A stretch of 64,000 nucleotides of DNA, taken from the IMG/VR virus record IMGVR_UViG_3300043399_000272, positions 124,001 through 188,000 of that record, one strand, 5' to 3'. Made by a program: the position numbers and the translations under genes. A model generated the notes under the pieces. It was not told the DNA's origin. It did no database searches and was given only the letters and a program-made list of their open reading frames with translations. Every line of letters starts with the position of its first letter. Within the stretch, counting starts at the first letter, position 1. Positions 1-64,000 of the stretch are shown one piece after another.

Positions 1-2
1 AA

Positions 3-3000
3 ACTAACAATTACGCAAATGTGCCATTTGCTAAATCAGGAGGAATGATAACAGAAACATTTGGAACAAGTGTTGCGTATATTCCTGACTTTGGATATCT
101 AGTAGGTGATAGTGCTGCTGGAAAAGTTTATGTGTTTGTACAGGCTGATAACGGAAGTTTCTTCTTAAAAGATACTATGTCATATCCTGGTACTACATTT
201 GGCACAGTAATTGCATACAGTGAACAATTGGTTGTAATTACTGCACCGGGTCCAGCCCTAGGGATCAGTCAAATTTATATTTACAGAATACCAACTACCA
301 ACAGTATCAATGGTTTGACACTACAACAAGTAATTACATTTGGTGGCACTATAGGTAAGAGTGTAACTATCTCACAAGATAGTAACTTATTGTATTTAGG
401 AAGTGAAGATAACAACCTAGTTGTAATATTCCAATTAGATCGTGTTCCAACTCACACTGGTTCAGGACTTAGTTTAGCGGCGGCTACTCAGGTCAGAAGC
501 AAACAGTTTATATGTTCCGGTAATGTAGGTAACTTAATAACTGAAGGACAGCGTGTAAGTTTCTCAACAGCTTATACTAATTTAGGAGTAACAACTTATT
601 ACCCTATAACTGAATTCATGAATGAATTTAAAGTCTTGGGTAACCAAACAGGATTATTATCCTATGGTGATCAAGTGACGTTTAATACATCTGGAACCGG
701 TAGCACAATTGCATACACAATTGGTTCTTTCTATGTTGATGAAGGTCTAACATTAAATATCACCGGCGCTGCAGGCAATGGCACCTTTGCTGCGGTATCT
801 TATGCAGCACAAGCAGTTGCACCTTTCCAAATAGGAGAGAAAATTATAATCTCCGGTATGACACCGGCAGCGTACAATGGAACTCATACCGTAGTAGCTT
901 GTACTACAACTCAAGTCACCTTTGCATCAACTGCGACTGGACCAATGACAGTTGCAGGCACGGTGTCAGCACCTACAATAACTGTATTCAGTACTATAGA
1001 AAACTTTGCTACAGGAACTAATATTAATGTAGGTAACCCAATTTACAAGATTACTTTTAGCCAAGATGATGTGCATACTGTTGTAACGAGCACCTATAAT
1101 TCGTCTACAAATAAAACTACTTTCTTGTTGCAAGATGAAATTAGTTATTCTACTCCATCTGGATCTAATATCTTTATAGTGTCAGATGCATTTAGTATTG
1201 GTGGTATACTATCATCAGTATTAGCCGCAGAAGACGACAAGTATGGTTTTAGCCTAACTACCAATTACGATGGTAGTAAATTGTTTGTTGGAGCACCGTA
1301 CACTGATTTTAGCGAAAGTCTAACAGATACAGGTGTCGTGTTCGCATATGACAGATTGATCATAAATGTAGAAGTACAGTATGATCAAAAAGAAGGTCAA
1401 CCATTCGTTATTCGTCCTCCATTCACACCTACAGACCAAACTAGAGTACTGTTAAACGGTGTATTGTTACAGAGTAATCAATATATTGTTATATTTGGTG
1501 TAATATTTATTGATGATATTGGAATGGTTGCAGGAGATATCTTAACAGTTAACAGCATTAATTTTGTGCTAACATCACAATTGTTCAGCCAAGACAATTT
1601 AAGTGATTTGCGTCAAGGTGAGTTGTTCGGGTACAGTCTTTCTTCTAACAAGTATGGTAGTGAGTTATTAGTGGGTGTACCGTTCGATGTGTCGAATAAT
1701 ACACAAAAAGAGGGTTCTGTAATACGTTTTACAAATGCAGGAAAGCGTTTTGGAAGAATACAAGGTGTAATAGAATGCAACCTATATGAACCGACTTACT
1801 TATTACTAAACGGTCAGATTGTTAATGCATTCTCTGAAACACCATTGCTAGCTACTATAAGTACAGGTGCAACAACATGTACTATTAGTGCATTAGCAGC
1901 CTCATACTTACCTAACTCAGGTGTTATCTCGTTTACGAATACGTTAACTGGTAGCATACAGTCAATTGCTTATACTAGTGTAAACGCTACAACAGGTGTA
2001 ATAACATTTGCAGTTCCGCTACCAACTAAGAATGGGTCTTCTCAAACATTTACTGCCGGAACAACTACAGTTACATTGCCATTAGGTAACGCAGCAAATG
2101 TTGCGAATGCAATTAACAATACAAATATTGATAATATCAGAGCATTCTCAACTGAAGATAACAGACTACAAATTTTCTTATTAAAGAACAATTTAGGTCA
2201 ATCTAATAACAAATTGAATTTAGGTGTGTTTAATGGTAACTTCTTAACAATGTTAGGTGTTATAGATTATGTTAAGTCACAGGTCATTCAAGACCCACAT
2301 GCACAGACACATACTCAATTTGGTTATTCTGTAAAATTTAACCAAGAAGACTCGTTTGTTGTAGGAGCTCCATCTAGTGATAGATATAATTCCACTACGT
2401 TCGATGAGCAGTATGAGGACACACATAAAAACACTGTCTTTGATAATGACTTAACTATCTTTGAAGATCGTGCATTTAATGCAGGTAGTGTCTACATGTA
2501 TGATTATATTGTTTCATACGATGAGAGTCTCACCAATATCGGAAATTACATTTATGCACAATCATGCAATTACACAACTAATGATTATGGTTCTTTCCCA
2601 TACTATGGACAAGTTGTAGATTACAATGATGGTGTTGTTATGGTCGGCGCCCCACAGTTTAAACCGGGTGTTGAAAATGGACAAACTTGGATATTCGCTA
2701 ATGACTCTATGGAACCAAATTGGCACCCATATAGAGAAAGCGATCCAATCGTTAACACAGAAAAGATTCAAAAAGCACAACTGTATGACAACGTAACTAA
2801 CGAAACTCTTGTCTCTTTAGATTACATTGATCCGTTACAAGGAAAGTTATTAGGAGTAGTAGGAGAAAACTTAGATTTTGTTTCCACGACTGATCCTGCA
2901 AACTACACAGCGGTTGACATAAACAATGGAAGTGCAACTTGGTCATGGGCACAAGTAGGTAAACTATGGTTTGATACAAGCACTACTAAGTTCTTAAATT

Positions 3001-6000
3001 ACCATCAGAACGATGTTACGTATAATAGTGAATATTGGGGTTCTGTATTCCCTGGTAGTACCGTTACTGTCTACACTTGGATCGAAAGTTTAGTATTACC
3101 GGTATTGTATGAGGGACCGGGGACAGTCTATGATTCTGGTAAGTACTCAACTGTTTATGTAACTGATAGCAATGATAACTTAGTTCCTAAATATTACTTC
3201 TGGGTAAGAGGAACTAACCAGTTATTTACTGCTGCTGGCAAAACATTGACTGACTCTATCATTGAACAGTATATTGCTAATCCTAAGAATTCAGGTATTG
3301 CATTCGTTGCTCCACTAAGACCTAATACATATGCTTTCTATAACTCTAAAGAGTATATTAATAATAAAACTACAAACTTCCACTTAGGATACAGTAGTAG
3401 TGACAACGACAATACAGGTCATCAAGAATTCCAACTAATACGCACAAACTTTACTGATGATTTCTTGTATGGGTTTGTAAACACTAGCAAAGGATATGCT
3501 GTACCCACTAGTTTATATGACAAATATATCGATAGCTTCTCAGGCACAGATGAGATGGGTGCACCTGTTCCCGATATCACTTTACCTAAGTTGATGCAAT
3601 CAGGTGTTAGTGTAAGACCTAGACAAAGTTTTTACTATAATAGGCTATTAGCTCTACAAAATTACTTAGAGTATGCTAACAACGTAGTTAAGCAATATCC
3701 CATAAATGAGATGGGAAATATTACTTTCTTGTATGCACAGGGAGAATTCTATAACACACCTAACTATTGGGAAAATATTTATTGGTGGGCAGAAGGATAT
3801 AGTAATACTACGAAGGCAAGGTTCGAAGTACCGATTTATAGTGATCTATTAACACTAACTCCTACAGAGGGATTAATAGTAGGTGTTGCTCAAAATCCGC
3901 AAGGCAAGAGAGAAGTATATGTATATCGTGAGTCTAAGTGGTCTAGAATCGGTCTTGAAGATGGTACTATACAATTCTTAGATTCTTTGTGGGATTACAG
4001 TAGCAATCAAATTGGGTTTGGTGAGAATTTCTTTGACAACACCCCATATGATTCATATCCTTCAGTTGAAACTCGCTATATCATTCGAGCACTTAACGAA
4101 CAAATTTATGTTGGATCCCTACAACAACATAGAAATAATAGTTTAACCTTAATGTTTGAATATATTCAAAGTGAAAGTGTAGAAAACCAAAACTATTTAC
4201 CATGGCTAACAAAAACCAGCTTTGTTGATGTTCATTATACCGTTAGAGAACTCACTGAAAATGAAAAATTCCAGAGAGATAATCAAACTTTATTAGAAGG
4301 ATACATCAATGAACTTAAGCCGTACAGAGTTGTATTAAAAGATTTCTACTTAAAGTATAGTAAGACTGATTTATACGCAGGAGAGATAACAGACTTCGAT
4401 TTACCTGCAGTTTGGAATGACACTATAGGTAGATTTGTTTCACCACAGTTGACATTTAACCAAGATAACGGTCCTTATAAATTTGGCGTAGAGAATAATA
4501 TTTGGAACGAATATCAGTACAGCGATTGGTTCAATAATTACGGTACTATATTCTCAGAAATTAGTAACACGTTAGTTACCGAATTATCTGAATTTATTAG
4601 TAGCACACAAACTTACTTGTATGTTAAAAACTCTAATAGTTTACCGGTAACTGGTGTTATAAGAATAGGTGAAGAAAAAATTTCTTACGGTGGTATTTCT
4701 CAACTTGAAGGTAAACTAACTGGATTAATAAGAGGGTTTGATGATACAGTGTCCAGCTCACATACTGCTAATGCGTCGGTATATATGGATGTTCCTGCAG
4801 TTGTAGTACTTGATGCTGGTAGAGACTATGCTAGTACACCTAACGTCATTGCTTATGTTGATTTGAGTAAATATCCTCCACCAAAGAGAGAAGCTAGATT
4901 GCAAGCTGTTATGGCAGTAGACAAAGTAGCTTCAATAACTGTTGTAGATCCAGGTGAAGGTTACGTAACTACCCCATCTATTGTTATAGAATCAAGTGTG
5001 GAATATACTTCTACCAAAGACGCTATCAACTTTGTTTCTAATTTGGTTCAAGTAGAAACTACTGATCTTGCTACCGGTGAGTTAGTATATGTTTCTAGCA
5101 GTGCAGATAATGGAAGTAAGAAAATTATACCTGATGGATATTACTATATTAATGTAATTGAAATTTCATTGCTATCAGTAACAGGTACGTCCTTAGTCAG
5201 TTTCTATACCACTTTAGCAGATAGTATTAAGGGTATAAATCGAGTAGACTTTACAAACTCTGAATATATAAGTAATTCCTATACTATCACGGTGGGAATT
5301 CGAGCAAGAGCTAGAGCCACAATGGATAGCTTACAAGTTCGCTCATTAAAGCCAACTCTACGATTCGATAGAACTAGCTATCGTCCTATGATAACTCCAT
5401 GGACACCTAACGAGTATTATTCTAGTCAATATATTAGTTATGGTAATGATGCTAGTTCCCCAATCAAATTGTATGACAGTTTGGTTTATGAAAATGTATC
5501 GGGAACGGTTTCCCCTGCAGGCGGAACAGGTGCTACATTTACTGTATATGTAGTAGTTACTGGTGTCGAGTACAACGTTTCAGTAGAAGACTTGGGACAA
5601 GATTATGATATAGGTGACGTAATCACTATCTTAGGAACTTCTTTGGGCGGAACTACTTCAAATAATTGCATTATTACAGTAGATGCAGTTGACGGTGACG
5701 GTGGTATAACTGATGTAAGTGTATCCGGCACACCATTCATCTCAACTGAAGGGATTTACATTAATCCTAGTTATGCAAGTTTACAAGGTGCATTGTTACC
5801 AGTAACTGATTTGTCTAGTGTTGATGGTTCTGCAGTGGTTACAGTTGATTTAAACTACAGCGGATTAAAGCCAGGCCAAATTAATAATACTTATATGTAT
5901 TTCTTCACTGAGCCAACTGAAGCTAACCAAGGTATTTATGTTTACGATGATAGTTTATCAGGCGGTGCTGTGATTAGAATCAGTCGTCCTAAATTTAACC

Positions 6001-9000
6001 CTTCTGACCTCAGTAATCTATATGAAATATTGATCGAAGATGCTGGCTTAGGATACGCTGAGGGCAATGAAATTAGAATATCCGGAAGTTTATTAGGTGG
6101 ACAGAATGGTATTAACGATGCGATTATTGTTATTACCAAAGTAAACCCTGATACTTCTATTTTCTCAGCAACTATTTCAGGCACTGCGAATGGTGATTTT
6201 GGACGTTATTATGTAAGAGTAAATTCATACGACTCCGCATTGAACCAGTGTGAAATGTCAATATTCTCTGATCAAAATTTACTAATTCCTGTTTCTTATG
6301 CATCATTCATTTGGAACGGAACTAATACAAGTTACGGATACTTACCAGAACAAATAGTAGACAATTACACATTTAATTATAACGTTGGTTCTGTTGTATC
6401 TTATGCGGGATATGTGTGGAAATGTATCAACGCAAATAATGATAGTGAATTCAACGTCAATAACTGGATAATTATATCCAGTGACAATTACATCTTAAAT
6501 GCGCTTGATAGAATTGAAGCATACTATGAGCCTACTATCAATATGCCAGGAAAAGATCCTCAGCAATTGATGAAGGGTATATCATATCCTAATAACACTT
6601 ATCTAGGTAATAAGTTTGCTCCTGAAGATGAAATCCCATTAGATTTCATCTTACGAAATAATACGTTCTACCCTAGAACTATTAACATCAAGGGAGTCGT
6701 ATTCAATGGTAATACTGTTGTTGCAGTCGGTGACTCAACCTCTGGAAGCTCTGTATTAATATACGACAATGAAACGTCCTTGTTCTCTAACTATAATATT
6801 TCTGAAGTATCTTTGGGAATAACAGATTTATCATTCTCTAATGGTAGATATGTGTTGACTACAACAAATCAAAATCAATCAGTGTGGATCAGTGATGATG
6901 CAGTTAACTGGTTCACAGTTGGTACATATAGTCCTTATGATTTTATGGATTATGATGAATTACAATATGATTCTTCTGGTTTGGTCGTAGAAAGTTATCC
7001 TAAGAACGGCGCGCTTGCTGCCGATGAATTCTCACTAGTTACAGGAAATCAATCTATTTCTAAATCTACTGATGAAGTAGTTTGGGAAGAAATATTCAAC
7101 ATTCAATCTAACTTAAATCAGATACTAAAAGATATTATCTATGTAGATATTTCAGCATTCACTGGCTACATGGCATTTGGTGTCGGAGAAGAAGTTACAT
7201 CTGGTGCAGGTACTGCTGCACCAGTGATAAGTAGTTGTTCCTTAATTTACACAAGTGATGACACTACTGTTTGGACAAAGCAAACTCCTACACTAAGTAC
7301 ATTGGGTATTTACGGTGCGGTTGCAACTACCACGTCTGTTATAGTAGTGGGAGAATCAGGGTTAATATACTCAACAACAAATATGTCTACATGGACCGCG
7401 GGAGTAATTTCAGGGTCACCCGTGACTACAAATATAAATTCTGTTGCATTTGGTAACGGTGTCTTTGTTGCAGTAGGAGATAAAACAGGTACAAGTTCTA
7501 CTGATCCTGGATTAATATTACGTTCTACTAACGGCACAACTTGGACACAAGTTTCCAGTGTATTCTTTACGAATAACAACCTAAACAAGGTTACTTATGG
7601 TGAAGATGGATACTTCTATGCTGCAGGTGAAAACGCAACAATACTAAGAAGTTTGAATGGGTCAAATTGGGAAAACATGTCTAATATTCAAGTTGACGAT
7701 CCTTACTATATTGTACAAGGTAATGACTTCTTGTTTGGTTACGGCCCTGAAGAATTAGTCCCTGGAATAGTAACAGACACGTTATCTATGTATGTAAGAA
7801 GTGCACCTGGTGCATATTGGGACTTGGATACCGTCACTACTATAAATCCAGATGTTCCGTATTGGTACAAGCACACTGGATTTAACATGCAGACAGTCGT
7901 TGCTAAACCTGACAATGACAATGTTGTTAGTTTTGCAGGTTTAGTAGTAAACCCAATGACATTGAGCGTATTCGTCATAGATGATGAAACTCAATTAGGT
8001 ACTAGAATTTATACTGACCTAAGTTCTAATACACCGGTCACAACCAGTAGTAATCCTATAGGATACTCTATTGACTGGATAACAGAGACAATTACATTGT
8101 CTGGCGCAATTTCTGCCACTGAATCTATCATGATTGAAGTTTATGAAGTTGGTAATGGTCAAGAACTCGTGAGAGCGAATTCTAAGATTTACCCAATGAA
8201 GACAGATGGAAATGGAAAAACTATTATTGTATTTGAACAGTTGTACCAAGAAATCGTAGCAGATCCTGTAGTATTTGTTAATGGTGTAAAATTTGAATAT
8301 GTTACTACATTTACGGATACAAACCAATTTACTGTAACAAACACATCTGAAAACTTCTTGATGTTGCAGTTTAATACCGCGCTCTCATCAGAAACTGACT
8401 ATGTAGTGTATGCAATATTGGCAACAGGTTCTACTCTCAGAAACCGTAATCAAGTATTAAACTATAGTATTCCAGAAACACAAGTTTATGTACCTACAGG
8501 AACTGAGACAACGATTGATTTAGATTTTGATATATCGATCGGCACCAATGAAGACAATGCAATTGTTGAAGTTAATGGTGAACGCCTAATACCAGTCACT
8601 GAATATTCATTTAACACATCAACTAATCAACTTGTTTTAGTAAATTCAGTCACTAGTGACGATATTGTAGCCATTACTACTTACAATGATACTTCTAGAC
8701 AATGGTTAGTAACTGATACCTACACTGGCATTTCAGTGTACCCTATAAGTTATATAGATACTTCATTGGCTGTAGCGACAATTACATTTGAAACTGATCC
8801 AGCATATAGTTCAGGGACAATGGTGTATATTAATGGCACTAACGGAACTGTAGAACTAAATAGAAACGCTTATTATGTAAAACCAGTTGAAGTGGATAGT
8901 GTCTATTATTATGAAATATACACCGATGCTGATTTATACTATCCAGTTACTGGTCACGATATCGGCACGTATACTGGTGGTGGTGTAGCAAGTGAAAGTA

Positions 9001-9878
9001 CATTCTCAGTACCCTACCCAGATGTTCCGTTCGGAATGGATCCAATGACATATACTGAAGGAAGTAGAACATGGATCACTGTAAATAGCAAGAGAATAGA
9101 CCCTTCACTTGTAATTTTTGGTGAGAATAATCAGTTGAGTATAATCAGTGATATTTCTAGCAGTGACCAGGTAGTAATAACTGCTATGGTTACAGGAGCA
9201 AGTCCAAACCCAATGACGTTTGATATTAACATCAATAAGTATTCAACTCCGGTGGCATATAGAACTAACTTGCAAGATGGTTCTTGGTTAACTGAAGAAT
9301 TTACAGGTGAAACGGATTATATGACGTTCTTTAACGTAAGCAACTTAGTAGAATCTATTTCTAAGACACTAACCGTAATTGCAAATGGTACAGAGTTATA
9401 TACATTATTGCAAGTTAATATCAACCAGATTAAGGAAGTTATTGTATATAATAATACTACTCTTACTACACTAAGCAGTAATGATTTCACTTTGAGCTTG
9501 ATTTCAGGCGCAAGTGGGTTGACATTCACAAACGGTGCAGAAGAAGGTGACTCAATAACAGTAACGTTAATATTGGGAGACACTGTAGAAATTAACGGAG
9601 AGCGTATTAGATTCAGTACAATTTCTATTGAAAATAATACTATTTCTGGATTGACTCGCGGTGTTGACGGAACACTAGTAGCTCCGGTTCATCCTCAATA
9701 TGCTATAGGATATGGTATCAACGATGCAAGAAGATTGACGCCTGAGCAATATAGTGTAGTTTGGGAAAGTACAGATATTGTATCTACTTCATATTATGAC
9801 GAGATTCCTAAAACAGATCCATTACAGATCAGTACAACGGAAATTGCTCAGTTTTTACAAAGTAGCGCATCAAATTGA
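3..9878 (+). CDS. Giant virion structural protein (baseplate/tail-associated), 5'-partial
   Basis: The frame is open to the window edge. It has FG-GAP-like repeats (FGYSL..GS.L.VG.P), Asp-box repeats (RSTNGTTW, RSLNGSNW) and a CBM-like YNVGSVVSYAGYVWKC. It is T/S/N-rich and followed by tail genes. Confidence 0.75.
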   Translation, partial: TNNYANVPFAKSGGMITETFGTSVAYIPDFGYLVGDSAAGKVYVFVQADNGSFFLKDTMSYPGTTFGTVIAYSEQLVVITAPGPALGISQIYIYRIPTTNSINGLTLQQVITFGGTIGKSVTISQDSNLLYLGSEDNNLVVIFQLDRVPTHTGSGLSLAAATQVRSKQFICSGNVGNLITEGQRVSFSTAYTNLGVTTYYPITEFMNEFKVLGNQTGLLSYGDQVTFNTSGTGSTIAYTIGSFYVDEGLTLNITGAAGNGTFAAVSYAAQAVAPFQIGEKIIISGMTPAAYNGTHTVVACTTTQVTFASTATGPMTVAGTVSAPTITVFSTIENFATGTNINVGNPIYKITFSQDDVHTVVTSTYNSSTNKTTFLLQDEISYSTPSGSNIFIVSDAFSIGGILSSVLAAEDDKYGFSLTTNYDGSKLFVGAPYTDFSESLTDTGVVFAYDRLIINVEVQYDQKEGQPFVIRPPFTPTDQTRVLLNGVLLQSNQYIVIFGVIFIDDIGMVAGDILTVNSINFVLTSQLFSQDNLSDLRQGELFGYSLSSNKYGSELLVGVPFDVSNNTQKEGSVIRFTNAGKRFGRIQGVIECNLYEPTYLLLNGQIVNAFSETPLLATISTGATTCTISALAASYLPNSGVISFTNTLTGSIQSIAYTSVNATTGVITFAVPLPTKNGSSQTFTAGTTTVTLPLGNAANVANAINNTNIDNIRAFSTEDNRLQIFLLKNNLGQSNNKLNLGVFNGNFLTMLGVIDYVKSQVIQDPHAQTHTQFGYSVKFNQEDSFVVGAPSSDRYNSTTFDEQYEDTHKNTVFDNDLTIFEDRAFNAGSVYMYDYIVSYDESLTNIGNYIYAQSCNYTTNDYGSFPYYGQVVDYNDGVVMVGAPQFKPGVENGQTWIFANDSMEPNWHPYRESDPIVNTEKIQKAQLYDNVTNETLVSLDYIDPLQGKLLGVVGENLDFVSTTDPANYTAVDINNGSATWSWAQVGKLWFDTSTTKFLNYHQNDVTYNSEYWGSVFPGSTVTVYTWIESLVLPVLYEGPGTVYDSGKYSTVYVTDSNDNLVPKYYFWVRGTNQLFTAAGKTLTDSIIEQYIANPKNSGIAFVAPLRPNTYAFYNSKEYINNKTTNFHLGYSSSDNDNTGHQEFQLIRTNFTDDFLYGFVNTSKGYAVPTSLYDKYIDSFSGTDEMGAPVPDITLPKLMQSGVSVRPRQSFYYNRLLALQNYLEYANNVVKQYPINEMGNITFLYAQGEFYNTPNYWENIYWWAEGYSNTTKARFEVPIYSDLLTLTPTEGLIVGVAQNPQGKREVYVYRESKWSRIGLEDGTIQFLDSLWDYSSNQIGFGENFFDNTPYDSYPSVETRYIIRALNEQIYVGSLQQHRNNSLTLMFEYIQSESVENQNYLPWLTKTSFVDVHYTVRELTENEKFQRDNQTLLEGYINELKPYRVVLKDFYLKYSKTDLYAGEITDFDLPAVWNDTIGRFVSPQLTFNQDNGPYKFGVENNIWNEYQYSDWFNNYGTIFSEISNTLVTELSEFISSTQTYLYVKNSNSLPVTGVIRIGEEKISYGGISQLEGKLTGLIRGFDDTVSSSHTANASVYMDVPAVVVLDAGRDYASTPNVIAYVDLSKYPPPKREARLQAVMAVDKVASITVVDPGEGYVTTPSIVIESSVEYTSTKDAINFVSNLVQVETTDLATGELVYVSSSADNGSKKIIPDGYYYINVIEISLLSVTGTSLVSFYTTLADSIKGINRVDFTNSEYISNSYTITVGIRARARATMDSLQVRSLKPTLRFDRTSYRPMITPWTPNEYYSSQYISYGNDASSPIKLYDSLVYENVSGTVSPAGGTGATFTVYVVVTGVEYNVSVEDLGQDYDIGDVITILGTSLGGTTSNNCIITVDAVDGDGGITDVSVSGTPFISTEGIYINPSYASLQGALLPVTDLSSVDGSAVVTVDLNYSGLKPGQINNTYMYFFTEPTEANQGIYVYDDSLSGGAVIRISRPKFNPSDLSNLYEILIEDAGLGYAEGNEIRISGSLLGGQNGINDAIIVITKVNPDTSIFSATISGTANGDFGRYYVRVNSYDSALNQCEMSIFSDQNLLIPVSYASFIWNGTNTSYGYLPEQIVDNYTFNYNVGSVVSYAGYVWKCINANNDSEFNVNNWIIISSDNYILNALDRIEAYYEPTINMPGKDPQQLMKGISYPNNTYLGNKFAPEDEIPLDFILRNNTFYPRTINIKGVVFNGNTVVAVGDSTSGSSVLIYDNETSLFSNYNISEVSLGITDLSFSNGRYVLTTTNQNQSVWISDDAVNWFTVGTYSPYDFMDYDELQYDSSGLVVESYPKNGALAADEFSLVTGNQSISKSTDEVVWEEIFNIQSNLNQILKDIIYVDISAFTGYMAFGVGEEVTSGAGTAAPVISSCSLIYTSDDTTVWTKQTPTLSTLGIYGAVATTTSVIVVGESGLIYSTTNMSTWTAGVISGSPVTTNINSVAFGNGVFVAVGDKTGTSSTDPGLILRSTNGTTWTQVSSVFFTNNNLNKVTYGEDGYFYAAGENATILRSLNGSNWENMSNIQVDDPYYIVQGNDFLFGYGPEELVPGIVTDTLSMYVRSAPGAYWDLDTVTTINPDVPYWYKHTGFNMQTVVAKPDNDNVVSFAGLVVNPMTLSVFVIDDETQLGTRIYTDLSSNTPVTTSSNPIGYSIDWITETITLSGAISATESIMIEVYEVGNGQELVRANSKIYPMKTDGNGKTIIVFEQLYQEIVADPVVFVNGVKFEYVTTFTDTNQFTVTNTSENFLMLQFNTALSSETDYVVYAILATGSTLRNRNQVLNYSIPETQVYVPTGTETTIDLDFDISIGTNEDNAIVEVNGERLIPVTEYSFNTSTNQLVLVNSVTSDDIVAITTYNDTSRQWLVTDTYTGISVYPISYIDTSLAVATITFETDPAYSSGTMVYINGTNGTVELNRNAYYVKPVEVDSVYYYEIYTDADLYYPVTGHDIGTYTGGGVASESTFSVPYPDVPFGMDPMTYTEGSRTWITVNSKRIDPSLVIFGENNQLSIISDISSSDQVVITAMVTGASPNPMTFDININKYSTPVAYRTNLQDGSWLTEEFTGETDYMTFFNVSNLVESISKTLTVIANGTELYTLLQVNINQIKEVIVYNNTTLTTLSSNDFTLSLISGASGLTFTNGAEEGDSITVTLILGDTVEINGERIRFSTISIENNTISGLTRGVDGTLVAPVHPQYAIGYGINDARRLTPEQYSVVWESTDIVSTSYYDEIPKTDPLQISTTEIAQFLQSSASN

Positions 9879-9894
9879 AGATAAATAAAATATT

Positions 9895-10041
9895 ATGAGT
9901 GAAAAACCTGAAAAAGAAGAACCCGTAAAAGAAGAAAAAAGGCCCGTAAATGAGCTTTCGGGCTTCTTTTTCAGTTCTGCTATCAAAATATACGACCCAA
10001 ATACAAAAGAAGTATTAGTACAACAACGAGGCGATAACTAA
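9895..10041 (+). CDS. 48-aa small protein resembling the N-terminus of the next gene
   Basis: MSEKPEKEEP...IKIYDPNTKEVLVQQRGDN; TAAATA at 9882-9887; TAATG overlap with the next ORF. Confidence 0.7.
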   Translation: MSEKPEKEEPVKEEKRPVNELSGFFFSSAIKIYDPNTKEVLVQQRGDN

Positions 10042-10661
10042 TGTCACAGACCATGATTCCGATTCAAATTGAAGGCTTTATTAAGATCCATGATCCTAAT
10101 ACAGGCGAAGTATTAGTGGACAAGAAAAATGCTATCCACTATGAAAATATTAGTGTAGCGATAGCACAAACACTAAGCAACCGAGGTTTTGGTGCTATTT
10201 ACAAAATGGCTTTTGGTAACGGTGGATCCAGCGTTGACTCAACTGGTATAATCACGTACTTGCCACCGAATACAACAGGTGAAAATGCTAGTTTATACAA
10301 TCAAACATATGCCAAAGTTGTCGATGATACAAACATTTTAAACTTTAATCCTACATTAAACAAGATGACAGTCGCACACTCTTCTGGTAAAGTTTATACT
10401 GATATTATTGTTCAATGTTTGTTAGATTACAATGAACCATCAGGACAAGACGCATTTGATAATGCAACATATTCAGATTCTACATTTGTGTTTGATGAAC
10501 TTGGTTTATTATCATATAACGGAACTGATAATGCTGGTGTAGAACTAACAAAATTGTTAACACATGTAATTTTTCACCCAGTTCAAAAGAGTTTGAATAG
10601 ACAAATACAAATTGACTACACAGTTAGAATTCAAAGTTTGACTAACTTAGTAACAGTATAA
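10041..10661 (+). CDS. Virion structural protein (tail/baseplate)
   Basis: MAFGNGG...FDELGL...IDYTVRI pattern typical of phage tail-associated proteins; structural context. Confidence 0.6.
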   Translation: MSQTMIPIQIEGFIKIHDPNTGEVLVDKKNAIHYENISVAIAQTLSNRGFGAIYKMAFGNGGSSVDSTGIITYLPPNTTGENASLYNQTYAKVVDDTNILNFNPTLNKMTVAHSSGKVYTDIIVQCLLDYNEPSGQDAFDNATYSDSTFVFDELGLLSYNGTDNAGVELTKLLTHVIFHPVQKSLNRQIQIDYTVRIQSLTNLVTV

Positions 10662-10689
10662 GATAAATATTTTATTAGCGGAGCAATAA

Positions 10690-11883
10690 ATGGCATACAC
10701 AATCATCAAAACTGACGGCAATATTCTAACTACAATCGCCGACGGTACAATCAACACATCCAGTACTTCACTAGGTTTACCTGGCAGAAACTACGCAGGT
10801 TATGGTAACGTTTTAGACACTAATTTTGTTCGTCTACTTGAAAATTTTGCTTTCTCGGATGTTCCTAGCAACCCAATTCGAGGACAGTTGTGGTGTGATA
10901 CAACCACGACTCCACCTGTATTGCGTATGTGTCCTTCAGACGGGGAATTAAACGCTAGCAACTGGGTTGTATTAAGTTCAATTAATAGTGGAAATTCAAA
11001 CTTTGGTAACATTTCAGCATCCGGTACAGCTACCATAGGTGCTAATCTTGGTGTAGCAAATACAATTACTACAGATAACATTGTTGCTAATACTGCAACA
11101 ATCAACGCTAATTTAGCAGTAGCAAATATTTCTGTTACCACTGCTAACTTAGCAAAAATCTTTACAGGTAATGTCAATACTATTTCAGGTAATGCTACAA
11201 TAAACGGTAATTGGACAATTACTAGCTCACCCACATTTAATGCTAACTTGCTATTTGCTAATGCAAACGTAGGTATTAGATGTGACAACTACATGTACGG
11301 AAATGGTCAACCATTCAACCCAGCTGGTACATATAGCAACTCTAACGTAGCTAGCTATATTGTTACATATAACGGTAACGTCGGTGGAGGAACAGCGACA
11401 TTTAGTGGTACAACATTAAGTGCAGGAGCAAACACTACTGCCGGTACTATTACTGGTAACTGGACACTGTCTGCCGGTTCTAGATTGAATTCTACATATG
11501 CTGACTTGGCAGAACGTTTTGAGGCTGATACATACTATGAGCCAGGCACAGTTGTTGAATTAGGTGGCGAAAAAGAAATTACTGTAGCTAAAGAAGAATT
11601 AAGCGAATCGGTATTCGGGGTTATTTCTAACACAGCCGGTTACGTTATGAACGGTATGGCAGGTAGTGACGAAACACACCCACCAGTAGCTGTAACAGGT
11701 CGAGTATTTGTTAAAGTTAAGGGCAAAGTCAAAAAGAATGATAGACTAGTCAGTGCAGGTAAAGGTTATGCTAGAGCCGCACAAAAACACGAAGTAACTC
11801 CATTCAACACTATCGGTCGAGCACTAGCAAACAAAGAAGATTCTGGATTAGGAACTGTAGAAGCCATTGTTATACTTAGATAA
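10690..11883 (+). CDS. Tail fibre/spike protein with C-terminal intramolecular chaperone (peptidase G2/IMC-like) domain
   Basis: Asn-rich beta-helix-like middle; C-terminal YADLAERF...PGTVV..GG...VAVTGRV.VKV.G.V...D.LV...IGRAL. Confidence 0.7.
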   Translation: MAYTIIKTDGNILTTIADGTINTSSTSLGLPGRNYAGYGNVLDTNFVRLLENFAFSDVPSNPIRGQLWCDTTTTPPVLRMCPSDGELNASNWVVLSSINSGNSNFGNISASGTATIGANLGVANTITTDNIVANTATINANLAVANISVTTANLAKIFTGNVNTISGNATINGNWTITSSPTFNANLLFANANVGIRCDNYMYGNGQPFNPAGTYSNSNVASYIVTYNGNVGGGTATFSGTTLSAGANTTAGTITGNWTLSAGSRLNSTYADLAERFEADTYYEPGTVVELGGEKEITVAKEELSESVFGVISNTAGYVMNGMAGSDETHPPVAVTGRVFVKVKGKVKKNDRLVSAGKGYARAAQKHEVTPFNTIGRALANKEDSGLGTVEAIVILR

Positions 11884-11891
11884 GGATTACA

Positions 11892-12848
11892 ATGTACGAT
11901 CAGTATAATCAGGTATTAGCATCCGACTTTAACACGTTTGTTGGTACTGTTAACGGAAACACAGCTAACGCATTAAACACGTTTTGGGGTGTTGGATTCG
12001 GCAACGTAGGATATGGGCAACCACAGGTAAGTCAGATAGAAAGCGGTGGCAAAGTAAATGCTACATCTTGGAGTGGCCTCTTTACCGGCATGACTTCTGC
12101 TAGCGCACATCAAGGCACTTCAATAACTGCATTGCCTACTGTAACTACTGGTTCTAGACTAAATGCCGTTAACACTGTTAGTACTGATTTAACTAGTTGT
12201 TACGCAAACAGATTGAATGCGGTTACGCAGGGCACGACTTCTACGACCGCCGGACAACGCACAACCTCATGGTCAAATGCAGTATCTATTACACATACTG
12301 TTACATTTGAATCCGGTGACAAGGCTAGATACTTTTTTAATTCAGGTGGCCAAATCTCTTTGAACTTTTCACTGTCTGGTGGAACAACTTCAATCTATTC
12401 TTTGTTTCAAACTCTTGCCTCACGTTGCGGAACTATATATCTAAGTGCCCCTACATCAACTAACACAGCTTCTATTGCAGGAACAACATATACTGGTATT
12501 CAGAAAATAGGCGGTAGTGGCACCCCATCTGATTTACTAACATCAAATGGATATTATGCTTTAACTACTACTGACACCTTAGTGTTCAAGCAGTTAGCTG
12601 CTGGGTTGACTCCGTCGGGGTACATTAATTCTTTTATCAGTGTTAGTATGCGATCCAATGGTGTTCAAGGAAGTTACGGAGATGCAGGAAGTATTATAAC
12701 TATTACAACTACGTTTGATGAGGTACCGAATAATTTAGTAGTCGACGGGACTACGACAGTTAATTGCACTATCCGTCCTCCCGAAACAACAAACCTTACC
12801 AATTCATGGGGGTCTGTAATAGTAAATGCTACTACAATAGGATCATAA
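11892..12848 (+). CDS. Virion structural protein, paralog 1 of 3
   Basis: Shares TVTF.SGD.ARYFFN.GGQI, DEVPN.L and the NxWG...GS end with the next two ORFs. Confidence 0.65.
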   Translation: MYDQYNQVLASDFNTFVGTVNGNTANALNTFWGVGFGNVGYGQPQVSQIESGGKVNATSWSGLFTGMTSASAHQGTSITALPTVTTGSRLNAVNTVSTDLTSCYANRLNAVTQGTTSTTAGQRTTSWSNAVSITHTVTFESGDKARYFFNSGGQISLNFSLSGGTTSIYSLFQTLASRCGTIYLSAPTSTNTASIAGTTYTGIQKIGGSGTPSDLLTSNGYYALTTTDTLVFKQLAAGLTPSGYINSFISVSMRSNGVQGSYGDAGSIITITTTFDEVPNNLVVDGTTTVNCTIRPPETTNLTNSWGSVIVNATTIGS

Positions 12849-12849
12849 T

Positions 12850-13788
12850 ATGACATACAGCGCAAATAGTCTAATAGAAGCAACTGATTACAACACATTA
12901 GTTGGTGCATATAATACATTATGGGGTACGGGTTTGGGGAGTACAGGTTTAGGACAAACTACAACTCTAAGCGAAGTCCTACAAGAATCTAGTGTATTAA
13001 ACACCGAATGGAAAAATTTAGCCGCAGGCATAACTAATTTAGGTGTATTTCAGGGCAGTGTTGTAGCCTCTTTACCTGCTTTTAATAAAGGTGACTTAAT
13101 TGCCTATGTAGCTGGACTACAGACTAGTTTAACTACGTTGAATGCAAACAAGGGAAGCGCCGCAGAACAGGGGACTATGATAGTTAATTCAACTGAGACT
13201 ACTTCGTCTTGGTCAAATAGTTTAACTTTCACTCAAACTGTTACATTTGCATCCGGTGATTCTGCTCGTTACTTCTTTAATGCAGGTGGTCAAATAGTAA
13301 TACAGCCTAGTATGGTCAATAGCAATCAAGCAACTGGCTCTGTCTTTTTCAATCGTTTAGCAACACAATGTGGGTCTTGGGTAATTAGTGGTCTAGGTGG
13401 AAAGATTGTAGGTACTACCTATACACCATTTACTAAACTAGGTGGCAGATCAAACGTATCACCTAGCAACATAAACACGACTTTGGGTTATTATAATCTA
13501 ACTACAAATTATCAAGAAGCAGTTAAAATATTCAGCGATGATACATTTGGCGGCGCCTATAGTTCTGGATCATATATTAATTTAAGTATTAAAACTGATG
13601 GTCCAGATGGCATCAATAATGACAACGGTAGTACATTGACATTCAGAATAGTGTTTGATGAAGTTCCCAATGGCTTAACTGTTTCAGGAACTACAAAAGT
13701 TTCTTGCTTTGTAAAACCACCTAGAAATTTATATATTAGGAATACCTGGGGAAATATTTCTTTTGCAGGAACAGTAACCGGCAGCTAA
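12850..13788 (+). CDS. Virion structural protein, paralog 2 of 3
   Basis: Same ARYFFNAGGQI and DEVPNGL motifs. Confidence 0.65.
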   Translation: MTYSANSLIEATDYNTLVGAYNTLWGTGLGSTGLGQTTTLSEVLQESSVLNTEWKNLAAGITNLGVFQGSVVASLPAFNKGDLIAYVAGLQTSLTTLNANKGSAAEQGTMIVNSTETTSSWSNSLTFTQTVTFASGDSARYFFNAGGQIVIQPSMVNSNQATGSVFFNRLATQCGSWVISGLGGKIVGTTYTPFTKLGGRSNVSPSNINTTLGYYNLTTNYQEAVKIFSDDTFGGAYSSGSYINLSIKTDGPDGINNDNGSTLTFRIVFDEVPNGLTVSGTTKVSCFVKPPRNLYIRNTWGNISFAGTVTGS

Positions 13789-13791
13789 TTT

Positions 13792-14745
13792 ATGACATAC
13801 GCTAAAAACAGTAAAATTACAGCCGCTGACTACAACAGTTTGGTTTTAGATGTAAACAAAGTCTATTCAGTGGGTTTTGCTGAGACCGGTTTAGGTCAAA
13901 CTGCATTGACTCAAATCAGTGAGGGCAACACGGTTGATAATACTGAATGGGATAATCTAGGAGATACAATAACTAAAGTAGCGGCACACCAGGGCACCGC
14001 TATAACTACTATACCCTCAATAAATGAAGGTGATCTTATACAATATCTGTCATCGATAGAAAATGGCAAGAATGCAATTCTTAACAAGAATTGGAAAGCA
14101 GCAGCGCAAGGTTCTACAACTACTGTAACGACCCCGTTTTCTTCTAGTTGGAGTAATTCATTAACGTTTACACACATAATAACCTTTGCTTCAGGTGACG
14201 CTGCACGTTATTTTTTCAATGCCGGCGGACAAATCGCAATGAGCTTTCAAAAAAATGGCTCTGCACCAATGGATATAGTTTGGCAAAATTTAATATCTAA
14301 AATGGGTACATTAGTAATTAGTGCAGGTGCAAAAACAGGTAGTCCAACAGCAACTGTTGCGGGCACCGCATATACTGGATTTACGCAAATTAGTAGTTCT
14401 TCTATTAAAACCCTAGGTAGATCAGTGTACCAAACCGATTACGGATATTTTAGATTATCATCAGTTGATTCTGTTTTATATTCACAAACTGCACAAACCA
14501 CTACAGCTACTACTGGATACGGTGTTTCCTACATTAAAGTAAGTGCAAAGGCTAACGGACCTAGAGGAATTAACGGCGACAACGGTTCTACTATTACTAT
14601 CACTACAATTTGGGATGAAGTCCCCAATGGCTTAGTAGCATCTGCAGGTACGTTTACTACTGTCACTATCAGACCTCCTAGCACAGCTAACATAAATAAT
14701 ACTTGGGGAATGGTTACTGTATCTGGATTCGTTACCGGCTCATAA
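13792..14745 (+). CDS. Virion structural protein, paralog 3 of 3
   Basis: Same ARYFFNAGGQI and DEVPNGL motifs. Confidence 0.65.
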   Translation: MTYAKNSKITAADYNSLVLDVNKVYSVGFAETGLGQTALTQISEGNTVDNTEWDNLGDTITKVAAHQGTAITTIPSINEGDLIQYLSSIENGKNAILNKNWKAAAQGSTTTVTTPFSSSWSNSLTFTHIITFASGDAARYFFNAGGQIAMSFQKNGSAPMDIVWQNLISKMGTLVISAGAKTGSPTATVAGTAYTGFTQISSSSIKTLGRSVYQTDYGYFRLSSVDSVLYSQTAQTTTATTGYGVSYIKVSAKANGPRGINGDNGSTITITTIWDEVPNGLVASAGTFTTVTIRPPSTANINNTWGMVTVSGFVTGS

Positions 14746-14769
14746 AATTTTCACCCAACACTTCTTCAG

Positions 14770-14775
14770 TAAATA
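14770..14775 (+). promoter_or_regulatory. T4-late-like promoter core TAAATA (representative; also 9882, 28068, 29628, 29707, 32133, 36610, 37409, 50604, 51794, 53724, 54006, 56515 on +; 31124-31129 and 51779-51784 on -)
   Basis: The hexamer recurs in short intergenic gaps before structural/late genes and resembles T4 TATAAATA. Confidence 0.7.
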
Positions 14776-14780
14776 TTCAG

Positions 14781-15086
14781 ATGAATACTGAAGATTTGAT
14801 AAAAGAAGCCAAAGCCAGGTTTCATCACAACTACCAAAAAATACAATTATCACAAAAATACAATAGTAAATTGTTGTTCGCCTCTCAGGGCGGACTTTGG
14901 GCAGCAGGCCCAGAATTATTTGGAACACTACATTGTCTAACATCAGATGAAGTTGTGTTATTAGATAACTATAAAAATCCAGTGAAAATAAAACGAGATG
15001 AATTGCGTGTAAAAGCAATCGAAGTTTATGAAGCTGTCATGCGAGAGTGGCATGCTGAATATGAGTCATTGAAGAATAATAGATGA
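14781..15086 (+). CDS. Hypothetical protein (start revised to ATG 14781)
   Basis: MNTEDLIKEAKARF... lies 5 nt after TAAATA; ATGA overlap with the next gene. Confidence 0.6.
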   Translation: MNTEDLIKEAKARFHHNYQKIQLSQKYNSKLLFASQGGLWAAGPELFGTLHCLTSDEVVLLDNYKNPVKIKRDELRVKAIEVYEAVMREWHAEYESLKNNR

Positions 15087-15862
15087 AGGGCGTTCTCCTT
15101 TTTGCATTTAATAGTCCTACCGTAGACTATTTTAGTTTAGCTGTATATACTGCAAAACGAGCCAATCGATTTTTGGGCTTACCTGTATCGGTAGTTACAG
15201 ATAAAAATACTGATTTATCACTGTATGACTATAAGTTTGATAACGTGTTTTTAGTTAGCTCAGACTCTACCAATACAAAGAATAAAGACATTTGGATAAA
15301 CAAAGGTAGATACCAAGCATATGACCTTTCCCCATATGATGAAACGTTACTAATTGATGTAGATTACCTAATAAACTCTGACAGACTATTAACTATATTT
15401 GATATATACGATGATTTCATGTGTCCCAAAGAAGCATCATATGTTTTGTATGAAAATCAACCAGATGAAATGTTAAGTCAAAAATCACATCAGTCGTTGT
15501 GGGCTACTGTCATTGCTTTTAAGAAAACTAAAAAAGTAAAACAAATTTTTGAATGCATGAAAATGGTTCAAGAAAACTATAGCTACTATGTACAGCTACA
15601 TAATATTTTAGGATACACGTACAGAAATGATTTTGCATTAACAATTGCATTGAATATTGTTAATGGTCAAACAGAAAATTCTGTAAATTATCTGCCTTGG
15701 GATTTGCTTCACGTGACAAAGGATGTAAAAATTCTTAGAAAAACAGATACATCTTATGTTGCAATAGAAGATATGACCGATAAAAAGCGTTATTGTATGT
15801 TGAACGATACTGACTTTCATTGCCTAAATAAAGATACTTTCATTGGACTAATTAATGAATAA
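15083..15862 (+). CDS. Nucleotide-diphospho-sugar transferase (GT-A)-like protein
   Basis: KGVLLFAFN start; SPYDETLLIDVDY DxD motif; RNDFA. Confidence 0.6.
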   Translation: MKGVLLFAFNSPTVDYFSLAVYTAKRANRFLGLPVSVVTDKNTDLSLYDYKFDNVFLVSSDSTNTKNKDIWINKGRYQAYDLSPYDETLLIDVDYLINSDRLLTIFDIYDDFMCPKEASYVLYENQPDEMLSQKSHQSLWATVIAFKKTKKVKQIFECMKMVQENYSYYVQLHNILGYTYRNDFALTIALNIVNGQTENSVNYLPWDLLHVTKDVKILRKTDTSYVAIEDMTDKKRYCMLNDTDFHCLNKDTFIGLINE

Positions 15863-16667
15863 AGGATTTGTAATCTTAGCCCAAAATACAATTAGCACTA
15901 ACTACGTTGAATGTGCTGAGGCTTTAGCCTATTCGATTAAAACAGTAATGCCTAACGTAAGTGTTACTTTAATATCTAACGAGCATGTTACTTCTACTGT
16001 GTTTGATAATATAGTTTCATTACCTCACGGTGATACTGTACCTAACTCTGAATGGAAACTAAGCAATGACTGGCAAGTGTACGAAGCAAGCCCCTACGAA
16101 TACACTATCAAACTGGAAGCTGACATGTATATTCCTGCGAATATTGAATACTGGTTTGATATATTAAAAGATAGAGATATAAACGTATCTTCGACTATAC
16201 GTGATTACAAAAATCAACAGTCTAACGTGAGAGTATACCGACAATTCATTGATGATAACAAACTACCCGATGTTTATAACGCCATCACGTACTTTCGTAA
16301 ATCAGATATTGCTAAACAATTCTTTTCAATTGTAAGAGATGTGTTTGAAAATTGGGACAAGTACAAAGAAATATTTGTATGTAACGCTGATGAAACCGCG
16401 ACTACAGATTGGGCATATAGTATAGCATGCCATATTTTAGGTGTAGAAAACACGACAATGCCTCGCTTCACAGAGTTCAGCATGATTCACATGAAGCAAT
16501 ACATTAACAACTTGATGACCGAAGACTGGACAAATGAATTAGTCTATGAGTTCACTAAACCATTAAGAATTCACACGTTTACTCCTAATTACCCAGTTCA
16601 TTATCATATTAAATCATTTGGGAAAAAATTAAAGGACAATTATGACAGAAATGCGTCTTTACTATGA
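15855..16667 (+). CDS. GT-A glycosyltransferase-like protein (paralog of preceding)
   Basis: KGFVILAQN; SPYEYTIKLEADM (ExD); TTD; HYH at the C-terminus. Confidence 0.6.
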   Translation: MNKGFVILAQNTISTNYVECAEALAYSIKTVMPNVSVTLISNEHVTSTVFDNIVSLPHGDTVPNSEWKLSNDWQVYEASPYEYTIKLEADMYIPANIEYWFDILKDRDINVSSTIRDYKNQQSNVRVYRQFIDDNKLPDVYNAITYFRKSDIAKQFFSIVRDVFENWDKYKEIFVCNADETATTDWAYSIACHILGVENTTMPRFTEFSMIHMKQYINNLMTEDWTNELVYEFTKPLRIHTFTPNYPVHYHIKSFGKKLKDNYDRNASLL

Positions 16668-16941
16668 TGACAACGGTAACGTTTTGTATTATACTTGTGA
16701 TAAACCTGAGGGTAATTTTATTGTCATTGATAAAGATGTTTATGCCGAATGCAGATTTGACATAAAAGTAGTAGACGGTAAGATAGTCAAACTACAAGAT
16801 AGCATTGTTGTTGAAAAAATGACAATTGATCCTGATGGTACTTTGTGTAGCAGTGACGACATTAATATTATAGTCGATAGTAGCTACACTGGTAAAACAA
16901 CCAAGTGGAAATTAAAACAATATGAGTTCAAAAATAATTGA
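16642..16941 (+). CDS. Hypothetical protein
   Basis: ORF overlapping both neighbours within the operon. Confidence 0.55.
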   Translation: MTEMRLYYDDNGNVLYYTCDKPEGNFIVIDKDVYAECRFDIKVVDGKIVKLQDSIVVEKMTIDPDGTLCSSDDINIIVDSSYTGKTTKWKLKQYEFKNN

Positions 16942-17869
16942 TATAGCAGATTTAGATTGTATCTATCTAAGCTACGATGAACCGCAGAAAGAAGAATTTT
17001 GGCTTAAAATCAAAAACATGATTCCATGGGCACGTAGAGTAGACGGTGTGAAAGGATCAGATGCCGCACACAAAGCAGCAGCCGAAGAAAGTTTTACAGA
17101 TAGATTCATTCTTATTGACGGTGATAACTTACCGGATATGGAGTTTTTCAACTTAGCGTTAGACTTCACTAACAAAGACCCTATATATGAACAAGCACAA
17201 TATAGATGGAGAGCAAAGAATCACATTAATGGTTTACGTTACGGTAACGGTGGTATTAGTTCATGGACAAAAGAATACGTCATGAACATGAAAACTCACG
17301 AAGCTAGTAACGGAGATAGTACAACGACAGTTGACTTTTGCTTAGACTATCAGAACAGTATATATTGGGCAATGCATGATTGTTATTCAACAACCTATCC
17401 TAATTACACACCATTTCAAGCATGGCGAGCCGGATTCCGTGAAGGTGTTAAGATGTGTTTAGTGGGAGGTAATGTTCCTGAAATAAATGATTTCAAACGC
17501 AATGTTGCAAGTAGAAATATGAACAATCTAACAATATGGCATAATGTAGGAGCTGACGTTGAAAATGGTTTATGGGCTATTTACGGAGCTAGATTAGGCA
17601 CATACTTAACGATGTTGCAAGATTGGGATGTTAACAAAGTACAATGGTTTGATAACTTTACTGAACTATGGGACCGATATGGCAATGTAGATCCACTAGA
17701 ACAGTCTGATATTATCGGTGAAAAATTAAAAGACAAACTTGGATTACCGATGTGTGTATTGTCACCAGAACAGTCTATTTTCTTCAAAAGACACTATAAT
17801 GCCGATAAGTATAATCTCGGACCATTAGTAAGAGAAATCGATGTTATTAGAAAGATTGAGGGTTGGTAA
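16922..17869 (+). CDS. Glycosyltransferase-like protein
   Basis: DCIYLSYDEP...VDGVKGSDAAHKAAA...FILIDGDN (DxD)...AWRAGFREGVK; homologous to the C-terminus of 25631-27964. Confidence 0.6.
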   Translation: MSSKIIDIADLDCIYLSYDEPQKEEFWLKIKNMIPWARRVDGVKGSDAAHKAAAEESFTDRFILIDGDNLPDMEFFNLALDFTNKDPIYEQAQYRWRAKNHINGLRYGNGGISSWTKEYVMNMKTHEASNGDSTTTVDFCLDYQNSIYWAMHDCYSTTYPNYTPFQAWRAGFREGVKMCLVGGNVPEINDFKRNVASRNMNNLTIWHNVGADVENGLWAIYGARLGTYLTMLQDWDVNKVQWFDNFTELWDRYGNVDPLEQSDIIGEKLKDKLGLPMCVLSPEQSIFFKRHYNADKYNLGPLVREIDVIRKIEGW

Positions 17870-19251
17870 TGACAAAGAACCTAAATCAAATGAACATAGA
17901 AAATATGTTGACCAGAATGACTGAGATAGAGAGCAAACTTGGCAGCAAAACTGTATGTACTGCAAAATGGTTACAAAGTACAATTTATCTAATGAACGGG
18001 TTTACTCACAGTTGTCACCACCCCAGCACACATAAAATACCTATTAGCGAAATAAAAAGAAGTCCTAGCGCACTACACAACACGGAATATAAAAAACAAG
18101 TTCGCGGCAAAATGCTCAACGGTGAACAACCGGATGAATGCAGATATTGCTGGAATATCGAAAACTTGGGTACCGGTAACATAAGTGATAGGACGTACAA
18201 GAGTGCAAACGTTGAATGGAGTTACTCGTTTTTAGATAGAGTTATAGATACACAAGACACAGGAGATGTAGACCCTACCTATCTTGAAGTTGCTTTTGAT
18301 AACACTTGTAATTTTAAATGCATGTATTGTACTCCTGACATTAGCAGCAAATGGATGGAAGAAATAGAACAGCATGGCCCATATTCAGTTGGGGTAGGTA
18401 ATATTGAATGGTTGCAACTTTCTGGAAAGATGCCAATTCCTCAAAGAGAATATAATCCATACGTTGACGCATTTCACGAATGGTTTCCTAAAGTTAAAGA
18501 AAACTTAACCAATTTTAGAATTACTGGTGGTGAGCCACTGTTGAGCAAAAACATGTGGCGCACATTAGACGAATTACTAAAAGAACCTAACCCTAATTTG
18601 ACGTTGGGCATTAATAGTAATATGGATGTTCCTGACAATTTAATCGATAAGTTAATTCAGTATATTCATGAACTGAAGAAAAATGTTAAACAAGTCGAAA
18701 TTTATACTAGTTGCGAAGCACACGGTGAGCAAGCTGAATATATTCGTTATGGTATGAAGTATGAACGTTTTATGGAAAACGTCAATAAGATTTTGACACA
18801 AACTGACACCCGAGTTAATTTTATGGTTACATTCAATGCATTGAGTATAACTAGCTTTACTAAGTTTTTAAGTGACATGTATGATTTGCGAGTAAAATAT
18901 AACGAAAATGATAGTATCAATCGAATTCCATTAATGATTAGTTACTTGCGTTGGCCACAGTTCCAAGATGTTAGAGTATTGCCTAATGAAATTAAACAGC
19001 GTTACATTGATGAAATCATAACTTTTATGAAACAACGGGATCGTAACAACAGTAGCAACCGTGCTGGGAGATTTTATTTGGAAGAAATAGATCAAGCCGA
19101 AAGATTGAAAAATTTTATGTATACTGATCCGGATAATATAGATACGTTGCGTGAACAATTTAGAAGTTTCTATAAAGAATATGATTCCAGAAAAAACACA
19201 AACTTTATAAAAACTTTCCCAGAATTAAAAGATTTTTACTTAGGATTATAA
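17869..19251 (+). CDS. Radical SAM protein with N-terminal Twitch/SPASM-like Cys cluster
   Basis: CNFKCMYC, TGGEP; N-terminal CTAKW..SCHH..ECRYCW; TAATG-coupled start. Confidence 0.9.
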   Translation: MTKNLNQMNIENMLTRMTEIESKLGSKTVCTAKWLQSTIYLMNGFTHSCHHPSTHKIPISEIKRSPSALHNTEYKKQVRGKMLNGEQPDECRYCWNIENLGTGNISDRTYKSANVEWSYSFLDRVIDTQDTGDVDPTYLEVAFDNTCNFKCMYCTPDISSKWMEEIEQHGPYSVGVGNIEWLQLSGKMPIPQREYNPYVDAFHEWFPKVKENLTNFRITGGEPLLSKNMWRTLDELLKEPNPNLTLGINSNMDVPDNLIDKLIQYIHELKKNVKQVEIYTSCEAHGEQAEYIRYGMKYERFMENVNKILTQTDTRVNFMVTFNALSITSFTKFLSDMYDLRVKYNENDSINRIPLMISYLRWPQFQDVRVLPNEIKQRYIDEIITFMKQRDRNNSSNRAGRFYLEEIDQAERLKNFMYTDPDNIDTLREQFRSFYKEYDSRKNTNFIKTFPELKDFYLGL

Positions 19252-20771
19252 TGCCAAAGAAGCCAGAAGAAACATACCAACAATATAGAGATAGAGTAAT
19301 CAACTCTATAAGCCCTAGCTTCTGCGGAGCTAAGTGGTACAATGCTACTATATGGTTAGGATCTGGAACAACTGCTAGTTGCCATCATCCACCTGCACAC
19401 AAAATTCCTATTGAAGAAATTAAGAGAAACTACAAAGCACTTCATAATACAGAATATAAAAAACTCGTTAGAGAACAGATGCTCAGAGGTGAAAGACCCA
19501 CAGAGTGTGATTACTGCTGGCGTATTGAGGATTTGGGCGACGATAAAGTTAGCGATAGAGTTTACAAATCAATTATATATTCTGATGACAAGTTAATAAA
19601 AGCAAAAGACATATTTGGTAGTAAATTAGATGTTGATTTGGAAACACTAGAAATTGCGTTTGATGCTAATTGTAACTTTGCATGTAGCTATTGCAATCCT
19701 AGTTTCAGCACAACATGGATGAGTGATGTTAAAGTCAATGGCCCTTATCAGAATTTAGTTAGTGACGGTGGCGGTGCGTACCAACAAGACGGTAGCTGGG
19801 CACAACCGTATGGATTAAAGAATGAAGGTAATCCATACATTGAAGCATTTTGGAAATGGTGGGAAAGCGACCTACAACATTCACTAAAAGAATTGAGAAT
19901 TACAGGTGGCGAAGCCACTATGAGTCAAGACTTTTGGAAGTTGCTAGATTGGTGGAACGAACATCCAGAGTGCCAGGTAAGTTTAGCCATTAACAGCAAC
20001 TTGGGAACAGTTACACAATTAACAGAAAGATTGTGCAAAGCTACCCATAGTCATAAAAACTTCCATTTATATACAAGTAACGAAGCACACGGAAAACATG
20101 CCGAATACATTCGTGACGGATTGAACTATGAAAATTGGTTAAAGAATCTAACATACATGATAGAAAATGGTAACTGCAAAGGTACGCATGTTATGATGAC
20201 TATTAATAGTCTTTGTTTGTTTAGCATTACTGATTTTATGGATGACATGATTAAACTCAAGAAAAAGTATGGAAGGAATCATGCTATGATGAGTTTTAAC
20301 ATTCTACGTTTCCCTAGTTTTATGAGTGCAGTTACATTACCTGAATCTATATGCAGAGCACAAGCTGATAAATTGGAAACATGGGTTAAAGATAAAACTG
20401 ACCTACACCAAATGGAGCGTGACGGAATCGCTAGACTAATTGCATATCTTAGAGAAGTACGTGAGGGTCACAGCCATACATCAAGTATTGAAAGTAGAGA
20501 ACGTGACTTTAAAACTTTCTTTATGCAATATGACACTAGAAGAAAGAAAAACTTTTTAGCAACATTTCCTGAATTAACTGAGTGGTATAACAATATACCT
20601 ATCACTAAACTAGAACCACTTAAAGAGTTCAAAGACGGTGATAGTACAAAGGGCTGGTCTCATGTGCAATTAGAGTTAGTCAAAAGAGCAAATGACGAAA
20701 AGTGGATATTAAAACCTAGTAATGTAAATCCAGGTGGAGAAAACTATGAGCGACCAAAAGAAGGTATCTGA
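19251..20771 (+). CDS. Radical SAM protein with Twitch/SPASM-like domain
   Basis: CNFACSYC, TGGEA; CGAKW..SCHH..ECDYCW. Confidence 0.9.
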   Translation: MPKKPEETYQQYRDRVINSISPSFCGAKWYNATIWLGSGTTASCHHPPAHKIPIEEIKRNYKALHNTEYKKLVREQMLRGERPTECDYCWRIEDLGDDKVSDRVYKSIIYSDDKLIKAKDIFGSKLDVDLETLEIAFDANCNFACSYCNPSFSTTWMSDVKVNGPYQNLVSDGGGAYQQDGSWAQPYGLKNEGNPYIEAFWKWWESDLQHSLKELRITGGEATMSQDFWKLLDWWNEHPECQVSLAINSNLGTVTQLTERLCKATHSHKNFHLYTSNEAHGKHAEYIRDGLNYENWLKNLTYMIENGNCKGTHVMMTINSLCLFSITDFMDDMIKLKKKYGRNHAMMSFNILRFPSFMSAVTLPESICRAQADKLETWVKDKTDLHQMERDGIARLIAYLREVREGHSHTSSIESRERDFKTFFMQYDTRRKKNFLATFPELTEWYNNIPITKLEPLKEFKDGDSTKGWSHVQLELVKRANDEKWILKPSNVNPGGENYERPKEGI

Positions 20772-22062
20772 CTATTTTTGTGTCGCGCCTTGGACTCATA
20801 CTTATCTAAGTCCCCAAAGTGAACGTAGATTGTGTTGTGCTAGTAGAGAAACTGCTAGTTTTCAAAAACAGTACATCGATAGCGGTGACAAATATAATGA
20901 ATACAGCCCCGTAACACTGGAAGAACACTGGAATAGTGAACACATGAAAAGTGTTCGCCGCCGTATATTGAATGGAGAAAGTATCCCAGAATGTCAAGTT
21001 TGCAATAATAACTTATTGAATCTATACACATATCGTCAATATTTTACTAACAATCTTTTCCCACATAAAGTTGATGAAATATTATCATCCACTGATGAAA
21101 CTGGTTATACTACAATGAAACCAATTTCATTTGATTATCGCATTTACAATCTATGTAATTTTAAGTGCAGAATGTGCGGAGAACAGCTATCTAGTTCATG
21201 GGAAACCGAAAAGCGTAAAATGAATATGTGGTCACCTACACATGACCGATGGATGCTTCCTGAAAATAAAGCTAAAATAGAAAACTTTCAACAAACTGTT
21301 GCTGAAAATGAGTTGTGGGAAGCGGTAAAGAACGGAACAATAGAAGAAATTTACTGGGTCGGTGGAGAACCATTAATGTACGAGATTCATTGGGACATAA
21401 TGAAATATCTTGTAGAAAATGATTTAGCAAAAAATGTAGTTGTTAGATATAATACCAACCTTAGTAAAACTTCATTTAAAGGTGTAGAGTTATATGATTT
21501 ACTACCGCACTTTAAGAAAGTAAACATCTGTGCTAGTATGGATGCCACCGGAGAAGTTGCAGAATATATTAGAACAGGCCTTGATTGGGATATTTGGTTA
21601 GATAACTTTAAACGCGGAATCTTTTTAAACGACATTTATGGCATGGATGCAATGGTATTAGATGTTACACTAACATTGCCCGGTTTGTTAGATATGAAAA
21701 ATTTAATTGATTTAGCAGTTGAATTAAAAGTTAAAAGTTATGTAAAGATATGTTTTGACTTTACCCCTAGCGCAATAATGAGTCCTATGTGTGTACCTAG
21801 AAATATATTAAATCCGATATTGGACGATTTAATAGAATACGAACAGACACATGGAAATGAATTCACTAAAATATATAAAGAAACTTTCAACGATATGAAG
21901 ACCAGACCGAACTTTAGTGACAAGTATCCTGATATTAATAAAGGGCTATCTGACGGTAAACATAGATATATTCGGATTGATGAATATAGAAAAGAAAAAG
22001 ATTTATTATTGAATATTTTAAGTCGGAATAAAGAATTATCAGATTGGTATAAAAATATATGA
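20746..22062 (+). CDS. Radical SAM protein with Twitch/SPASM-like domain
   Basis: CNFKCRMC, VGGEP; CVAPW..RLCC..ECQVC; ATG 20746 follows GGAG. Confidence 0.9.
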   Translation: MSDQKKVSDYFCVAPWTHTYLSPQSERRLCCASRETASFQKQYIDSGDKYNEYSPVTLEEHWNSEHMKSVRRRILNGESIPECQVCNNNLLNLYTYRQYFTNNLFPHKVDEILSSTDETGYTTMKPISFDYRIYNLCNFKCRMCGEQLSSSWETEKRKMNMWSPTHDRWMLPENKAKIENFQQTVAENELWEAVKNGTIEEIYWVGGEPLMYEIHWDIMKYLVENDLAKNVVVRYNTNLSKTSFKGVELYDLLPHFKKVNICASMDATGEVAEYIRTGLDWDIWLDNFKRGIFLNDIYGMDAMVLDVTLTLPGLLDMKNLIDLAVELKVKSYVKICFDFTPSAIMSPMCVPRNILNPILDDLIEYEQTHGNEFTKIYKETFNDMKTRPNFSDKYPDINKGLSDGKHRYIRIDEYRKEKDLLLNILSRNKELSDWYKNI

Positions 22063-23213
22063 GTAAGACATTTTGTCCATTACCTTGGATGCATTTAGCG
22101 ACACATCCTGAGGGTAAAGCTACATTATGCTGTGTGAGCGACCATACTAACAACATGTCTGTTGCAAGAACCAACGGTAAAGTTTTAAATCTTAACAGAA
22201 ATAAAGTAATTGAAATAATGAACAGCGATTATTATGTTGAGGTCAGAAATCAGATGCGTCAGGGCATTAAGCCAAAATCTTGTTTGAGATGTTACAATGA
22301 AGAAGATATGGGCATTGTTAGTAAACGAGAATTAGAAACTTCCAGATTTGGCACTGATTACAGAGATAATAATGGTATAATAGATCCTAATCTAAAGTTT
22401 ATTGAGTTGCGCCTGGGCAATTTATGTAATGTTAAATGTAGAACCTGTAACCCTGCATCTAGCACTCAATGGATTACTGAGTATAACAAACTACAAAATG
22501 AATTATCTTTTGTCACACACTATGATAGTAAGATTAATACAGATTGGACACAATCAGATCAATTTTGGGAAGATTTATTAGAAAACAGTAAAGACGTTGA
22601 GCTAATATATATCAACGGTGGAGAACCAACATTAGTAGAAAAACACTGGAATTATTTAGAAAGATTAATTGATAAAGGACTGAATAAACAAGTTAAATTG
22701 TGGTACAGTATTAACATGACAAATGTACCTGACAAACTAATTAACATTTGGAAACAATTCAAAGAAGTAGAAGTTCATGGCAGTGTAGATGATCTTGGCC
22801 AGCGCAATAGTTACATACGAAAAGGAACTAAATGGGAAGATGTTGAGAAAAGTCTAAAAAAAATAAAAGAAAATGATTGGATAAAATTTAGTGTCACTCA
22901 AACAGTAAGTTGGATGAACATCTATTACGTAGATGAATTCAAAAAATACTTTGATAATTTGAATATACCAACACAAACAAATCTGGTTTATGATCCTAAA
23001 TTTTATAGTATATGCATCCTACCAGAACATATCAAATACCAATTACAGGATAAGATATCTAACTTTGGTAATTTGTTAAATCAAGTTTCTACTGACATAA
23101 ATACAGAGTTATTTAATCAGGGGATGATATACAATAAATGGTTGGACACCCATCGAAATGAAAGATTTTCTGAAATATTTACTGAATGGTCCGCTGTACT
23201 TGGATACAAATGA
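22059..23213 (+). CDS. Radical SAM protein with Twitch/SPASM-like domain
   Basis: CNVKCRTC, NGGEP; CPLPW..TLCC..SCLRC. Confidence 0.9.
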   Translation: MSKTFCPLPWMHLATHPEGKATLCCVSDHTNNMSVARTNGKVLNLNRNKVIEIMNSDYYVEVRNQMRQGIKPKSCLRCYNEEDMGIVSKRELETSRFGTDYRDNNGIIDPNLKFIELRLGNLCNVKCRTCNPASSTQWITEYNKLQNELSFVTHYDSKINTDWTQSDQFWEDLLENSKDVELIYINGGEPTLVEKHWNYLERLIDKGLNKQVKLWYSINMTNVPDKLINIWKQFKEVEVHGSVDDLGQRNSYIRKGTKWEDVEKSLKKIKENDWIKFSVTQTVSWMNIYYVDEFKKYFDNLNIPTQTNLVYDPKFYSICILPEHIKYQLQDKISNFGNLLNQVSTDINTELFNQGMIYNKWLDTHRNERFSEIFTEWSAVLGYK

Positions 23214-23214
23214 A

Positions 23215-24054
23215 ATGAGTTATTTACTAACATCACCGTTCGGGAATGAACACTCGATAAATAAAAGTTTCGCTCATACTGATATTAAAAGTAATTTTAA
23301 TACAAACAAATTGTTGTTTGGTCCGGAATGGATTTGGTCTACCATTCCTATAAATTACAATCACAATTCTCATGGTTATAGAATGGACAAGGAGTTAGAT
23401 GAAGTAGATTTATCTAACTATATTGCCTTTTTTGGATGTAGTTTTACAGTAGGTATTGGTTTACCGTTAACATATACATTTGCATATAAATCAGCAAATC
23501 AGTTAAATGTAGACTATGTTAATGGCGCTGTAAGCGGATCTTCCTGTGACTATGCATTTCATAATATTGTGAAATTAATTTCAACTGCGAAGATAAAACC
23601 GAAAGCAATTATTATAAATTGGCCAGAGATAACTAGAACTTTTTATTGGAAAAACAATACCATGGAATTTTATCTAGTAAACGCAGATTTAGGCTCATAT
23701 TATTGGAAAAATGCATATAGAGCATTTCTTATGGAAGAATCACATCTGTATAATAGATTTGAATTTATCCGATCTACTGTAAAACTGTTATGTAGCGCAT
23801 TTAATATTAGACTTTTTGAATTTACTACATATCAATCGGATTTAAAAACTTTTTTAAAAAAATATCCTGACATTGGATTTACACATATAGTAGATCAAGA
23901 GAATAAACTAGATCCAACTTCTGTGGAATATTTAAATAATTTTAGTGCCAGGGACGTTTTGACAAAAAATGGCAGTCATTATGGTTATCATCCGGGAATA
24001 TACTTTCATAATCAGGCAACAAAACAGATAGTAGAGTGGTTTAACAATGTTTAA
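23215..24054 (+). CDS. SGNH/GDSL hydrolase-like protein
   Basis: NSHGYR, FFGCSFTVG, N.AVSGSS and a C-terminal D...HPG..H. Confidence 0.55.
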   Translation: MSYLLTSPFGNEHSINKSFAHTDIKSNFNTNKLLFGPEWIWSTIPINYNHNSHGYRMDKELDEVDLSNYIAFFGCSFTVGIGLPLTYTFAYKSANQLNVDYVNGAVSGSSCDYAFHNIVKLISTAKIKPKAIIINWPEITRTFYWKNNTMEFYLVNADLGSYYWKNAYRAFLMEESHLYNRFEFIRSTVKLLCSAFNIRLFEFTTYQSDLKTFLKKYPDIGFTHIVDQENKLDPTSVEYLNNFSARDVLTKNGSHYGYHPGIYFHNQATKQIVEWFNNV

Positions 24055-24148
24055 TTTTTTTAAAAAAATCTTTTGTAAGGTAATATTTGATATTAGATAT
24101 CGTAAAAGAATCAAAAAGCTAAAGAAAGCAGATCCGTTTATTTACTAA
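24047..24148 (+). CDS. 33-aa basic peptide upstream of the carbamoyltransferase
   Basis: MFNFFKKIFCKVIFDIRYRKRIKKLKKADPFIY fills the gap exactly and is coupled to both neighbours. Confidence 0.55.
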   Translation: MFNFFKKIFCKVIFDIRYRKRIKKLKKADPFIY

Positions 24149-24149
24149 T

Positions 24150-25631
24150 ATGAATTATATTGGAATATCATCAGGGTTTCACGATGCATCCGTAACTGTT
24201 CTTAAAGACGGACAAATTCTATTTGCGGGTCACAGTGAACGTTATAGTAAAATAAAAAATGACAAGAATTTAGACGTTGACCTCATCAAAGATGCATTAA
24301 GTTATATTGATGGCCCGCACGAATTGCATTATTATGAAAAACCCTGGTTAAAGGTTTTGCGTCAATGGTACGCTGGACAAAAAACTCATTGGTCTAATAT
24401 ATTTACTAGCAATGTGATCGGTAAGAGTTATCACGAAATGTTAGGGAAAAAGACTATTCATACACACAGTCATCATTTAAGCCATGCTGCTGCAGGGTTT
24501 CAAACTAGCCCATTTAATGAAGCAACTATTGTCGTTATTGATGCTATCGGTGAGTTTGATACTGTAACTATTTGGAGTGCTCATTATGATTATAATCACA
24601 ATGCGGTATACAAAAAACTTTATACAAAACGCTATCCAAATAGTATCGGTCTTTTCTATAGCGCAGTTACTAAGCGTGTAGGGTTGAGACCCAATGATGA
24701 AGAATACATCACTATGGGAATGTCTGCTTATGGTTCACCTGTAGTTATAAGTGAGTTATGTTCTGAAGTTTTTGATGACTTAAATGAATTAAAATTTAGA
24801 AAAAATTTACATATAGGGTTTGACGAAGATTTCTTACCAAATGCAAAAGATGAAGATATTGCCCGCTCAGCACAAGATATAGTCGAACACTCAATAATGA
24901 ATATTATGCAAAAAGCTAGAACATTGAGTGAAAGCAATAATCTTGTCTATGCAGGTGGTGTAGCATTAAATTGTTTAGCTAATCGTTTGATTGGAAAATA
25001 TTTCTCTAACCTTTGGATAATGCCCAATCCAGGTGATGCTGGCTCTAGTTTAGGAGCAGCATGTTTAGGTTACAGAAAAAAAGTAGAATTTAATTCAGCT
25101 TTCTTGGGTCACGAAATTCAAGGTGAATATCCAGTTCATAATATCTTGCAAGGATTGTTGACAGACAAGATAGTAGGTGTTGCTAGTGGTAAGGCTGAGT
25201 TCGGCCCCAGAGCATTTGGTAATAGAAGTTTATTAGCAGATCCTAGAAGTAAAGACATAAAAGATCAGGTAAACGAAATTAAGCGCAGACAGAAGTTCAG
25301 ACCTTTCGCACCTGTTATATTAGAAGAACATGCACCTAACTATTTCATTATGCCATTAAATTGGAAGAATTCACGTTATATGCAAGTTGTTGCTAAGTGC
25401 AAGAATCCTGAACGATTCCCTGCAATCGTGCATGTAGATGGCACTAGCAGAGTGCAAACTGTTCCTAAAGACGGATCAGGAATTCGTAAGCTATTAGAAG
25501 AATGGCATAAAAAGACTGGGTGCCCAATGTTATTGAACACTAGTTTAAACATTCGAGGCGAACCAATGGTTAATGATCGGGCAGATGCGGATAGATTTGA
25601 ACAGCTATATAATGTTAAAGTCTATAGTTAA
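24150..25631 (+). CDS. Carbamoyltransferase, NodU/CmcH family
   Basis: HDAS, ERYS..KND, HH.SHAA, DAIGE, GGVALN, GDAGSS.GA, EFGPRA.GNRS, FRPFAP, H.DGT.R.QTV, LLNTSLN..GEP. Confidence 0.95.
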   Translation: MNYIGISSGFHDASVTVLKDGQILFAGHSERYSKIKNDKNLDVDLIKDALSYIDGPHELHYYEKPWLKVLRQWYAGQKTHWSNIFTSNVIGKSYHEMLGKKTIHTHSHHLSHAAAGFQTSPFNEATIVVIDAIGEFDTVTIWSAHYDYNHNAVYKKLYTKRYPNSIGLFYSAVTKRVGLRPNDEEYITMGMSAYGSPVVISELCSEVFDDLNELKFRKNLHIGFDEDFLPNAKDEDIARSAQDIVEHSIMNIMQKARTLSESNNLVYAGGVALNCLANRLIGKYFSNLWIMPNPGDAGSSLGAACLGYRKKVEFNSAFLGHEIQGEYPVHNILQGLLTDKIVGVASGKAEFGPRAFGNRSLLADPRSKDIKDQVNEIKRRQKFRPFAPVILEEHAPNYFIMPLNWKNSRYMQVVAKCKNPERFPAIVHVDGTSRVQTVPKDGSGIRKLLEEWHKKTGCPMLLNTSLNIRGEPMVNDRADADRFEQLYNVKVYS

Positions 25632-27964
25632 TGATTACACAAGACGAACTACAACGCCGACAAGATTTGTGGGCACAGGGGTATTGGGAAGTACCCGAAA
25701 ATTTAGATACAAGTAACTTCAATTTCGATTGGCGCCCTGATCCATGGGATAGACCATATATTCATCAGTTCGGGACACAATGGCAAAAGACAGGTGGACC
25801 TAGATTTGTTGTCCCTCAAAATGAAGGGATAAAATATCAAACTAGTCAAACAGCAATAAGAGTACAAAACGAGAATGATAGAAGCTGGCGCCCAATGCTA
25901 GCTAATATTGAAATGGATTACTCTTGGCACCCTGACGAAACAGATCCTCCCTTTATATATGTGTTCGGCAATCAGCATTATGGTCCTGAACTCATGCCTA
26001 CAGTGATGTACAGAGTTAAAGGCGCTACTGAAAAGAAGTTTGTTGCTGATGTTACAGCGAAACTATTACCTAATAAAGAAAAGTTCAAATCACTGACAGA
26101 AGTACAGTTTGATTTTGATTATTCTTGGGTACCACATCCATATGACCCTCCCTACAACTATGTGTTCGGTAACCAACATCATAATAGTAAAGATATGCCC
26201 ACACTGATGTATTGTGTTAGCGGAGCAGTAACTGAGAAATATATAGACGATGTAAAAGCTACACTAATCGCTGATAAATCACGATGGGTAATTCCCGATC
26301 ATATAGATGATACAGAGTTTGACTACAGTTGGTATCCCAGTATACACGAACCCAAACAAACGTACCAATTTGGAACTCAATGGCAGAAGACAGGTGGACC
26401 TAAATTAGTTATAGGAGATGGTGTAACGAAGTTCATGGATTTTATGCGTGTTGTTAAATTAGCTGATCCTAATAACAGAGCATGGCGCCCAATGTTTAAT
26501 GTTGAGTTTGATTATAGTTGGCACCCAGATGATACAGAACCTGCTTATAATTATGTATTTGGCAATCAGTGGCACAGCAGTAATAAAATGCCTACTGTCA
26601 TATATAAAGTCAAAGGTGCAACAGCTACAAAATACATTGATGCTTTAAAAGCAATATTGAAACCAGACTTAACTAATTGGAATATTCCTGATGATGTTGA
26701 TGTAACACATTTTGATTTTAGTTGGGTACCTGACCCCAATGAGCCACCATACATATATCAGTTCGGTACGCAATGGCAAAAAACAGGCGGACCTCAGTAC
26801 ATAGTTAAAGGAGCTGAACATACTAAGTTCGTAGACATTCAACGAGCAATAAAGTTACCCAATTTACGCAATTGGAGAATCATTGAACCTATTGTTAAAG
26901 ATACCTTTGATTTTAGTTGGCATCCTGACGCAACAGAAGAAAACTACACGTATGTTTTCGGTAATCAGTATTTTGATGCTGAGAAAATGCCTACACTGAT
27001 GTACAAAAGTAAACAGACTGTTGGTAATAAGTATGTAACTGATATTAAGGCAAATCTGTACATTACAGTTATAAACTATACGGATTCAATTTATGAAAGT
27101 GTAATCGACAGTAAGTTTGAAACTGCATATGGATTGTTTACGAAGCCTGGTACTGAGATTGACCTTAGTAAAATTATCAGTGGTAAAATTGATACACTTC
27201 ACATTGCAGGTGATAGTGCTATTGTACCTAGAAATTGTAGAATGTTAATACATGATAAGTTAACTGATTATTATAATGTTGTAAGACATTACGATAGAGA
27301 AACTAAGCCGCTAGACATTATATTCTTCAGTAATGGTGAAGCATGTGCAGATGAAAACATGGATCATCTATTGAGTCTAAATCTACCGAATAGAATAGTT
27401 CATATCAAAGGTGTGAATGGTCGTGTGGCAAGCCAACATGCGGCAGCACAAGCTAGCAATACTGATTGGTATTTCTTAGTAAACGCTAAGTTACAAGTTA
27501 ACAAAGATTTTGATTTTAATTGGCAACCTGATATACTAAAGTCACGTAGACATTATATCTTTAGAGCAACCAATCCAGTTAACGGATTAGAATATGGACA
27601 CCAAGCTATTGTTGCTAATAACAAAATACTGACACTGAACACAGTAGTTCGAGGTCTTGACTTTACTATGGATAGCGCACATGAAGTTGTCAATATCAAT
27701 AGCGGTATCAGTAGATACAATACAAGCGAATGGGACACATACAGAACAGCATTCCGTGAATGTATTAAATTGAAGCATTATGGTGATAGTGAGAGTCTAG
27801 CTAGACTAAATATATGGCTAACAATAGCAAATGGTGATTTTGCCCAATATAGTTTACTTGGAGCTAAAGACGCTGTTGAATATTACAACTCAGTCAATGG
27901 TGATATTGAAAAACTAAAATTAAGTTATGATTGGGCCTGGATTAAAGAAAGGTTTGAAAAATGA
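25631..27964 (+). CDS. Repeat protein with C-terminal glycosyltransferase-like domain
   Basis: Seven FD(Y/F)SW.P...P.Y.Y.FG.Q repeats; the C-terminus (DIIFFSNGE..GVNGR..S..AAA..NGL.YG..AFRE..K) resembles 16922-17869. Confidence 0.6.
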   Translation: MITQDELQRRQDLWAQGYWEVPENLDTSNFNFDWRPDPWDRPYIHQFGTQWQKTGGPRFVVPQNEGIKYQTSQTAIRVQNENDRSWRPMLANIEMDYSWHPDETDPPFIYVFGNQHYGPELMPTVMYRVKGATEKKFVADVTAKLLPNKEKFKSLTEVQFDFDYSWVPHPYDPPYNYVFGNQHHNSKDMPTLMYCVSGAVTEKYIDDVKATLIADKSRWVIPDHIDDTEFDYSWYPSIHEPKQTYQFGTQWQKTGGPKLVIGDGVTKFMDFMRVVKLADPNNRAWRPMFNVEFDYSWHPDDTEPAYNYVFGNQWHSSNKMPTVIYKVKGATATKYIDALKAILKPDLTNWNIPDDVDVTHFDFSWVPDPNEPPYIYQFGTQWQKTGGPQYIVKGAEHTKFVDIQRAIKLPNLRNWRIIEPIVKDTFDFSWHPDATEENYTYVFGNQYFDAEKMPTLMYKSKQTVGNKYVTDIKANLYITVINYTDSIYESVIDSKFETAYGLFTKPGTEIDLSKIISGKIDTLHIAGDSAIVPRNCRMLIHDKLTDYYNVVRHYDRETKPLDIIFFSNGEACADENMDHLLSLNLPNRIVHIKGVNGRVASQHAAAQASNTDWYFLVNAKLQVNKDFDFNWQPDILKSRRHYIFRATNPVNGLEYGHQAIVANNKILTLNTVVRGLDFTMDSAHEVVNINSGISRYNTSEWDTYRTAFRECIKLKHYGDSESLARLNIWLTIANGDFAQYSLLGAKDAVEYYNSVNGDIEKLKLSYDWAWIKERFEK
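25690..27040 (+). repeat. Seven ~65-aa intragenic repeats of two subtypes, order A-B-B-A-B-A-B (boundaries approximate)
   Basis: Type A QFGTQWQKTGGP occurs three times; type B VFGNQ..MPT..Y occurs four times. Confidence 0.8.
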
Positions 27965-28056
27965 CTTATGTAGCTTGGATTATTGGTGGAGCGATTGTAG
28001 CCGCATGCATTTATTGGATTATGGATTGGCAAAGTCAGCACGAAGACGGCGAATGA
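27961..28056 (+). CDS. 31-aa membrane peptide
   Basis: MTYVAWIIGGAIVAACIYWIMDWQSQHEDGE; ATGA overlap. Confidence 0.5.
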   Translation: MTYVAWIIGGAIVAACIYWIMDWQSQHEDGE

Positions 28057-28077
28057 CCAAAACTGCATAAATACTTT

Positions 28078-28644
28078 ATGCGAATCAAAGACTTGACAGA
28101 ATCCAGTGGCTATAGCCTTAGGGGCAGTTTTACTAGTGACTTAGTGACTAGTAAAGTTTGGTTATTAGATGAACTATCCAAGATATCAGATAGTTTTAGC
28201 ACTATATATGTGTTAGGTTCTTGGTATGGTAACACCGCCATTCTGTTAGAACTACTTAATAATATCGACTACGACACCCTAATCAATGTTGAATCAAACA
28301 AGAAATTTTTAAGTGGTAGCAAAAAACTATTGGATAATTTAGGGGCAACCAACATACAATATATGTTAAAGGATGCCAATACCCTAGATTATCGTCAGTT
28401 GGGCAATGACGGTGTAGTTATTAATACTAGCCTTACGGACATGCAGGGTACAGATTGGTTTGATAATATACCACCTGGTACATTAGTTGTAATGCAAGCA
28501 AGAGATAATGACCCGGGAGAGAAATTTTCTAGCCCAAAAGATATTGTCAGAAAATTTCCAGTTCGTGTGTTATATCAGGGGTCAAAGAATCTAGAAGATC
28601 CTGAGGCTAAATATAATAGATTTATGGTAATTGGAATCAAATAA
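28078..28644 (+). CDS. Class I SAM-dependent methyltransferase-like protein with capsid-targeting-like N-terminus
   Basis: IYVLGSWYG, INVE, VINTS, RFMVIG; N-terminus MRIKDLTES. Confidence 0.5.
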   Translation: MRIKDLTESSGYSLRGSFTSDLVTSKVWLLDELSKISDSFSTIYVLGSWYGNTAILLELLNNIDYDTLINVESNKKFLSGSKKLLDNLGATNIQYMLKDANTLDYRQLGNDGVVINTSLTDMQGTDWFDNIPPGTLVVMQARDNDPGEKFSSPKDIVRKFPVRVLYQGSKNLEDPEAKYNRFMVIGIK

Positions 28645-29528
28645 TGAAATCAAGCGAATTTATAACTGAAAATATAATTCAAGAAATAGGACGTCTAAGT
28701 AAAAGCGGCTTTGAAGGCGGCAAAGAATACCTAGACAGCTACAGTAGAGAAAAGTCTGTTCAGCCATTGCCCGGGGGTAGCGGCCTGCTGTATTCCATAA
28801 CCACCGTCAGTGGCGGCGATTTTATCATCAAGCTATGGGACAAGGACAACAAAGATCCGTTTGAGCCTACACCTATAGATGCCGAGCGCCCGTCCTTTTA
28901 TACCAGACGAGAGTGGGAACAACGCATAGAGCGTATCAAACAACGGGATGTTGACCGCAAGCGAGTATATGATAGGTCGCCTGGTAAATTGATAGGTCAA
29001 CTCACAGTAGACGATGTCGGCGGTAGTTTCCCACTGCCCGGTGCTGTACAAGTGGGCACCATCACTGTGGACGAAGATTATCGCGGCATGGGCTTGGCCA
29101 AAGCACTGTATGGCATTGTGTTGACTATCATGCGTCGACCTTTGCTAGCTGGTTCTAGCCAAACACCCGGTGGTCGTAAAAACTGGTTAAGCCTAAGTCA
29201 AATTCCCGGCGTGGAAATGAAGGGTTATTTAAAAATAGATGACTATGACCTAGAGACCCGCGATACTTCTGATGTAAGTAACGCTCGTGACAAGCGTTGG
29301 GCAGCTAATCAGAACAAACACGCGGAACAAAGAATAGATACTATCATGGGTGAACTAGGTGGACAATATATAGGCAAAGCCTCTGACCGACATTACTTTG
29401 CCTTTGACGTAAAACCTAGCACCACTAAACAAGAATTACAAGCGTATGTAGACACAAACCTAAGCAAAGTCTACGGTAGTTATAATTCAGACACTGGTCT
29501 ATATGCAGTTTGGACAGGCATAAATTGA
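28644..29528 (+). CDS. GNAT acetyltransferase-domain protein
   Basis: ITVDEDYRGMGLAKALY acetyl-CoA motif; QTPGG..W; N-terminus MKSSEFITE. Confidence 0.65.
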   Translation: MKSSEFITENIIQEIGRLSKSGFEGGKEYLDSYSREKSVQPLPGGSGLLYSITTVSGGDFIIKLWDKDNKDPFEPTPIDAERPSFYTRREWEQRIERIKQRDVDRKRVYDRSPGKLIGQLTVDDVGGSFPLPGAVQVGTITVDEDYRGMGLAKALYGIVLTIMRRPLLAGSSQTPGGRKNWLSLSQIPGVEMKGYLKIDDYDLETRDTSDVSNARDKRWAANQNKHAEQRIDTIMGELGGQYIGKASDRHYFAFDVKPSTTKQELQAYVDTNLSKVYGSYNSDTGLYAVWTGIN

Positions 29529-29541
29529 CCGGAGTAAAATA

Positions 29542-29625
29542 ATGTATGACCCAGATGACAACATGATACACTTTGCTGTGGGAATGGTAATCTGTGCTCT
29601 TGTTTTTGCATTAGTTTTAATGTAA
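29542..29625 (+). CDS. 27-aa membrane peptide
   Basis: GGAG SD; MYDPDDNMIHFAVGMVICALVFALVLM. Confidence 0.4.
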   Translation: MYDPDDNMIHFAVGMVICALVFALVLM

Positions 29626-29635
29626 AATAAATAAA

Positions 29636-29675
29636 AGTTATTGCTGTATGAAGCAAAGAGAAAAGTGTTCTGGAC
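29636..29675 (+). repeat. 40-bp direct repeat, copy 1 (truncated copy of the tmRNA acceptor piece)
   Basis: agttattgctgtatgaagcaaagagaaaagtgttctggac is identical to 30159-30198. Confidence 0.95.
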
Positions 29676-29716
29676 GCAAGGCGCTTAACAGTTCTTCTAC
29701 CACGCATAAATACTAG

Positions 29717-30130
29717 ATGCGTATTTCGGAAATTATCACAGAAGAAATAAATCCAGATATCCTCAATCCACATTTCCGTCACGAACAAAAGATTGGGGAT
29801 TACACCTATACTGCAACAACCAGCACCAACTATGGTCTGGAGCTAGTTGTCCAAGCGTTTGATGGTAAAAAGCAAATTGGAAAATGTGACTTTGAGATAA
29901 TTGCTGACGAAAAACCACCTCGGTTGGTCAGCAACGACACCTGGGTGGACGGCCGATACCAAGAGCAAGGTGTTGCTACCACAATGTATGCCTATGCCAA
30001 GATGTTGGGCAACGACATCGTTCCGCACGAAATACAATCGGATGCTGGCAATAGAATGTGGCGTTCTTGGCATCAAGCCAAACAATCAAAGCATATCATG
30101 CCTCGTGGGTATGATCCCTTTAAGAGTTGA
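29717..30130 (+). CDS. GNAT acetyltransferase-like protein
   Basis: TWVDGRYQEQGVATTMY, QSDAG..MW; N-terminus MRISEIITEE. Confidence 0.6.
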   Translation: MRISEIITEEINPDILNPHFRHEQKIGDYTYTATTSTNYGLELVVQAFDGKKQIGKCDFEIIADEKPPRLVSNDTWVDGRYQEQGVATTMYAYAKMLGNDIVPHEIQSDAGNRMWRSWHQAKQSKHIMPRGYDPFKS

Positions 30131-30155
30131 CAACACTCAAAAATAAATATACAAT
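30127..30155 (+). promoter_or_regulatory. sigma70 promoter of the tmRNA
   Basis: TTGACA-17 nt-TACAAT, with TAAATA inside the spacer. Confidence 0.85.
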
Positions 30156-30160
30156 GTGAG

Positions 30161-30476
30161 TTATTGCTGTATGAAGCAAAGAGAAAAGTGTTCTGGACCC
30201 GGGTTCGACTCCCGGCATCTCCACCATAAGCACACTAGTTGGGACAAAACGGTTAGATGTTTCCTCGCAAGACGAACTCTAAGCGCCCATCTAGTTAGTG
30301 TGTTTATGATGGGGATGACTTTGGTTTTCGACAGGGCAAAGAGTAACAGAGTGGACAGCACATCAGCAACGATGTAAAAAGAAGAAAATCTATAACTGCA
30401 AACGCAGCCAATGATGAGGTATTTGCCCTAGCGGCATAATCTCTGGGGGAACTATCCCTTATAACCCAAAATAGTA
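30161..30476 (+). ncRNA. ssrA: Circularly permuted (two-piece) tmRNA
   Basis: The acceptor piece comes first: T-arm CCGGG-TTCGACT-CCCGG and CATCTCC-A-CCA ending at 30226. An intervening segment spans 30227-30310. The coding piece starts GGGGATG at 30311 and pairs with CATCTCC including G3.U70. Tag ORF 30398-30439 reads ANAANDEVFALAA*. Confidence 0.93.
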
Positions 30477-30499
30477 ATAGGGACTCAGTCCCTATTTTT
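30476..30499 (+). terminator. Intrinsic terminator after the tmRNA
   Basis: AATAGGGAC-TCA-GTCCCTATT followed by a T run. Confidence 0.75.
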
Positions 30500-31118
30500 C
30501 TGGATATTGCCAAGTCCAAGACCCGTCCTCTCTATATAATCTCGTTCTGCCCTTAACCTTAGTAGATAATTTAGCGGCACCTTTTCTAGCATTTTCGGCA
30601 GCCTGAGGATTTGAAAGCCCTTTATTCCAACTACTTACTCTTGGATTTTTAATTACAAGTCTCTTGCCAATATTATTTCTAGCAGTATTTCTTGCGGCAC
30701 AAGATTGACTGCAAAAAGGCTTTTCTCGTAACGGATGATGACAAAATTCTAACTTACTAAAAATCTTTGAACACTCTAAACATAAATATTGCCTACTTTC
30801 TTTTGGTTTAGTTTTTGTTCTTTTATTTTGAACAGAAAGTAATTTTGAATGTTCTAACCTTGCTCTTTCGTAATATCTGTTGGTATAGTTCTTTTTTCTA
30901 CCCATTAGATTTACAGCATGCCATTGGGTTCCTCCGTAGATTTTTGCCAAAAGAATGTGTGCTACATAATGTTCTCTGGCTGTTAAATTAACAAGATTAT
31001 CCGGGTCACCAGTCCCGCCCATAGATTTAGGAATAATATGATGGGCTTCTTTGTATCCCTCTAACAATCTTTCTTTTGCTCTTTCTATTAACAAATTATA
31101 GTGTTTGGTGTAGTTCAT
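30492..31118 (-). CDS. HNH homing endonuclease
   Basis: EAHHIIPKSMGG...NLVNLTAREHYVAHILL; C-terminal Zn finger (CLEC..FCSQSC) and NUMOD-like WNKGL. Confidence 0.9.
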   Translation of the reverse strand: MNYTKHYNLLIERAKERLLEGYKEAHHIIPKSMGGTGDPDNLVNLTAREHYVAHILLAKIYGGTQWHAVNLMGRKKNYTNRYYERARLEHSKLLSVQNKRTKTKPKESRQYLCLECSKIFSKLEFCHHPLREKPFCSQSCAARNTARNNIGKRLVIKNPRVSSWNKGLSNPQAAENARKGAAKLSTKVKGRTRLYREDGSWTWQYPEK

Positions 31119-31127
31119 AACTTTATT

Positions 31128-31211
31128 TATGCTTTAGCAGCCTGATAACGGCAGCTTGGGGTAAGACATACCTCGCAACAGAACCTCAGAAAGGGCACTA
31201 GTTGCCCTTTT
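31128..31211 (+). pseudogene. Displaced second 3' end of a tmRNA coding piece (…YALAA**) with its own terminator
   Basis: tat gct tta gca gcc tga taa, then a GGGGT..ACCTC stem and an AAAGGGCA/TGCCCTTT-T terminator (31190-31211), in the same order as 30422-30499. Confidence 0.65.
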
Positions 31212-31249
31212 CTTTTGTAAACAATATGTTATGCATATATACTTGCATC

Positions 31250-31558
31250 ATGAGCAATGAGCAAGCAAAATTTCTAAACTCACGCCGCCGTCATAAGACC
31301 GACGTTGCAATCGCAAGACAAGTCAGAATTGCAAAACAACACAATTTAGGCTTCAACGACAAGCCCATCAAAGAACCCCACAGATTAGCAAAACACCACA
31401 CAATGGATTGTGGTAATCCCAAATGCTTCTTGTGTGGTAATCCACGAAAATCTCATAAAGATAGATTGACTGCACAAGAGAAAAGATTGTTCCAAGATAC
31501 GGAACAAAAAAGAGACCGTCATAGCAACGGTCTAGAAAATTCTGATGGCTCAGAATAA
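31250..31558 (+). CDS. Hypothetical basic protein with C-x4-C-x2-C motif
   Basis: HHTMDCGNPKCFLCGNPR; start revised to ATG 31250. Confidence 0.65.
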   Translation: MSNEQAKFLNSRRRHKTDVAIARQVRIAKQHNLGFNDKPIKEPHRLAKHHTMDCGNPKCFLCGNPRKSHKDRLTAQEKRLFQDTEQKRDRHSNGLENSDGSE

Positions 31559-31590
31559 CATACTAAATAAATCTTTAAGAGGAAAACAAT

Positions 31591-32043
31591 ATGAAGAAAA
31601 TCGCAATCGCATCTATTATCGCTTTGGCTGCTACAGCAGCATCTGCCTTAGAAGTAGGTACATCAGTAACACGTGATTACTCAGGTGAACCTGACCGCAA
31701 CGGTGGTGGTGTTAGTCTAACACAGCGTTATGGTGCTGTCGGCGTCACTGCTGGTTTTGACCGCTTTACTAAGGGTTCAAACGACCAGGATCGTTATAGT
31801 GTTGTAGCTGGATACGACATGGCTAAAGTCGGTCGATTCACCGTGACTCCTAAATTGGGTGTAGCTTATTTGAACAACCAAGTTGGTCAAGACGGTTATG
31901 CTATGACTGCTGGTGTTGGTATTTCTACTCCTATCACTAAGCAAGTTAGTCTAGGTCTAGACCTAGCTAGTCAACGTGGTCAAGACCGTGTTAAGTCTAG
32001 TGATGGTAATACTGTCGCAGTTGGTCTAAGCTATAAGTTCTGA
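31591..32043 (+). CDS. Outer-membrane beta-barrel protein (8-stranded, OmpA/OmpX/Lom-like)
   Basis: Signal peptide MKKIAIASIIALAATAASA, alternating amphipathic strands, C-terminal VGLSYKF BAM signal. Confidence 0.8.
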   Translation: MKKIAIASIIALAATAASALEVGTSVTRDYSGEPDRNGGGVSLTQRYGAVGVTAGFDRFTKGSNDQDRYSVVAGYDMAKVGRFTVTPKLGVAYLNNQVGQDGYAMTAGVGISTPITKQVSLGLDLASQRGQDRVKSSDGNTVAVGLSYKF

Positions 32044-32060
32044 TATTGAACTTCTCACAC

Positions 32061-32083
32061 AAAGGCTACTTCGGTAGCCTTTT
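32061..32083 (+). terminator. Intrinsic terminator
   Basis: AAAGGCTAC-TTCG-GTAGCCTTTT. Confidence 0.9.
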
Positions 32084-32103
32084 ATTTTGGCATATTTTTC
32101 AGG

Positions 32104-32121
32104 TTGTCACAGTATTGTCAC
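32104..32121 (+). promoter_or_regulatory. Pho box
   Basis: TTGTCAC-AGTA-TTGTCAC, an 11-bp-period direct repeat just upstream of pstS. Confidence 0.8.
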
Positions 32122-32167
32122 AATTCTACAAGTAAATAATTATGTGTAACACAAAGGAGAAACACAC

Positions 32168-33172
32168 ATGAAAAAACTTATTATAGGTTTATTTGCTTTC
32201 TTAATGTCAGTTGCTTATGCTGCTGATATTACAGGTGCCGGCGCTACTTTCCCTTATCCCATTTACTCTAAGTGGGCAGAAGTCTACAAGAAAGAAACAG
32301 GTGTTGGGCTTAACTATCAAAGCATCGGTAGCTCAGGTGGTATTCGACAGATTAATGCCAAAACTGTAACATTCGGTGCAAGTGATGCACCAGTAAAAAG
32401 TGAAGATTTAGATAAGAATGGACAAGTTCAGTTTCCTGCAATTATCGGAGGAACCGTTCCTGTAATTAATTTGGATGGGTTCAAACCAGGAGAACTTAAA
32501 ATTACTGGTACTGTGTTAGCAGAAATCTATTTAGGTGAGATAACAAAATGGAATGACTCTAAACTGCAAGAATTGAATCCAGGTAAGAATTTACCTAACA
32601 TAAACATAACTGTTGTACACAGAGCAGATGGTAGTGGAACAACATTTAACTTTACTGATTATCTTAATGAAGTTAGTACTAAGTGGAAAGAACAAGTAGG
32701 AAAAGGCGCTGCCGTGAAGTGGCCCGCTTCCAGTAGTGTAGGGGGCAAGGGAAACGAGGGTGTTGCTGCCAATGTCAACCGTGTCAAGGGTGCAATAGGA
32801 TATGTTGAGTATGCTTATGTTAAGAAAAACAACATGAACTTCTTACAGTTACAAAACAAAAGCGGTAGATATGTAAGTCCTGATGATTTAACATTTGCAG
32901 CCGCTGCTAGTAAAGCAGATTGGTTCAGCGTACCGGGAATGGGAATCAGTATCGTAAACCAAGTAGGAAATGATGTATGGCCTATTTCTACAGCTAGTTT
33001 TATTATCATGTATAAAAATCCAACTGACAAAAAAGCAAGTCAAGACGTTTTGAAATTTTTTGACTGGGCATTTAAGAACGGAAAGAAAGACGCAATTGAT
33101 TTAGATTACGTCCCGCTTCCTGACTCATTAACCAAACAAATTCGTGAAAGAGTTTGGAGTCAAATCAAATAA
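32168..33172 (+). CDS. pstS: Phosphate ABC transporter substrate-binding protein
   Basis: ITGAGATFPYP, YQSIGSSGG, FGASDAP, RADGSGTT, GAIGYVE; signal peptide. Confidence 0.97.
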   Translation: MKKLIIGLFAFLMSVAYAADITGAGATFPYPIYSKWAEVYKKETGVGLNYQSIGSSGGIRQINAKTVTFGASDAPVKSEDLDKNGQVQFPAIIGGTVPVINLDGFKPGELKITGTVLAEIYLGEITKWNDSKLQELNPGKNLPNINITVVHRADGSGTTFNFTDYLNEVSTKWKEQVGKGAAVKWPASSSVGGKGNEGVAANVNRVKGAIGYVEYAYVKKNNMNFLQLQNKSGRYVSPDDLTFAAAASKADWFSVPGMGISIVNQVGNDVWPISTASFIIMYKNPTDKKASQDVLKFFDWAFKNGKKDAIDLDYVPLPDSLTKQIRERVWSQIK

Positions 33173-33176
33173 TCGA

Positions 33177-33422
33177 CTACACTGATTGAGTAGTACCGGA
33201 ACTCGTAACCGGTTGTTTATTTAAAACAAGAGGCTCATTTTGAGCCTCTATTTCCATTCCCCATTTGAATTTTAACCATATTCGTTCGTGTATGTAATGA
33301 ACAAATGTCATTGCTATATTGATTAGTATAGCTCCTTCTAACCCAGTAAAAACGGCTGTAACAGCCGTCGCAGTAACTCTCCAACTCGCCGCTCGGGCAA
33401 CTGTCCTTGTGTGTGATTCCAT
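33177..33422 (-). CDS. DUF2061-like small membrane protein
   Basis: MESHTRTVARAASWR...HYIHERIW...W; GGAGA SD. Confidence 0.7.
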   Translation of the reverse strand: MESHTRTVARAASWRVTATAVTAVFTGLEGAILINIAMTFVHYIHERIWLKFKWGMEIEAQNEPLVLNKQPVTSSGTTQSV

Positions 33423-33549
33423 AATTTCTCCCAAATCATTTTACTTATTATGGGTAAATTAACTATAATAGTCGCATACTTAGCACTCTGTAGACCACTA
33501 AGTAAATGTATAGAGTGCTCTAGTAAAGTGCTCTACGAAAGTATAGGAA

Positions 33550-33921
33550 ATGTCAAATTTAGGTTGTTTTACTTGTTTAAATTGTGGGAAAGTCAATCCG
33601 ATAAAGGGTCACAGTTATACAAACAAATACTGCAATAACAGTTGTCAGCAAGAACATCAAAGACGCCACAAAGCGTTTGAAAATGTTCAGCGTTGGAAAG
33701 AAAGCAAAGAGCCACAAGCCTGGGCAAAAATTCCCGATTGGATTAGGAAGTATTTGATTGATAACAGAGGGCACAAGTGTGAATCATGTAGCAATGAAAC
33801 ACACAATGGGAAAGAGATTCCACTAGATGTAACTTATCGTGATGGTGATAGTTACAATACAAAGGAAGACAACTTAATGTTGATATGCCCCAATTGTAGG
33901 GCACAGAGAAAATTTCATTAA
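33550..33921 (+). CDS. Zn-finger/HNH-like endonuclease with degenerate active site
   Basis: CLNC..YCNNSC; CESC...LDVTYRDGD..N...NL..ICPNC (canonical His residues replaced). Confidence 0.6.
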   Translation: MSNLGCFTCLNCGKVNPIKGHSYTNKYCNNSCQQEHQRRHKAFENVQRWKESKEPQAWAKIPDWIRKYLIDNRGHKCESCSNETHNGKEIPLDVTYRDGDSYNTKEDNLMLICPNCRAQRKFH

Positions 33922-33939
33922 CACACAAAGGAAACACAA

Positions 33940-34485
33940 ATGAAAACAATCGGCGATAAAATTACAAGTTTTGCAGTTACTGGCGTTAAGCCCGGCGCAC
34001 TTACTCCAGAGGGCGCATTCGAAACTATTACTGACAAAAGTTTCGAAGGAAAATGGAAAGTTATTGTTTACTATCCTAAGGACTTCACTTTCGTATGTCC
34101 TACTGAGATTGTTGCTTATGACAAGCTCAATGGTGACTTTAGTGACCGTGACGCAGTTCTATTGATCGGTAGTACTGACAATGAATTCTGTAAACTAGCA
34201 TGGCGTAATGCACACGCGGATCTAAAAGAGACAAACTCTTGGTCATTCGCTGATGTTGCACGTGACGAAAACAGTCTAGCACAACAACTAGGTATCTTCT
34301 ATGGTCCAGCAGGTGCGGCACTTCGTGCTACATTCATCGTTGACCCTGATAACGTTATCCAGCACGTTACAGTAAACAACTTGGACGTTGGTCGTAACCC
34401 AGATGAAACATTGCGTATTCTTGACGCATTGCAAACCGGTGAACTATGCCCATGCTCACGTCCAATCGGTGGTGAGACACTATAA
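33940..34485 (+). CDS. ahpC: 2-Cys peroxiredoxin
   Basis: YPKDFTFVCPTE, RATFIVDP, VGRN..E.LR..DALQ..ELCPC. Confidence 0.96.
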   Translation: MKTIGDKITSFAVTGVKPGALTPEGAFETITDKSFEGKWKVIVYYPKDFTFVCPTEIVAYDKLNGDFSDRDAVLLIGSTDNEFCKLAWRNAHADLKETNSWSFADVARDENSLAQQLGIFYGPAGAALRATFIVDPDNVIQHVTVNNLDVGRNPDETLRILDALQTGELCPCSRPIGGETL

Positions 34486-34820
34486 TGTATTATCACGCAC
34501 ACATCTACTGGCAGAATGAAGCGCAAAGGTTTGAAGCACTAAAACTAAGACAACCTTTGCAAGAGTTGGGTTGCCAACTCGGCTCGATGCATGATGAACC
34601 AATTGGTCCTCATCCTTATGCAATGTATCAAGTTAATTACAATAGCAATATTGCAGAAGACGTTGAAGAATTTCTTTCTAAAACTAAACTAGATATTCTG
34701 TTGCATGAAGATACAGGAGATGATGTGCGTGATCATACAACTGGTGCAAGGTGGATTGGGAACAAACTTACTCTAAACATTGAGTGGTTAAGAAACTATA
34801 TGAGAGGAGAAAGAAAATGA
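34485..34820 (+). CDS. DOPA 4,5-dioxygenase family protein
   Basis: YHAHIY, PIGPHP..MYQ, ILLH..TG...RDH..GA.W.G. Confidence 0.85.
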   Translation: MYYHAHIYWQNEAQRFEALKLRQPLQELGCQLGSMHDEPIGPHPYAMYQVNYNSNIAEDVEEFLSKTKLDILLHEDTGDDVRDHTTGARWIGNKLTLNIEWLRNYMRGERK

Positions 34821-34882
34821 ACTTTCGTGATTTATTTGAGTATCTAAAAAGAGAACACTGCCCTACTTGTCAAGGTAAATAA
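34817..34882 (+). CDS. 21-aa CxxC micropeptide
   Basis: MNFRDLFEYLKREHCPTCQGK; GGAG SD; ATGA and TAATG overlaps at both ends. Confidence 0.55.
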   Translation: MNFRDLFEYLKREHCPTCQGK

Positions 34883-35505
34883 TGTTAGAAACTATTTGTG
34901 ATACATTAGTAGAAGCATATAAACGTAATTGGATTACCAGTCGTGATGGCAATGTAAGCATTCGTCACCATGACAGAAATCATTTTTATATTACTCCTAG
35001 CGGCGTGCGTAAGCAAACTCTACAGCCCGATCAATTCAAGAAAATTAGTATTCATGGGTTGCTTTGGCAAGAGGAACATTATACAGACATAAGTGCTAAA
35101 TTAAAACCTAGCGGCGAATTACCACTGCATTTTGGTTTGCAAAGAGCAATGGGGCAACATCGCAATGATGTTAGAGTTGTAGTACATCTACATCCCACAT
35201 ATTGTGTTGCTGCAATGCATAGGGGAATTGAGTTGGGAAATCTTGCAAAAGATTTTCCTGAACTTAGTCGCTATACAAAAGTTGCACCTAACGTAGGAGA
35301 TGTTCCTCCAATTAGTCAAGAACTGGCTGATGCTTGTCATAAGAATTTGGAACTTGATGAATATTCAGGTAACATAAAGTATGATATTGTTGGCATTAAA
35401 GGTCATGGAGTTGTAGCTATTGATACAAGTCCATGGAGAGCGTTTGAGCATATCGAACGACTAGAACACATTTGCCAAATCGTATTGGCGTCCGGAAAAT
35501 ACTAA
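34882..35505 (+). CDS. Class II aldolase/adducin family protein
   Basis: DGNVS, ITPSG, KPSGE..LH, VVHLHP, GHGV. Confidence 0.88.
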   Translation: MLETICDTLVEAYKRNWITSRDGNVSIRHHDRNHFYITPSGVRKQTLQPDQFKKISIHGLLWQEEHYTDISAKLKPSGELPLHFGLQRAMGQHRNDVRVVVHLHPTYCVAAMHRGIELGNLAKDFPELSRYTKVAPNVGDVPPISQELADACHKNLELDEYSGNIKYDIVGIKGHGVVAIDTSPWRAFEHIERLEHICQIVLASGKY

Positions 35506-35514
35506 GGAAATAAA

Positions 35515-35682
35515 ATGCAAGTAAGAGTAGCAGAAGAAGGTAAAAGAATTGGTACGTGTGGTTGCGGTCGTAGCCCCACCGGTGACTGTATCGGTTGGCA
35601 CGGTCTAACAGAAGATCAATTTCAATTAGAATTATCAAAATATAAAGAAACAGTTTTAGAAGAAAAAACAAGAGAGGAATAA
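35515..35682 (+). CDS. CDGSH-type iron-sulfur-like small protein (55 aa)
   Basis: AAGGA SD; CGCGRSPTGDCIGWH approximates the C-x-C-x2-S...C-x-G-x-H ligand set. Confidence 0.65.
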   Translation: MQVRVAEEGKRIGTCGCGRSPTGDCIGWHGLTEDQFQLELSKYKETVLEEKTREE

Positions 35683-35684
35683 TT

Positions 35685-36203
35685 ATGACACAATGGGTAG
35701 ACGCATTAAAAGAACAAAGTATCCCTGATTATGCAAAGGATACAAAGTTAAATATGGACGCAGTTATCAAGCGTTCAGCACTTCCCGTAGAAGAGGCAGA
35801 AGCGGTTGCATTAGCAGCAGCATTTGCAACAGGCAATAGCAAACTATGGACTTGGATGGAAAGTCAGATTGCTAACAAGACTGAGACACATGCAGCACTT
35901 ACAGCGGCAGCATTGATGGCACAAAACAACGTTTGGTATCCGTTTGTTGAAATGGCTGATGACGAAAATCTAAAAGGTCTTCCTGCTCAATTACGTATGA
36001 ATGCTATTAGTACAAGCGGTGGTACAACTAAAGAACGTTTTGAAGCATATAGCTTGGCAGCAAGTATTGTTGGTAAGTGCCACTTCTGTGTAAAAGCACA
36101 TTATGAAGGACTAAAGAAAATGGGCTATACAGTAGAACAACTACGTGATATAGGTCGCATTGCAAGTGTCATTAACTCAGTATCTAAAGTAGTAGCAAAC
36201 TAA
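35685..36203 (+). CDS. ahpD: Alkylhydroperoxidase AhpD (CMD family)
   Basis: IPDYAKD.KLN, MAQNNVWY, FE...LAAS...KCHFCV..H. Confidence 0.92.
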   Translation: MTQWVDALKEQSIPDYAKDTKLNMDAVIKRSALPVEEAEAVALAAAFATGNSKLWTWMESQIANKTETHAALTAAALMAQNNVWYPFVEMADDENLKGLPAQLRMNAISTSGGTTKERFEAYSLAASIVGKCHFCVKAHYEGLKKMGYTVEQLRDIGRIASVINSVSKVVAN

Positions 36204-36204
36204 T

Positions 36205-36612
36205 ATGGCAAGTCTAGCTGAATATTTTGAGAAGAACCGTCCTCAACCTTATTTTGAGTTCGGTACACGTGTGTTCGGTAAATGGAATAAGATTCCTTTT
36301 GTTGGCACAGTATACGGGGATGGTATGATCAATGAAGAAGACGGCCCACGCCTAACAATTCATCTAGACTTGCCCATTAAAGTTGATAACACAGTTAAAA
36401 CAATTATAATTGATACGTATGACAAATTTAAGGGTCTAGTAGAATTATCAGACCCGGATGCGCCCGTAGCTGATCGGAAAGCAAGAGCCTCTAAAACTCA
36501 AGGTAGTGGGTTCGACTCCCACCGAGCGCACCAAACAAAACCTAAAGCTAAGGAGAAATCTAAGTCAACTTCTCTATTAGAGAATTTGAAAAAGCTCAGG
36601 GAAAAGAAATAA
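36205..36612 (+). CDS. Hypothetical protein whose C-terminal part overlaps a tRNA gene
   Basis: Globular N-terminus (GTRVFGKWNKIPFVG..IHLDLP); the tail DAPVADRK...HRAHQ is encoded by the tRNA sequence. Confidence 0.65.
   Translation: MASLAEYFEKNRPQPYFEFGTRVFGKWNKIPFVGTVYGDGMINEEDGPRLTIHLDLPIKVDNTVKTIIIDTYDKFKGLVELSDPDAPVADRKARASKTQGSGFDSHRAHQTKPKAKEKSKSTSLLENLKKLREKK
36460..36533 (+). tRNA. tRNA with CUA anticodon (amber suppressor type), imperfect stems, nested in a CDS
   Basis: Acceptor GCGCCCG/CGAGCGC (6/7 pairs) plus A-CCA; T8A9; D-stem GCT/AGC with GG; anticodon loop CT-CTA-AA (CTA at 36491-36493) on AGAGC/ACTCA (3/5 pairs); perfect T-arm GTGGG-TTCGACT-CCCAC. Confidence 0.8.
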
Positions 36613-36620
36613 ATATCTGT

Positions 36621-36773
36621 ATGATTAAGTTACCTTTTATAGGATTAATGGGAGTAGGAAGCGATAACATGCTTTATACTCCTAATGGCGAAGCTCTATT
36701 CAGAGCGCCCGAATGGGCAGCGTGGCGCATCCAGCGCATTCAACATTGGATTGCACAAAAAACTTGGAGATAA
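36621..36773 (+). CDS. 50-aa hypothetical protein
   Basis: ATG 5 nt after TAAATA; MIKLPFIGLMGVG...QKTWR. Confidence 0.55.
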   Translation: MIKLPFIGLMGVGSDNMLYTPNGEALFRAPEWAAWRIQRIQHWIAQKTWR

Positions 36774-36775
36774 AA

Positions 36776-37378
36776 ATGGCATAGATTGAATTTGATTGTA
36801 AAGACATAGTGTTTCACTTCAACAAGAAACACCTAGAAGATCAGACCATTCCCATGTGGGTCTTAAAATTTCATGGTGAAACATATTATGTGAATCATGT
36901 GGAATGCAATGTTCCATGGTCTACTAAAGAGACTCCTGACAATTCACATACTAAAGGCTCTATTAAAGTCAGAGACTGTTTGTTACAGATTGCCGATAAC
37001 AACGAAGCCAAAATATCACCCATCACAGAAATTGACAAAGCACGAATCCGTAATACCAAAAAAGGTATCACCCGCGTTACAGTTAGTGAGCGTAACTGGG
37101 GAGGACAAAAGTTGCGTAAGTTGTTACGAGAAAAGAAAATCAAGCATGGCCCTATCAAAACTATAGGTGGCGCATGTACAACATCTTTCCATATCACTGA
37201 TATTTTTAACGAACAGGATGTAACTTATCTTGCGTTAATGTTGTCTGATACTGACTTTAGAAAACTCATGCCTAATGAAGGATACTACAGGATGTACGAT
37301 GACCCAAAGTATCAAGGGACCGGCGATATCGATTTGGATGCTGAGGACTGGTCCGATGATGACGAGAACGACCAATAA
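36776..37378 (+). CDS. Hypothetical protein with in-frame TAG at codon 3 (MA*IEFDCKDIVFHFNKK...)
   Basis: GGAGA SD plus ATG at 36776, in frame with the ORF called from GTG 36809; TAG at 36782-36784. Confidence 0.65.
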
Positions 37379-37487
37379 TCTTTAAAATATCAAAGCCCTA
37401 TGCTACACTAAATACTGTTGAAGCATGGGGCTTCACCTAACACTCTTTAAATATTATGGTCTTAGAGTGTGACCAGAAAAGGAAAAT

Positions 37488-38324
37488 ATGATGTACAATC
37501 AAAAGCTGGTGGCCAGCCTAAAAGCCAATGGTAAAATCCTTCGTGAATTCAAGGATACTGTCTACTGCCCATTCGGAGCAGAATACTCAATCTTACTCAA
37601 GAACCTAAACACAGTCCGAGCACTAGTCCATGTTTACATTGACGGTGAAGACATGGCACCTGGTGGTATCGTATTAAACGCACATCAAGAAATTGATCTT
37701 GAGCGTAGCATTAAGAACGGCAATCTTAATGAGGGCAATCGCTTCAAGTTCATTGAGCGTACAGGAGCAGTTGAACAACATCGCGGTATCAAATTAGAAG
37801 ATGGATTGATTCGCATTGAGTATCAGTTTGAAATGCCTCGTCCTATTATCAGTAATGCTTATGATAATTTTAGATACACTGGTATAAAAGACACTTATAC
37901 TAATGCATCCTACAATGTTAACGGCATGTTGCGTAGTGTAGACTATAGTGCTGGTGAATCAATGAAAGCGGCAGCATCTAGTGCTATTCAAGATACATTG
38001 AACAGTATGAATATTAGTGCGACATCAGCATCATTACATGACGGCATGGCTACAATGGATTCGTATGTACCAAAGAACGAAACGGGTATCACTGTGCCTG
38101 GCTCTAAGAGTGAACAGAAGTTTCAGACAACTTATATCGGTGCGCTAGATCCAGTCAAGCATTCAATCGTATTGAAGATTCTAGGCGAGACTCCTGACAA
38201 CGAACCTGTTCGTAAGCCTATCACAACAAAACACAAACCCAAATGTGTTACATGCGGTAAACAGAACAAAGCAACAGCTAAGTTCTGTACCGAATGTGGA
38301 ACTGCATTGGAAATCTTTGCTTGA
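37488..38324 (+). CDS. Hypothetical protein with C-terminal double zinc ribbon
   Basis: CVTCG...KFCTECG; AAGGA SD. Confidence 0.7.
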   Translation: MMYNQKLVASLKANGKILREFKDTVYCPFGAEYSILLKNLNTVRALVHVYIDGEDMAPGGIVLNAHQEIDLERSIKNGNLNEGNRFKFIERTGAVEQHRGIKLEDGLIRIEYQFEMPRPIISNAYDNFRYTGIKDTYTNASYNVNGMLRSVDYSAGESMKAAASSAIQDTLNSMNISATSASLHDGMATMDSYVPKNETGITVPGSKSEQKFQTTYIGALDPVKHSIVLKILGETPDNEPVRKPITTKHKPKCVTCGKQNKATAKFCTECGTALEIFA

Positions 38325-38349
38325 TATAAATACTCGGATACGATATAAT
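38321..38349 (+). promoter_or_regulatory. sigma70-like promoter overlapped by a 10-bp inverted repeat
   Basis: TTGATA-17-TATAAT; ATACTCGGAT (38330-38339) / ATCCGAGTAT (38348-38357). Confidence 0.65.
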
Positions 38350-38355
38350 CCGAGT

Positions 38356-38610
38356 ATGGAAATCAAAACTTCATTAGATTGGATGCAAGTAAGCATTCCG
38401 CTATTAGAACAGCAGAATGCTTTGCCATATAATCGTGACCTACACAAAATGTATAGAAATATCGGGAATATGGTCAAAGAATTATCTCAGTTAGAAGTCG
38501 AAGCACGTAGACTTAACGCACCCTATATGACAGCCGAAAAAATAGCAGAGATAAACTCTGCTATTGATAGATTAGAAAAACTAATGTTAATGGCTAAGTT
38601 GATGAATTAA
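38356..38610 (+). CDS. Hypothetical helical protein, probably leaderless
   Basis: MEIKTSLDW...; the ATG starts 7 nt after the end of the -10 box. Confidence 0.6.
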   Translation: MEIKTSLDWMQVSIPLLEQQNALPYNRDLHKMYRNIGNMVKELSQLEVEARRLNAPYMTAEKIAEINSAIDRLEKLMLMAKLMN

Positions 38611-38617
38611 GCGTATG

Positions 38618-39688
38618 TTAAAACAAAGGTATTCCATTACTAGTGCCGCTAAGACCGCCCCTGGATAACGACAATGCACCCCTAGTTTGTATAGTTGAAG
38701 TATCAGATGCATATACTATTCGATTAACTACAGAAGTAACAACAAACGAAGGACTTGGCCCTGTCACACCACCGCCGAACCATCCGTAATCATAACTTGT
38801 AGTAGCAGATAAACTATGCTTTGCTGCACTTAACGGCGCTCTGCCAGAAGCCACCTGAGAGTCGTTTGAATAATCTATTCGATCAACTGTAGACACGAAT
38901 ACATTCGTGAATCCACCACCGATCCATCCATAATTATTGTTTCCAGTAGCACTACCTCCCCATCTAGCTAAACTCAATTGTCCTACTTGAACACCGCTAA
39001 CATCATTACTTAAGTCTATTCGATCTACTCTATTCTGTGGGTTTGACGATCCGGTAGTAGTACCACCTTGAAAATAACCAAAAGTTGGACTTGCACTACC
39101 GGTTAAGTTCGCTCTAGCTATTGTCAGTGTAGCAGGTCGTGATGCCGCAGTGTCTGATGCATATGTATATCTATAAATAGTACTTGCATATGGTGGGCTA
39201 ATACTACTACCACCGCCACCGTACCATCCGTACGTGCTGTTGCCGAAAGAACCAGCGTCCCCTCTCGATGCACTAGTCGAACGTGACGTTGCACTTGCGA
39301 GATCATTAGTGTAGGTAATGCGATATACACGACTGGCATTTGAAGTTCCGCCTCCTATAAATCCTCCACCAGCCCACCCGTAATCATACGTTCCGAAACT
39401 AAACATACCATCTAACTCTAACGGCATAGGACCTCGAACACTTGCTGTTACATCATCATTTGACTGATCTATTCTATCAATTGTGCTTGCATTAACTGTA
39501 GCAGTAGTACGGCCACCTATGTTCCACCCATACGCAGGTAATCCTGCAGGCGGAACAACCCCTGTACCGGTAACCCAAAAAGAATTCGTTGACGCAGTGT
39601 AAATGTCACCCATAGACCATACGCCCGATGCACTTAACGTAGATATGGATGCTATTTGTCCTATTAACCCACCATTATTAGATTTCAT
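38618..39688 (-). CDS. Kelch-like beta-propeller repeat protein (virion-associated)
   Basis: About six repeats of YGW.GGG....S..DRIDY.ND....R..L...R. Confidence 0.65.
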   Translation of the reverse strand: MKSNNGGLIGQIASISTLSASGVWSMGDIYTASTNSFWVTGTGVVPPAGLPAYGWNIGGRTTATVNASTIDRIDQSNDDVTASVRGPMPLELDGMFSFGTYDYGWAGGGFIGGGTSNASRVYRITYTNDLASATSRSTSASRGDAGSFGNSTYGWYGGGGSSISPPYASTIYRYTYASDTAASRPATLTIARANLTGSASPTFGYFQGGTTTGSSNPQNRVDRIDLSNDVSGVQVGQLSLARWGGSATGNNNYGWIGGGFTNVFVSTVDRIDYSNDSQVASGRAPLSAAKHSLSATTSYDYGWFGGGVTGPSPSFVVTSVVNRIVYASDTSTIQTRGALSLSRGGLSGTSNGIPLF

Positions 39689-39701
39689 GTTTATTGCCTT
39701 A

Positions 39702-40742
39702 TTACCCTGGTCTACCGCCCACACCTGGTTGTGAATCTATTAAAAATGGCATAGGTCCTCTAGTAGCCGCAGTATCTGTGTCATTTGAATAGTCTAGCCG
39801 ATTTATTGAACACGTCCTACTAGTTATGCTTGGGGCAGTACCGTATCCTCCGGAACTATATCCATATTGATCACTTCCCATGCTAGCACCGTCATATCTA
39901 GTTGATGGATAACTACTGCGGTTTAATATAGTACTAGTGTCTGCTGAATATATAAGCCGAGATATTGTACTTGTTGCCTCGCCGAAATTAGCGCCTTGTC
40001 CACCTCCCCAGTAACCATTGATTTCTGTACCATATGTAAATAAATTATATACCGAATTCGGTAACGGGCTACGAATTACAAGAGCTGAAGTATCCTGAGA
40101 ATATTCCATCCTCTCAATGAACGAGATTGCTGTACTCAAAGGACGCAATCCTCCACCTATGTAGCCAAACGTAGCATTTCCTATGGCATTAGCGGACTCT
40201 CGTGGTAGTAATACACTATTTTGAACTGTTGCAGTTACTGTGTCATTATTGTAATCAACACGGCTAATTGATGAATTTATTAGTCCAGATGCAGCAAGAC
40301 CGGAACCAAACCAACCGTATGCGTCAATACCTATTCCGAATAAGGAACCTAGTCCCGCGGATAAGGGTCCTCTTACACTCGCAGAACCTAAATCATTGGC
40401 GTAGTCAATACGGTCTATTCTATTAATACCGCCAGCACCGCCAGCTACCCAACCGTAACTATTATTACCTGCAGCGGCGCTGGAATTCCTTGATTGCGAT
40501 AAAGTCCCCCTGGATGAAGCAGTAGTAGAATCATTAGTATAATCAATACGGTATAATCTTGATGTTGATCCAATATCAACGCCACCGCAATTCCATCCAT
40601 ATGTTTGTTGAATTCCAGAGTCTATCATCCATTGATTGATAGATGCTGCCAGTGGAATGTATCCTAAGGACCAGACACCTGGTGACCAAGTTCTAGCTGA
40701 TACTGCTAATTTACCTATTACGCCGGCATTGTTGTGCTTCAT
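39702..40742 (-). CDS. Kelch-like beta-propeller repeat protein, paralog
   Basis: Same repeat and the same MK.NN.G.IG...GVWS.G N-terminus. Confidence 0.65.
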   Translation of the reverse strand: MKHNNAGVIGKLAVSARTWSPGVWSLGYIPLAASINQWMIDSGIQQTYGWNCGGVDIGSTSRLYRIDYTNDSTTASSRGTLSQSRNSSAAAGNNSYGWVAGGAGGINRIDRIDYANDLGSASVRGPLSAGLGSLFGIGIDAYGWFGSGLAASGLINSSISRVDYNNDTVTATVQNSVLLPRESANAIGNATFGYIGGGLRPLSTAISFIERMEYSQDTSALVIRSPLPNSVYNLFTYGTEINGYWGGGQGANFGEATSTISRLIYSADTSTILNRSSYPSTRYDGASMGSDQYGYSSGGYGTAPSITSRTCSINRLDYSNDTDTAATRGPMPFLIDSQPGVGGRPG

Positions 40743-40752
40743 TAATAAGTCC

Positions 40753-41112
40753 TTAACTTATTATTTCATATGAACAAACACCTGTTAGGTATGAATTGTT
40801 GCCTGCAGTTAATCTTATAGAATCACCTTCTTCTAAATATACCATTGCGTCTTTGCTGATTAACACGATTGTTGCGTCATTGGGAACTACAATAGTGTAA
40901 GCTATGCGATATTCTACTGATCCTCTGTAGATACTAGCAGTAATAGTAGATGTTGCGGTGCCGTTTATATTTGCAATTATTAATGAATTAACTTTATAAA
41001 TTTTACCACTACCGCTTGAATTAGTTACGATATCTGTCGGAGTTGTTGAAATATCTTGAACCGCAGTTTTTCCGTATATCTCTGTTACGTTAACAATATT
41101 AGGGTTTGCCAT
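40753..41112 (-). CDS. Small tail-associated structural protein
   Basis: MANPNIVNV..IYGK...IIAN..G...YLEEGD.I...SYE.I. Confidence 0.6.
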   Translation of the reverse strand: MANPNIVNVTEIYGKTAVQDISTTPTDIVTNSSGSGKIYKVNSLIIANINGTATSTITASIYRGSVEYRIAYTIVVPNDATIVLISKDAMVYLEEGDSIRLTAGNNSYLTGVCSYEIIS

Positions 41113-41122
41113 TTTTTTTTCC

Positions 41123-42235
41123 TTAACCAAAAATCAAAGCCATTGCAATGGCTTTACCTGTTGTTATTCCACCTGAACCTGAACTAGTGATCCAATTTAA
41201 ATTACCTGAACCATCAGTTGATAATACTTGTCCATTAGCCCCACCTGTAATGCGAACATTAGCTACTGGTCCTAAACTTACATTGCTTGCACCTGTTAGA
41301 TTTACTGTGCCAGTGCTTGTTAAACCAGTTAATGTACCAACACTTGTAATATTAGGTTGTGCTGCGGTCGTCACAGTGCCTGCAGTTGTTGCTGCACCAC
41401 TTAACGTACCAACAAAAGTTGTAGCTGTAATAGAAGCATTACCTAAATTAGCACTGATACTTGTATTAAACACCGCAGACGAATTACCATTTGCAGATGA
41501 TGTAGTAAATGTTGGATAAACCGTAGTAGAAGTAGAAGTGTTTTGTAGTAATGCACTAGCATTTGTTGCGCTACCAACAGTACCTAAAACATTAGCACCT
41601 GTGATAGAAGTTAAAGAAGATCCGTTACCGCTAAAGAAATTAGCAATTGCTAAATTACCTAAATTGGCGTTCCCTGAAAGTAAGTTTCCTGTTCCTGTAT
41701 TAAGAATCCCTGCGACATTGACACTAGTGCTGGAAATAGTAAGTACCCCGCTTGTACCACCTACACCCACAGTCACATTACCGTTTGTTGTAGCAATAGA
41801 CACGTTGCTAGTACCATTGGATATAGAACTGGAACTGATTGTTGCCCATGACAATGTTCCGGAACCGTCAGTAGTTAGATATTGACCGGAAGAACCACCA
41901 GTGATACGAACATTTGATATTGCTCCTAAAGTTACGTTTGATGCAGAAGAAAAGTTTATAACCCCTGAGCTAGTGATGTTAGTAACTGAAAGTGTGTTTG
42001 TTGTCTTGTTGAATGTTAGATTTGCACTACCTGCAAATGAGTTGCTATCGTTGAACTGGATTTGGGTATTAGAACCACCCGCATTTGAAGAAAATGAGTA
42101 TGGTTGTCCGTTAGCATAATAAATGTTATTTGTTCTGATGTTTCCGGCTGTAATTGTATTGGAAACATAGGAATCAGCAAACGTAAAATTTGCGGATGTG
42201 TTTACTGCAATTGGCTCTACGAATGTTAGTGACAT
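41123..42235 (-). CDS. Tail fibre-like protein (start revised to MSLTFVEP)
   Basis: GGSNTQIQFND, AAQPNITSVGTL, duplicated NVRITGG..GQ.L.TDGSG.L.W, end GKAIAMALIFG; AAGGA SD. Confidence 0.65.
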   Translation of the reverse strand: MSLTFVEPIAVNTSANFTFADSYVSNTITAGNIRTNNIYYANGQPYSFSSNAGGSNTQIQFNDSNSFAGSANLTFNKTTNTLSVTNITSSGVINFSSASNVTLGAISNVRITGGSSGQYLTTDGSGTLSWATISSSSISNGTSNVSIATTNGNVTVGVGGTSGVLTISSTSVNVAGILNTGTGNLLSGNANLGNLAIANFFSGNGSSLTSITGANVLGTVGSATNASALLQNTSTSTTVYPTFTTSSANGNSSAVFNTSISANLGNASITATTFVGTLSGAATTAGTVTTAAQPNITSVGTLTGLTSTGTVNLTGASNVSLGPVANVRITGGANGQVLSTDGSGNLNWITSSGSGGITTGKAIAMALIFG

Positions 42236-42279
42236 AAATCTATCCTTATATGTATTTAGCTTTTTCATTCTATTTAAAG

Positions 42280-42308
42280 TTGACAAAAAAACCAAAACAT
42301 CGTACAAT
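42280..42308 (+). promoter_or_regulatory. Early sigma70 promoter
   Basis: TTGACA-17-TACAAT. Confidence 0.85.
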
Positions 42309-42314
42309 TCACGC

Positions 42315-42722
42315 ATGGAATACAAAATTGAAGCTAGCAAACGTAATACCAAATACATCGAAGCACTACTGCCGTCGATGTTGAAGCAACTGAACCTGGA
42401 AAGTAGCAAAAAAGTACTACTTATTAGGGTTGCTGATGAATGTGGGACGAACCAGGGTATTACTATGGATCTTGGTAAAAATATCGGGATTGTCGTTGTC
42501 ATCAAGCCCCGCAGGAATCTCCATCAAATCGGGCTGACTTTGGCCCACGAAATGGTTCATGTAAAGCAACTGGCCAAGGGTACACTAAAAACCCGTAAAA
42601 CTGGGTCATTTATTTGGTCTGGTAAACGCTACGGTAAAAAAACTGAATACTTGAGTATGCCCTGGGAAATTGAAGCATTTAGTAAGCAAGAATTGATTCT
42701 CCGTCGTGCGTACCAGGCTTGA
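42315..42722 (+). CDS. HExxH metallopeptidase-like protein, probably leaderless
   Basis: TLAHEMVHVKQ...PWEIEA; the ATG starts 7 nt after the end of the -10 box. Confidence 0.7.
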   Translation: MEYKIEASKRNTKYIEALLPSMLKQLNLESSKKVLLIRVADECGTNQGITMDLGKNIGIVVVIKPRRNLHQIGLTLAHEMVHVKQLAKGTLKTRKTGSFIWSGKRYGKKTEYLSMPWEIEAFSKQELILRRAYQA

Positions 42723-42747
42723 CAATAAATAGTTTTGGGCATACAAT
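42719..42747 (+). promoter_or_regulatory. Early sigma70 promoter
   Basis: TTGACA-17-TACAAT. Confidence 0.85.
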
Positions 42748-42777
42748 ACATATATTGATTCATTAAAGGAGCTTTGA

Positions 42778-43062
42778 ATGTCTGATGTTTCTTACACCGT
42801 GATTGTGTTCAAAACTGACAAGCGTACCAAGTCTGGCAAGCGTCAGGTTCGTGTGTTTGAACACAAAGCAGACCGCAAGGGCATGAAGGAAGAACTCAAG
42901 CACCTGTATGAAACTTCTTGGTTCGCCAAAGACGGTTACAGTTTTGAGATCCACGAAACCTTCGTGACCCGAAAGAACCTGATGACTGGTAAAGAGTACG
43001 AGGAACGCTATGACACCCCGTATTTCTGCTCTCCGTCTAGCGAATCTTTCTGGTCAAATTAA
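42778..43062 (+). CDS. Hypothetical early protein
   Basis: AAGGAG SD; ends TPYFCSPSSESFWS. Confidence 0.7.
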   Translation: MSDVSYTVIVFKTDKRTKSGKRQVRVFEHKADRKGMKEELKHLYETSWFAKDGYSFEIHETFVTRKNLMTGKEYEERYDTPYFCSPSSESFWSN

Positions 43063-43063
43063 T

Positions 43064-43092
43064 TTGACAATAATTCCCAAATCTGACACAAT
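43064..43092 (+). promoter_or_regulatory. Early sigma70 promoter
   Basis: TTGACA-17-CACAAT. Confidence 0.7.
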
Positions 43093-43125
43093 ACTTGTAT
43101 TGACACTGAAATAGAGGACAACGAA

Positions 43126-43434
43126 ATGGCACTGACTCCCCTGACCGAACGTCAAAAGGCTCTGATTGTTTCCAATGTTGTTAAGGCATGTAAGAATATT
43201 GACAGCCTTAATCGTACTGGTTACAAGTTTCTCTACCTGTGCAGTGGCTTTATTGCTCACTATGACCTGTATGGTTTCATTGCAACCTACAGCGAACCCG
43301 GTAGCCTCAAGCGTGATATTCTTTCCTATGCTGGTCAAAATCAGTGGAAGAATTTTCGCCCCGGTGAACGTGATTACGATTATTACATGAGCAAGGCTGA
43401 TGTGTACAACCGCATTCTTGCCCAAATTATCTAA
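43126..43434 (+). CDS. Hypothetical early protein
   Basis: GAGG SD; own promoter. Confidence 0.7.
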   Translation: MALTPLTERQKALIVSNVVKACKNIDSLNRTGYKFLYLCSGFIAHYDLYGFIATYSEPGSLKRDILSYAGQNQWKNFRPGERDYDYYMSKADVYNRILAQII

Positions 43435-43440
43435 AATAGT

Positions 43441-43469
43441 TTGACAATAAATCCGTTATCACATACAAT
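43441..43469 (+). promoter_or_regulatory. Early sigma70 promoter
   Basis: TTGACA-17-TACAAT. Confidence 0.85.
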
Positions 43470-43509
43470 CAAGTTTCTTTCTTAACTAAGCCATAATCAA
43501 TAGGAGAAA

Positions 43510-44616
43510 ATGATGGCATCACATGTTTCTGACAATCTGACTATTACTTCCGGTCAAGTACGCAAAGCCTTGCTGACTGCGTTTAAATCAAAACGTCCTG
43601 TATTTTTGTGGGGTCCTCCCGGTATCGGTAAGTCTGAGGTCGTTGCTGAAATCGCTGAGGAACTAGGCGGTATTGTATATGACTTGCGTATGGCGCAAAT
43701 GGAACCTACTGATATTCGTGGTATTCCTTACTTCAACAAAGATATCGGCAAAATGGATTGGGCTCCCCCAGTTGACCTGCCCGATGAAGAAACTGCAAGT
43801 CAGTATCCTGTGGTTGTATTGTTCCTTGATGAAATGAACTCTGCTCCGCCCGCAGTGCAGGCTGCAGGTTATCAACTGATTCTGAACCGTCGTGTCGGTA
43901 AGTACAAACTGCCCGATAACGTTGTTATCGTTGCGGCAGGTAACCGTGACAGTGACAAGGGTGTGACTTATCGTATGCCGATGCCCCTCGCTAACCGATT
44001 CGTTCATATTGAAATGCGAGCCGACTTTGCTTCTTGGCAAAACTGGGCTGTGAACAAAGGCATTCACAAGGACGTTGTTGGTTACTTGTCTTTCGCTAAA
44101 CAAGACCTGTACGACTTTGATTCTAAGTCTGCAAGCCGTGCGTTCGCTACTCCCCGTTCTTGGTGTTTCGTTAGCGACCTGCTGAATGACGAGGATAATG
44201 TTGATACTGATACCTTGTTCAACTTGGTTGCAGGTGCAGTTGGTGAAGGTCTTGCTGTTAAGTTTGCCGCTCACCGTAAGATTGCAGGTAAGATGCCAGA
44301 ACCCACTGACATTCTGACTGGTAAGGTCAAGGATCTTTCTGTTAAAGAAATTTCAGCAATGTACTCCTTGACTATTGCAATGTGTTACGAACTCAAGGAT
44401 GCTGTCACCAACAAGAAAGCGGATAACAAAAAGTTCCACGAAATGGCTGATTATTTCTTCAGCTACATGATGACTAACTTCGAGACTGAGTTGGTTGTTA
44501 TGGGTGCTAAGATTGCACTGAAAACGTATCAACTTCCGATTGAACCTAGTCAACTTAAGAATTTTGACGAGTTCCATAAGAAGTATGGTAAGTACATCGT
44601 AGAAGCAGGCAATTGA
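43510..44616 (+). CDS. MoxR-like AAA+ ATPase
   Basis: Walker A GPPGIGKS, Walker B LFLDE, AAGN, LANRF, ATPRSW. Confidence 0.9.
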   Translation: MMASHVSDNLTITSGQVRKALLTAFKSKRPVFLWGPPGIGKSEVVAEIAEELGGIVYDLRMAQMEPTDIRGIPYFNKDIGKMDWAPPVDLPDEETASQYPVVVLFLDEMNSAPPAVQAAGYQLILNRRVGKYKLPDNVVIVAAGNRDSDKGVTYRMPMPLANRFVHIEMRADFASWQNWAVNKGIHKDVVGYLSFAKQDLYDFDSKSASRAFATPRSWCFVSDLLNDEDNVDTDTLFNLVAGAVGEGLAVKFAAHRKIAGKMPEPTDILTGKVKDLSVKEISAMYSLTIAMCYELKDAVTNKKADNKKFHEMADYFFSYMMTNFETELVVMGAKIALKTYQLPIEPSQLKNFDEFHKKYGKYIVEAGN

Positions 44617-44630
44617 TTCTACGACTCCCG

Positions 44631-44689
44631 GGGGACTTATACTCCCCTTTTACAGGGTGAGAGTATAAAAATATTCTCACCCTTTTTTT
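44631..44689 (+). terminator. Tandem intrinsic terminators
   Basis: GGGGA..TCCCC-TTTT, then AGGGTGAGAGTAT-AAAA-ATATTCTCACCCT-T6. Confidence 0.75.
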
Positions 44690-44702
44690 CTAAGGAATAA
44701 AC

Positions 44703-44855
44703 ATGTCTGGTAAAAAGTATTTTTATGCTCTTGGTCAAAGTGTCCGAGCACGTGGTCTTACCAAATCACAAGGTGAGGAACGGTACTCATTAGATAGTGC
44801 ATTGCCCTATGCAAGGATTGCGTTTGATGCGGGTTTTCGCGGGCTTAGTCTTTGA
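44703..44855 (+). CDS. 50-aa hypothetical protein
   Basis: AAGGA SD; MSGKKYFYALGQ...FDAGFRGLSL. Confidence 0.55.
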   Translation: MSGKKYFYALGQSVRARGLTKSQGEERYSLDSALPYARIAFDAGFRGLSL

Positions 44856-44880
44856 CAATAAATCGTTTTGCTGTTATAAT
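44852..44880 (+). promoter_or_regulatory. Early sigma70 promoter
   Basis: TTGACA-17-TATAAT (consensus). Confidence 0.9.
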
Positions 44881-44903
44881 ATTCACATTGTTAAGGAGTA
44901 ACC

Positions 44904-46190
44904 ATGAGCGAAGTCATCGACAAATCTAAGTCAAAAAAGAAGCGTAGCGAAAAGTTTGAAAAACTAGTGGGACCTATGGATCCTAAAGTAGACGCACAAG
45001 CACGTGAGCGTTTGGTTACTGCTCGTGTCGGTCTGTTGTTGCGCCAAAGTTTCTATGGTAACCTTGCTACCCGAATGAAGTTGATTAACGCAGACGAATG
45101 GTGTAGCACTGCGGCAACTGACGGTCTCAATTTCTACTACAACTCTAGATTTATTATGATGCTGAAAACCAAAGAGGTTGAATTCCTTTTTGGTCACGAA
45201 GTGTTGCACGTAGTCTACGACCACATCGACCGTCGAGGCAGTCGTGATCCTCAAATCTGGAACATCGCAAACGATTATACAGTTAACGCAGACTTGAAGC
45301 GACACAAAATTGGTCAGTTTATTACTACTGTGCCGTGTCTGTACGAACAAAAATATGACGGAAAAACTTCTGAGGAAATCTATGACGACCTCATGAAGAA
45401 TCTTCCTAAACTTGATCTTGACCAACTCATTGACCAAATGATTGACGATCATATGGACAATGAAGGTGATTCCGATGACGAAAACGGAAACGAGGGTAAA
45501 GCTAAACGTCCTAAGATGAGTGCGGAAGAACGTGAACGTGTCCGTCAAGAAATCAAGCAGGCTGTAATTGCTGCCGCACAAACGGCTGAAGCAGGTCAAC
45601 TCCCTAAAGGTGTTGAGCGCATCATTAAACAAGCAACAAATCCTATCATGCCTTGGCGTGAACTGTTGCAAGTTAACCTGACTAGCGCAATTCGTAACGA
45701 TTACTCTTGGATTCGTCCTAGTCGTAGAAGTTGGCACATGGATGCAGTCATGCCTGGTATGACTCCGGGTGAAGAAATTGATGTTACTATTGCAATCGAT
45801 ATGTCTGGTTCTATCAGCGACAAGCAAGCCCAGCAGTTTCTTGCTGAGATTGCTGGTATGATGAATGCATTTGATGGCTATAAGGTGCATGTGTTCTGTT
45901 TCGACACTGACATTTATAATCCTAAAGATTATACCTCTGAGAACATGGACTCTATTGAGGAATATGAACCGAAAGGTGGCGGCGGCACAGATTTCGATGC
46001 TATCTTTGACTACCTTAAGAAAGAAGCAATCGAACCTAAGCGATTGATTGTGTTCACTGATGGTTATCCCTGCGGTTCATGGGGTGATGAAAACTATTGT
46101 GATACTACTTGGATCATTCACGGAGATCCTGATCCGAATCCCCCGTTCGGTACTTGGGCTATCTATGATGACCATAGGAAAGGTAACTAA
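44904..46190 (+). CDS. Metallopeptidase-vWA protein (DUF2201-like), MoxR partner
   Basis: TAATDG, HEVLH, WNIA.D; MIDAS DMSGS, GGGTDF, FTDGY. Confidence 0.88.
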   Translation: MSEVIDKSKSKKKRSEKFEKLVGPMDPKVDAQARERLVTARVGLLLRQSFYGNLATRMKLINADEWCSTAATDGLNFYYNSRFIMMLKTKEVEFLFGHEVLHVVYDHIDRRGSRDPQIWNIANDYTVNADLKRHKIGQFITTVPCLYEQKYDGKTSEEIYDDLMKNLPKLDLDQLIDQMIDDHMDNEGDSDDENGNEGKAKRPKMSAEERERVRQEIKQAVIAAAQTAEAGQLPKGVERIIKQATNPIMPWRELLQVNLTSAIRNDYSWIRPSRRSWHMDAVMPGMTPGEEIDVTIAIDMSGSISDKQAQQFLAEIAGMMNAFDGYKVHVFCFDTDIYNPKDYTSENMDSIEEYEPKGGGGTDFDAIFDYLKKEAIEPKRLIVFTDGYPCGSWGDENYCDTTWIIHGDPDPNPPFGTWAIYDDHRKGN

Positions 46191-46312
46191 TGGAACTCTT
46201 TTTAGATATTTTAGGCTACGGATTCATTGCAGTAGTATTACTTGTTATTGCATATCTGTTTGTAAAAATTTTTATTGGTGGTCTAGAGGCACTAACTAAA
46301 GATAATGATTGA
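46190..46312 (+). CDS. 40-aa membrane protein
   Basis: TAATG-coupled; MELFLDILGYGFIAVVLLVIAYLFVKIFIGG... Confidence 0.55.
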   Translation: MELFLDILGYGFIAVVLLVIAYLFVKIFIGGLEALTKDND

Positions 46313-46538
46313 CCAAGAAGCGGGTGTAGTATACGAATCTCCTGATGGAGGTAAGACTATCTACGCCCGCACCATCGGCTCTGCTACCAGAACTCTAGTT
46401 AGTGTAGATGAACTTGTTGTCAAGGAACAACAGTTATTAGATCGATGGAAAGGTTTGAAACGTGCAGTGTTCATGGATGATCCGGTAATCAATGACCTAC
46501 TTAGTAAGATAGACGTTCTTGTAGAATTGAAAAGATGA
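46305..46538 (+). CDS. Hypothetical protein
   Basis: YESPDGGKT.Y.R motif; coupled ORF. Confidence 0.65.
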   Translation: MIDQEAGVVYESPDGGKTIYARTIGSATRTLVSVDELVVKEQQLLDRWKGLKRAVFMDDPVINDLLSKIDVLVELKR

Positions 46539-46798
46539 TGGATTCTATTAATCCTATCACGTGGTTTAGTACACGTGAAGTTCCATTTGTACCAAAACAT
46601 TTCGTAAAGGCAAGCACCCCTCTAACTACTAAGTCTTTGTTTTGGGTAAAATCAACACTCACCGGTAGATACAGCTATCAGGCTAACTATGAGAACTCTA
46701 TTGTATTCAACGAATCAATGGTGATATTTTTCGAAGATCCTGCCGAACTTACGATATATGAACTACGTTGGTCGGGCACAAATATTTTTTCATCATAA
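46535..46798 (+). CDS. Hypothetical protein
   Basis: Coupled ORF with FEDP.E...YEL.W. Confidence 0.6.
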   Translation: MMDSINPITWFSTREVPFVPKHFVKASTPLTTKSLFWVKSTLTGRYSYQANYENSIVFNESMVIFFEDPAELTIYELRWSGTNIFSS

Positions 46799-46837
46799 AA
46801 CTCACGTTAAATATATACATCCTTAAGGAGATATATT

Positions 46838-47530
46838 ATGAGTTTTTTACGCCATATCGGTAAAATAGGTGATCGTAAGGTTGCTATTTTATTCAGAGAA
46901 GTGCCCGGAGAACCACATATGTGCTTAGTCGCATATACGGAAACATTGAATCAGCACATACATGATCCTATGATGGCATGTATTGAAAGTGACATTGGTC
47001 AAAACAGTGAGAATCTTGCTGACGCATTGAATAGAACATATACCAAAGACGGTAAGATTATTTTACAAGTGTTGCATTCACAGGGGTTGATTAAAAAAGT
47101 ACAAACACAACAGGTACTTGCTACTCCCACCCCTACTACTAACATTAAGTTGAATGAGTTGAACAAAATACTTGATGAAATGAAACAAGGTGAAGATGCT
47201 GTTAAGCGTTTGGCTGAACTTGATGCAAGTCGTGGTTTGCAAGATCCTGTGGATGTTGCACGTAGAATGCGCGGAGAGTCTACATTACCTGCATCGCAAC
47301 CAGTTTCACCAGCACAAGGAATATTAGGTGACGCACAGATAGCTAATAACCTCAGGCAACAGGCTGAACGTATGGCTGCAGAAGCAAAGGGCTTGCTAGC
47401 AGAGTCTAGCAGATTGATGAAGGAAGCAGCACAACTAGAAGGTGTTATGCCTGAAACAACCCACGCAGTACCTGTTGTTAGTGAAACTAAAAAAAGAGGT
47501 CGTCCTGCAAAGGCAAAGATTTTATCATAA
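46838..47530 (+). CDS. Hypothetical protein with C-terminal AT-hook-like KKRGRPAK
   Basis: AAGGAG SD. Confidence 0.7.
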   Translation: MSFLRHIGKIGDRKVAILFREVPGEPHMCLVAYTETLNQHIHDPMMACIESDIGQNSENLADALNRTYTKDGKIILQVLHSQGLIKKVQTQQVLATPTPTTNIKLNELNKILDEMKQGEDAVKRLAELDASRGLQDPVDVARRMRGESTLPASQPVSPAQGILGDAQIANNLRQQAERMAAEAKGLLAESSRLMKEAAQLEGVMPETTHAVPVVSETKKRGRPAKAKILS

Positions 47531-47538
47531 GTAATTAG

Positions 47539-47835
47539 ATGACACCTGAATATTTAAGAAAATGGGAATCTATTATAGAGGACATTGATAAAGTAAAAGT
47601 ACCAGTTCAGTTCATCAAAAAAATTATTGTTAAAATGACTGGTAAAAAACAACATACTATCAATATTCAAAATTTGCTAAAGCAAGGATTAGACCCTGAA
47701 GAAATCGAAGAATTAGTAAGTCGCAAGCTACATGAACTCGACCCGCTGATAACAAGTTTTGAATTTATTTTAAATATTGAAAGTATTGCTGAAACGGTAC
47801 AACCTCAAACAGATAAACTATTGAATAAGTTATGA
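47539..47835 (+). CDS. Hypothetical protein
   Basis: ORF coupled to folA. Confidence 0.65.
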   Translation: MTPEYLRKWESIIEDIDKVKVPVQFIKKIIVKMTGKKQHTINIQNLLKQGLDPEEIEELVSRKLHELDPLITSFEFILNIESIAETVQPQTDKLLNKL

Positions 47836-48275
47836 AATTAATCATTGCTTGTGATCCTAAAGGAGGAATAGGCTTTGATGGTAAGTTGCCCTGGAGTAAA
47901 ATCGAGGGCGATTTGCCAAGATTCAAGGCATTAACAACTGGTAAGATTGTACTGATGGGACGCAATACATATGACAATTTACCGAAGAAACCTCTACCCA
48001 ACAGAGTTAATTGGGTAAAATCAACACGCCCTATCAATGATGTTGTTAATCCTGATGATAACATGATTAAAACAGAAAAAGATGTTTGGTTAATAGGCGG
48101 CGCAAAGATGGTTGAAAGCTATTGGCAATATATCGATGAAATACATCTATCTAGGACCTTTGCCGAATATACTTGTGATACTTTTATAAGTCTAGTACAA
48201 TTAGAAAATGAGTTTATGTGCTGGTTTAAAGAAAATCAATCAGACCATTCTTATGAAATTTGGAAAAGAAGATGA
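47832..48275 (+). CDS. folA: Dihydrofolate reductase
   Basis: IG..G.LPW...GD..RFK.LT, MGR.TY, PLPNR.N, IGGA, CDTF. Confidence 0.95.
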   Translation: MKLIIACDPKGGIGFDGKLPWSKIEGDLPRFKALTTGKIVLMGRNTYDNLPKKPLPNRVNWVKSTRPINDVVNPDDNMIKTEKDVWLIGGAKMVESYWQYIDEIHLSRTFAEYTCDTFISLVQLENEFMCWFKENQSDHSYEIWKRR

Positions 48276-48505
48276 TAGATATAAAATGGTATAATGATCA
48301 AACTGCTAAGATTGCATACGACCAAATGCGTTCTAAATTAGATCCTCTTGTCGTTGAAATGTTTCCTGAATATGAATTAAGTCACTTCGGTATTAATAGG
48401 AACAATGATACAGAAGAAGTTATAATTAAACTGCACTTGAACAAATTAGGAACAGTTAAGGTTGTTGGAACAGAACCCTGGAATGATTATACGAGATTAA
48501 AATGA
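48272..48505 (+). CDS. Hypothetical protein
   Basis: ATGA overlaps with both folA and thyA. Confidence 0.55.
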   Translation: MIDIKWYNDQTAKIAYDQMRSKLDPLVVEMFPEYELSHFGINRNNDTEEVIIKLHLNKLGTVKVVGTEPWNDYTRLK

Positions 48506-49401
48506 AACAATATCACGATTTACTACAAGATATATTAGACAACGGAATTGAAAAAGATGATAGAACTAGTGTTGGGACTTATAGTGTTTTTGGACGTCAT
48601 CTTCGCTTTGATTTGCGTAGGGGCTTTCCCGCAGTCACTACTAAAAAATTGGCATGGAAGGCTTGTGTCGGTGAGCTTCTATGGTTTATTGAAGGATCTG
48701 GTGATGAGCGTAGATTGGCAGAACTCACCCATGGTACTACCGAAGGCAAGGTTACTATCTGGACGCCGAATGCGCTTGCGCCCTACTGGAAACCTAAAGC
48801 GAAATTCGAGGGGGATTTGGGTAGGGTCTATGGCGTACAATGGCGCCACTGGAACAAATATACGGAAGAGAAAGACTACGGCGAGGCGCACAAAGGTGGG
48901 CAACGCCTAGCAGTAGATAAGACAGAAATCGATCAGTTAGCAAATTTAATTGAAGGTTTGAAAACTGACCCTAATAGTCGCAGACATATACTAAGCGCAT
49001 GGAACGTTGCAGAACTAGACCAAATGGCATTGCCTCCGTGTCATGTAATGTGTCAATTCCATGTTAGCAAATATAGAGAACTTAGTTGTCACATGTATCA
49101 ACGAAGTGTTGATGTGTTCTTAGGTCTACCATTCAACATTGCTAGTTATGCTCTACTCACACATATGATTGCACAAGTATGTGATTTCACTGTAGGTGAT
49201 CTAATCATCAGCACCGGTGATACACATATCTATAAGAATCATGTTGAACAAGTTAAAGAACAATTGTCACGCCGTGCATTCGGTATGCCCTCGTTGATTC
49301 TCAATCCTGAGATTAAAGACATTACAAAATTTACAATGAACGACATTCACCTTGAAGGATATGAAAGTCATGGACCAATTAAAGCAATCATGGCAGTCTG
49401 A
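48502..49401 (+). CDS. thyA: Thymidylate synthase
   Basis: DRT.VGT, ELLWF, LG.VYG.QWR, LPPCH, YQRS.D.FLGLPFNIASY, MAV end. Confidence 0.97.
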   Translation: MKQYHDLLQDILDNGIEKDDRTSVGTYSVFGRHLRFDLRRGFPAVTTKKLAWKACVGELLWFIEGSGDERRLAELTHGTTEGKVTIWTPNALAPYWKPKAKFEGDLGRVYGVQWRHWNKYTEEKDYGEAHKGGQRLAVDKTEIDQLANLIEGLKTDPNSRRHILSAWNVAELDQMALPPCHVMCQFHVSKYRELSCHMYQRSVDVFLGLPFNIASYALLTHMIAQVCDFTVGDLIISTGDTHIYKNHVEQVKEQLSRRAFGMPSLILNPEIKDITKFTMNDIHLEGYESHGPIKAIMAV

Positions 49402-49651
49402 CAATGAAGATGCCGTAACATCTTGTTGTGTGGTACATACATTCAATATGGGTGATGTAGAAGATCCCGATTTGTTGGCGGCTCAGAGTTTGTTTGAATT
49501 TGAAAAATCAGAAAAAGGTGAGTGGGTAATGAAAAATTCAGCACCTGTTGCTAGTTGGCATAGGATGCCCAAAGACTACGGATGGCAATATCAAATTCGT
49601 GCGTATCTGACACCCGAAAAAATGACATATTATAAATTGAAGTACGAATGA
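49361..49651 (+). CDS. Hypothetical protein (start uncertain)
   Basis: F.MGDVEDPD...G.WVM..S; coupled to the next gene. Confidence 0.55.
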   Translation: MKVMDQLKQSWQSDNEDAVTSCCVVHTFNMGDVEDPDLLAAQSLFEFEKSEKGEWVMKNSAPVASWHRMPKDYGWQYQIRAYLTPEKMTYYKLKYE

Positions 49652-50610
49652 AAATTTTAGTAACAGGTGGATTAGGTCTTATAGGCCACCACGTTGTAAA
49701 ACGTTTGCAAAACATGAGTCACCAAGTATCTATCATGGATACACGGACTACATATGGCGTTATCCCACGTGAAGAAATCACTTATTTGATGGGCGAACGT
49801 CTTAAACAGATTCCGTCAATTGAAAGGTTATATGACTTTGATATTGCAAATCAAGGACAAGTAAATCACGTATTTTATAAAGAAGAACCTGAACTTGTCA
49901 TCCACATGGCTAGTTTCCCTCGACAAAAAGTTGTAAATGCAAATCCTGCATTAGGTTCAAGAACTATGTCAGAGGGATTATTGAATCTATGTGAAGCTAG
50001 TGTAGAATACGGAGCCAAACGTTTCTTGTATATCAGCTCCAGTATGGTGTACGGAGATTTCAAAGATGATGTTAAAGAGGATTATAATTGCAAACCTCAA
50101 GGTCAATATGGAATAATGAAACTAGCAGGAGAACACCTTGTCAAAGACTACAGCCGTCGTAATTGCTTCACTCACACTATCATTCGTCCTAGTGCTGTTT
50201 ACGGGCCACTTGATGTTGAAGATAGAGTCATATCAAAATTCATGCTCACAGCAATGCGAGGAGAAGTGCTCAAGGTCAATGGAGCGACGGAAACCTTGGA
50301 CTTCACCTACGTTGAAGATGCCGCAGACGGTATAGTTGCCGCAGCACTATCAGACAATACACACAACAAAACTTATAACATAACTAAGAGCCATAGCCAT
50401 AGTTTATTAGATGCTGCTAACCTTGCAGTAAAGATTGTGGGTAAAGGCACAGTTAATGTCAGGGATAGAGATCCTGACTTTCCTAGCAGGGGAGCGTTAA
50501 ATATCGATGCCGCACGTAAGGACTTTGGATTTGATCCAAAAGTAGACGTTGAAGAAGGCTTTCAGAAATACTATGATTGGTTAAAGGATTCTACATACTA
50601 TAATAAATAA
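49648..50610 (+). CDS. NAD-dependent sugar epimerase/dehydratase (extended SDR)
   Basis: VTGGLGLIG, SSSMVYG, YGIMK, DFTYVED. Confidence 0.92.
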   Translation: MKILVTGGLGLIGHHVVKRLQNMSHQVSIMDTRTTYGVIPREEITYLMGERLKQIPSIERLYDFDIANQGQVNHVFYKEEPELVIHMASFPRQKVVNANPALGSRTMSEGLLNLCEASVEYGAKRFLYISSSMVYGDFKDDVKEDYNCKPQGQYGIMKLAGEHLVKDYSRRNCFTHTIIRPSAVYGPLDVEDRVISKFMLTAMRGEVLKVNGATETLDFTYVEDAADGIVAAALSDNTHNKTYNITKSHSHSLLDAANLAVKIVGKGTVNVRDRDPDFPSRGALNIDAARKDFGFDPKVDVEEGFQKYYDWLKDSTYYNK

Positions 50611-50614
50611 CAGT

Positions 50615-51064
50615 ATGTGGATCATTAGCTTTGCACCCGAATGGGTATTTCATGTTATCTTTGGGTTAGGTGTACTTGGTACCATTGCGGGGTTTGTGCT
50701 TGGGTTCATACCTGTAATCAGACAATATAAGCTACCTATACAGATAATTAGTATTTTGACATTGATTTTAGGTGTATACCTTGAGGGTGCATTAGCAGAT
50801 TACCGTGAGTGGGAAATGAAAGCTGCTGAATTAAAAGTTAAAATTGCTGACATGGAAACCAAATTAGCCCAAAGTGACACAAAAATTGTTGAAAAAGTTG
50901 TAGTTAAAACCGAACTTGTTAAACAAAAGGGCAAGGATGTTGTAAAATATGTAGACAGAGAGATTGTCAAATACGACACTAAATTCTTGCCAGGGGGACA
51001 ATGCGAGATTCCACAAGAATTTTATAAAGCGTACAACGATTCACTGAGCTTAGATTTAAAATGA
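50615..51064 (+). CDS. Putative inner-membrane spanin (Rz-like)
   Basis: N-terminal TM helices, coiled coil and a C-terminal Cys; overlaps a lipoprotein gene. Confidence 0.6.
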   Translation: MWIISFAPEWVFHVIFGLGVLGTIAGFVLGFIPVIRQYKLPIQIISILTLILGVYLEGALADYREWEMKAAELKVKIADMETKLAQSDTKIVEKVVVKTELVKQKGKDVVKYVDREIVKYDTKFLPGGQCEIPQEFYKAYNDSLSLDLK

Positions 51065-51330
51065 AACCACTATTATTACTAACACTTGTGCTTGCGGGCT
51101 GCTCTACTGCGGTTCCAGTAACTATGAACAATCCTTACGAGATTCCGCAATCATTAATGCAAGATTGCAGGGATCCTGAAATGCTGAATCCTGAAGCTAA
51201 ATTCAGCGATAATGTCAAAATTATGATAGACAATAACACAAAAGCCACCGAATGCAGGGTGGCTAAACGTGCTCTAAATGAACTTATTCAACAAAGAAAA
51301 GAAATCTTTGATAAGTCGATGAAGAAGTAA
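51061..51330 (+). CDS. Putative outer-membrane spanin lipoprotein (Rz1-like)
   Basis: Lipobox LAGC; P..LM..C..P; second Cys. Confidence 0.7.
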   Translation: MKPLLLLTLVLAGCSTAVPVTMNNPYEIPQSLMQDCRDPEMLNPEAKFSDNVKIMIDNNTKATECRVAKRALNELIQQRKEIFDKSMKK

Positions 51331-51771
51331 TCAGTCACACCAAGACTGTTTTGCTTCCCCGAAATATTCTCGGGCAAATCCGTTCTTAATCAACATTGAA
51401 CGTAGACTTTGACCATTTAGGATAACGTCTCCTAATACACGGCCACCGAATTTATCCCACGCATATAACGTGACCTGTCTCTTTTGACTGGCAGCAACTG
51501 TGTCTTTTGTGAATTTAGTTGCTGCTTGACCTTTAGCATCCTCGGAAGCGCATTTTGCTCTGAATCCCTTTTCAGGCGTGTCGACCCCGTATATTCTTAC
51601 AGCTAATTCTGGTTTTAGCGGTGCAGGAAGAAAGGGTGCAGATATCACAATAGTATCCCCGTCATTTACACGGATAATTTGTGCGTCATATGTGACTCCT
51701 GTGGGCGTTTTTTGTGCAAAAACACTGGATGCAACGGATGCTAGTAATAAAGATAATAGTAATTTGTTCAT
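51331..51771 (-). CDS. Thermonuclease (SNase) family protein with signal peptide
   Basis: DGDT, VRIYGVDTPE, DKFGGRVL, LIKNGFAREY. Confidence 0.9.
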   Translation of the reverse strand: MNKLLLSLLLASVASSVFAQKTPTGVTYDAQIIRVNDGDTIVISAPFLPAPLKPELAVRIYGVDTPEKGFRAKCASEDAKGQAATKFTKDTVAASQKRQVTLYAWDKFGGRVLGDVILNGQSLRSMLIKNGFAREYFGEAKQSWCD

Positions 51772-51820
51772 AGTAAGATATTTATTCCGACGATAAATAC
51801 ACTATACGCGGAATCATAAC

Positions 51821-52600
51821 ATGACAGTTACCACAGCAAATATTGACATAGGTTCTTTACCGAACGACGGAACAGGTGATCCGTTACGTACGGCGTTTGA
51901 AAAGATCAATGATAATTTTTTAATATTAGAAGAATTAGCACCCCAAGGTCCTAATGGATCATTTCAATTCAATAACGATGGCATACCTAACGGAACCGGG
52001 AATTTTACTTATGTTTCCAGTGATAATGTCATACAATTAGGAATAGATGTACGATTATTAGGAAATGTTTCTATTGGTAATACGACTAATAGACTGAGCA
52101 ATTTGTATGTAGGAAACTCTGCACTATATTTAGGTAATGTAAACATAAGAGAATCGGCAAACGTAGTAAGTTTTCCGATATCAGTGTTGCCTTCTAGTAA
52201 AGCAAGTTTAGCTGCTGATAATATCAATGCTGACGGAAATGTAGTAGCAGTTGGTAAAATTCAGACTGCAAATTTAGCCATATCTGAACTCCAAGTAACT
52301 ACCTCAAATAATAGTACAAATCAAGTTTTATTCCAAATCCCTGCAACTGAATTTGTAAATGGAATTGTCTACGTCCACACTAGAGAAGTCAATTCCAATA
52401 ATAGCCAGTCTGTTACATTAGCGGTGAATAAAAACAACAATAATAACACCGTAGGTTATAGCGTTTATGGTACTATTTTCGTTGGCACAGTATTAACAGA
52501 CTATGACGTAGACATAGGTTATGGAAATGTTAGGGTAATGGTAAATCCGTTATTAAATGCTAATATGGTTCATACGGTATCTTATCAATATACAATTTAA
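51821..52600 (+). CDS. Baseplate/tail structural protein with T4 gp9/gp10-like N-terminus
   Basis: IDIG..PNDGTGDPLR.AF.KIN.NF. Confidence 0.7.
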   Translation: MTVTTANIDIGSLPNDGTGDPLRTAFEKINDNFLILEELAPQGPNGSFQFNNDGIPNGTGNFTYVSSDNVIQLGIDVRLLGNVSIGNTTNRLSNLYVGNSALYLGNVNIRESANVVSFPISVLPSSKASLAADNINADGNVVAVGKIQTANLAISELQVTTSNNSTNQVLFQIPATEFVNGIVYVHTREVNSNNSQSVTLAVNKNNNNNTVGYSVYGTIFVGTVLTDYDVDIGYGNVRVMVNPLLNANMVHTVSYQYTI

Positions 52601-52601
52601 T

Positions 52602-52976
52602 ATGAGAGCATCTGAATTTATAACAGAATCGAAAAAAAGAGCAAAGGTTACTAAACGCCAGGCACAGTCTAGTGTTGGGCTAGATGTTTTCCGTGATGTT
52701 GAATTTGCTGACAGATTTTACGAACTCAACAGAGTGATGATGGCAGTTGCAGCATCAGATGGAATTAATCCAGTAAAAATTGACCAAGAATCTTGGATCG
52801 GTCGTTTAAATCTTGCAGCACCCTACAGTAGTATCGAACAAAAAATGCTTTCGGATGCGTTTAAAGCAGTTGGTGCATATCATGAAGATTTGGTACAAGG
52901 CGATTTACGTAGTCAAGAACTATCTGACGTTAACAAAACTAGCCCAGTAACTGGATTCAAGGGATTTAAAAAATAA
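52602..52976 (+). CDS. Hypothetical protein with capsid-targeting-like N-terminus
   Basis: MRASEFITES. Confidence 0.6.
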   Translation: MRASEFITESKKRAKVTKRQAQSSVGLDVFRDVEFADRFYELNRVMMAVAASDGINPVKIDQESWIGRLNLAAPYSSIEQKMLSDAFKAVGAYHEDLVQGDLRSQELSDVNKTSPVTGFKGFKK

Positions 52977-53027
52977 ATTAATACTTCTTTGTTTGTGACT
53001 AAGTAATTTATATTTCTTAGGAAAAAC

Positions 53028-53726
53028 ATGGAAAAATTATTAGATATTAATAAAACATTAGACCTAGTAAAGTTGAAATTTTATAATGAGTGGTTATACA
53101 CTGCTCACATATACGATGAGGGAGATAGTGGTCTACACTCTTCCCTAACTAAGCAAGTTGTCTCAGCATACATAGATCCCTTAAAGTTACCCAAAGATGC
53201 AGTAATTTTAGATATGGGAGCAGGCCCCGGATATTTCTTAGATGAAATGAAAGAACGGGGATATACCAAATGTATTGGGGTCGGTCTTAGTACCAAAGAC
53301 AACGAAATAGCCCGAAGCAAAGGGCATGTTATTAAAGAATACGATTTCACTTTCATCCCCCAACAAGAAGGGTGGTATGATGAATCAGTTGATTTTATAT
53401 TTGCTAGACATTCATTAGAACATAGTCCTTATCCTATTTTCACACTAATGGAATATAATCGCTTGTTGAAACAATTTGGCAAAATGTACATCGAGCTTCC
53501 GGCACCCGGTGCGCAACGTAAATTTGAATATAATCTAAATCATTACAGTGTTTTAGGTGAAGATATGATAGTTGCTTTATTAGAGAGAACTGGTTTTAAG
53601 ATTGATTTCTTTAATATCATGGAATTTGATGCCGAGGTGAACGTTTCAGAAGATAAAAGAGAACAGATCAAAGAAAAGTATTTCTCAATCATGGTCACTA
53701 AACAAAAACCATTGGATATCAAATAA
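53028..53726 (+). CDS. Class I SAM-dependent methyltransferase
   Basis: ILDMGAGPG, VDFIFARHSLEH, RLLK..G...IELP. Confidence 0.88.
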   Translation: MEKLLDINKTLDLVKLKFYNEWLYTAHIYDEGDSGLHSSLTKQVVSAYIDPLKLPKDAVILDMGAGPGYFLDEMKERGYTKCIGVGLSTKDNEIARSKGHVIKEYDFTFIPQQEGWYDESVDFIFARHSLEHSPYPIFTLMEYNRLLKQFGKMYIELPAPGAQRKFEYNLNHYSVLGEDMIVALLERTGFKIDFFNIMEFDAEVNVSEDKREQIKEKYFSIMVTKQKPLDIK

Positions 53727-53733
53727 ATACTTA

Positions 53734-54012
53734 ATGACCTTTGATCCCTGGAAACAGCGAAAAATAATGAATGGTCTGGATAAACTTCAGACCATTCCTT
53801 TACCTGCAGAAGTTAATGATACTGTTGAAGACATGAAAAGACTTGCTGGAATATCTTCAAATCATGTACCCGAGGGGTCAAATATTAGCTTTACGGGAAA
53901 TCAAAAGGGTGAATTAATGAAAAAACATAATATTCAACCCGGAACACCTGAATGGTTTCAGCTATGGTTTAGTTTACCCTATATGACTGGTGAGAAGCCA
54001 GTTGATAAATAA
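53734..54012 (+). CDS. Hypothetical late protein
   Basis: MKRLAGI, IQPGTPEWF.LWF; 4 nt after TAAATA. Confidence 0.65.
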   Translation: MTFDPWKQRKIMNGLDKLQTIPLPAEVNDTVEDMKRLAGISSNHVPEGSNISFTGNQKGELMKKHNIQPGTPEWFQLWFSLPYMTGEKPVDK

Positions 54013-54016
54013 TAAT

Positions 54017-54292
54017 ATGAGAGCTACTGATTTTATTCGCGGATTACTCGATATCATTGACGGTGTCCAAACACAAGAGAATCCTATAGTGGATTATGCT
54101 GAAGAAAATTCGGCTGATTGCGATATGGATGAAATCGCACAGGATACCTATAGTAATACGCCTGATGAACAGATCACGCCCACTGATACAATCATGAGTA
54201 TAGGTAATGATGTACATAAACCTAAAAATCCAGCAGATATAAGAGTATCGACAGTAGCATTGTATCCAGAAACTGCATATAAAGGTAAGTAA
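54017..54292 (+). CDS. Hypothetical acidic late protein
   Basis: MRATDFIRG..; 5 nt after TAAATA. Confidence 0.6.
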   Translation: MRATDFIRGLLDIIDGVQTQENPIVDYAEENSADCDMDEIAQDTYSNTPDEQITPTDTIMSIGNDVHKPKNPADIRVSTVALYPETAYKGK

Positions 54293-55152
54293 TGGCTACG
54301 ATTAATGTTGATGTACAGAGTTTAATTAACGCAGCAGAATATGATACCTACTCTGTTGCAGATACCACAACAGTTGGTACGTTTAAAACAACAATTCAAA
54401 CAGCGACTGGATGTAGCGTTGATTGGTTTGATTTGGTATATAACAACACTATTCTAGATGTTTCCAAAACCTTAGCATTTTATTCTATACCCACTGGTGC
54501 TAGTATAAGAACTCATAATAAAATTTCTCGACTCGCTACGCTGGAACTAAGACAGAAAAGCAAATTAGATTTGGCTGCATTGGATAGAGAGTATTCAGAT
54601 AATCCTCGAAGCACATACGATATTACAGAGTTGCCTACTCAATACATTGATGATTCTGTATATGACAATCCAAATCCAGGTGGGTTAACTGAAGGCCGCC
54701 CCTGGATTGACACTAAAACTCCGTTCTCATTCTATGAGGCAATCAATACTACATCAGCATTGCAAACAACGCAGTATGTAAGTGGTAATAAGATTTATGC
54801 ATATTCCTCGAGTCTTGATGTCCCTAGTTATCAACCGGCTAGGGTAATAGTCAATGATATTGAATTAGCAAACACTACGCTTCGTGGACACACCATGGTA
54901 GTCACAAATAGTTTTGGTGATTTAGTAAGTGTTACAAATTATGATACTTACGGTTCATCATCGGCAGTAACTGCATTAGCATCTGCATTGGGCGGAGTAG
55001 CAAGTGAAAATATTGTTATATTAGTAGTATATGATGCTAGTGCATTCAATGCAGCGTGTAGGTCTGCCTTAACTACGGGGTATGGTGATACTAACAGCAA
55101 CACCTGGACTTCTTCTAGGGTAGATCATATCTTTATCGGAATTAAAATATAA
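54292..55152 (+). CDS. Ubiquitin-like domain plus ILEI/FAM3-like domain protein
   Basis: The first ~77 aa align by eye to ubiquitin (TV..K..IQ...G...D...LVY....L....TL..Y.I); the C-terminus RGHTMVV...G.......YDTY.....L...L.......IVILV..D is ILEI-like. Confidence 0.6.
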   Translation: MATINVDVQSLINAAEYDTYSVADTTTVGTFKTTIQTATGCSVDWFDLVYNNTILDVSKTLAFYSIPTGASIRTHNKISRLATLELRQKSKLDLAALDREYSDNPRSTYDITELPTQYIDDSVYDNPNPGGLTEGRPWIDTKTPFSFYEAINTTSALQTTQYVSGNKIYAYSSSLDVPSYQPARVIVNDIELANTTLRGHTMVVTNSFGDLVSVTNYDTYGSSSAVTALASALGGVASENIVILVVYDASAFNAACRSALTTGYGDTNSNTWTSSRVDHIFIGIKI

Positions 55153-56507
55153 TGGCAGGCGAAGATACCTCACAGTTATACACACCTGAACATCACTCGG
55201 GGTCGATGGATAAGCGCCTTAACTCAACTAACTACATTCATCCACAAGAGACAAATTTATTGAATCTTGCGAAGGCAATGGAGTATAATGTACAAGGTCA
55301 ACCTGTATTAAGAACTACATCAGGTGCAAGTCCGGCATCTAACGATGCGTTCGGTAGATTACGTGTAAGCAATCCATTAACATTATTTGATAGTTTTCAT
55401 CGTTACAACGATAACGGAAAGATTAACACGTACACGAATGGTACTGCATCTGCGGTAGCTAATACCAACGCCGGGCTTATTGATTGCACAGTGGGTACTG
55501 ATTCAGGTGATGCAGTATATAGGGAAAGTACAAAAGTATTTTCCTATCAACCGGGAAAAAGTTTACAGGTACTTACAACATTTTGTATGGCACCTGGTAA
55601 AACAAATCTAAGACAACGCATCGGGTATTTTGACACTAGCAATGGAGTGTTCCTAGAACAAGATGGGACAACATTACGTTTTAGAATTCGCTCATCTGTT
55701 ACTGGCTCAATACAATACGAAAGTGTAGATCAGGCTGATTGGAATGTTGATCCGTTAGATGGATCAGGAGAATCGACAATAACATTAGATATCACTAAGG
55801 CTCAAATTCTTTTCTTTGATATTGAATGGCTGGGTGTTGGTAGTGTTCGTTGTGGATTTGTTATTGATGGTCAATTTATATTAGCGCATGTTTTTAACCA
55901 CGCTAACATCATCACTGGTACATACATGACTACTGCTTGTTTACCTGTAAGAATGGAACTAGAAAATACAGGACCAACTGAGAGTTCTAGTTTATATAAG
56001 CAAATTTGCACAACTGTGATATCCGAAGGTGGATATGCACTAACCGGTAGACCACTTAGTATAGGTCATACTCTCAGTGCACCTTATGTTTTAGCAACTC
56101 CTAACACAGTATATCCTATTTTCAGTATGAGATTAAAATCCAATCGGCTAGGTGCTATAGTTTTACCTAAAAACTACAGTGTAGGACTAACCGGTAATCA
56201 CAACTTTAGATTTATGATTATAATAGGTGGTACTACTACAGGCGGCACTTGGGTAGATGCGGGATCATCAAGTTCAGTAGAATATAACTTAACAGCAACT
56301 AGCATTTCCGGTGGTAGAATAGGTGAGTGGAAACAAATCATTGGTAGCAATCAATTTGCAGGAGTTGCTGACGTTGCGGACCCATTTCAATATCAACTGG
56401 AAAGAAACACGTTTACTGACACAGCTTCAGAATTAACTATCTGTTTAACTACAAGTGGTAATAATGTTAACGTCTACGGTGCAGTAAATTGGGAAGAGAT
56501 AACTTAA
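55152..56507 (+). CDS. Virion structural protein
   Basis: DAFGRLRVS.P.TLF, YQPGKS, EWLGVG.VR, W.E end. Confidence 0.6.
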   Translation: MAGEDTSQLYTPEHHSGSMDKRLNSTNYIHPQETNLLNLAKAMEYNVQGQPVLRTTSGASPASNDAFGRLRVSNPLTLFDSFHRYNDNGKINTYTNGTASAVANTNAGLIDCTVGTDSGDAVYRESTKVFSYQPGKSLQVLTTFCMAPGKTNLRQRIGYFDTSNGVFLEQDGTTLRFRIRSSVTGSIQYESVDQADWNVDPLDGSGESTITLDITKAQILFFDIEWLGVGSVRCGFVIDGQFILAHVFNHANIITGTYMTTACLPVRMELENTGPTESSSLYKQICTTVISEGGYALTGRPLSIGHTLSAPYVLATPNTVYPIFSMRLKSNRLGAIVLPKNYSVGLTGNHNFRFMIIIGGTTTGGTWVDAGSSSSVEYNLTATSISGGRIGEWKQIIGSNQFAGVADVADPFQYQLERNTFTDTASELTICLTTSGNNVNVYGAVNWEEIT

Positions 56508-56525
56508 TACGAACTAAATATCGTT

Positions 56526-58073
56526 ATGAGTGGAACTCCTGCACTAATCAAAACACCCTATCAAAAGACTAAGTTTAAAAGTGATAAGGAACTTGAAGAT
56601 TTTATAAAATGCTGTGACCCTAACACGGGTCCAATGTATTTTATGGATAACTTTTTTATGATTCAGCACCCTACTAAAGGTAGTATGAATTATCATCCAT
56701 GGGACTATCAAAAAAGACTAATCGAGACATATCACAAATATAGATATTCTATTAGTTTAATGCCTCGACAAACTGGTAAGTCAACATCGGCTGCTGGATA
56801 CTTGTTATGGTATGCAATGTTCGTTCCAGACAGTACTATTCTTATAGCAGCACACAAATATACAGGTGCACAAGAAATTATGCAGCGTATTCGTTATGCA
56901 TACGAAGCCTGCCCCGATCACATCAAAGCAGGTGTCACTACATACAACAAAGGGTCGTTAGATTTTGAAAACGGGTCTCGCATTGTATCAGCGACTACGA
57001 CTGAAAATACAGGTCGTGGTATGTCTATTACACTTTTATACCTAGACGAATTTGCGTTCGTTCGACCTACAATTGCTTCTGAATTCTGGACATCTATCAC
57101 ACCAACACTGGCAACTGGTGGTAAAGCAATTATCACAAGTACGCCCAACTCCGACGAAGATCAATTTGCACTGATTTGGAAGCAAGCTAACAAATGTGAA
57201 GACTCGTACGGTAACAAAACAGAATTAGGTATAAACGGTTTCAAAGCATATCGTTCATATTGGCAAGAGCACCCTGATAGAGATGATCAATGGGCTGCTC
57301 AAATGAAAGCGCAATTAGGCGAAGACAGATTCAGACGAGAAATAGGTTGTGAATTTATTATTGCAGACGAAACTCTAATCGCCCCCACAACACTATTAGA
57401 TTTAGAAGGTATAGAACCTATACATCGTCAAGGTCAAATCAGGTGGTATAAAAAGCCCGAAAAAGGAAATATATATGTTGTTGCACTAGACCCCGCTGTA
57501 GGTACAGGCGGAGATAATGCAGCTATTCAAGTGTATGAAGCTAACACCACAACACAAGTGGGTGAATGGAAGCACAATAAAACCGACATACCTTCACAAA
57601 TACGATTGATTGCTGACATAAACAAATACATTGTAGAATGTACTAATGAGCCTGATAACATATATTATTCTGTAGAAGTCAACGGTGTCGGTGAGGCCGC
57701 GCTCGTTAGCTTAAATGAATTCGGGTATCACAATATTCCTGGTATATTTTTAAGTGAACCTGGAAGGAAGAAACGCGGATTTAATACTACTAACAAGAGT
57801 AAACTTACAGCATGTGCTAAGTTCAAAACTTTAGTAGAAAGCAGAAAGATGACCATAAACAGCAGAAGTTTAGTGTCAGAATTGAAAAACTTCATAGCTA
57901 TGGGCGGTAGCTATCAAGCTAAAATCGGAGAATCAGATGATTTAGTTACTTCTACTTTACTAGTTGTTAGGATATTTCAGCAGTTAAGTGATTTTAACTA
58001 CGCTTTAGATCAACATATACGTGACCATGACGAGATAATAGAACCCTTGCCGTTCTTCGCAGTTCTCGGGTAA
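56526..58073 (+). CDS. terL: Terminase large subunit (T4 gp17-like)
   Basis: PRQTGKST, RG.S..LLYLDEFAFV, ITSTPN, F.RE..CEF, ALDPA.G.GGD, DDLV. Confidence 0.95.
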   Translation: MSGTPALIKTPYQKTKFKSDKELEDFIKCCDPNTGPMYFMDNFFMIQHPTKGSMNYHPWDYQKRLIETYHKYRYSISLMPRQTGKSTSAAGYLLWYAMFVPDSTILIAAHKYTGAQEIMQRIRYAYEACPDHIKAGVTTYNKGSLDFENGSRIVSATTTENTGRGMSITLLYLDEFAFVRPTIASEFWTSITPTLATGGKAIITSTPNSDEDQFALIWKQANKCEDSYGNKTELGINGFKAYRSYWQEHPDRDDQWAAQMKAQLGEDRFRREIGCEFIIADETLIAPTTLLDLEGIEPIHRQGQIRWYKKPEKGNIYVVALDPAVGTGGDNAAIQVYEANTTTQVGEWKHNKTDIPSQIRLIADINKYIVECTNEPDNIYYSVEVNGVGEAALVSLNEFGYHNIPGIFLSEPGRKKRGFNTTNKSKLTACAKFKTLVESRKMTINSRSLVSELKNFIAMGGSYQAKIGESDDLVTSTLLVVRIFQQLSDFNYALDQHIRDHDEIIEPLPFFAVLG

Positions 58074-58102
58074 TTGATAAATAATAGATAAAGAGAATAA
58101 CT

Positions 58103-59545
58103 ATGTCTATACGAAAAGAAAACCTCAACCGAGAATTATATGGATTTTTAAAGTCTCACGGATACAAACCACATGGATTTTTAAGCTCCGGTGAAAGTTC
58201 CGGAGTTCCTGAAAAAGCCGACTTTTTCCAATTTGACTTTGTTTATGATGGTAAAACATACGGTAAAATTTCAGTTTCCATTGACGGTTCTGGAAACATG
58301 GTTGTTTATATAGGCAACGATGTCGAAGACGCTCCTAAAGCAGACTCACATGATAGTATAGGACTTGATTCACTAAGAAGATACTTGTCAAAGTTTAGAT
58401 ATTCTAAGGCTTTAAAATCTTTTACATACGCCGACAATGATGATTTGGAACCTGACATGAAGAAAAGAGAACATGATAAACAAGAGAGTTTAGTAGAAGG
58501 CTATTATCCAGTTAACAAGAAAACTAGCTACAGCGACAACGTTCCTGCTACTAAGATTATCATTCAACATTCACGGGTAATGGAAGAAGGTGATCAACGC
58601 TATCGTGCTGTAGAAAAGATTTTTGTAGAGAATATGCAAGGTGAGAGATTCCTTTTACCTACAACTAAGCCAGGAATAGCTCGTGTATATGCAAGACATA
58701 TCAGTGAAGGTGGTACACCGTATGATGAAAGAGGTCTACACATAACCAGTTTATGTGAAGAATATTCAAAAATGGCTGGTTTTGTAAGAGCAACAAAGAA
58801 CAAGCAGTTCAATGAATCTGTGCAACCATTAGTGCTTGAAGGTATTAACCATTACAACCATTTGCGTGAAACTCTACACAAAATGTCAGGCAAAAGAGGT
58901 TACACAGAATACTTCAACAACTATAAACCTGCATTGTTGGAAGACGAGAACACAGAAGATTTAACTGAGATGTTCAAGGAATCAACTTTAGACCCAAGAA
59001 TAGCAAATGTCATACAAGTATTAGCTAAACTAAAAAAGAATGCTCCAATGCACAAACCATTGAAGCAAGTTAATGAATTAGAAAATTGGGCAGACCAAGT
59101 TATCGAAGGTGAGCCAGGCGACCTAGAAACAGAATTAGAAAAACAAGAATACGAACAGGATCGTGCTAGAGATGAGTATGCCGAAAAATCCATGAACGAT
59201 AAAGACGAAAATGTTGATGAAGCTGTTGAAAAAATTGCTGGTAGATATGATCCAGTTGAGTTTGATGAAAAGATAAAAAGATTAAAGGCTTTGGCAAAAA
59301 AGAATCCAGTTGACACTGCTAAACTTGCACAATTACTTCGCCAAGCAACTGAAAAAGAAAAAAACAAAGAAGTACAAGAAGCTGGTCCTGCGGGTAAACC
59401 GGGTGACTACTTCGATGACGAAACAGTTAGTACAGGCCCTATTTTAGGTCATGAGCCACAGACGCAGCATGGATTACGTGGCAAACTAGTAGGTGAATCA
59501 GAAGATTTATTGAGAATCAAACAACTTTCAGGATTACAAAAATGA
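58103..59545 (+). CDS. Hypothetical acidic head-associated/late protein
   Basis: Follows terL and TAAATA; several (L/V)xE motifs; ends LLRIKQLSGL. Confidence 0.6.
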   Translation: MSIRKENLNRELYGFLKSHGYKPHGFLSSGESSGVPEKADFFQFDFVYDGKTYGKISVSIDGSGNMVVYIGNDVEDAPKADSHDSIGLDSLRRYLSKFRYSKALKSFTYADNDDLEPDMKKREHDKQESLVEGYYPVNKKTSYSDNVPATKIIIQHSRVMEEGDQRYRAVEKIFVENMQGERFLLPTTKPGIARVYARHISEGGTPYDERGLHITSLCEEYSKMAGFVRATKNKQFNESVQPLVLEGINHYNHLRETLHKMSGKRGYTEYFNNYKPALLEDENTEDLTEMFKESTLDPRIANVIQVLAKLKKNAPMHKPLKQVNELENWADQVIEGEPGDLETELEKQEYEQDRARDEYAEKSMNDKDENVDEAVEKIAGRYDPVEFDEKIKRLKALAKKNPVDTAKLAQLLRQATEKEKNKEVQEAGPAGKPGDYFDDETVSTGPILGHEPQTQHGLRGKLVGESEDLLRIKQLSGLQK

Positions 59546-60993
59546 AAGAATTACTTGAACTAGAACAATGGGCTGAGAATATTGTAGCCAATGAGGCTGT
59601 ACAAGATAGACCTTTGGCTAGAAGTCAAGATATTCAATATCAAGCAAGTAGAGAATACCCAGATCGTAGTCCTGAACAAGCTCTGCAATTGTATGTTGCT
59701 AATAAACTTGCAGCAACAGAAAAAATGGATTTAGATCAGAACAGACTAATTAACTCCCAAAAACGTGAAAATGAAAAATTACGTAGAAGCCTACAAGATT
59801 TAAGCCAAGACCTCAATAATCATGAGAAACAAGCTACCGACACCGGCGCAGAAATTGAACGCTTAAAGGCATTAAGTGCTAAATTAAAGCCTGCGGGAGA
59901 AATTCAGAAACAAGCTGCTAAAGCTAGTGCAGACAAAGTAGAAGCAATGTTAGCTGACTTAGAAAAAGTTAAAGTTGTTCCTGGTATGGATGAGAAGAAA
60001 TACAAAGAACTTTCTGATAAAGTTGATAAAATAAAAAACAATGCCGGAAACGAAGAAATAGCCAAAGTACAAAAAGCATTACAGCAAATGTCGCAACAAC
60101 AAAGTATAGACAACAATTTGTTTGACAACGTAATGCAACAGCTAACTAATACACAAGAACAGTTAGATGCTAAAGAAGCAAGGTTCAAAAAATACATAGA
60201 GAAAAAATCCAGTGAGATTACTTCTACTACACAAAGTCATGGCGAAGAATTAAAAAAATATGCTGACATTGTAAACAAATACAAAGATGATGTAGAATCT
60301 TTTAAAAATTACATGGACACTACTCGCAAAGAAGTAGCAAATACTAAAGCAGAAGTAGACCAACTTAAGAAAGATGCGGAGAATAAGATGCAAGAATTAG
60401 AATTCTTGTCTCCGACATTAAAGAAATTTGCAATGCAGAAGCCAGGTGAGGCGCCAACGCAGTCTTCTGATTTCAGCAGTGATAGAGCCTTCAAACAAGC
60501 AATGTCAGCAGCATCACCTGCTGCCGAACCAGCAACTAAATTGGCTATACAGAGTAAAAAAGATTTGCAAAATTTAGAAAAAGACTCAGAGATCCAGAGG
60601 AGCTATGCTATGGCTGCAACACCGACTGATAAGTTTGACTTGGATAAGTTAGACGAAAACCTTAAAAACAACAGTAACCCTGAATTTGTTGAATGGGCTA
60701 ACAAAAACATTCCAGTAGCATTAAGAATGTTTTTCAATCGTTATCCTGAATTAGAATCAATTTACGCTTTGGAACAAGTGCAAGCAGTAATGAGTGAGTA
60801 TTTCCCGTATCTATATCAATACGATGAGATTGATATGGAGACTATGAATAAGTTCTTAGACTTTATTAAAAATAAGATCAAGGCTCAACCAATTCAACCT
60901 ATGCAAAAGAGTTTGTTCGATAATTTAGCAGAAGCATATGAAACATCTTTGGATAAATTGATTGGGTTAGATTACATAAAAACCCATAGATAA
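59542..60993 (+). CDS. Coiled-coil protein
   Basis: Long K/E/Q-rich heptad region; ATGA-coupled. Confidence 0.6.
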   Translation: MKELLELEQWAENIVANEAVQDRPLARSQDIQYQASREYPDRSPEQALQLYVANKLAATEKMDLDQNRLINSQKRENEKLRRSLQDLSQDLNNHEKQATDTGAEIERLKALSAKLKPAGEIQKQAAKASADKVEAMLADLEKVKVVPGMDEKKYKELSDKVDKIKNNAGNEEIAKVQKALQQMSQQQSIDNNLFDNVMQQLTNTQEQLDAKEARFKKYIEKKSSEITSTTQSHGEELKKYADIVNKYKDDVESFKNYMDTTRKEVANTKAEVDQLKKDAENKMQELEFLSPTLKKFAMQKPGEAPTQSSDFSSDRAFKQAMSAASPAAEPATKLAIQSKKDLQNLEKDSEIQRSYAMAATPTDKFDLDKLDENLKNNSNPEFVEWANKNIPVALRMFFNRYPELESIYALEQVQAVMSEYFPYLYQYDEIDMETMNKFLDFIKNKIKAQPIQPMQKSLFDNLAEAYETSLDKLIGLDYIKTHR

Positions 60994-61026
60994 AAATATA
61001 TTTTCCCTTTATTGGCATAAATAATA

Positions 61027-61055
61027 TTGACGCAGGAGTTATTACTCGCTATAAT
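61027..61055 (+). promoter_or_regulatory. sigma70 promoter of the SSB gene
   Basis: TTGACG-17-TATAAT. Confidence 0.8.
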
Positions 61056-61132
61056 AACTTTTGTGTTAGTCACTCACAGGGAGTGGCGAATATTAAAACA
61101 GAGACCATCTCAATTTTTAAGGAAAATATATT

Positions 61133-62134
61133 ATGGCAAGTCTAAGCGAAATCCGCGCTCGTATCGCAGCGCAAGAAAACAAATCCCAAAACAAAAACAC
61201 AACTGCACAAGGTGATGGAGCCACGTATCCACACTGGAACATGGATGAAGGCCTAACAGCTACTATCCGTTTTCTTCCCGATGCAGACAGTAAAAATACT
61301 TTCTTCTGGGTAGAACGTCAAATTATCAAACTTCCGTTTAACGGCGTGAAGGGTGATCCAAATATGAAACGTGTTGAAGTACAAGTACCATGTATGGAAA
61401 TGTATGGTGACGTTTGTCCTATCTTGGCAGAAGTTCGTCCTTGGTATAAGGATGAAAGTCTAAAAGAAATGGCAAACAAATACTGGAAGAAGCGTAGTTA
61501 TTTGTTCCAAGGCTTTGTACGACAAAACCCATTGGGTGACGATAAAACCCCAGCAAATCCTATTCGCCGATTCATTATCAGCCCACAAATCTTCACTATC
61601 ATCAAGTCCAGTTTGATGGATCCTGAAATGGAAGAATTGCCAACTGACTACATGCGTGGTCTTGACTTCAACATTAAGAAGACCAGCAAAGGCGGCTATG
61701 CTGATTACAGCACTAGTAATTGGGCACGTAAAGAATCTGCCCTCACCGAAGCAGAACAATCTGCTATCGAAGCACATGGGCTATTTAATCTAGCAGATTT
61801 CTTGCCCAAGAAACCCACAGACGCAGAATTGCGTGTCATCAAAGAAATGTTCGAGGCATCTGTTGACGGTCAACCGTATGACGTTGAACGTTGGGGTGCA
61901 TATTACAAGCCCTTCGGTGTTGAAGCACCTGCAGGAGCGACAGCGGCTACAACACAAGCAGCACCGACCGTGGCTGCACCCGCGACAGCACCCGTAGCAG
62001 AATCTACTCCCCCGTTTGATGCTGACGAACCAGTCCAAGCAAGTTCTCCTGTTGAAGTTCCTAAAACAAGCGGAACATCAAGCGACAAAGCACAAGACAT
62101 CCTAGCGATGATTCGTGCTAGACAAGCGAAGTAA
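61133..62134 (+). CDS. Single-stranded DNA-binding protein (T4 gp32-like)
   Basis: IRFLP, C...G..CP, YWKKRSY, G.DF.I.K..KGGYADY..S.W; adjacent to uvsX. Confidence 0.85.
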   Translation: MASLSEIRARIAAQENKSQNKNTTAQGDGATYPHWNMDEGLTATIRFLPDADSKNTFFWVERQIIKLPFNGVKGDPNMKRVEVQVPCMEMYGDVCPILAEVRPWYKDESLKEMANKYWKKRSYLFQGFVRQNPLGDDKTPANPIRRFIISPQIFTIIKSSLMDPEMEELPTDYMRGLDFNIKKTSKGGYADYSTSNWARKESALTEAEQSAIEAHGLFNLADFLPKKPTDAELRVIKEMFEASVDGQPYDVERWGAYYKPFGVEAPAGATAATTQAAPTVAAPATAPVAESTPPFDADEPVQASSPVEVPKTSGTSSDKAQDILAMIRARQAK

Positions 62135-62136
62135 AA

Positions 62137-62158
62137 TCTAGGGGCTACGGCCCCTAGA
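62137..62158 (+). other. Stable cUACGg-capped hairpin (attenuator or mRNA end)
   Basis: TCTAGGGGC-TACG-GCCCCTAGA without a full U-tract. Confidence 0.6.
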
Positions 62159-62173
62159 CTTAAGGAGAAATCT

Positions 62174-62428
62174 ATGACATTACCGGACGAACGCTACCGT
62201 GCCCTTAAGCAAGGTAAAAAATTATTAGAGGAGTTATGTGACCCCGGTCGCACCCCTCGTGTCCCTAGTATTATCAGAGATAAAGCAAGAGGTGCATTGC
62301 GCCATTTCCCACAAGATTGGGAAATCGATGCGTTAGCAGATAAATGCCCAGATATGCTTGATAAAGTATCATTTACTGATAAACTATTACAAAAACAACT
62401 TGGAGATAAAATTGGCAAAACCATTTGA
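62174..62428 (+). CDS. Hypothetical protein (BPSL0761-like)
   Basis: MTLPDER.RA......L..L...TPRVP..IR..A...LRHFP. Confidence 0.65.
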   Translation: MTLPDERYRALKQGKKLLEELCDPGRTPRVPSIIRDKARGALRHFPQDWEIDALADKCPDMLDKVSFTDKLLQKQLGDKIGKTI

Positions 62429-63482
62429 TGTAAGCAAATTTAGAAAAGACATTACTAAAAGTATTGAAGGATTGAGCATTGGATTTAACGACCCTACAGA
62501 TTGGGTATCTACAGGAAATTACGCTCTTAATTATCTCATTAGTGGTGATTTTAACAAAGGTGTTCCTTTGGGCAAAGTCACTGTATTCGCTGGCGAATCT
62601 GGATCTGGTAAAAGCTACATCTGTAGTGGTAACTTGGTTCGTCACGCTCAGGAACAAGGTATTTTCGTTGTTCTAGTCGATAGCGAAAACGCATTGGATG
62701 AGGAGTGGTTGCGTAATTTAGGTGTAGATACATCAGAAGATAAACTACTAAAACTTAACATGGCTATGATTGATGACGTAGCCAAGACGATTTCAGAATT
62801 TATGAAATCATACAAAACACTACCAGCAGAAGACAAACCTAAAGTATTGTTCATCATTGACTCACTGGGTATGTTGTTGACTCCTACTGACGTTAATCAG
62901 TTTGAAGCAGGTGATATGAAAGGTGACATGGGTCGTAAGCCTAAAGCATTGACTGCACTTGTTCGCAATTGTGTTAACATGTTCGGTAGTCATAACGTAG
63001 GTCTAGTTGCTACTAATCACACATATGCTTCACAGGATATGTTTGATCCTGATGATAAGATTTCAGGTGGTCAGGGTTTCATCTACGCAAGTTCAATTGT
63101 TGTTGCTATGCGTAAACTAAAACTCAAGGAAGACGAAGACGGTAACAAGGTTAGTGAAGTGCGAGGTATTCGTTCAGCCTGTAAGGTTATGAAAACTCGT
63201 TATGCAAAGCCCTTTGAATCTGTTCAAGTTAAGATTCCTTATGAGACTGGTATGAATCCTTATTCTGGACTACTTGACTTGTTCGAAGGTCAAGGTCTAT
63301 TGACTAAAGAAGGCAATCGTTTGGCATACACAACTGAAGACGGTGAAGTATTGAAATCATTCCGTAAGGGATGGGAATCTAACGATGATGGTTGCCTTGA
63401 TAAAGTGATGGAAGAATTCCAGAAAAAAAATGCAAATAAGCTAAGTACTGTTACTGCCGATGAAGGAGCGGCGACAGAATGA
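62412..63482 (+). CDS. uvsX: RecA/UvsX recombinase (TTG start)
   Basis: GESGSGKS, DSENA, IIDSLG, NHTY, SGG.G..YASS, KTR; GGAGA SD before TTG 62412. Confidence 0.93.
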   Translation: MAKPFDVSKFRKDITKSIEGLSIGFNDPTDWVSTGNYALNYLISGDFNKGVPLGKVTVFAGESGSGKSYICSGNLVRHAQEQGIFVVLVDSENALDEEWLRNLGVDTSEDKLLKLNMAMIDDVAKTISEFMKSYKTLPAEDKPKVLFIIDSLGMLLTPTDVNQFEAGDMKGDMGRKPKALTALVRNCVNMFGSHNVGLVATNHTYASQDMFDPDDKISGGQGFIYASSIVVAMRKLKLKEDEDGNKVSEVRGIRSACKVMKTRYAKPFESVQVKIPYETGMNPYSGLLDLFEGQGLLTKEGNRLAYTTEDGEVLKSFRKGWESNDDGCLDKVMEEFQKKNANKLSTVTADEGAATE

Positions 63483-63736
63483 GTTTAGACTTGGTAACTG
63501 AAGTATGGGATGTTCTACGATCCCACATTGATTTTAATGAACGAGGCGATGCGGCTGACACACTCGTTAATTTTCTAATTGATAACAACTACGAGGCAGA
63601 GGATATCAAAGATGCCTTTAGGGGTGACAAAGAGATTATTACCGCAGTGAAAGATTACTTGTCTCAACATGAAGATGAACTAGAGTATGAAGATGAAGAT
63701 TACTACGGTGATTCGGATGACGATGAATGGGATTAA
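63479..63736 (+). CDS. Hypothetical acidic protein
   Basis: ATGA-coupled to uvsX. Confidence 0.65.
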   Translation: MSLDLVTEVWDVLRSHIDFNERGDAADTLVNFLIDNNYEAEDIKDAFRGDKEIITAVKDYLSQHEDELEYEDEDYYGDSDDDEWD

Positions 63737-64000
63737 ATGAACTGGTACACACGCATAACACAAAACTTAGGCGTGCTACCCGATTTCATTCTTCACTATG
63801 AGAATGAACTTCTCGGGGCGAAGAACGAGGTTAAAATTTTTGGCAATGTTGAAAAGAACATTGCCAATTTACCCGGTATCACTGAGCACCGTTTTAATCA
63901 ACTACAAGAAATTGAGGCTGTACTAAACTTCCTCAACATTCAACTTCGGAAAATTCGCCGAAAGCATTTTCAAAAATATTTAGAAGCGTATAATAGAGTA
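63737..64000 (+). CDS. Probable UvsY-like recombination mediator, 3'-partial
   Basis: MNWYTRIT...LPGITEHRFNQLQEIEAVL...KYLE.YNR; helical, next to uvsX and SSB. Confidence 0.55.
   Translation, partial: MNWYTRITQNLGVLPDFILHYENELLGAKNEVKIFGNVEKNIANLPGITEHRFNQLQEIEAVLNFLNIQLRKIRRKHFQKYLEAYNRV

What the first reader, a model, noticed from the sequence alone, without database searches (positions are those of the whole stretch)
36205..36612. Complete tRNA overprinted by a protein-coding frame on the same strand
Seen: the whole tRNA lies inside ORF 36205-36612 and encodes DAPVADRKARASKTQGSGFDSHRAHQ, followed by a Lys-rich tail. Inference: excision by RNase P and 3' trimming would cut this mRNA and leave a stop-less message, the substrate of the phage tmRNA 6 kb away. 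Suppressor production and this protein's expression could then be mutually exclusive. Alternatively the gene lost its stop codon and absorbed a decaying tRNA.
Basis: partly seen in the sequence, partly recalled or inferred. Interest (0 to 1): 0.6.

Follow-up and report, generated by a model that had tools for sequence, protein, structure and literature searches.

The report
Suppressor tRNA nested inside a protein gene
In this large phage, a working-looking amber-suppressor tRNA gene lies entirely inside a small protein gene on the same strand and in frame, and related phages show selection on both the tRNA fold and the protein read through it, so the same 74 bases appear to serve two purposes.

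Summary
ORF 36205-36612 (+, 135 aa) contains a complete tRNA(CUA) at 36460-36533 (ARAGORN; Rfam tRNA 54.3 bits; encoded CCA).

It is not a gene-caller artefact and not a decaying tRNA.
- Across 18 related tRNAs the cloverleaf holds: 94.8% of cells paired, 11 of 18 pairs with compensatory changes, 0/500 shuffles as good.
- The 25 codons after the tRNA are under protein-level selection in this frame only: dN/dS 0.16 with no stops, against 0.89 and 2.9 with 36 and 30 stops in the other frames.
- The reading frame survives three different tRNA versions (74, 77, 77 nt), tRNA decay in two relatives, and an in-frame deletion of half the tRNA in another.
- Only 3 of 49 related tRNA(CUA) genes are spanned by an ORF. 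Two of these are this gene family.

The tRNA has a likely client. The neighbouring gene (36776-37378) has TAG as its third codon, as do 79 of 80 homologous loci, mostly with a tRNA(CUA) just upstream. TAG ends 1 of 56 ORFs here.

A promoter-like site inside the ORF (36383-36410) is conserved wherever the tRNA is embedded.

The cleavage, non-stop and tmRNA scenario is logical but untested, and the tmRNA is not specific to the overlap.

The parts
36205..36612 (+). Read-through ORF of 135 aa: an N-terminal beta-barrel domain, a linker encoded by the tRNA, and a basic helical tail
   Evidence: ORF list. About 25 homolog clusters of about 134 aa share the same architecture. The AlphaFold2 model has pLDDT 80-90 for residues 20-80, low confidence for 90-119, and a helix at 120-134.
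36205..36459 (+). N-terminal domain (85 aa), a Tudor/SH3-like beta barrel. Its ATG lies 1 nt after the stop of the upstream CMD/AhpD-like gene.
   Evidence: 244 homologs. dN/dS is 0.13. Fold matches are generic only: CarD N-terminus, UvrD C-terminal Tudor domain, Sm and CAP-Gly, with Z at most 7.0. There is a weak Pfam Glyoxalase_8 hit below its cut-off.
36383..36410 (+). Sigma-70-like promoter motif TTGATA-16-TATAAT inside the coding sequence, with the -10 hexamer ending 49 nt before the tRNA
   Evidence: 11 of 12 consensus matches. The -10 hexamer (the Ile-Ile-Ile codons) and the TTGA core are kept at the same place in all loci with an embedded tRNA of both frame classes. The -10 is broken in L111, where the tRNA has decayed, and the motif is absent where the tRNA lies upstream of the gene. 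Function is inferred.
36460..36533 (+). tRNA with anticodon CUA (amber suppressor), 74 nt, CCA encoded, read in frame as 25 codons of the ORF
   Evidence: ARAGORN. Rfam tRNA at 54.3 bits. Covariation across 18 relatives: 94.8% paired, covariation score 0.511 against 0.198 shuffled, 0/500 shuffles as high, slid controls at most 0.14. Mismatches in this copy: C5.A68, A27.A43, C31.A39.
36534..36612 (+). Tail coding segment (25 codons plus TAA), with the conserved core S-x-S-x-x-L-L-E-N-L-K-K
   Evidence: Core of 18 codons in 15 sequences: frame 0 has dN/dS 0.16 and no stops, frames 1 and 2 have 0.89 and 2.9 with 36 and 30 stops. Substitutions by codon position are 26/18/45, like the N-domain. There is no conserved in-frame start codon upstream of it.
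36621..36773 (+). Small ORF (50 aa) between the read-through ORF and the amber gene. Its end carries the ribosome-binding site of the next gene.
   Evidence: ORF list. The same 3' end is seen upstream of the amber gene in L029, L154, L155, L158 and L164. Function is unknown.
36776..37378 (+). Neighbouring gene with an in-frame amber codon: GGAGA, ATG 36776, GCA, TAG 36782-36784, then 197 sense codons. This is the probable client of the tRNA(CUA).
   Evidence: In 79 of 80 homologous viral loci a TAG sits at codon 3-6 just before the conserved I-E-F/Y, behind a Shine-Dalgarno motif and an ATG. 65 of the 80 have a tRNA(CUA) within 5 kb. Among the loci of the small gene, homologs occur only where there is a tRNA(CUA).
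35685..36203 (+). Upstream CMD/AhpD-like gene. Its stop lies 1 nt before the ATG of the read-through ORF, and the synteny is conserved.
   Evidence: Pfam CMD, E 1.2e-11. The same neighbour is seen in L004, L107 and L108.
30134..30530 (+). Phage tmRNA of the permuted (two-piece) type, tag ANAANDEVFALAA. It is context only.
   Evidence: ARAGORN. Rfam tmRNA_permuted at 119.8 bits. tmRNA genes also lie near free-standing tRNA(CUA) genes in relatives.

Best explanation
This is true dual coding. A functional amber-suppressor tRNA gene is nested, on the same strand and in frame, in the linker of a small phage protein.

Shown by comparison:
- The tRNA is kept as a cloverleaf by compensatory changes.
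- The ORF is kept open through it, and the peptide encoded after it is under purifying selection.
- So ribosomes must read through the tRNA sequence on at least some transcripts. The 25 tRNA-encoded residues act as a low-complexity linker between a Tudor/SH3-like domain and a basic C-terminal helix.

Inferred mechanism:
- The locus gives two products from RNA molecules with different fates.
- Operon transcripts that are translated yield the full 135-aa protein, with translation coupled to the upstream CMD gene.
- Transcripts, or transcript copies, that fold and are cut by RNase P and 3' trimming yield the tRNA.
- A conserved promoter-like site inside the ORF, 49 nt upstream of the tRNA, probably makes ORF-less transcripts that supply tRNA without costing protein.
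- The mature tRNA(CUA) then reads the TAG at codon 3 of the neighbouring gene 36776-37378, which is thereby gated by the suppressor. The phage avoids TAG as a terminator for its own genes.

Inferred origin: the common arrangement in relatives is a free-standing, self-promoted tRNA(CUA) next to the amber gene, often with the small gene between them. In this lineage the small gene came to lie upstream of the tRNA, lost its stop and was extended across it, gaining the tail.
For: The tRNA is real and constrained:
- ARAGORN and Rfam at 54.3 bits.
- RNAalifold recovers the cloverleaf, with 11 of 18 pairs showing compensatory changes.
- 94.8% of cells are paired against 78.8% in shuffles, and the covariation score is 0.511 against 0.198 (0/500). 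Slid controls reach at most 0.14.
- The 31:39 position is a C.A or A.C mismatch in 16 of 18 sequences, with both orientations.

The ORF is translated through the tRNA:
- Tail dN/dS is 0.16-0.18, against 0.13 for the N-domain and 0.53 for the tRNA segment.
- Substitutions are biased to the third codon position in the tail (26/18/45) but nearly flat in the tRNA segment (22/26/33).
- Ser codons switch between TCN and AGY, and Leu uses all six codons, at fixed tail positions.
- Three different tRNA versions (74 nt, and two unrelated 77-nt forms) sit in the same phase with the same tail.
- L113 deleted the 3' half of the tRNA in frame and kept the tail. L111 and L106 have decayed tRNAs but an intact ORF and tail.
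- No in-frame start codon lies between the tRNA and the tail.

The overlap is not generic: 3 of 49 related tRNA(CUA) genes are spanned by an ORF.

A second lineage reads the tRNA in the other open frame. There the 5' acceptor strand encodes the conserved K-R-L at the end of the domain.

Client gene. TAG terminates 1 of 56 ORFs.

Internal promoter motif. Free-standing relatives have strong promoters ending 8-12 nt before the tRNA, so this tRNA is normally its own transcription unit.
Against: - There are no expression data of any kind. Neither the 74-nt RNA nor the 135-aa protein has been seen.
- The window's own tRNA copy has an acceptor-stem mismatch (C5.A68) and only three Watson-Crick pairs in the anticodon stem. 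Its close relatives also carry one acceptor mismatch, of varying identity, which could mean relaxed constraint in this subclade.
- The genome is at least 260 kb and only 64 kb is in hand, so another tRNA(CUA) copy could serve the amber gene.
- The tail statistics rest on 15 sequences that have recombined with each other.
- The promoter motif is partly forced by conserved amino acids, and it also occurs in some relatives without a tRNA.
- The amino acid carried by the tRNA is unknown.
Confidence: 0.7

Rival explanations
1. The overlap is a neutral by-product of genome compaction. The small gene lost its stop, and the extension is tolerated. Both products are made, but the overlap has no regulatory use, and the conserved tail merely became useful to the protein afterwards.
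For: Genes in this stretch are packed with gaps of 1-9 nt. The tRNA sits upstream of the gene, inside it in frame 0, or inside it in frame 2 in different lineages, which looks like opportunistic rearrangement. The lineage that uses the second frame has short tails that are not conserved. Relatives lose the tRNA and keep the protein.
Against: This rival does not conflict with dual coding itself. It conflicts only with a regulatory reading. The overlap arose or was transferred in at least three places on the N-domain tree. Wherever the tRNA lies downstream of this gene, there is never a stop codon before it, which hints at more than tolerance.
Confidence: 0.4
2. The tRNA in the window is a decaying pseudogene that the ORF has absorbed. 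Only the protein is functional here.
For: The window copy has C5.A68, A27.A43 and C31.A39 mismatches. Position 68 varies among A, C and T in the closest relatives, as the synonymous third base of an Arg codon. Clear decay or deletion has happened in L111, L106 and L113.
Against: The Rfam score of 54.3 bits is among the highest of the whole set. The anticodon loop CUCUAAA, the T-loop and the CCA are intact. The A.C mismatch at 31:39 is a conserved feature of the functional-looking family, not a sign of decay. The amber gene beside it keeps its TAG and an intact 197-codon frame, and no other tRNA(CUA) lies in the 64 kb.
Confidence: 0.1
3. The long ORF is an annotation artefact. The transcript is always cut at the tRNA and the tail is never translated, so the real product is the 85-aa domain released from a stop-less message.
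For: Distant homologs end at 79-93 aa, exactly where the tRNA starts. RNase P cleavage of tRNA-containing transcripts is efficient in bacteria (textbook knowledge). A phage tmRNA is present.
Against: The tail shows purifying selection in this frame only. The frame is preserved across tRNA length variants, and the deletion in L113 is in frame. The tail is kept after tRNA decay. None of this is expected for sequence that is never translated.
Confidence: 0.05
4. The tRNA is excised like an intron and the flanks are rejoined, giving a shorter protein in a shifted frame.
For: After removal of 74 or 77 nt the shifted frame meets a stop within 2-4 codons in 8 of 13 relatives examined by eye (sequences).
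Against: No ligase or splicing signal was looked for or seen. The shifted frames of the tail show no selection (dN/dS 0.89 and 2.9) and are full of stops. Early stops are expected anyway in Lys-rich, A-rich sequence. The conserved tail is in the unshifted frame.
Confidence: 0.02

Closest known systems
Stop-codon recoding in phages that carry suppressor tRNAs (Borges et al. preprint, 10.1101/2021.08.26.457843)
   Same: A low-GC phage depleted in TAG terminators carries a tRNA(CUA) and has an in-frame TAG in a gene next to it. That paper proposes the route of rare stop, then suppressor acquisition, then in-frame stops that gate particular genes, and describes a 'code change module' placed upstream of the recoded genes.
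   Different: Only one gene in 64 kb carries an in-frame TAG. It always sits at codon 3-6, and the rest of the window uses the standard code. That work does not describe a suppressor tRNA nested inside a coding sequence. I did not read all of it: a term search of the text gave nothing on this.
tmRNA (SsrA)
   Same: One gene whose RNA carries both a tRNA function and a translated open reading frame. A tmRNA is also encoded 6 kb away.
   Different: In tmRNA the tRNA-like domain and the tag ORF occupy different nucleotides and act in one molecule. Here the same nucleotides are the tRNA and the codons, and the two functions need different fates of the RNA.
Dual-function bacterial RNAs that act as an RNA and also encode a peptide (SR1/SR1P, PMC5013986; SgrS/SgrT and RNAIII/hld from my own knowledge)
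   Same: One transcript region has a non-coding RNA role and a coding role, and both are conserved.
   Different: Those are base-pairing regulators with short peptides, whose functional parts are usually separate. Here the RNA product is a complete tRNA released by processing, fully overlapped by the codons of a longer protein.
tRNA-mRNA co-transcripts in bacteria (tufB operon, secG-leuU, tyrT-tpr; my own knowledge)
   Same: The tRNA and the protein message are made as one transcript and separated by RNase P and RNase E. Cleavage affects the stability of the message.
   Different: In those operons the tRNA lies outside the coding sequence, so cleavage does not sever an ORF.
Overprinted (overlapping) genes of phages and viruses, and tRNA/CDS overlaps of a few bases in animal mitochondria (my own knowledge)
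   Same: Compact genomes use the same bases for two products, and new coding sequence arises by extending an ORF over existing sequence.
   Different: Classical overprinting is protein over protein in different frames. Mitochondrial tRNA overlaps involve a few terminal bases, not a whole tRNA inside a reading frame.

Membership tests
tRNA (Rfam RF00005) | Cloverleaf sequence and structure scoring above the family's gathering threshold | tested here: met
   54.3 bits against a threshold of 29. ARAGORN also calls it.
tRNA (Rfam RF00005) | Stems maintained by compensatory substitutions among relatives | tested here: met
   11 of 18 pairs show changes on both sides, 94.8% of cells are paired, and 0/500 shuffles reach the observed values.
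Amber suppressor tRNA | Anticodon CUA in a 7-nt loop with U33 and a purine at position 37 | tested here: met
   The loop is CUCUAAA. The same loop, or UUCUAAA, occurs in 16 of 18 relatives.
Amber suppressor tRNA | A client: in-frame UAG codons in genes of the same genome | tested here: met
   TAG at 36782-36784 is codon 3 of the next gene, and this is conserved in 79 of 80 homologous loci.
Amber suppressor tRNA | Expression, aminoacylation and decoding of UAG | not testable with these tools
   No expression data are available. The amino acid identity is unknown. The 'Q' seen in database proteins comes from translation under code 15, not from evidence.
Pyrrolysine tRNA (ARAGORN's label 'tRNA-Pyl') | The special pylT architecture (6-bp anticodon stem, 3-nt variable loop; my own knowledge) | tested here: not met
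   The anticodon stem has 5 positions and the variable loop has 5 nt. The label only reflects the CUA anticodon. pylS and pylBCD were not searched for.
Overlapping (dual-coding) genes | The same nucleotides on the same strand belong to two gene products | tested here: met
   The tRNA at 36460-36533 lies wholly inside ORF 36205-36612.
Overlapping (dual-coding) genes | Independent evidence of selection on each product | tested here: met
   RNA covariation. Protein-level selection on the downstream tail, and frame maintenance through tRNA variants, decay and deletion.
Stop-codon-recoded phage (genetic code 15, TAG read as Gln) | In-frame TAG codons spread over many genes, typically the late genes | tested here: not met
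   One gene in the 64 kb has it. The window includes terminase and virion genes, and these lack in-frame TAG.
Stop-codon-recoded phage (genetic code 15, TAG read as Gln) | TAG depleted as a terminator | tested here: met
   Terminators are TAA 35, TGA 20 and TAG 1 of 56. TAG is common out of frame: 42 of the 154 stop codons that immediately precede, in frame, a stop-free stretch of 70 or more codons.
Non-stop message rescued by trans-translation | An mRNA whose 3' end lies inside the ORF after processing, and tagging of the product by tmRNA | not testable with these tools
   This follows from RNase P cleavage at 36459/36460 if it occurs. The tmRNA is present but is equally found near non-overlapping tRNAs in relatives.

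The most novel reading that the evidence does not exclude
The overlap is a switch. On each operon transcript, ribosomes coupled from the upstream gene either unfold the tRNA and finish the 135-aa protein, or the tRNA folds first and is excised. Excision leaves a stop-less message for the 85-aa domain, which is rescued by the phage or host tmRNA, and releases the suppressor that opens the amber-gated neighbouring gene. The translation state of the infected cell would then set the ratio of protein to suppressor, and so time the gated gene.
Probability: 0.2. Interest if true: 0.85.

Novelty: new variant of a known kind. Interest (0 to 1): 0.68.

Why it matters
Annotation pipelines and textbooks treat a tRNA inside a coding sequence as an error. 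Here comparative evidence indicates that both readings are real and have been maintained over substantial divergence.

That gives a natural case in which RNA-structure constraints and codon constraints act on the same 74 bases. It also gives a concrete system for asking how translation and tRNA processing compete on one transcript.

It further exposes a compact, widespread module in large freshwater-type phages: a self-promoted suppressor tRNA plus a gene with an amber codon at position 3-6. This looks like the minimal form of suppressor-gated gene expression, an early stage on the road to full stop-codon recoding.

In practice, gene callers either truncate the amber gene or silently translate TAG as Gln, which can mislead homology-based reasoning.

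Tried and rejected
1. TAG recoding across the window. There is no pair of coding-looking segments joined by TAG. A second candidate (ATG 62328, TAG 62334) is rejected. It lies out of frame inside a small ORF at 62175-62428, and homology of the large gene starts near 62412.
2. 'TAG aligns with a conserved Gln.' I first inferred this from database N-termini such as M-A-Q-I-E-Y. The DNA of one of them reads ATG GCA TAG ATT, and the tool reports that it does not translate to the query under table 11. The Q comes from code-15 gene calling, so the inference was circular and is withdrawn.
3. Isotype of the tRNA. There is no match in E. coli genomes. The nearest phage hits are tRNA-Sup of Xanthomonas jumbo phages at 81-83% identity. 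One relative (L112) carries anticodon CCA in the same scaffold, which hints at Trp ancestry but settles nothing.
4. Function of the two proteins. Pfam, PHROGs, Foldseek and VIA-align give only generic folds. The small domain is Tudor/SH3-like, and the C-terminal half of the amber protein is ferredoxin/ACT/RRM-like. All matches are under Z 8.
5. Close cultured relatives. There are none. Only weak protein similarity to Ralstonia and Xanthomonas jumbo phages was found. In XacN1 the two tRNA-Sup genes are intergenic.
6. Literature. Six full-text searches found no description of a tRNA nested in a coding sequence of a phage or bacterium. The library is limited, so this does not prove absence.
7. 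The tmRNA as a partner specific to the overlap. This is not supported.
8. The excision-and-religation model. It is rejected on frame statistics.

Full report
**What is there**

The window is part of a large tailed phage with GC 38%. It carries a terminase, virion proteins and many auxiliary genes. Identical stretches lie on viral contigs of 148 and 260 kb. There are no close cultured relatives.

ORF 36205-36612 on the + strand has 135 codons. ARAGORN finds a 74-nt tRNA with anticodon CUA at 36460-36533 on the same strand. Rfam's tRNA model scores it at 54.3 bits against a threshold of 29. The tRNA begins at a codon boundary and is read as 25 codons. CCA is encoded.

**Is the tRNA functional?**

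I collected relatives of the small gene from viral contigs, metagenomes and assemblies.

Eighteen related tRNAs give the cloverleaf as the RNAalifold consensus. Eleven of the 18 pairs keep pairing through changes on both sides. On that structure:
- 94.8% of cells form standard pairs, against 78.8% in shuffles;
- the covariation score is 0.511 against 0.198;
- no shuffle in 500 reaches either value;
- sliding the partners by 1-3 columns drops the score to 0.14 or less.

Acceptor pairs 4-7, anticodon-stem pairs 28:42 and 29:41, and T-stem pairs 49:65 to 51:63 each show several pair types. Position 31:39 is a C.A or A.C mismatch in 16 of 18 sequences, in both orientations. It therefore looks like a selected feature, not damage.

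The window's copy has one acceptor mismatch (C5.A68) and a weak anticodon stem. Even so, it scores among the best of the set.

**Is the ORF really translated through it?**

Homologs fall into two length classes. Distant ones have 79-93 aa and end where the tRNA starts. About 25 clusters of about 134 aa continue through the tRNA into a tail with the core S-x-S-x-x-L-L-E-N-L-K-K. Several lines show that this tail is protein:
- In the 18-codon tail core of 15 sequences, the ORF frame has dN/dS 0.16 and no stop codon. The other two frames have 0.89 and 2.9, with 36 and 30 stops.
- Substitutions by codon position are 26/18/45 in the tail and 77/51/159 in the N-domain. They are nearly flat (22/26/33) in the tRNA segment, as expected if RNA structure rules there.
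- Serine positions switch between TCN and AGY codons, and leucine positions use all six codons.
- Three different tRNA versions sit in the same phase in front of the same tail: the 74-nt form and two mutually dissimilar 77-nt forms, one in L004 and one in L105, L109 and L110. Free-standing relatives have lengths of 73 to 77 nt.
- L113 has lost the 3' half of the tRNA by an in-frame deletion and keeps the tail.
- L111 has a broken anticodon loop and T-stem, and L106 has a mutated T-loop. Both have decayed tRNAs, yet the ORF and tail are intact.
- No in-frame start codon lies between the tRNA and the tail, so the tail can only be reached by reading through the tRNA.

In the AlphaFold2 model the N-domain is a confident beta barrel. 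The tRNA-encoded part has low confidence, and the tail forms a helix.

**Is the overlap a generic accident?**

It is not. Through the unrelated neighbouring gene I fetched 80 further viral loci carrying 49 distinct tRNA(CUA) genes. Only three are spanned by an ORF with at least 40 codons upstream. Two of these are this gene family and one is a junk ORF.

Wherever the tRNA lies downstream of the small gene, no stop codon ever comes before it.

A second lineage (L057, L071, L034, L039) reads the tRNA in the other open frame. There the 5' acceptor strand GCGTTTG encodes the conserved K-R-L at the end of the domain. The third frame is closed by TAA in the anticodon loop.

On a tree of the N-domain, embedded tRNAs occur in three separate places. 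L109 combines the N-domain of one clade with the tRNA type of another, so recombination moves these parts.

In other relatives the tRNA lies just upstream of the small gene, in the order tRNA, small gene, amber gene.

**What the tRNA is for**

The next substantial gene was called from GTG 36809. It is in fact in frame with GGAGA, ATG 36776, GCA and TAG 36782-36784, followed by the conserved I-E-F-D-C-K-D.

In 79 of 80 homologous viral loci a TAG sits at codon 3-6 immediately before I-E-F/Y, behind a Shine-Dalgarno motif and an ATG. 65 of the 80 loci have a tRNA(CUA) within 5 kb, usually 30-400 nt upstream on the same strand. Among the loci of the small gene, this amber gene is found only where a tRNA(CUA) is present.

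In the window, TAG terminates 1 of 56 ORFs, although it is common out of frame. No other gene in the 64 kb has an in-frame TAG.

The tRNA is thus best read as an active suppressor whose client is the neighbouring gene. Which amino acid it inserts is unknown. The 'Q' in database translations comes from gene calling under code 15.

**Transcription**

Free-standing relatives have strong TTGACA-17-TATAAT promoters ending 8-12 nt before the first base of the tRNA in about 27 of 49 cases. This tRNA is therefore normally its own transcription unit and often the 5' end of the amber gene's transcript.

In the window a TTGATA-16-TATAAT motif lies inside the N-domain coding sequence at 36383-36410. Its -10 hexamer is the codon triplet for Ile-Ile-Ile, whose middle codon is ATA in 15 of 17 relatives; ATA makes up 29% of Ile codons in the window.

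The motif is at the same place in all loci with an embedded tRNA, in both frame classes. It is broken in L111 and absent where the tRNA lies upstream. It also occurs in a few relatives without a tRNA, and it is partly dictated by the protein sequence, so promoter function remains an inference.

**How it most likely works**

Shown: the same 74 bases are kept both as a tRNA and as codons.

Inferred:
- Operon transcripts translated from the upstream coupled gene give the full protein.
- Transcripts that fold and are processed give the tRNA.
- The internal promoter can supply tRNA without the start of the ORF.
- The tRNA opens the amber-gated gene.
- For any one full-length transcript the two fates exclude each other. 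A transcript cut at 36459/36460 would carry a stop-less message for an 85-aa product, which matches the full length of the short homologs.
- Whether the phage exploits this as a switch is open, and so is whether its tmRNA handles the stop-less product. tmRNA genes are also found near non-overlapping tRNA(CUA) genes (15 of 80 loci).

**Comparison with what is known**

The nearest framework is stop-codon recoding by phage suppressor tRNAs (10.1101/2021.08.26.457843). This window fits the proposed early stage: TAG depleted as a terminator, a suppressor acquired, and one gated gene. It is not a recoded genome.

tmRNA, dual-function small RNAs, tRNA-mRNA co-transcripts and overprinted genes each share one aspect. 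None has a complete tRNA serving as in-frame codons of a conserved protein.

I found no description of such a case in six literature searches. The library is limited.

**Verdict**

I rate the locus a new variant of known kinds (overlapping genes, dual-function RNAs), supported by comparative evidence only. Interest 0.68.

Noticed in passing
window 36776-37378 (TAG at 36782-36784); loci L115-L194: The neighbouring gene has an amber codon as codon 3. In 79 of 80 homologous viral loci a TAG sits at codon 3-6 before the conserved I-E-F/Y, always followed by A. 65 of the 80 have a tRNA(CUA) within 5 kb. The family is large: 1487 database proteins and 256 viral loci. Its function is unknown; the C-terminal half is ferredoxin/ACT/RRM-like.
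   Followed up: yes
whole window: TAG ends only 1 of 56 long ORFs (TAA 35, TGA 20). That one ORF (30492-31118, minus strand) overlaps the tmRNA gene and may not be real. TAG is common out of frame.
   Followed up: partly
proteins P0121-P0240, for example P0124 / L195 1344-1946: The protein database translates the in-frame TAG of this family as Q (code-15 gene calling). N-termini such as M-A-Q-I-E-Y are therefore not evidence for glutamine. Other clusters are truncated to a later Met or Val.
   Followed up: yes
loci L119-L191, upstream of free-standing tRNA(CUA) genes: About 27 of 49 have a near-consensus TTGACA-17-TATAAT ending 8-12 nt before tRNA base 1. This implies almost leaderless tRNA transcripts which, where the gap is 30-60 nt, would continue into the amber gene.
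   Followed up: partly
L112 828-901: One relative carries the same tRNA scaffold with anticodon CCA (Trp) and G73, still inside the ORF. There the ORF stops 4 codons after the CCA end and lacks the tail.
   Followed up: partly
tRNA positions 31:39 in window 36460-36533 and relatives: A C.A or A.C mismatch closes the anticodon loop in 16 of 18 tRNAs, and its orientation differs between tRNA types. It looks selected. The discriminator base varies between A73 and G73.
   Followed up: partly
window 30134-30530; L004 1350-1866: The phage encodes a tmRNA of the permuted, two-piece type (Rfam tmRNA_permuted 119.8 bits) with an ALAA-ending tag. tmRNA genes recur near the tRNA(CUA)/amber module in relatives (15 of 80 loci).
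   Followed up: partly
window 33940-36203: A run of redox and metabolic genes lies just upstream: an AhpC-type peroxiredoxin, a DOPA-dioxygenase-like protein, a class II aldolase and a CMD/AhpD-like protein. Relatives add rubrerythrin, rubredoxin or TerC in the same neighbourhood (L106, L108).
   Followed up: no
L109 against L107 and L105: L109 has the N-domain of the 74-nt tRNA clade but the 77-nt tRNA type and tail of another clade. This indicates recombination within the gene.
   Followed up: partly
window 21-9878: A single ORF of 3285 aa occupies the first 10 kb. It was not examined.
   Followed up: no
window 62175-62428: A small ORF of 84 aa with a good ribosome-binding site lies between two larger genes. 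The following large gene probably starts at a TTG near 62414, not at 62358.
   Followed up: partly

Follow-up and report, generated by a model that had tools for sequence, protein, structure and literature searches.

The window analyzed here, a stretch of 64,000 nt (positions 124,001 to 188,000 of the virus record IMGVR_UViG_3300043399_000272), carries on its + strand a tRNA gene with anticodon CUA (36460-36533), followed about 240 nt downstream by an SD, an ATG and an in-frame TAG that precede a long coding sequence ending at 37378. ARAGORN identified the tRNA as a 74-nt molecule with anticodon CTA, and the Rfam tRNA model (RF00005) scored it at 54.3 bits against a gathering score of 29. It has the anticodon loop CUCUAAA, the acceptor pairs G1-C72, C2-G71 and G3-C70, A73, and an encoded CCA. 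Upstream, an ORF spanning positions 36205-36612 (+) encodes a conserved small protein of about 85 aa (36205-36459) and, given that it has no stop codon until 36612, runs through the tRNA gene. Residues 1-80 of this ORF have homologs of 80-110 aa next to the tRNA or the downstream gene in about 30 loci; in several of them the ORF also reads through the tRNA, and in others the tRNA comes before it. A consensus scan revealed a sigma-70-type promoter-like site (TTGATA, 16 nt, TATAAT; 11 of 12 matches) at 36383-36410 (+), about 50 nt upstream of the tRNA. Since no terminator-like site was found on the + strand between this site and the end of the downstream gene, co-transcription of the tRNA and the gene is plausible, although this is only inferred. 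Between them lies a 50-aa ORF (36621-36773, +), whose TAA (36771-36773) directly follows the SD of the downstream gene. This ORF is conserved in close relatives: it aligns almost identically in the related locus L003, the same C-terminal QKTWR is seen in locus L023, and similar contexts occur in loci L024, L029 and L050.

The start of the downstream gene consists of the SD GGAGA (36766-36770), with GGAG ending 6 nt before the ATG, the leader ATG GCA (36776-36781), and the TAG (36782-36784), after which ATT GAA TTT GAT TGT continues in frame with the 189-aa ORF listed from GTG 36809 to TAA 37376-37378. No SD-like motif precedes GTG 36809. The first-pass annotation had noted that this start context matches that of uvsX except for the first base of the start codon, and this was confirmed: the 15-mer AACTTGGAGATAAAA occurs exactly twice in the window, at 36761 and at 62397, the second copy sits before a TTG-GCA start of a UvsX-like recombinase, and the two 21-mers match at 20 of 21 positions. 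The body of the gene (36785-37378, +) comprises 197 codons plus TAA. A database search retrieved 1487 homologs of its product, but no Pfam, PHROG, NCBIfam or PADLOC family matched, and a sequence profile search against the PDB gave nothing significant. The product has an N-terminal beta domain with a possible WW-like core, a C-terminal domain that may be ACT-like, and an acidic tail; in the AlphaFold model (pLDDT 82.8), residues 2-13 form the first beta strand, with a pLDDT of about 91. The N-domain contains the motif P-M-W...G-E-T-Y-Y-V-N-H...P-W and its profile also retrieves WW-repeat proteins, but the protein itself does not reach the Pfam threshold for WW (PF00397). The C-domain model (pLDDT 84) resembles the ACT domains of IlvN, AcuB, TyrA and Rel at TM 0.45-0.6, with a best E-value of only 8e-3 and no sequence match. 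Foldseek searches with the whole model gave only weak hits to generic ferredoxin-like folds, including translation factors, on which we do not rely.

To determine whether the in-frame TAG is conserved, we compared homologous loci retrieved by the protein alone (gene-first loci). In 60 of 62 of them, an SD, an ATG and 1-8 codons followed by TAG lie just before the conserved I-E-[YF]-A-C-K-D, and the TAG is likewise present in 88 of 93 distinct variants (45-100% protein identity), from independent assemblies. The leaders are M plus 0-8 variable residues, most often MA (23), MS (16) and MK (12), and 84 of 87 scored leaders are preceded by an AAGGAG, AAGGA, GGAG, AGGAG or AGGA motif, 72 of which lie 6-8 nt before the ATG. 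The codon following the TAG is ATT, ATA, ATC, AAC or AAA in all 88 variants. TAA or TGA never replaces the TAG in this family, even though stop usage in the same DNA is TAA 556, TGA 279 and TAG 39. The homologs therefore do not reveal a sense residue at position 3, as the first-pass annotation had hoped to learn from them; database proteins reading MAQIEF are code-15-style translations of this TAG and not evidence of a Gln codon.

The sequence immediately after the TAG behaves as coding sequence. Codons 3-8 vary synonymously (TAT/TAC, GCT/GCA/GCG/GCC, TGT/TGC, AAG/AAA, GAT/GAC) while the residues stay fixed, and TAG-less variants start M-I-E-L-E-C, M-E-M-V-C-K and M-T-T-E-I-A-C-K at the same place. 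RNAalifold on 14 diverse loci predicted no conserved pairs around the TAG, indicating that read-through is not of the structure-stimulated kind.

We next examined the linkage between the TAG and the tRNA. A tRNA(CUA) is present in 82 of the 88 TAG-bearing loci, always on the same strand and upstream in 79, at a median distance of 316 nt. In the unbiased gene-first set it lies within 6 kb in about 55 of 60; of the five exceptions, no tRNA(CUA) was found within 6 kb in L014, L033, L047 and L053, and that of L017 lies about 8 kb away, although the rest of those genomes could not be read. In the reverse test, using 99 loci fetched by a tRNA pattern, the arrangement SD-ATG-(1-10 codons)-stop followed by an ORF of at least 60 occurred on the strand of the tRNA 68 times with TAG, 3 times with TAA and 2 times with TGA, in contrast with 5, 3 and 8 on the opposite strand. 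The base after the TAG was A in 60 cases, G in 7 and C in 1.

The tRNA itself is under constraint. In an alignment of 42 family members, 12 of 15 consensus pairs show compensatory double changes, and among 121 distinct sequences the anticodon loop is CUCUAAA or UUCUAAA in 119, all encode CCA, and G1-C72 is present in 111. We considered the possibility that it is an initiator tRNA reading UAG, but this was rejected because 1-72 is paired and the anticodon stem (A.A, G-C, A-U, G-C, C.A in the window) lacks the GC run. The first-pass annotation had proposed that three stem mismatches make this suppressor probably weak, which is not upheld: C31.A39 and a mismatch at 27-43 are recurrent features of the family, and unpaired ends of the anticodon stem have been reported to raise suppression (PMC13092985). 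The C5.A68 mismatch in the acceptor stem recurs in one other aligned tRNA (two C.A cases at that pair). Comparison with paralogs did not reveal the origin of the tRNA, since no consistent nearest isotype emerged within phage tRNA arrays and only the version from RHph_I1_18 resembles phage tRNA-Lys. This resemblance, together with A73 and U35, makes Lys or Gln plausible as the inserted amino acid.

To establish whether this TAG is part of a wider recoding, we analyzed stop codons across the window and in the loci of relatives. Of 71 greedily chosen ORFs in the window, 43 end in TAA, 25 in TGA and 3 in TAG; the only well-supported TAG-terminated gene is an HNH homing endonuclease, and none of about 66 + strand genes ends in TAG. 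No + strand gene is split by a TAG, and 36776 is the only SD-ATG-x-TAG followed by a long ORF that is not buried inside another gene. Among 900 ORFs of at least 100 codons in the window plus the relatives' loci, the frame continues far past a TAG in only one case, in locus L032, which turned out to be two adjacent genes in the same frame. TAG ends 39 of 874 ORFs in related loci (about 4%), with short tails after it. From these results, in the DNA examined, which includes only 64 of the 260 kb of this genome, these phages are not recoded.

A second family shows the same arrangement. About 18 of 27 loci encoding PTH2-like peptidyl-tRNA hydrolases (PF01981) have an N-terminal TAG placed in the same way, and 21 of 27 have a tRNA(CUA) within 6 kb. 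This family is different from that of the window protein and includes genes of the cultured phages Acinetobacter ME3, Serratia BF and Sinorhizobium Phosso, in which they are unannotated or annotated truncated. The PTH2 gene of Phosso begins ATG AAG TAT TAG, with a tRNA(CUA) 4.5 kb upstream, whereas its ortholog in Atu_ph07 begins ATG...TTT TGA, and the only reported suppressor of that phage has anticodon UCA. This anticodon is taken from the published description, since the syntenic region of Atu_ph07 contains no tRNA. The pieces after the stop extend the Pfam PTH2 match from profile position 13 to 3 and raise the score from 59 to 74 bits. Several PTH2-like genes next to a tRNA(CUA) are not gated, so the tRNA has some role beyond opening this lock. 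No gene gated by TAA, TGA or TAG was found within 3 kb of the tRNA(UUA) of phiN3.

Taken together, these observations support the idea, put forward in the first-pass annotation, that this gene starts at ATG 36776 and needs the adjacent phage tRNA to pass an in-frame TAG in a phage that otherwise uses code 11. We consider it likely that, after Met-Ala, the ribosome meets UAG and continues only when the tRNA(CUA), probably encoded on the same transcript, inserts an amino acid in competition with host release factor 1 (RF1). Because the evidence is entirely comparative, the expression, charging and decoding activity of the tRNA are inferred. Failure would cost only a dipeptide, and the output of the 199-residue protein would therefore follow the ratio of charged suppressor to RF1, an AND gate of mRNA and tRNA. 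The pair is conserved in well over a hundred phage lineages, some of them cultured, so it looks like a natural translational lock and key rather than an accident. It is also inferred that its purpose is to scale or time the production of translation-associated accessory proteins to suppressor activity; the link to PTH2 and to a nearby tmRNA suggests factors that handle by-products of suppression, such as dropped-off peptidyl-tRNA or read-through ribosomes, although this remains conjecture given that the function of the window protein is unknown.

Among the alternatives, all of which we regard as unlikely, one is that ribosomes translate Met-Ala, terminate at UAG and re-initiate at the adjacent AUU or nearby, the dipeptide ORF acting as a regulatory upstream ORF and the tRNA having another job or only modulating the process. 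The codon after the TAG is ATT in 78 of 88 variants, ATT and GAA at this place are more fixed than synonymous sites elsewhere (ATT in 75 of 79 Ile, GAA in 72 of 77 Glu), and AUU is a known weak bacterial start codon, for example in infC; the ungated PTH2-like genes beside a tRNA(CUA) also fit this view. The fixation could also reflect a suppression context. However, re-initiation gives no reason for the stop to be TAG in 88 of 88 cases, nor for a tRNA(CUA) on the same strand in 82 of 88. In addition, the next codon in other gated genes is AAC, AAA, AAT, ACN, GAA or GTN, none of them start codons, and Atu_ph07 pairs a TGA gate with a UCA suppressor.

A comparably unlikely alternative retains the decoding mechanism but not its purpose: the lock would privatize or protect the payload gene, silent wherever the tRNA is absent (for example, after transfer to another genome or when taken by a competing element), or would tie the tRNA and the gene together as a selfish linked pair. 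The tight same-strand linkage with variable spacing and the agreement of lock codon and anticodon in Phosso and Atu_ph07 are in line with this possibility, and Borges et al. (10.1101/2021.08.26.457843) discuss codes as a means of sensing or excluding co-infecting phages. Sequence data alone do not distinguish it from the dosage or timing reading, but a single mutation from TAG to a sense codon would free the gene, and a few lineages have done so.

An incipient or relict state of genome-wide recoding, as the first-pass annotation also suggested, is improbable. TAG is a rare stop here, and Borges et al. propose loss of a stop codon followed by gain of a suppressor as the path to recoding. Nevertheless, the one-codon state sits at the same N-terminal position in lineages that share only 45-50% protein identity, and in a second family, which points to stable selection and not transit, and no other in-frame TAG was found in the window plus about 700 kb of relatives' DNA, although only a quarter of this genome was visible. 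Even less likely is a start downstream, at GTG 36809 or at ATG 36854, where the database gene call begins (MWVLKF). Standard gene callers chose these starts and many database homologs are called from V/MFHFNK, but the eight codons between the TAG and 36809 are conserved as protein, the codon aligned with GTG 36809 is GTC, GTT or GTA in 24 of 79 variants, and starting there would remove most of the first beta strand. Finally, although a single T at 36782 makes the stop, an assembly or sequencing error or a recent nonsense mutation is refuted by the same TAG in 88 distinct sequences from many samples and assemblers and in the isolate RHph_I1_18, by analogy in ME3, BF and Phosso, and by the intact downstream frame under purifying selection.

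Six literature searches found no description of a single-gene N-terminal amber gate. More broadly, and more likely than not, large phages carry a previously unrecognized regulatory cassette formed by a dedicated suppressor tRNA and one or a few client genes locked by the matching stop codon within the first ten codons (UAG with CUA; UGA with UCA in Atu_ph07), the clients being translation-associated proteins, namely PTH2-like hydrolases and a WW/ACT-like protein. If so, this would be the missing target of the suppressor tRNAs of normal-code phages, and a plausible, stable one-codon state from which genome-wide recoding could grow. The association of suppressor tRNAs with peptidyl-tRNA hydrolases and tmRNA hints at a coordinated toolkit for manipulating or repairing translation termination during infection. 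These data also expose a systematic annotation error, since the genes are missing or truncated in GenBank records of cultured phages and appear in metagenome protein sets with a spurious Q.

In phages with suppressor-based recoding (code 15, TAG to Gln; crAss-like, Lak and other gut phages), a phage-encoded tRNA(CUA) also reads UAG on a standard-code host and TAG is depleted as a stop in a low-GC genome; however, tens to hundreds of their genes carry many internal TAGs and coding density collapses under code 11, whereas here there is one TAG, always in the first 10 codons of one particular gene beside the tRNA. The same kind of tRNA occurs as an orphan in the normal-code phages XacN1, Summit, Eneladusvirus and ME3, and the tRNA-Sup of XacN1 is the closest DNA match to the tRNA of the window. 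The authors of the XacN1 study tried reading through the 18 amber stop codons of their annotated genes and found no added similarity and no targets (PMC5852040), and no targets were found for Summit; here the target is a TAG at the start of a gene, and no homolog of the gated family was found beside the tRNA-Sup pair of XacN1. In prfB (RF2), with its early in-frame UGA, and in infC, with its AUU start, an early in-frame signal likewise makes synthesis depend on the activity of the machinery that decodes it and failure costs a short peptide, but prfB is passed by a +1 frameshift and senses its own product, while here the frame is unchanged, the decoder is a separate tRNA gene, and no feedback from the protein to decoding has been shown. 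In the programmed read-through of Qbeta A1 and MuLV gag-pol, a viral stop codon is also read as sense to make the functional protein; those systems use host near-cognate tRNAs, run at a low fixed rate, yield two functional products and often need a downstream RNA structure, in contrast with the dedicated cognate tRNA, the dipeptide product and the absence of conserved structure observed here. The same logic underlies engineered amber-suppressor gates, such as the supD tRNA combined with an amber-containing T7 RNA polymerase gene, or the suppressor-tRNA feed-forward "leak dampener" (PMC7969014), in which output needs both the mRNA and the suppressor tRNA. Those designs, reached independently, are synthetic, and the arrangement described here would be a natural, widespread counterpart with the amber codon placed right after the start codon.

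To confirm the presence of the suppressor tRNA, we examined the region with ARAGORN, which finds a 74-nt tRNA with anticodon CTA at 36460-36533 on the + strand; Rfam's tRNA model scores it 54.3 bits against a gathering score of 29. Downstream, the sequence reads GGAGA (36766-36770), then 5 nt, then ATG GCA TAG ATT GAA TTT GAT TGT from 36776, in frame with the ORF that a mechanical ORF finder starts at GTG 36809 and ends at TAA 37376-37378. The 15-mer AACTTGGAGATAAAA occurs exactly twice in the window, here and at 62397, where it precedes a TTG-GCA start of a UvsX-like recombinase. As noted in the first-pass annotation, the translation-initiation contexts of the gated gene (36761-36781) and of uvsX (62397-62417) match at 20 of 21 positions. 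The uvsX gene appears to start at TTG 62412.

The window otherwise reads as standard code. The 71 ORFs selected greedily end in TAA (43), TGA (25) or TAG (3), no + strand gene is interrupted by a TAG, and 36776 is the only SD-ATG-x-TAG followed by a long ORF that is not inside another gene. Of the three TAG-terminated ORFs, only an HNH homing endonuclease on the minus strand (30495-31118; phrog_655, E=2e-43) has family support; a suppressor would extend it by about 10 codons. This gene overlaps the 3' end of a phage-encoded permuted (two-piece) tmRNA (30134-30530, + strand) with the tag ANAANDEVFALAA, which matches Rfam tmRNA_permuted and beta_tmRNA. The tmRNA is located 6 kb upstream of the module, and similar tmRNAs lie within a few kb of the tRNA(CUA)/gated gene in many related loci. 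Just upstream of the module (34882-36203, + strand), we observed a class II aldolase-like gene and a carboxymuconolactone-decarboxylase (AhpD-like) family gene, which are auxiliary metabolic-type genes in a T4-like phage. A single + strand ORF of 3285 codons (21-9878) runs off the left edge of the window.

To determine what homologs carry at the position of the stop, we searched with the piece after it (window positions 36785-37375) and never with a read-through protein. This piece has 1487 relatives in the protein collection. The full-length relatives begin M-A/S/K-Q-I-E-F/Y-x-C-K-D, which looks as if a Gln codon had mutated in the window; however, this is not the case, since the DNA of three such proteins reads ATG GCA TAG ATT or ATG TCA AAC TAG ATT. 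The Q is therefore the TAG translated under a TAG=Gln table, as in TAG=Gln-style gene calls on short contigs, and for the same reason many other homologs were called short, from V/MFHFNK or MWVLKF. Both kinds of gene call mislead homology-based annotation. When 62 loci were fetched from IMG/VR by the protein alone, 60 of them showed SD-ATG-(1 to 8 codons)-TAG directly before the conserved N-terminus, although their proteins are only 49-100% identical to that of the window. Over all fetched DNA there are 93 distinct variants, of which 88 carry the TAG. The leaders are short and variable (MA, MS, MK, MSQQ, MTQQ, MSK and others), and the codon after TAG is ATT, ATA, ATC, AAC or AAA, so that A follows in all 88. 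An AAGGAG-type motif was present in 84 of 87 scored leaders, and 72 of those 84 motifs lie 6-8 nt before the leader ATG. None of the gates is TAA or TGA, whereas in the same DNA the stops of ORFs of at least 100 codons are TAA 556, TGA 279 and TAG 39.

Comparison of these sequences indicates that the residues after the TAG are translated. Codons 3-8 after the TAG vary synonymously while the amino acids stay fixed, and the codon aligned with GTG 36809 of the window is GTC, GTT or GTA in 24 of 79 variants, so it is not a conserved start. An AlphaFold model built on 48 sequences (pLDDT 82.8) puts residues 2-13, directly after the TAG, into the first beta strand with a confidence of about 91. In addition, the few TAG-less relatives start with ATG at the same place (M-T-T-E-I-A-C-K, M-E-M-V-C-K and M-I-E-L-E-C).

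We next evaluated whether the tRNA goes with the gate. In 82 of the 88 TAG-bearing variants a tRNA(CUA) lies in the fetched stretch, always on the same strand, upstream in 79, and at a median distance of 316 nt. In the unbiased gene-first set, about 55 of 60 loci have it within 6 kb; two that ARAGORN missed (loci L003 and L004) carry it about 180 nt upstream, one (locus L017, seen in locus L122) has it about 8 kb away, and for four loci the fetched DNA holds none. In the reverse test, the pattern SD-ATG-(1-10 codons)-stop-ORF>=60 occurs on the tRNA's strand 68 times with TAG (in 61 loci), 3 times with TAA and 2 times with TGA, whereas the counts on the other strand are 5, 3 and 8, respectively. 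Some phages carry two tRNA(CUA) genes in tandem (loci L059/L060, 5322-5477; XacN1, locus L189, 6000-6158; and loci L089, L091, L112, L124 and L162), and in L059/L060 these sit directly upstream of a TAG-less member of the window's family.

The first-pass annotation had considered the suppressor probably weak because of three stem mismatches, but the tRNA is a real, constrained tRNA and is not visibly weak. Forty-two family members give a consensus in which 12 of 15 pairs show compensatory double changes. Among 121 distinct sequences, the loop is CUCUAAA or UUCUAAA in 119, G1-C72/C2-G71/G3-C70 is kept in 111, A73 in 113, and CCA is always encoded. Pair 31-39 is C.A or A.C in 73, and 27-43 is mismatched in about a third; two of the three mismatches are therefore family traits, and the third (C5.A68) recurs in one other aligned tRNA, with two C.A cases at that pair. 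It has been reported that unpairing the top of the anticodon stem raised UAG read-through in E. coli (PMC13092985). With respect to the amino acid carried, the paralog comparison gave no consistent answer; the version from Rhizobium phage RHph_I1_18 is most like phage tRNA-Lys. No conserved RNA structure surrounds the gate. A near-consensus sigma-70-type promoter lies about 50 nt upstream of the tRNA and no + strand terminator was found before the end of the gene, so co-transcription is plausible. The ORF of a conserved protein of about 85 aa (36205-36612, + strand) has no stop before 36612 and reads straight through the tRNA gene, as happens in several relatives, while in others the tRNA precedes this small gene; if the tRNA is cut out of the transcript, this mRNA would lose its stop codon.

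As judged from the window and the fetched DNA, these phages are not recoded, since after TAG-terminated ORFs the frame runs on for only 0-24 codons. The single exception (locus L032, 10112-11923, + strand) is two adjacent genes in the same frame, in which a TAG-terminated gene is followed two codons later by the ATG of the next gene; an active suppressor would fuse the two proteins.

In tRNA(CUA) loci without the window's family, we found the same lock on PTH2-like peptidyl-tRNA hydrolases. One of them is a clear Pfam and NCBIfam PTH2, and others are distant, with sub-threshold hits and a shared motif. A gene-first scan with this family gave 27 loci, of which about 18 are gated by TAG and 21 have a tRNA(CUA) within 6 kb, including 6 of the 9 ungated ones. 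In locus L092, one operon reads tRNA(CUA), then a TAG-gated PTH2-like gene, then an ungated member of the window's family. In locus L112 (2864-3795, + strand), two consecutive TAG-gated genes lie downstream of two tRNA(CUA) copies: a PTH2-like protein (ATG AAG AAG TAG), immediately followed by a 198-aa protein (ATG ACG TAG) with an H...HD...GK motif suggesting an HD-type phosphohydrolase, for which there was no Pfam hit.

Cultured phages show the same arrangement. RHph_I1_18 has an unannotated ATG AGT GAG TTC ATG TAG AAC... encoding only the N-domain of the window's family, and its annotated tRNA(cta) follows 12 nt later. Acinetobacter phage ME3 has a tRNA with anticodon CTA, then ATG ACT TAG ATT..., with the CDS annotated from a later codon. 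Serratia phage BF has ATG ACG CAC TAG AAT... in an unannotated gap and a tRNA(CUA) 3.3 kb away; its Erwinia and Yersinia relatives hold the same unannotated gene and annotate a tRNA-Pyl or tRNA-Sup-CTA. In total, the stop-gated genes are unannotated or start too late in the GenBank records of five cultured phages (KU935715, ME3_195; KY630187, gap between BF_0404 and BF_0405; MF403008, AUZ95035; PV764938, XYS97424; MN988519, gap before EVB91_023).

To assess whether the lock matches the key, we compared Sinorhizobium phage Phosso and Agrobacterium phage Atu_ph07, which have orthologous PTH2 genes in the same neighbourhood, near an RNA ligase. The Phosso gene reads AGGAG-N8-ATG AAG TAT TAG GTT..., and a tRNA(CUA), annotated as tRNA-Undet(nnn), is located 4.5 kb upstream on the same strand. 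In contrast, the Atu_ph07 gene reads ATG ATT GGC GAA CAC TTT TGA ATT..., and its genome paper reports a single suppressor tRNA, with anticodon UCA (PMC6102473). This correspondence rests on one pair of genomes and, for the UCA tRNA, which we did not locate ourselves, on the published report. In both phages, the piece after the stop extends the Pfam PTH2 match from profile position 13 to position 3 and raises the score; the annotated starts therefore cut into the domain. The suppressor/PTH2 neighbourhood in these jumbo phages (Phosso, locus L221, 27469-33143; Atu_ph07, locus L063, 1-266) also holds a T4-like RNA ligase, cysteinyl-tRNA synthetase, a seryl-tRNA-synthetase-like gene and phosphatases, and reads as a translation and tRNA-repair island.

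The gated protein of the window matched no known family. Its N-domain occurs alone, with the C-domain, or at the C-terminus of other proteins. The core of the N-domain (P-M-W...G-E-T-Y-Y-V-N-H...P-W) looks WW-like, and the profile retrieves WW-repeat proteins, whereas the C-domain model resembles ACT domains, though weakly. In Atu_ph07 and Phosso, the N-domain gene sits two genes after the PTH2 gene.

From these comparisons, and in the absence of experimental evidence, the best-supported mechanism is a translational gate, in which initiation occurs at the leader ATG and UAG is decoded by the phage's own tRNA(CUA) in competition with RF1. The purine after UAG fits the classical context rule for efficient amber suppression in E. 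coli (Bossi; Miller and Albertini), and an early stop makes failure cheap. The reason for the gate is inferred: the association with PTH2 and tmRNA suggests that accessory factors for the side effects of suppression are produced in proportion to suppressor activity, although a timing role or a "private key" role is equally open. Re-initiation at AUU explains the fixed ATT; however, it does not explain the TAG specificity, the tRNA linkage, the non-start codons after other gates, or the TGA/UCA case. In the full-text literature searched we found no description of a dedicated N-terminal stop-codon gate paired with a suppressor tRNA, which is not proof that none exists. Genome-wide recoding with suppressor tRNAs is already known, as are orphan suppressor tRNAs without targets; the arrangement proposed here differs from these in that the suppressor tRNA is paired with a dedicated stop-codon gate at the N-terminus.

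Follow-up and report, generated by a model that had tools for sequence, protein, structure and literature searches.

Organization of the locus

The stretch of DNA analyzed here (the window) comprises 64,000 nt of IMG/VR record IMGVR_UViG_3300043399_000272 (record positions 124,001-188,000), and all the coordinates given below are positions within it. It forms part of a 260-kb contig, 74% complete, whose source is most likely a large (>260 kb) T4-like aquatic myovirus. An ORF on the + strand at 54292..55152 encodes a 286-amino acid protein, P0001, exactly as an earlier interpretation based on the letters of the DNA (the sequence-only reading) had given it. Residues 1-76 (54292..54519, +) form a ubiquitin-family beta-grasp domain (Ubl) with ββαββ topology, assigned by Pfam PF00240 and by a structural model. 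Residues 77-141 (54520..54714, +) constitute a portable linker, the putative docking module, characterized by its conservation and its recurrence elsewhere, and residues 142-286 (54715..55149, +) are a GG-type lectin domain of the ILEI, FAM3 and POMGnT1-stem kind, assigned by Pfam ILEI and by VIA. HMMs of the Ubl, the linker and the C-terminal domain each find one copy only in the 260-kb genome.

P0001 is placed in the middle of a conserved cassette whose order is small acidic protein, P0001 and GH16/ConA-like phrog_1645 protein, with overlaps of 1 nt between the genes. The first gene (54017..54292, +), recognized by its upstream homologues, would code for about 91 amino acids from the ATG at 54017, whereas the ORF listing places the start at GTG 53990. 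Its stop overlaps the start of P0001 (TAATG). In the product, an amphipathic helix at the N-terminus (MRATDFIRGLLDIID) is followed by an acidic central part and, at the C-terminus, by the conserved motif G-x-D-V-x-K-P-K-x-P-A-D-I-R...Y-P. The protein gave no match in Pfam, PHROG, NCBIfam or PADLOC. Among 80 related viral loci, 44 have a homologue directly upstream, with a gap of 0-4 nt.

The third gene (55152..56507, +), whose start overlaps the P0001 stop, encodes a 451-amino acid member of the phrog_1645 family of 'virion structural proteins' (PHROG 1645, E 6e-119). Its N-terminus is conserved yet disordered (N-[ST]-T-x-Y-x-H-P-x-E-x-N-L-L-N-L-x-K-A-M-E-Y...G-x-P-x-x-R) and is followed by a GH16/ConA-like beta-jelly-roll (approximately residues 65-297) and by a second beta domain. 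The AF2 model of the protein (pLDDT 81.6) matches GH16 folds with Z 17-18, and its top Foldseek match is the receptor-binding domain of mycobacteriophage TM4 gp23. The fold of the family is one of glycan recognition. Identity is about 53% to structural proteins of cyanophage S-RIM and Puniceispirillum phage HMO-2011. In cyanophages and in HMO-2011, members of phrog_1645 bear the annotation of virion structural protein, and the Ubl, linker and C-domain HMMs gave no match in the phrog_1645-carrying loci of cyanophage S-RIM12 and HMO-2011. A gene of this family is found directly downstream in about 50 of the 80 related loci. The idea that the downstream slot is hypervariable, being occupied by unrelated genes in different relatives, was rejected, as iterated profiles showed a single family with repeat insertions. 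Complex prediction for the three cassette proteins with P0001 as partner returned 'no answer' (score 0.00), a result that weighs neither way.

The cassette is followed by the T4-type terminase large subunit, TerL (56526..58073, +; Pfam Terminase_6N and Terminase_6C, PHROG TerL). The sequence-only reading had located P0001 in a late or terminase region; TerL does lie 1.4 kb downstream, but the genes that come next encode a gp32-like SSB and a UvsX-like recombinase. One relative adjoins the gene of an S74-chaperone long tail fibre. The T4 late-promoter motif TATAAATA was matched twice against 8.6 matches expected, never near the cassette, and is uninformative.

The ubiquitin-family domain

The N-terminal domain of P0001 is a true ubiquitin-family domain. 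Pfam PF00240 matches residues 19-72 (E 9.2e-6) with 25.8 bits, just over its cutoff of 25.4, the score being 28.7 bits in the six-frame genome search and 27.5 bits for residues 1-145. In the HMMER alignment, residues 19-71 pair with ubiquitin 14-66 with zero gaps, in keeping with the near-gapless correspondence noted in the sequence-only reading. The AF2 model (pLDDT 81-92 across residues 1-80) superimposes on ubiquitin (1ubq) with 1.2 Å over 74 residues (TM 0.89, 22% identity). Foldseek and VIA returned ubiquitin-fold matches at 1.1-1.5 Å and 20-29% identity to P0001, with VIA Z values of 11-12.7 against ubiquitin and the ISG15 and OASL UBLs; the best PDB matches of the model were all ubiquitin or UBL domains and none was ThiS/MoaD. 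The two features on which the sequence-only reading had staked its claim, a beta-grasp closer to ubiquitin than to ThiS/MoaD and a ubiquitin-family profile match, were both found.

Pairwise search of P0001 against a single ubiquitin is marginal. However, PF00240 is matched by 34 of 48 diverse relatives at E <= 1e-3 (best E 2e-12), and these relatives, together with P0188, remove the doubt left by the marginal score. P0188 is a stand-alone protein made of Ubl and linker, with 39/64 identities (61%) to mono-ubiquitin at E 4e-15. It sits in the same cassette and carries the linker, the VQSL motif and the 2-residue insertion in the beta1-beta2 loop by which the Ubl of the family, that of P0001 included, departs from ubiquitin. 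The eukaryote-like character is therefore stronger than originally supposed. The closeness of P0188 to ubiquitin suggests capture from a eukaryote by horizontal transfer, and for that reason the Ubl probably stems from a captured eukaryotic ubiquitin.

With regard to other beta-grasp families, Pfam gave no Lambda_tail_I or ThiS/MoaD match for P0001; neither P0001 nor any of the 48 modules matched PF06805 or PF02597, no JAB or ThiF was detected in the genome, and YukD was touched by one of the 48 modules only, as against 34 for ubiquitin. For the lambda TAPI beta-grasp, a connection with the morphogenesis of the tail has been described (Iyer et al. 2006, PMC1779556). Lambda TAPI, ThiS/MoaD and YukD share with the P0001 Ubl a beta-grasp in a phage or bacterial setting, but the latter differs from the TAPI type in lacking a JAB or NlpC/P60 partner as well as E1/E2, and in its sequence affinity to eukaryotic ubiquitin.

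Within P0001, conservation is lowest in the Ubl (56% mean pairwise identity), and the linker+lectin tree calls for a minimum of 3-6 events in which this domain was acquired or lost. Given this repeated gain and loss among close relatives, the domain is dispensable. Of the equivalents of ubiquitin K27, K48 and K63, only Lys32, that of the structural K27, is invariant in the family. At the gap-free offset of 5, the chain-forming K48 and K63 of ubiquitin correspond to Thr53 and Thr68 in P0001.

UBLs of the Rad23 and Dsk2 type are N-terminal domains of larger proteins that are not processed and have no free GG. The P0001 Ubl shares the beta-grasp fold of eukaryotic ubiquitin and resembles the Dsk2, Rad23 and ubiquilin UBLs in being the unprocessed N-terminal part of a larger protein lacking a free GG. 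It differs from eukaryotic ubiquitin and UBLs in being encoded by a phage and fused to a linker and a lectin, with K48 and K63 not kept, with no UBA or proteasome context and with no conjugation enzymes. Among the structural matches is also BfUbb (PDB 8hm1) of Bacteroides fragilis, a eukaryote-like ubiquitin without a GG terminus that is not conjugated and is secreted as a stand-alone inter-strain toxin. Both are eukaryote-like ubiquitins without GG in non-eukaryotic genomes, but the P0001 Ubl is fused and belongs to a structural-type cassette.

The linker module

The 65-residue linker, which ends with GRPW, is the most conserved segment of P0001 (72% mean pairwise identity), and its residues Gln88 and Trp138 are invariant. 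A helix (residues 84-101) is followed by the conserved segment YDITELPTQY...DNPN-x-GL-x-x-GRPW, which is disordered in the monomer model, the AF2 pLDDT being below 50 for residues 106-136. The module matched no named family in Pfam, PHROGs or NCBIfam, and the Atlas feature search gave no usable match.

The linker is found alone, as proteins of 67-72 amino acids, with the Ubl only or with the ILEI domain only. The linker, or Ubl plus linker, is also joined to LamG (Laminin_G_3), PA14/GLEYA or Calx-beta C-termini, and the linker has been seen at the C-terminus of other proteins. Swapping of modules around a constant linker is reminiscent of the pattern typical of exposed phage adhesins. The occurrence of members that lack the lectin (Ubl plus linker or linker only) implies that adhesion is not the universal function of the family and that the core function resides in the linker.

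The family comprises >1,300 clusters of metagenomic sequences (90% identity), together with 1,253 remote representatives. P0001 matched nothing among 50,697 phage genomes searched by megablast and tblastn, and NCBIfam, PADLOC and PHROGs were unhelpful for the whole protein as for the linker. Neither the Ubl nor the linker module was found in any cultured phage, where divergent members match only through their C-terminal lectin domains.

The GG-type lectin domain

The C-terminal domain had been described from the letters as ILEI-like, and profile and fold agree with that description. Pfam ILEI (PF15711) matches residues 198-285 (E 3.3e-8) and scores 34.3 bits, the cutoff being 27, with the match spanning profile positions 1-88 of 90. 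By VIA the domain is closest to the POMGnT1 stem (5ggf/5ggj; Z 13.2, 1.9 Å over 113 amino acids, 23-24% identity) and to FAM3B (2yoq, Z 13.0) and FAM3A (7ecq, Z 12.3). The family profile matches the POMGnT1 stem (5ggj) with E 6e-7, FAM3C with 1e-6, FAM3A with 1.4e-5 and FAM3B with 1e-3.

The participation of POMGnT1 Arg129, Asp179 and Arg207 in sugar binding has been described (PMC9802357, PMC9437275). The putative triad of P0001 consists of Arg198 (54883-54885, +), Asp248 (55033-55035, +) and Arg276 (55117-55119, +), related to those residues by a single offset of 69 and with the same spacings of 50 and 28. Arg198 and Asp248 were placed by direct HMMER alignment (R-G and D-A motifs), while Arg276 was placed by the spacing and the range aligned by VIA. 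The three positions are conserved in 48/49, 49/49 and 49/49 sequences, respectively, a conservation from which sugar binding by the domain may be expected. The likeness to GG-type lectins, FAM3 proteins (ILEI, PANDER) and the POMGnT1 stem hence extends over profile, fold and predicted Arg/Asp/Arg triad.

In cultured phages, this lectin domain forms part of tail, tail-fibre or receptor-binding proteins. The BFVD matches include RB16 gp35, the receptor-binding protein of Bacillus phage pW4 and the JL tail fibre; a GG domain is present in phage gp35 (PMC10276149), and a POMGnT1-stem-like CBM occurs in the adhesion devices of streptococcal phages (PMC9437275). The T4-type gp35 hinge connector and CBM_1 of the TP-778L Tal are thus precedents for phage lectins of this type. 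In gp35 and in Tal of streptococcal phage TP-778L the lectin is a module of a long fibre or of Tal, whereas P0001 is a small stand-alone protein in which a portable linker joins it to a Ubl.

A model for P0001

Taking into account that: (i) the alternative C-termini are glycan-binding; (ii) the cassette includes a virion structural family, and (iii) in cultured phages the lectin belongs to tail proteins, a virion decoration domain is the only one of the three functions suggested by the sequence-only reading that fits the data. We propose that P0001 is a virion-associated, modular glycan-binding adhesin docked through its linker and carrying the Ubl as dispensable cargo, a proposal to which we give about an even chance. 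In the model, the three genes would form an accessory adhesion cassette, with P0001 as one of its subunits. The linker would act as a docking peptide, disordered alone and probably folding upon binding to its partner, most likely the conserved N-terminus of the gene 3 protein and/or the small acidic protein. Once docked, it would hold the cargo domains on the particle. The lectin at the C-terminus, through its POMGnT1-type Arg/Asp/Arg site, would recognize beta-linked hexose or HexNAc in the host envelope or in an environmental polysaccharide, leading to reversible primary adhesion. The N-terminal cargo would be a captured eukaryotic ubiquitin that lost its LRLRGG tail through fusion to the linker, and its role is probably structural, as an aid to folding or solubility, a spacer or a protein-protein contact. 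The arrangement would be comparable to the T4 Hoc/Soc, Ig-like and CBM decorations, in which a constant anchor is combined with variable domains of weak glycan recognition; it differs from Hoc/Soc-type display in showing no detected similarity of sequence or fold, in using a 65-residue peptide as its anchor and in placing cargo at both ends. The location of the cassette next to TerL and replication genes, outside any recognizable tail module, counts against an adhesin.

It is possible, although we regard it as rather unlikely, that P0001 is instead an accessory factor that never enters the virion and is active in the infected cell or after lysis. Its role could be that of a chaperone or adaptor in the assembly of the GH16-like protein encoded downstream, or else that of a soluble lectin masking receptors or attaching to glycans of the cell wall, for superinfection exclusion or to escape adsorption to debris. 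In favour of such a factor are the tight coupling of P0001 to the downstream gene, the chaperone-like appearance of the small acidic partner, the disorder of the isolated linker and the occurrence of members devoid of lectin. However, glycan-binding heads that are exchanged while the docking segment stays constant are characteristic of exposed adhesins, the lectin of cultured phages sits in tail or structural proteins, and P0001 has no signal peptide or membrane segment.

An extension of the adhesin proposal, which we consider improbable, would make the linker a universal docking tag of large aquatic phages that swaps cargo at both ends, the virion-exposed, eukaryote-derived ubiquitin being a real ligand. 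The exposed ubiquitin might then engage immune enzymes of the bacterium, such as a Bil-type E1 or DUB, or the machinery of protist grazers or of algal hosts that harbour the bacterial host.

Absence of conjugation and cleavage features

In P0001 the LRLRGG tail of ubiquitin is replaced by the conserved (R/K)THNKISRL, which runs into the linker helix. No C-terminal Gly is present at the position of the ubiquitin tail, consistent with the lack of a terminal GG already noted. The search for conjugation enzymes proposed earlier found no ThiF, Prok-JAB, JAB, Prok-E2_B, UQ_con or OTU in the 260-kb contig (74% complete), the UQ_con and OTU negatives being weak because their controls gave no signal. 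ThiF and Prok-JAB were likewise not found in three 100%-complete relatives of about 355 kb. Conjugation enzymes acting on the Ubl may be encoded by the host.

Bil systems are reported to conjugate a Ubl to the central tail fibre of phages (bioRxiv 10.1101/2023.09.04.556158). That would provide a natural connection between fibres and Ubls and, with the presence of a genuine ubiquitin-family fold in a phage, it lends some appeal to the decoy or inhibitor of Bil or CBASS Cap2/Cap3 put forward by the sequence-only reading. The Ubl would then be an anti-defence mimic, acting as decoy, competitive substrate or inhibitor, and it might occupy E1 or DUB enzymes or shield the fibre from Bil modification. 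We consider this very improbable, and no positive support was obtained for it. The protein offers no C-terminal Gly for E1 adenylation, the tail being buried in the fusion; the domain is the least conserved of the segments, repeatedly lost and always tied to the docking linker within a structural-type cassette; the family resembles eukaryotic ubiquitin and not the bacterial Bil Ubls; no E1/E2/JAB was found in the genome, and PADLOC gave no match.

The motif NPNPGG, residues 126-131 (54667-54684), is present ahead of the ILEI-like domain, as had been pointed out, and lies inside the linker. Gly131 is conserved in 48/49 close homologues, whereas Gly130 is Gly in 36/49 and Ser, Thr, Ala or Tyr in the other 13. 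Since Gly130 varies, the LRLRGG tail is replaced and no E1/E2/JAB was found in the genome, NPNPGG is not a processing site. That P0001 is cut after Gly130-Gly131 or after the Ubl, and that the freed Ubl then serves as a tag conjugated to proteins of the phage or the host, is scarcely credible: despite the nearly invariant Gly131, the GG lies 55 residues past the end of the beta-grasp and within the most conserved module, stand-alone modules terminate 1-3 residues after GRPW and not after GG, the equivalents of the acceptor lysines K48 and K63 are Thr, and the three complete relatives contain no E1 or JAB. The best reading is that the Ubl behaves as an integral, non-processed UBL and not as a modifier.

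Biological significance

Outside eukaryotes, of which they are a hallmark, true ubiquitin-family domains are known from eukaryotic viruses and a few bacteria. With regard to phages, a literature search of incomplete coverage retrieved only distant beta-grasp relatives such as lambda TAPI, and no description of a ubiquitin-lectin fusion. The Ubl family with P0188 would be a case, dated by divergence, of gene capture from a eukaryote by a phage, in which ubiquitin was domesticated as a non-conjugated domain. The linker could serve as a natural display scaffold and, if it were a universal docking tag, would represent a natural 'phage display' peg. Together, the portable linker and the three-gene cassette define a putative adhesion and docking system of abundant uncultured jumbo phages from lakes and oceans, which bears on how these phages find their hosts.

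The viral contig and the three-gene cassette

The window comes from a large T4-like aquatic myovirus and belongs to an IMG/VR viral contig of 260,148 bp (completeness about 74%, GC about 38%; complete relatives measure about 355-360 kb). It encodes a T4-type TerL, a gp32-like SSB, a UvsX-like recombinase and, at 3-9878 (+), a giant protein (more than 3,285 amino acids) of virion structural type, matching phrog_10938 ('virion structural protein', E 2e-41); its ORF, open at the 5′ edge of the window, specifies at least 3,291 amino acids. Two tandem radical-SAM-domain proteins (462 and 506 amino acids) and a Nol-like carbamoyltransferase (E 3e-104), at 17863-20771 and 24150-25631 (+), may form a phage modification or auxiliary metabolic cluster. 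Further on lie an NAD-dependent epimerase/dehydratase-like gene (49648-50610, +; Pfam Epimerase is recorded on the syntenic gene of the related locus L010), a 146-residue ORF with a signal-peptide-like N-terminus by eye (51331-51771, −) and a class I SAM methyltransferase (53028-53726, +; Methyltransf_23, E 3e-16). A 259-residue protein (51821-52600, +), carrying a T4 gp9/gp10-like motif in its first 34 residues (..GDPLRTAFEKINDNF..), is likely a small fibre or baseplate-connector-like protein; its gene lies 1.7 kb upstream of the cassette and has a syntenic homologue in L010.

The cassette comprises three plus-strand genes with a 1-nt overlap at each junction: a small acidic protein (54017-54292), the 286-residue protein P0001 (54292-55152) and a phrog_1645-family protein (55152-56507). 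A second viral contig, L022 (IMGVR_UViG_3300047548_000491, 99,913 bp), encodes a product 100% identical to P0001 within the same flanking cassette, and thus represents the same or a near-identical phage assembled independently from another sample. In three freshwater relatives (L004, L008, L012) the cassette lies near genes for ribosomal protein S21, HSP20, ClpS, ClpX-like, HSP70 and PAAR-motif proteins.

The small acidic protein, with its conserved C-terminal motif K-P-K-x-P-A-D-I-R...Y-P, is encoded directly upstream in 44 of 80 viral-contig loci. It precedes 31 of 34 loci bearing the ubiquitin-family domain (Ubl) but only 13 of 43 with the linker and no Ubl, as raw counts that ignore kinship and truncated contigs; the skew may reflect a functional link with the Ubl or shared ancestry only. 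Directly downstream, in about 50 of the 80 loci, lies the phrog_1645-family protein, 430 to 859 amino acids long (examples are the window copy, L020:1289-3304 and L075:1287-3866), with long GNV-type short-repeat insertions just past the conserved N-terminus that resemble a variable-length stalk. The idea that these downstream proteins are unrelated between relatives was rejected, as they form one family with variable insertions and a conserved N-terminal motif. Read by eye, they conserve a D-x-E-W-L-G-V-G motif, and the canonical GH16 catalytic motif E-x-D-x-x-E was not found. The window copy shares about 53% identity with cyanophage and podovirus HMO-2011 structural proteins; S-RIM12, a cyanophage, has the gene between TerS and TerL. 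Its model (pLDDT 81.6) shows a conserved but disordered N-terminus and a GH16/ConA-like jelly-roll (fold matches at Z 17-18), the top Foldseek match being the receptor-binding domain of TM4 gp23. A long-tail-fibre gene with an S74 chaperone adjoins one Ubl+LamG relative.

Identity of the two P0001 domains

The AlphaFold2 model of P0001, built from 49 homologues (mean pLDDT 80.6), consists of a ββαββ domain (residues 3-76), a helix (84-101), a low-confidence segment (106-136) and an α/β domain (147-284). Both domains named by the sequence-only reading hold. The N-terminal one scores 25.8 bits with Pfam ubiquitin PF00240 over residues 19-72 (cutoff 25.4), its model superposes on 1ubq at 1.2 Å over 74 residues (TM 0.89, 22% identity), and it is 28-29% identical to the Dsk2 UBL. 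As had been expected of a domain closer to ubiquitin than to ThiS/MoaD, its top structural matches in PDB, Swiss-Prot models and BFVD are all ubiquitin or UBL, never ThiS/MoaD. The pairwise search with P0001 alone is marginal, reaching significance against poly-ubiquitin chains only, but the family as a whole strengthens the link: 34 of 48 diverse Ubl+linker modules match PF00240 (best E 2e-12), 12 match Rad60-SLD, one YukD and none ThiS.

In the C-terminal domain, ILEI (PF15711) covers residues 198-285 at 34.3 bits (cutoff 27). The best solved structural match is the carbohydrate-binding stem of POMGnT1 (Z 13.2, 1.9 Å over 113 residues, 23-24% identity), with FAM3B and FAM3A also among the best; the sequence profile reaches POMGnT1 (E 6e-7) and FAM3C/A/B. 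POMGnT1 binds β-GlcNAc directly through Arg129, Asp179 and Arg207, and FAM3 proteins likewise bind sugars (PMC9802357, PMC9437275). HMMER aligns R129 and D179 with the family's R-G and D-A motifs, and R198, D248 and R276 of P0001 correspond to the triad by one offset of 69, with identical 50- and 28-residue spacing. Since these residues are kept in 48/49, 49/49 and 49/49 homologues, respectively, a working lectin is predicted.

The linker and the exchange of modules

A word-indexed search returned 1,358 clusters of P0001 homologues of about 286 amino acids, and an exhaustive profile search 1,253 representatives of mixed architecture. The 80 loci comprise linker+ILEI (29), Ubl+linker+ILEI (21), Ubl+linker only (11), linker+other (8), linker only, of 67-72 amino acids (6), ILEI only (3) and Ubl+linker+other (2). 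Laminin_G_3, PA14/GLEYA or Calx-beta, all glycan-binding types, can replace ILEI at the C-terminus, and Gly_rich_2, PA14 and LamG also occur as ILEI partners; in the relative P0138 the module closes the protein, a β-helix-like repeat region preceding Ubl and linker. The family is built around the linker: as members without lectin exist, the universal function resides in it. Mean pairwise identity is highest in this segment (72%; lectin 67%, Ubl 56%), yet the monomer model leaves it disordered, a combination that suggests folding on a partner. Mapping the Ubl onto a tree of the linker+lectin part that the proteins have in common requires six changes in its presence, at least three of them forced by well-supported branches; the Ubl is therefore dispensable cargo.

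Fate and origin of the ubiquitin domain

The Ubl of this family is not a modifier. A conserved (R/K)THNKISRL, running on into the helix, takes the place of ubiquitin's LRLRGG tail; threonine stands at the positions of K48 and K63, and invariance is confined to the counterpart of the structural K27. The NPNPGG of P0001 is internal, 55 residues beyond the β-grasp, its G130 is glycine in only 36 of 49 homologues, and stand-alone modules end directly after the invariant GRPW rather than after GG. The search for conjugation genes found no ThiF, Prok-JAB, JAB or Prok-E2_B in the source contig (about 74% complete), nor UQ_con or OTU, both with weak controls; three complete relatives gave neither ThiF nor Prok-JAB, and PADLOC returned no match. 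The tail without GG, the variable G130, the modules ending at GRPW and the lack of ThiF, JAB and Prok-E2_B in the source contig contradict the earlier proposal of a cleavable conjugatable tag.

P0188, a 131-residue stand-alone Ubl+linker protein (L016:314-709, on an 839-bp metagenome contig), has a Ubl (MQIFV...) that is identical to eukaryotic ubiquitin at 39 of 64 positions (61%; mono-ubiquitin chains, E 4e-15). Its neighbours, the small acidic protein and a phrog_1645 N-terminus, are those of the same phage cassette, and like the rest of the family it has the linker, the VQSL motif and two inserted residues between β1 and β2. Identity to ubiquitin is graded, from 61% in P0188 through 43% in the relative P0199 to about 29% in P0001. 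We infer one capture of eukaryotic ubiquitin followed by divergence, rather than independent captures, with P0188 probably its least-diverged descendant.

Proposed role

Lectins on phage adhesion devices are known. Cultured phages carry the same domain inside tail or fibre proteins, and the literature documents the fold in phage carbohydrate-binding modules (PMC9437275) and the GG domain in gp35 (PMC10276149). Three features appear undescribed in the searched literature: the presence in a phage of a genuine ubiquitin-family domain, which in one relative reaches 61% identity to ubiquitin, the portable linker and the three-gene cassette. The 50,697 sequenced phage genomes contain none of the three, and database labels are automatic names only, such as 'Interleukin-like EMT inducer' or 'YukD-like'.

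The exchangeable glycan-binding heads on a constant segment, the coupling to a family annotated as virion structural and having a glycan-recognition fold, and the lectin's presence in tail or fibre proteins and in the published modules point to P0001 as a virion-associated, modular glycan-binding adhesin. In the model we propose, the linker would be the constant docking segment, tethering the protein to a partner on the virion, while the exchangeable heads it carries would bind sugars; the Ubl would be a ubiquitin that has been domesticated and is not processed.
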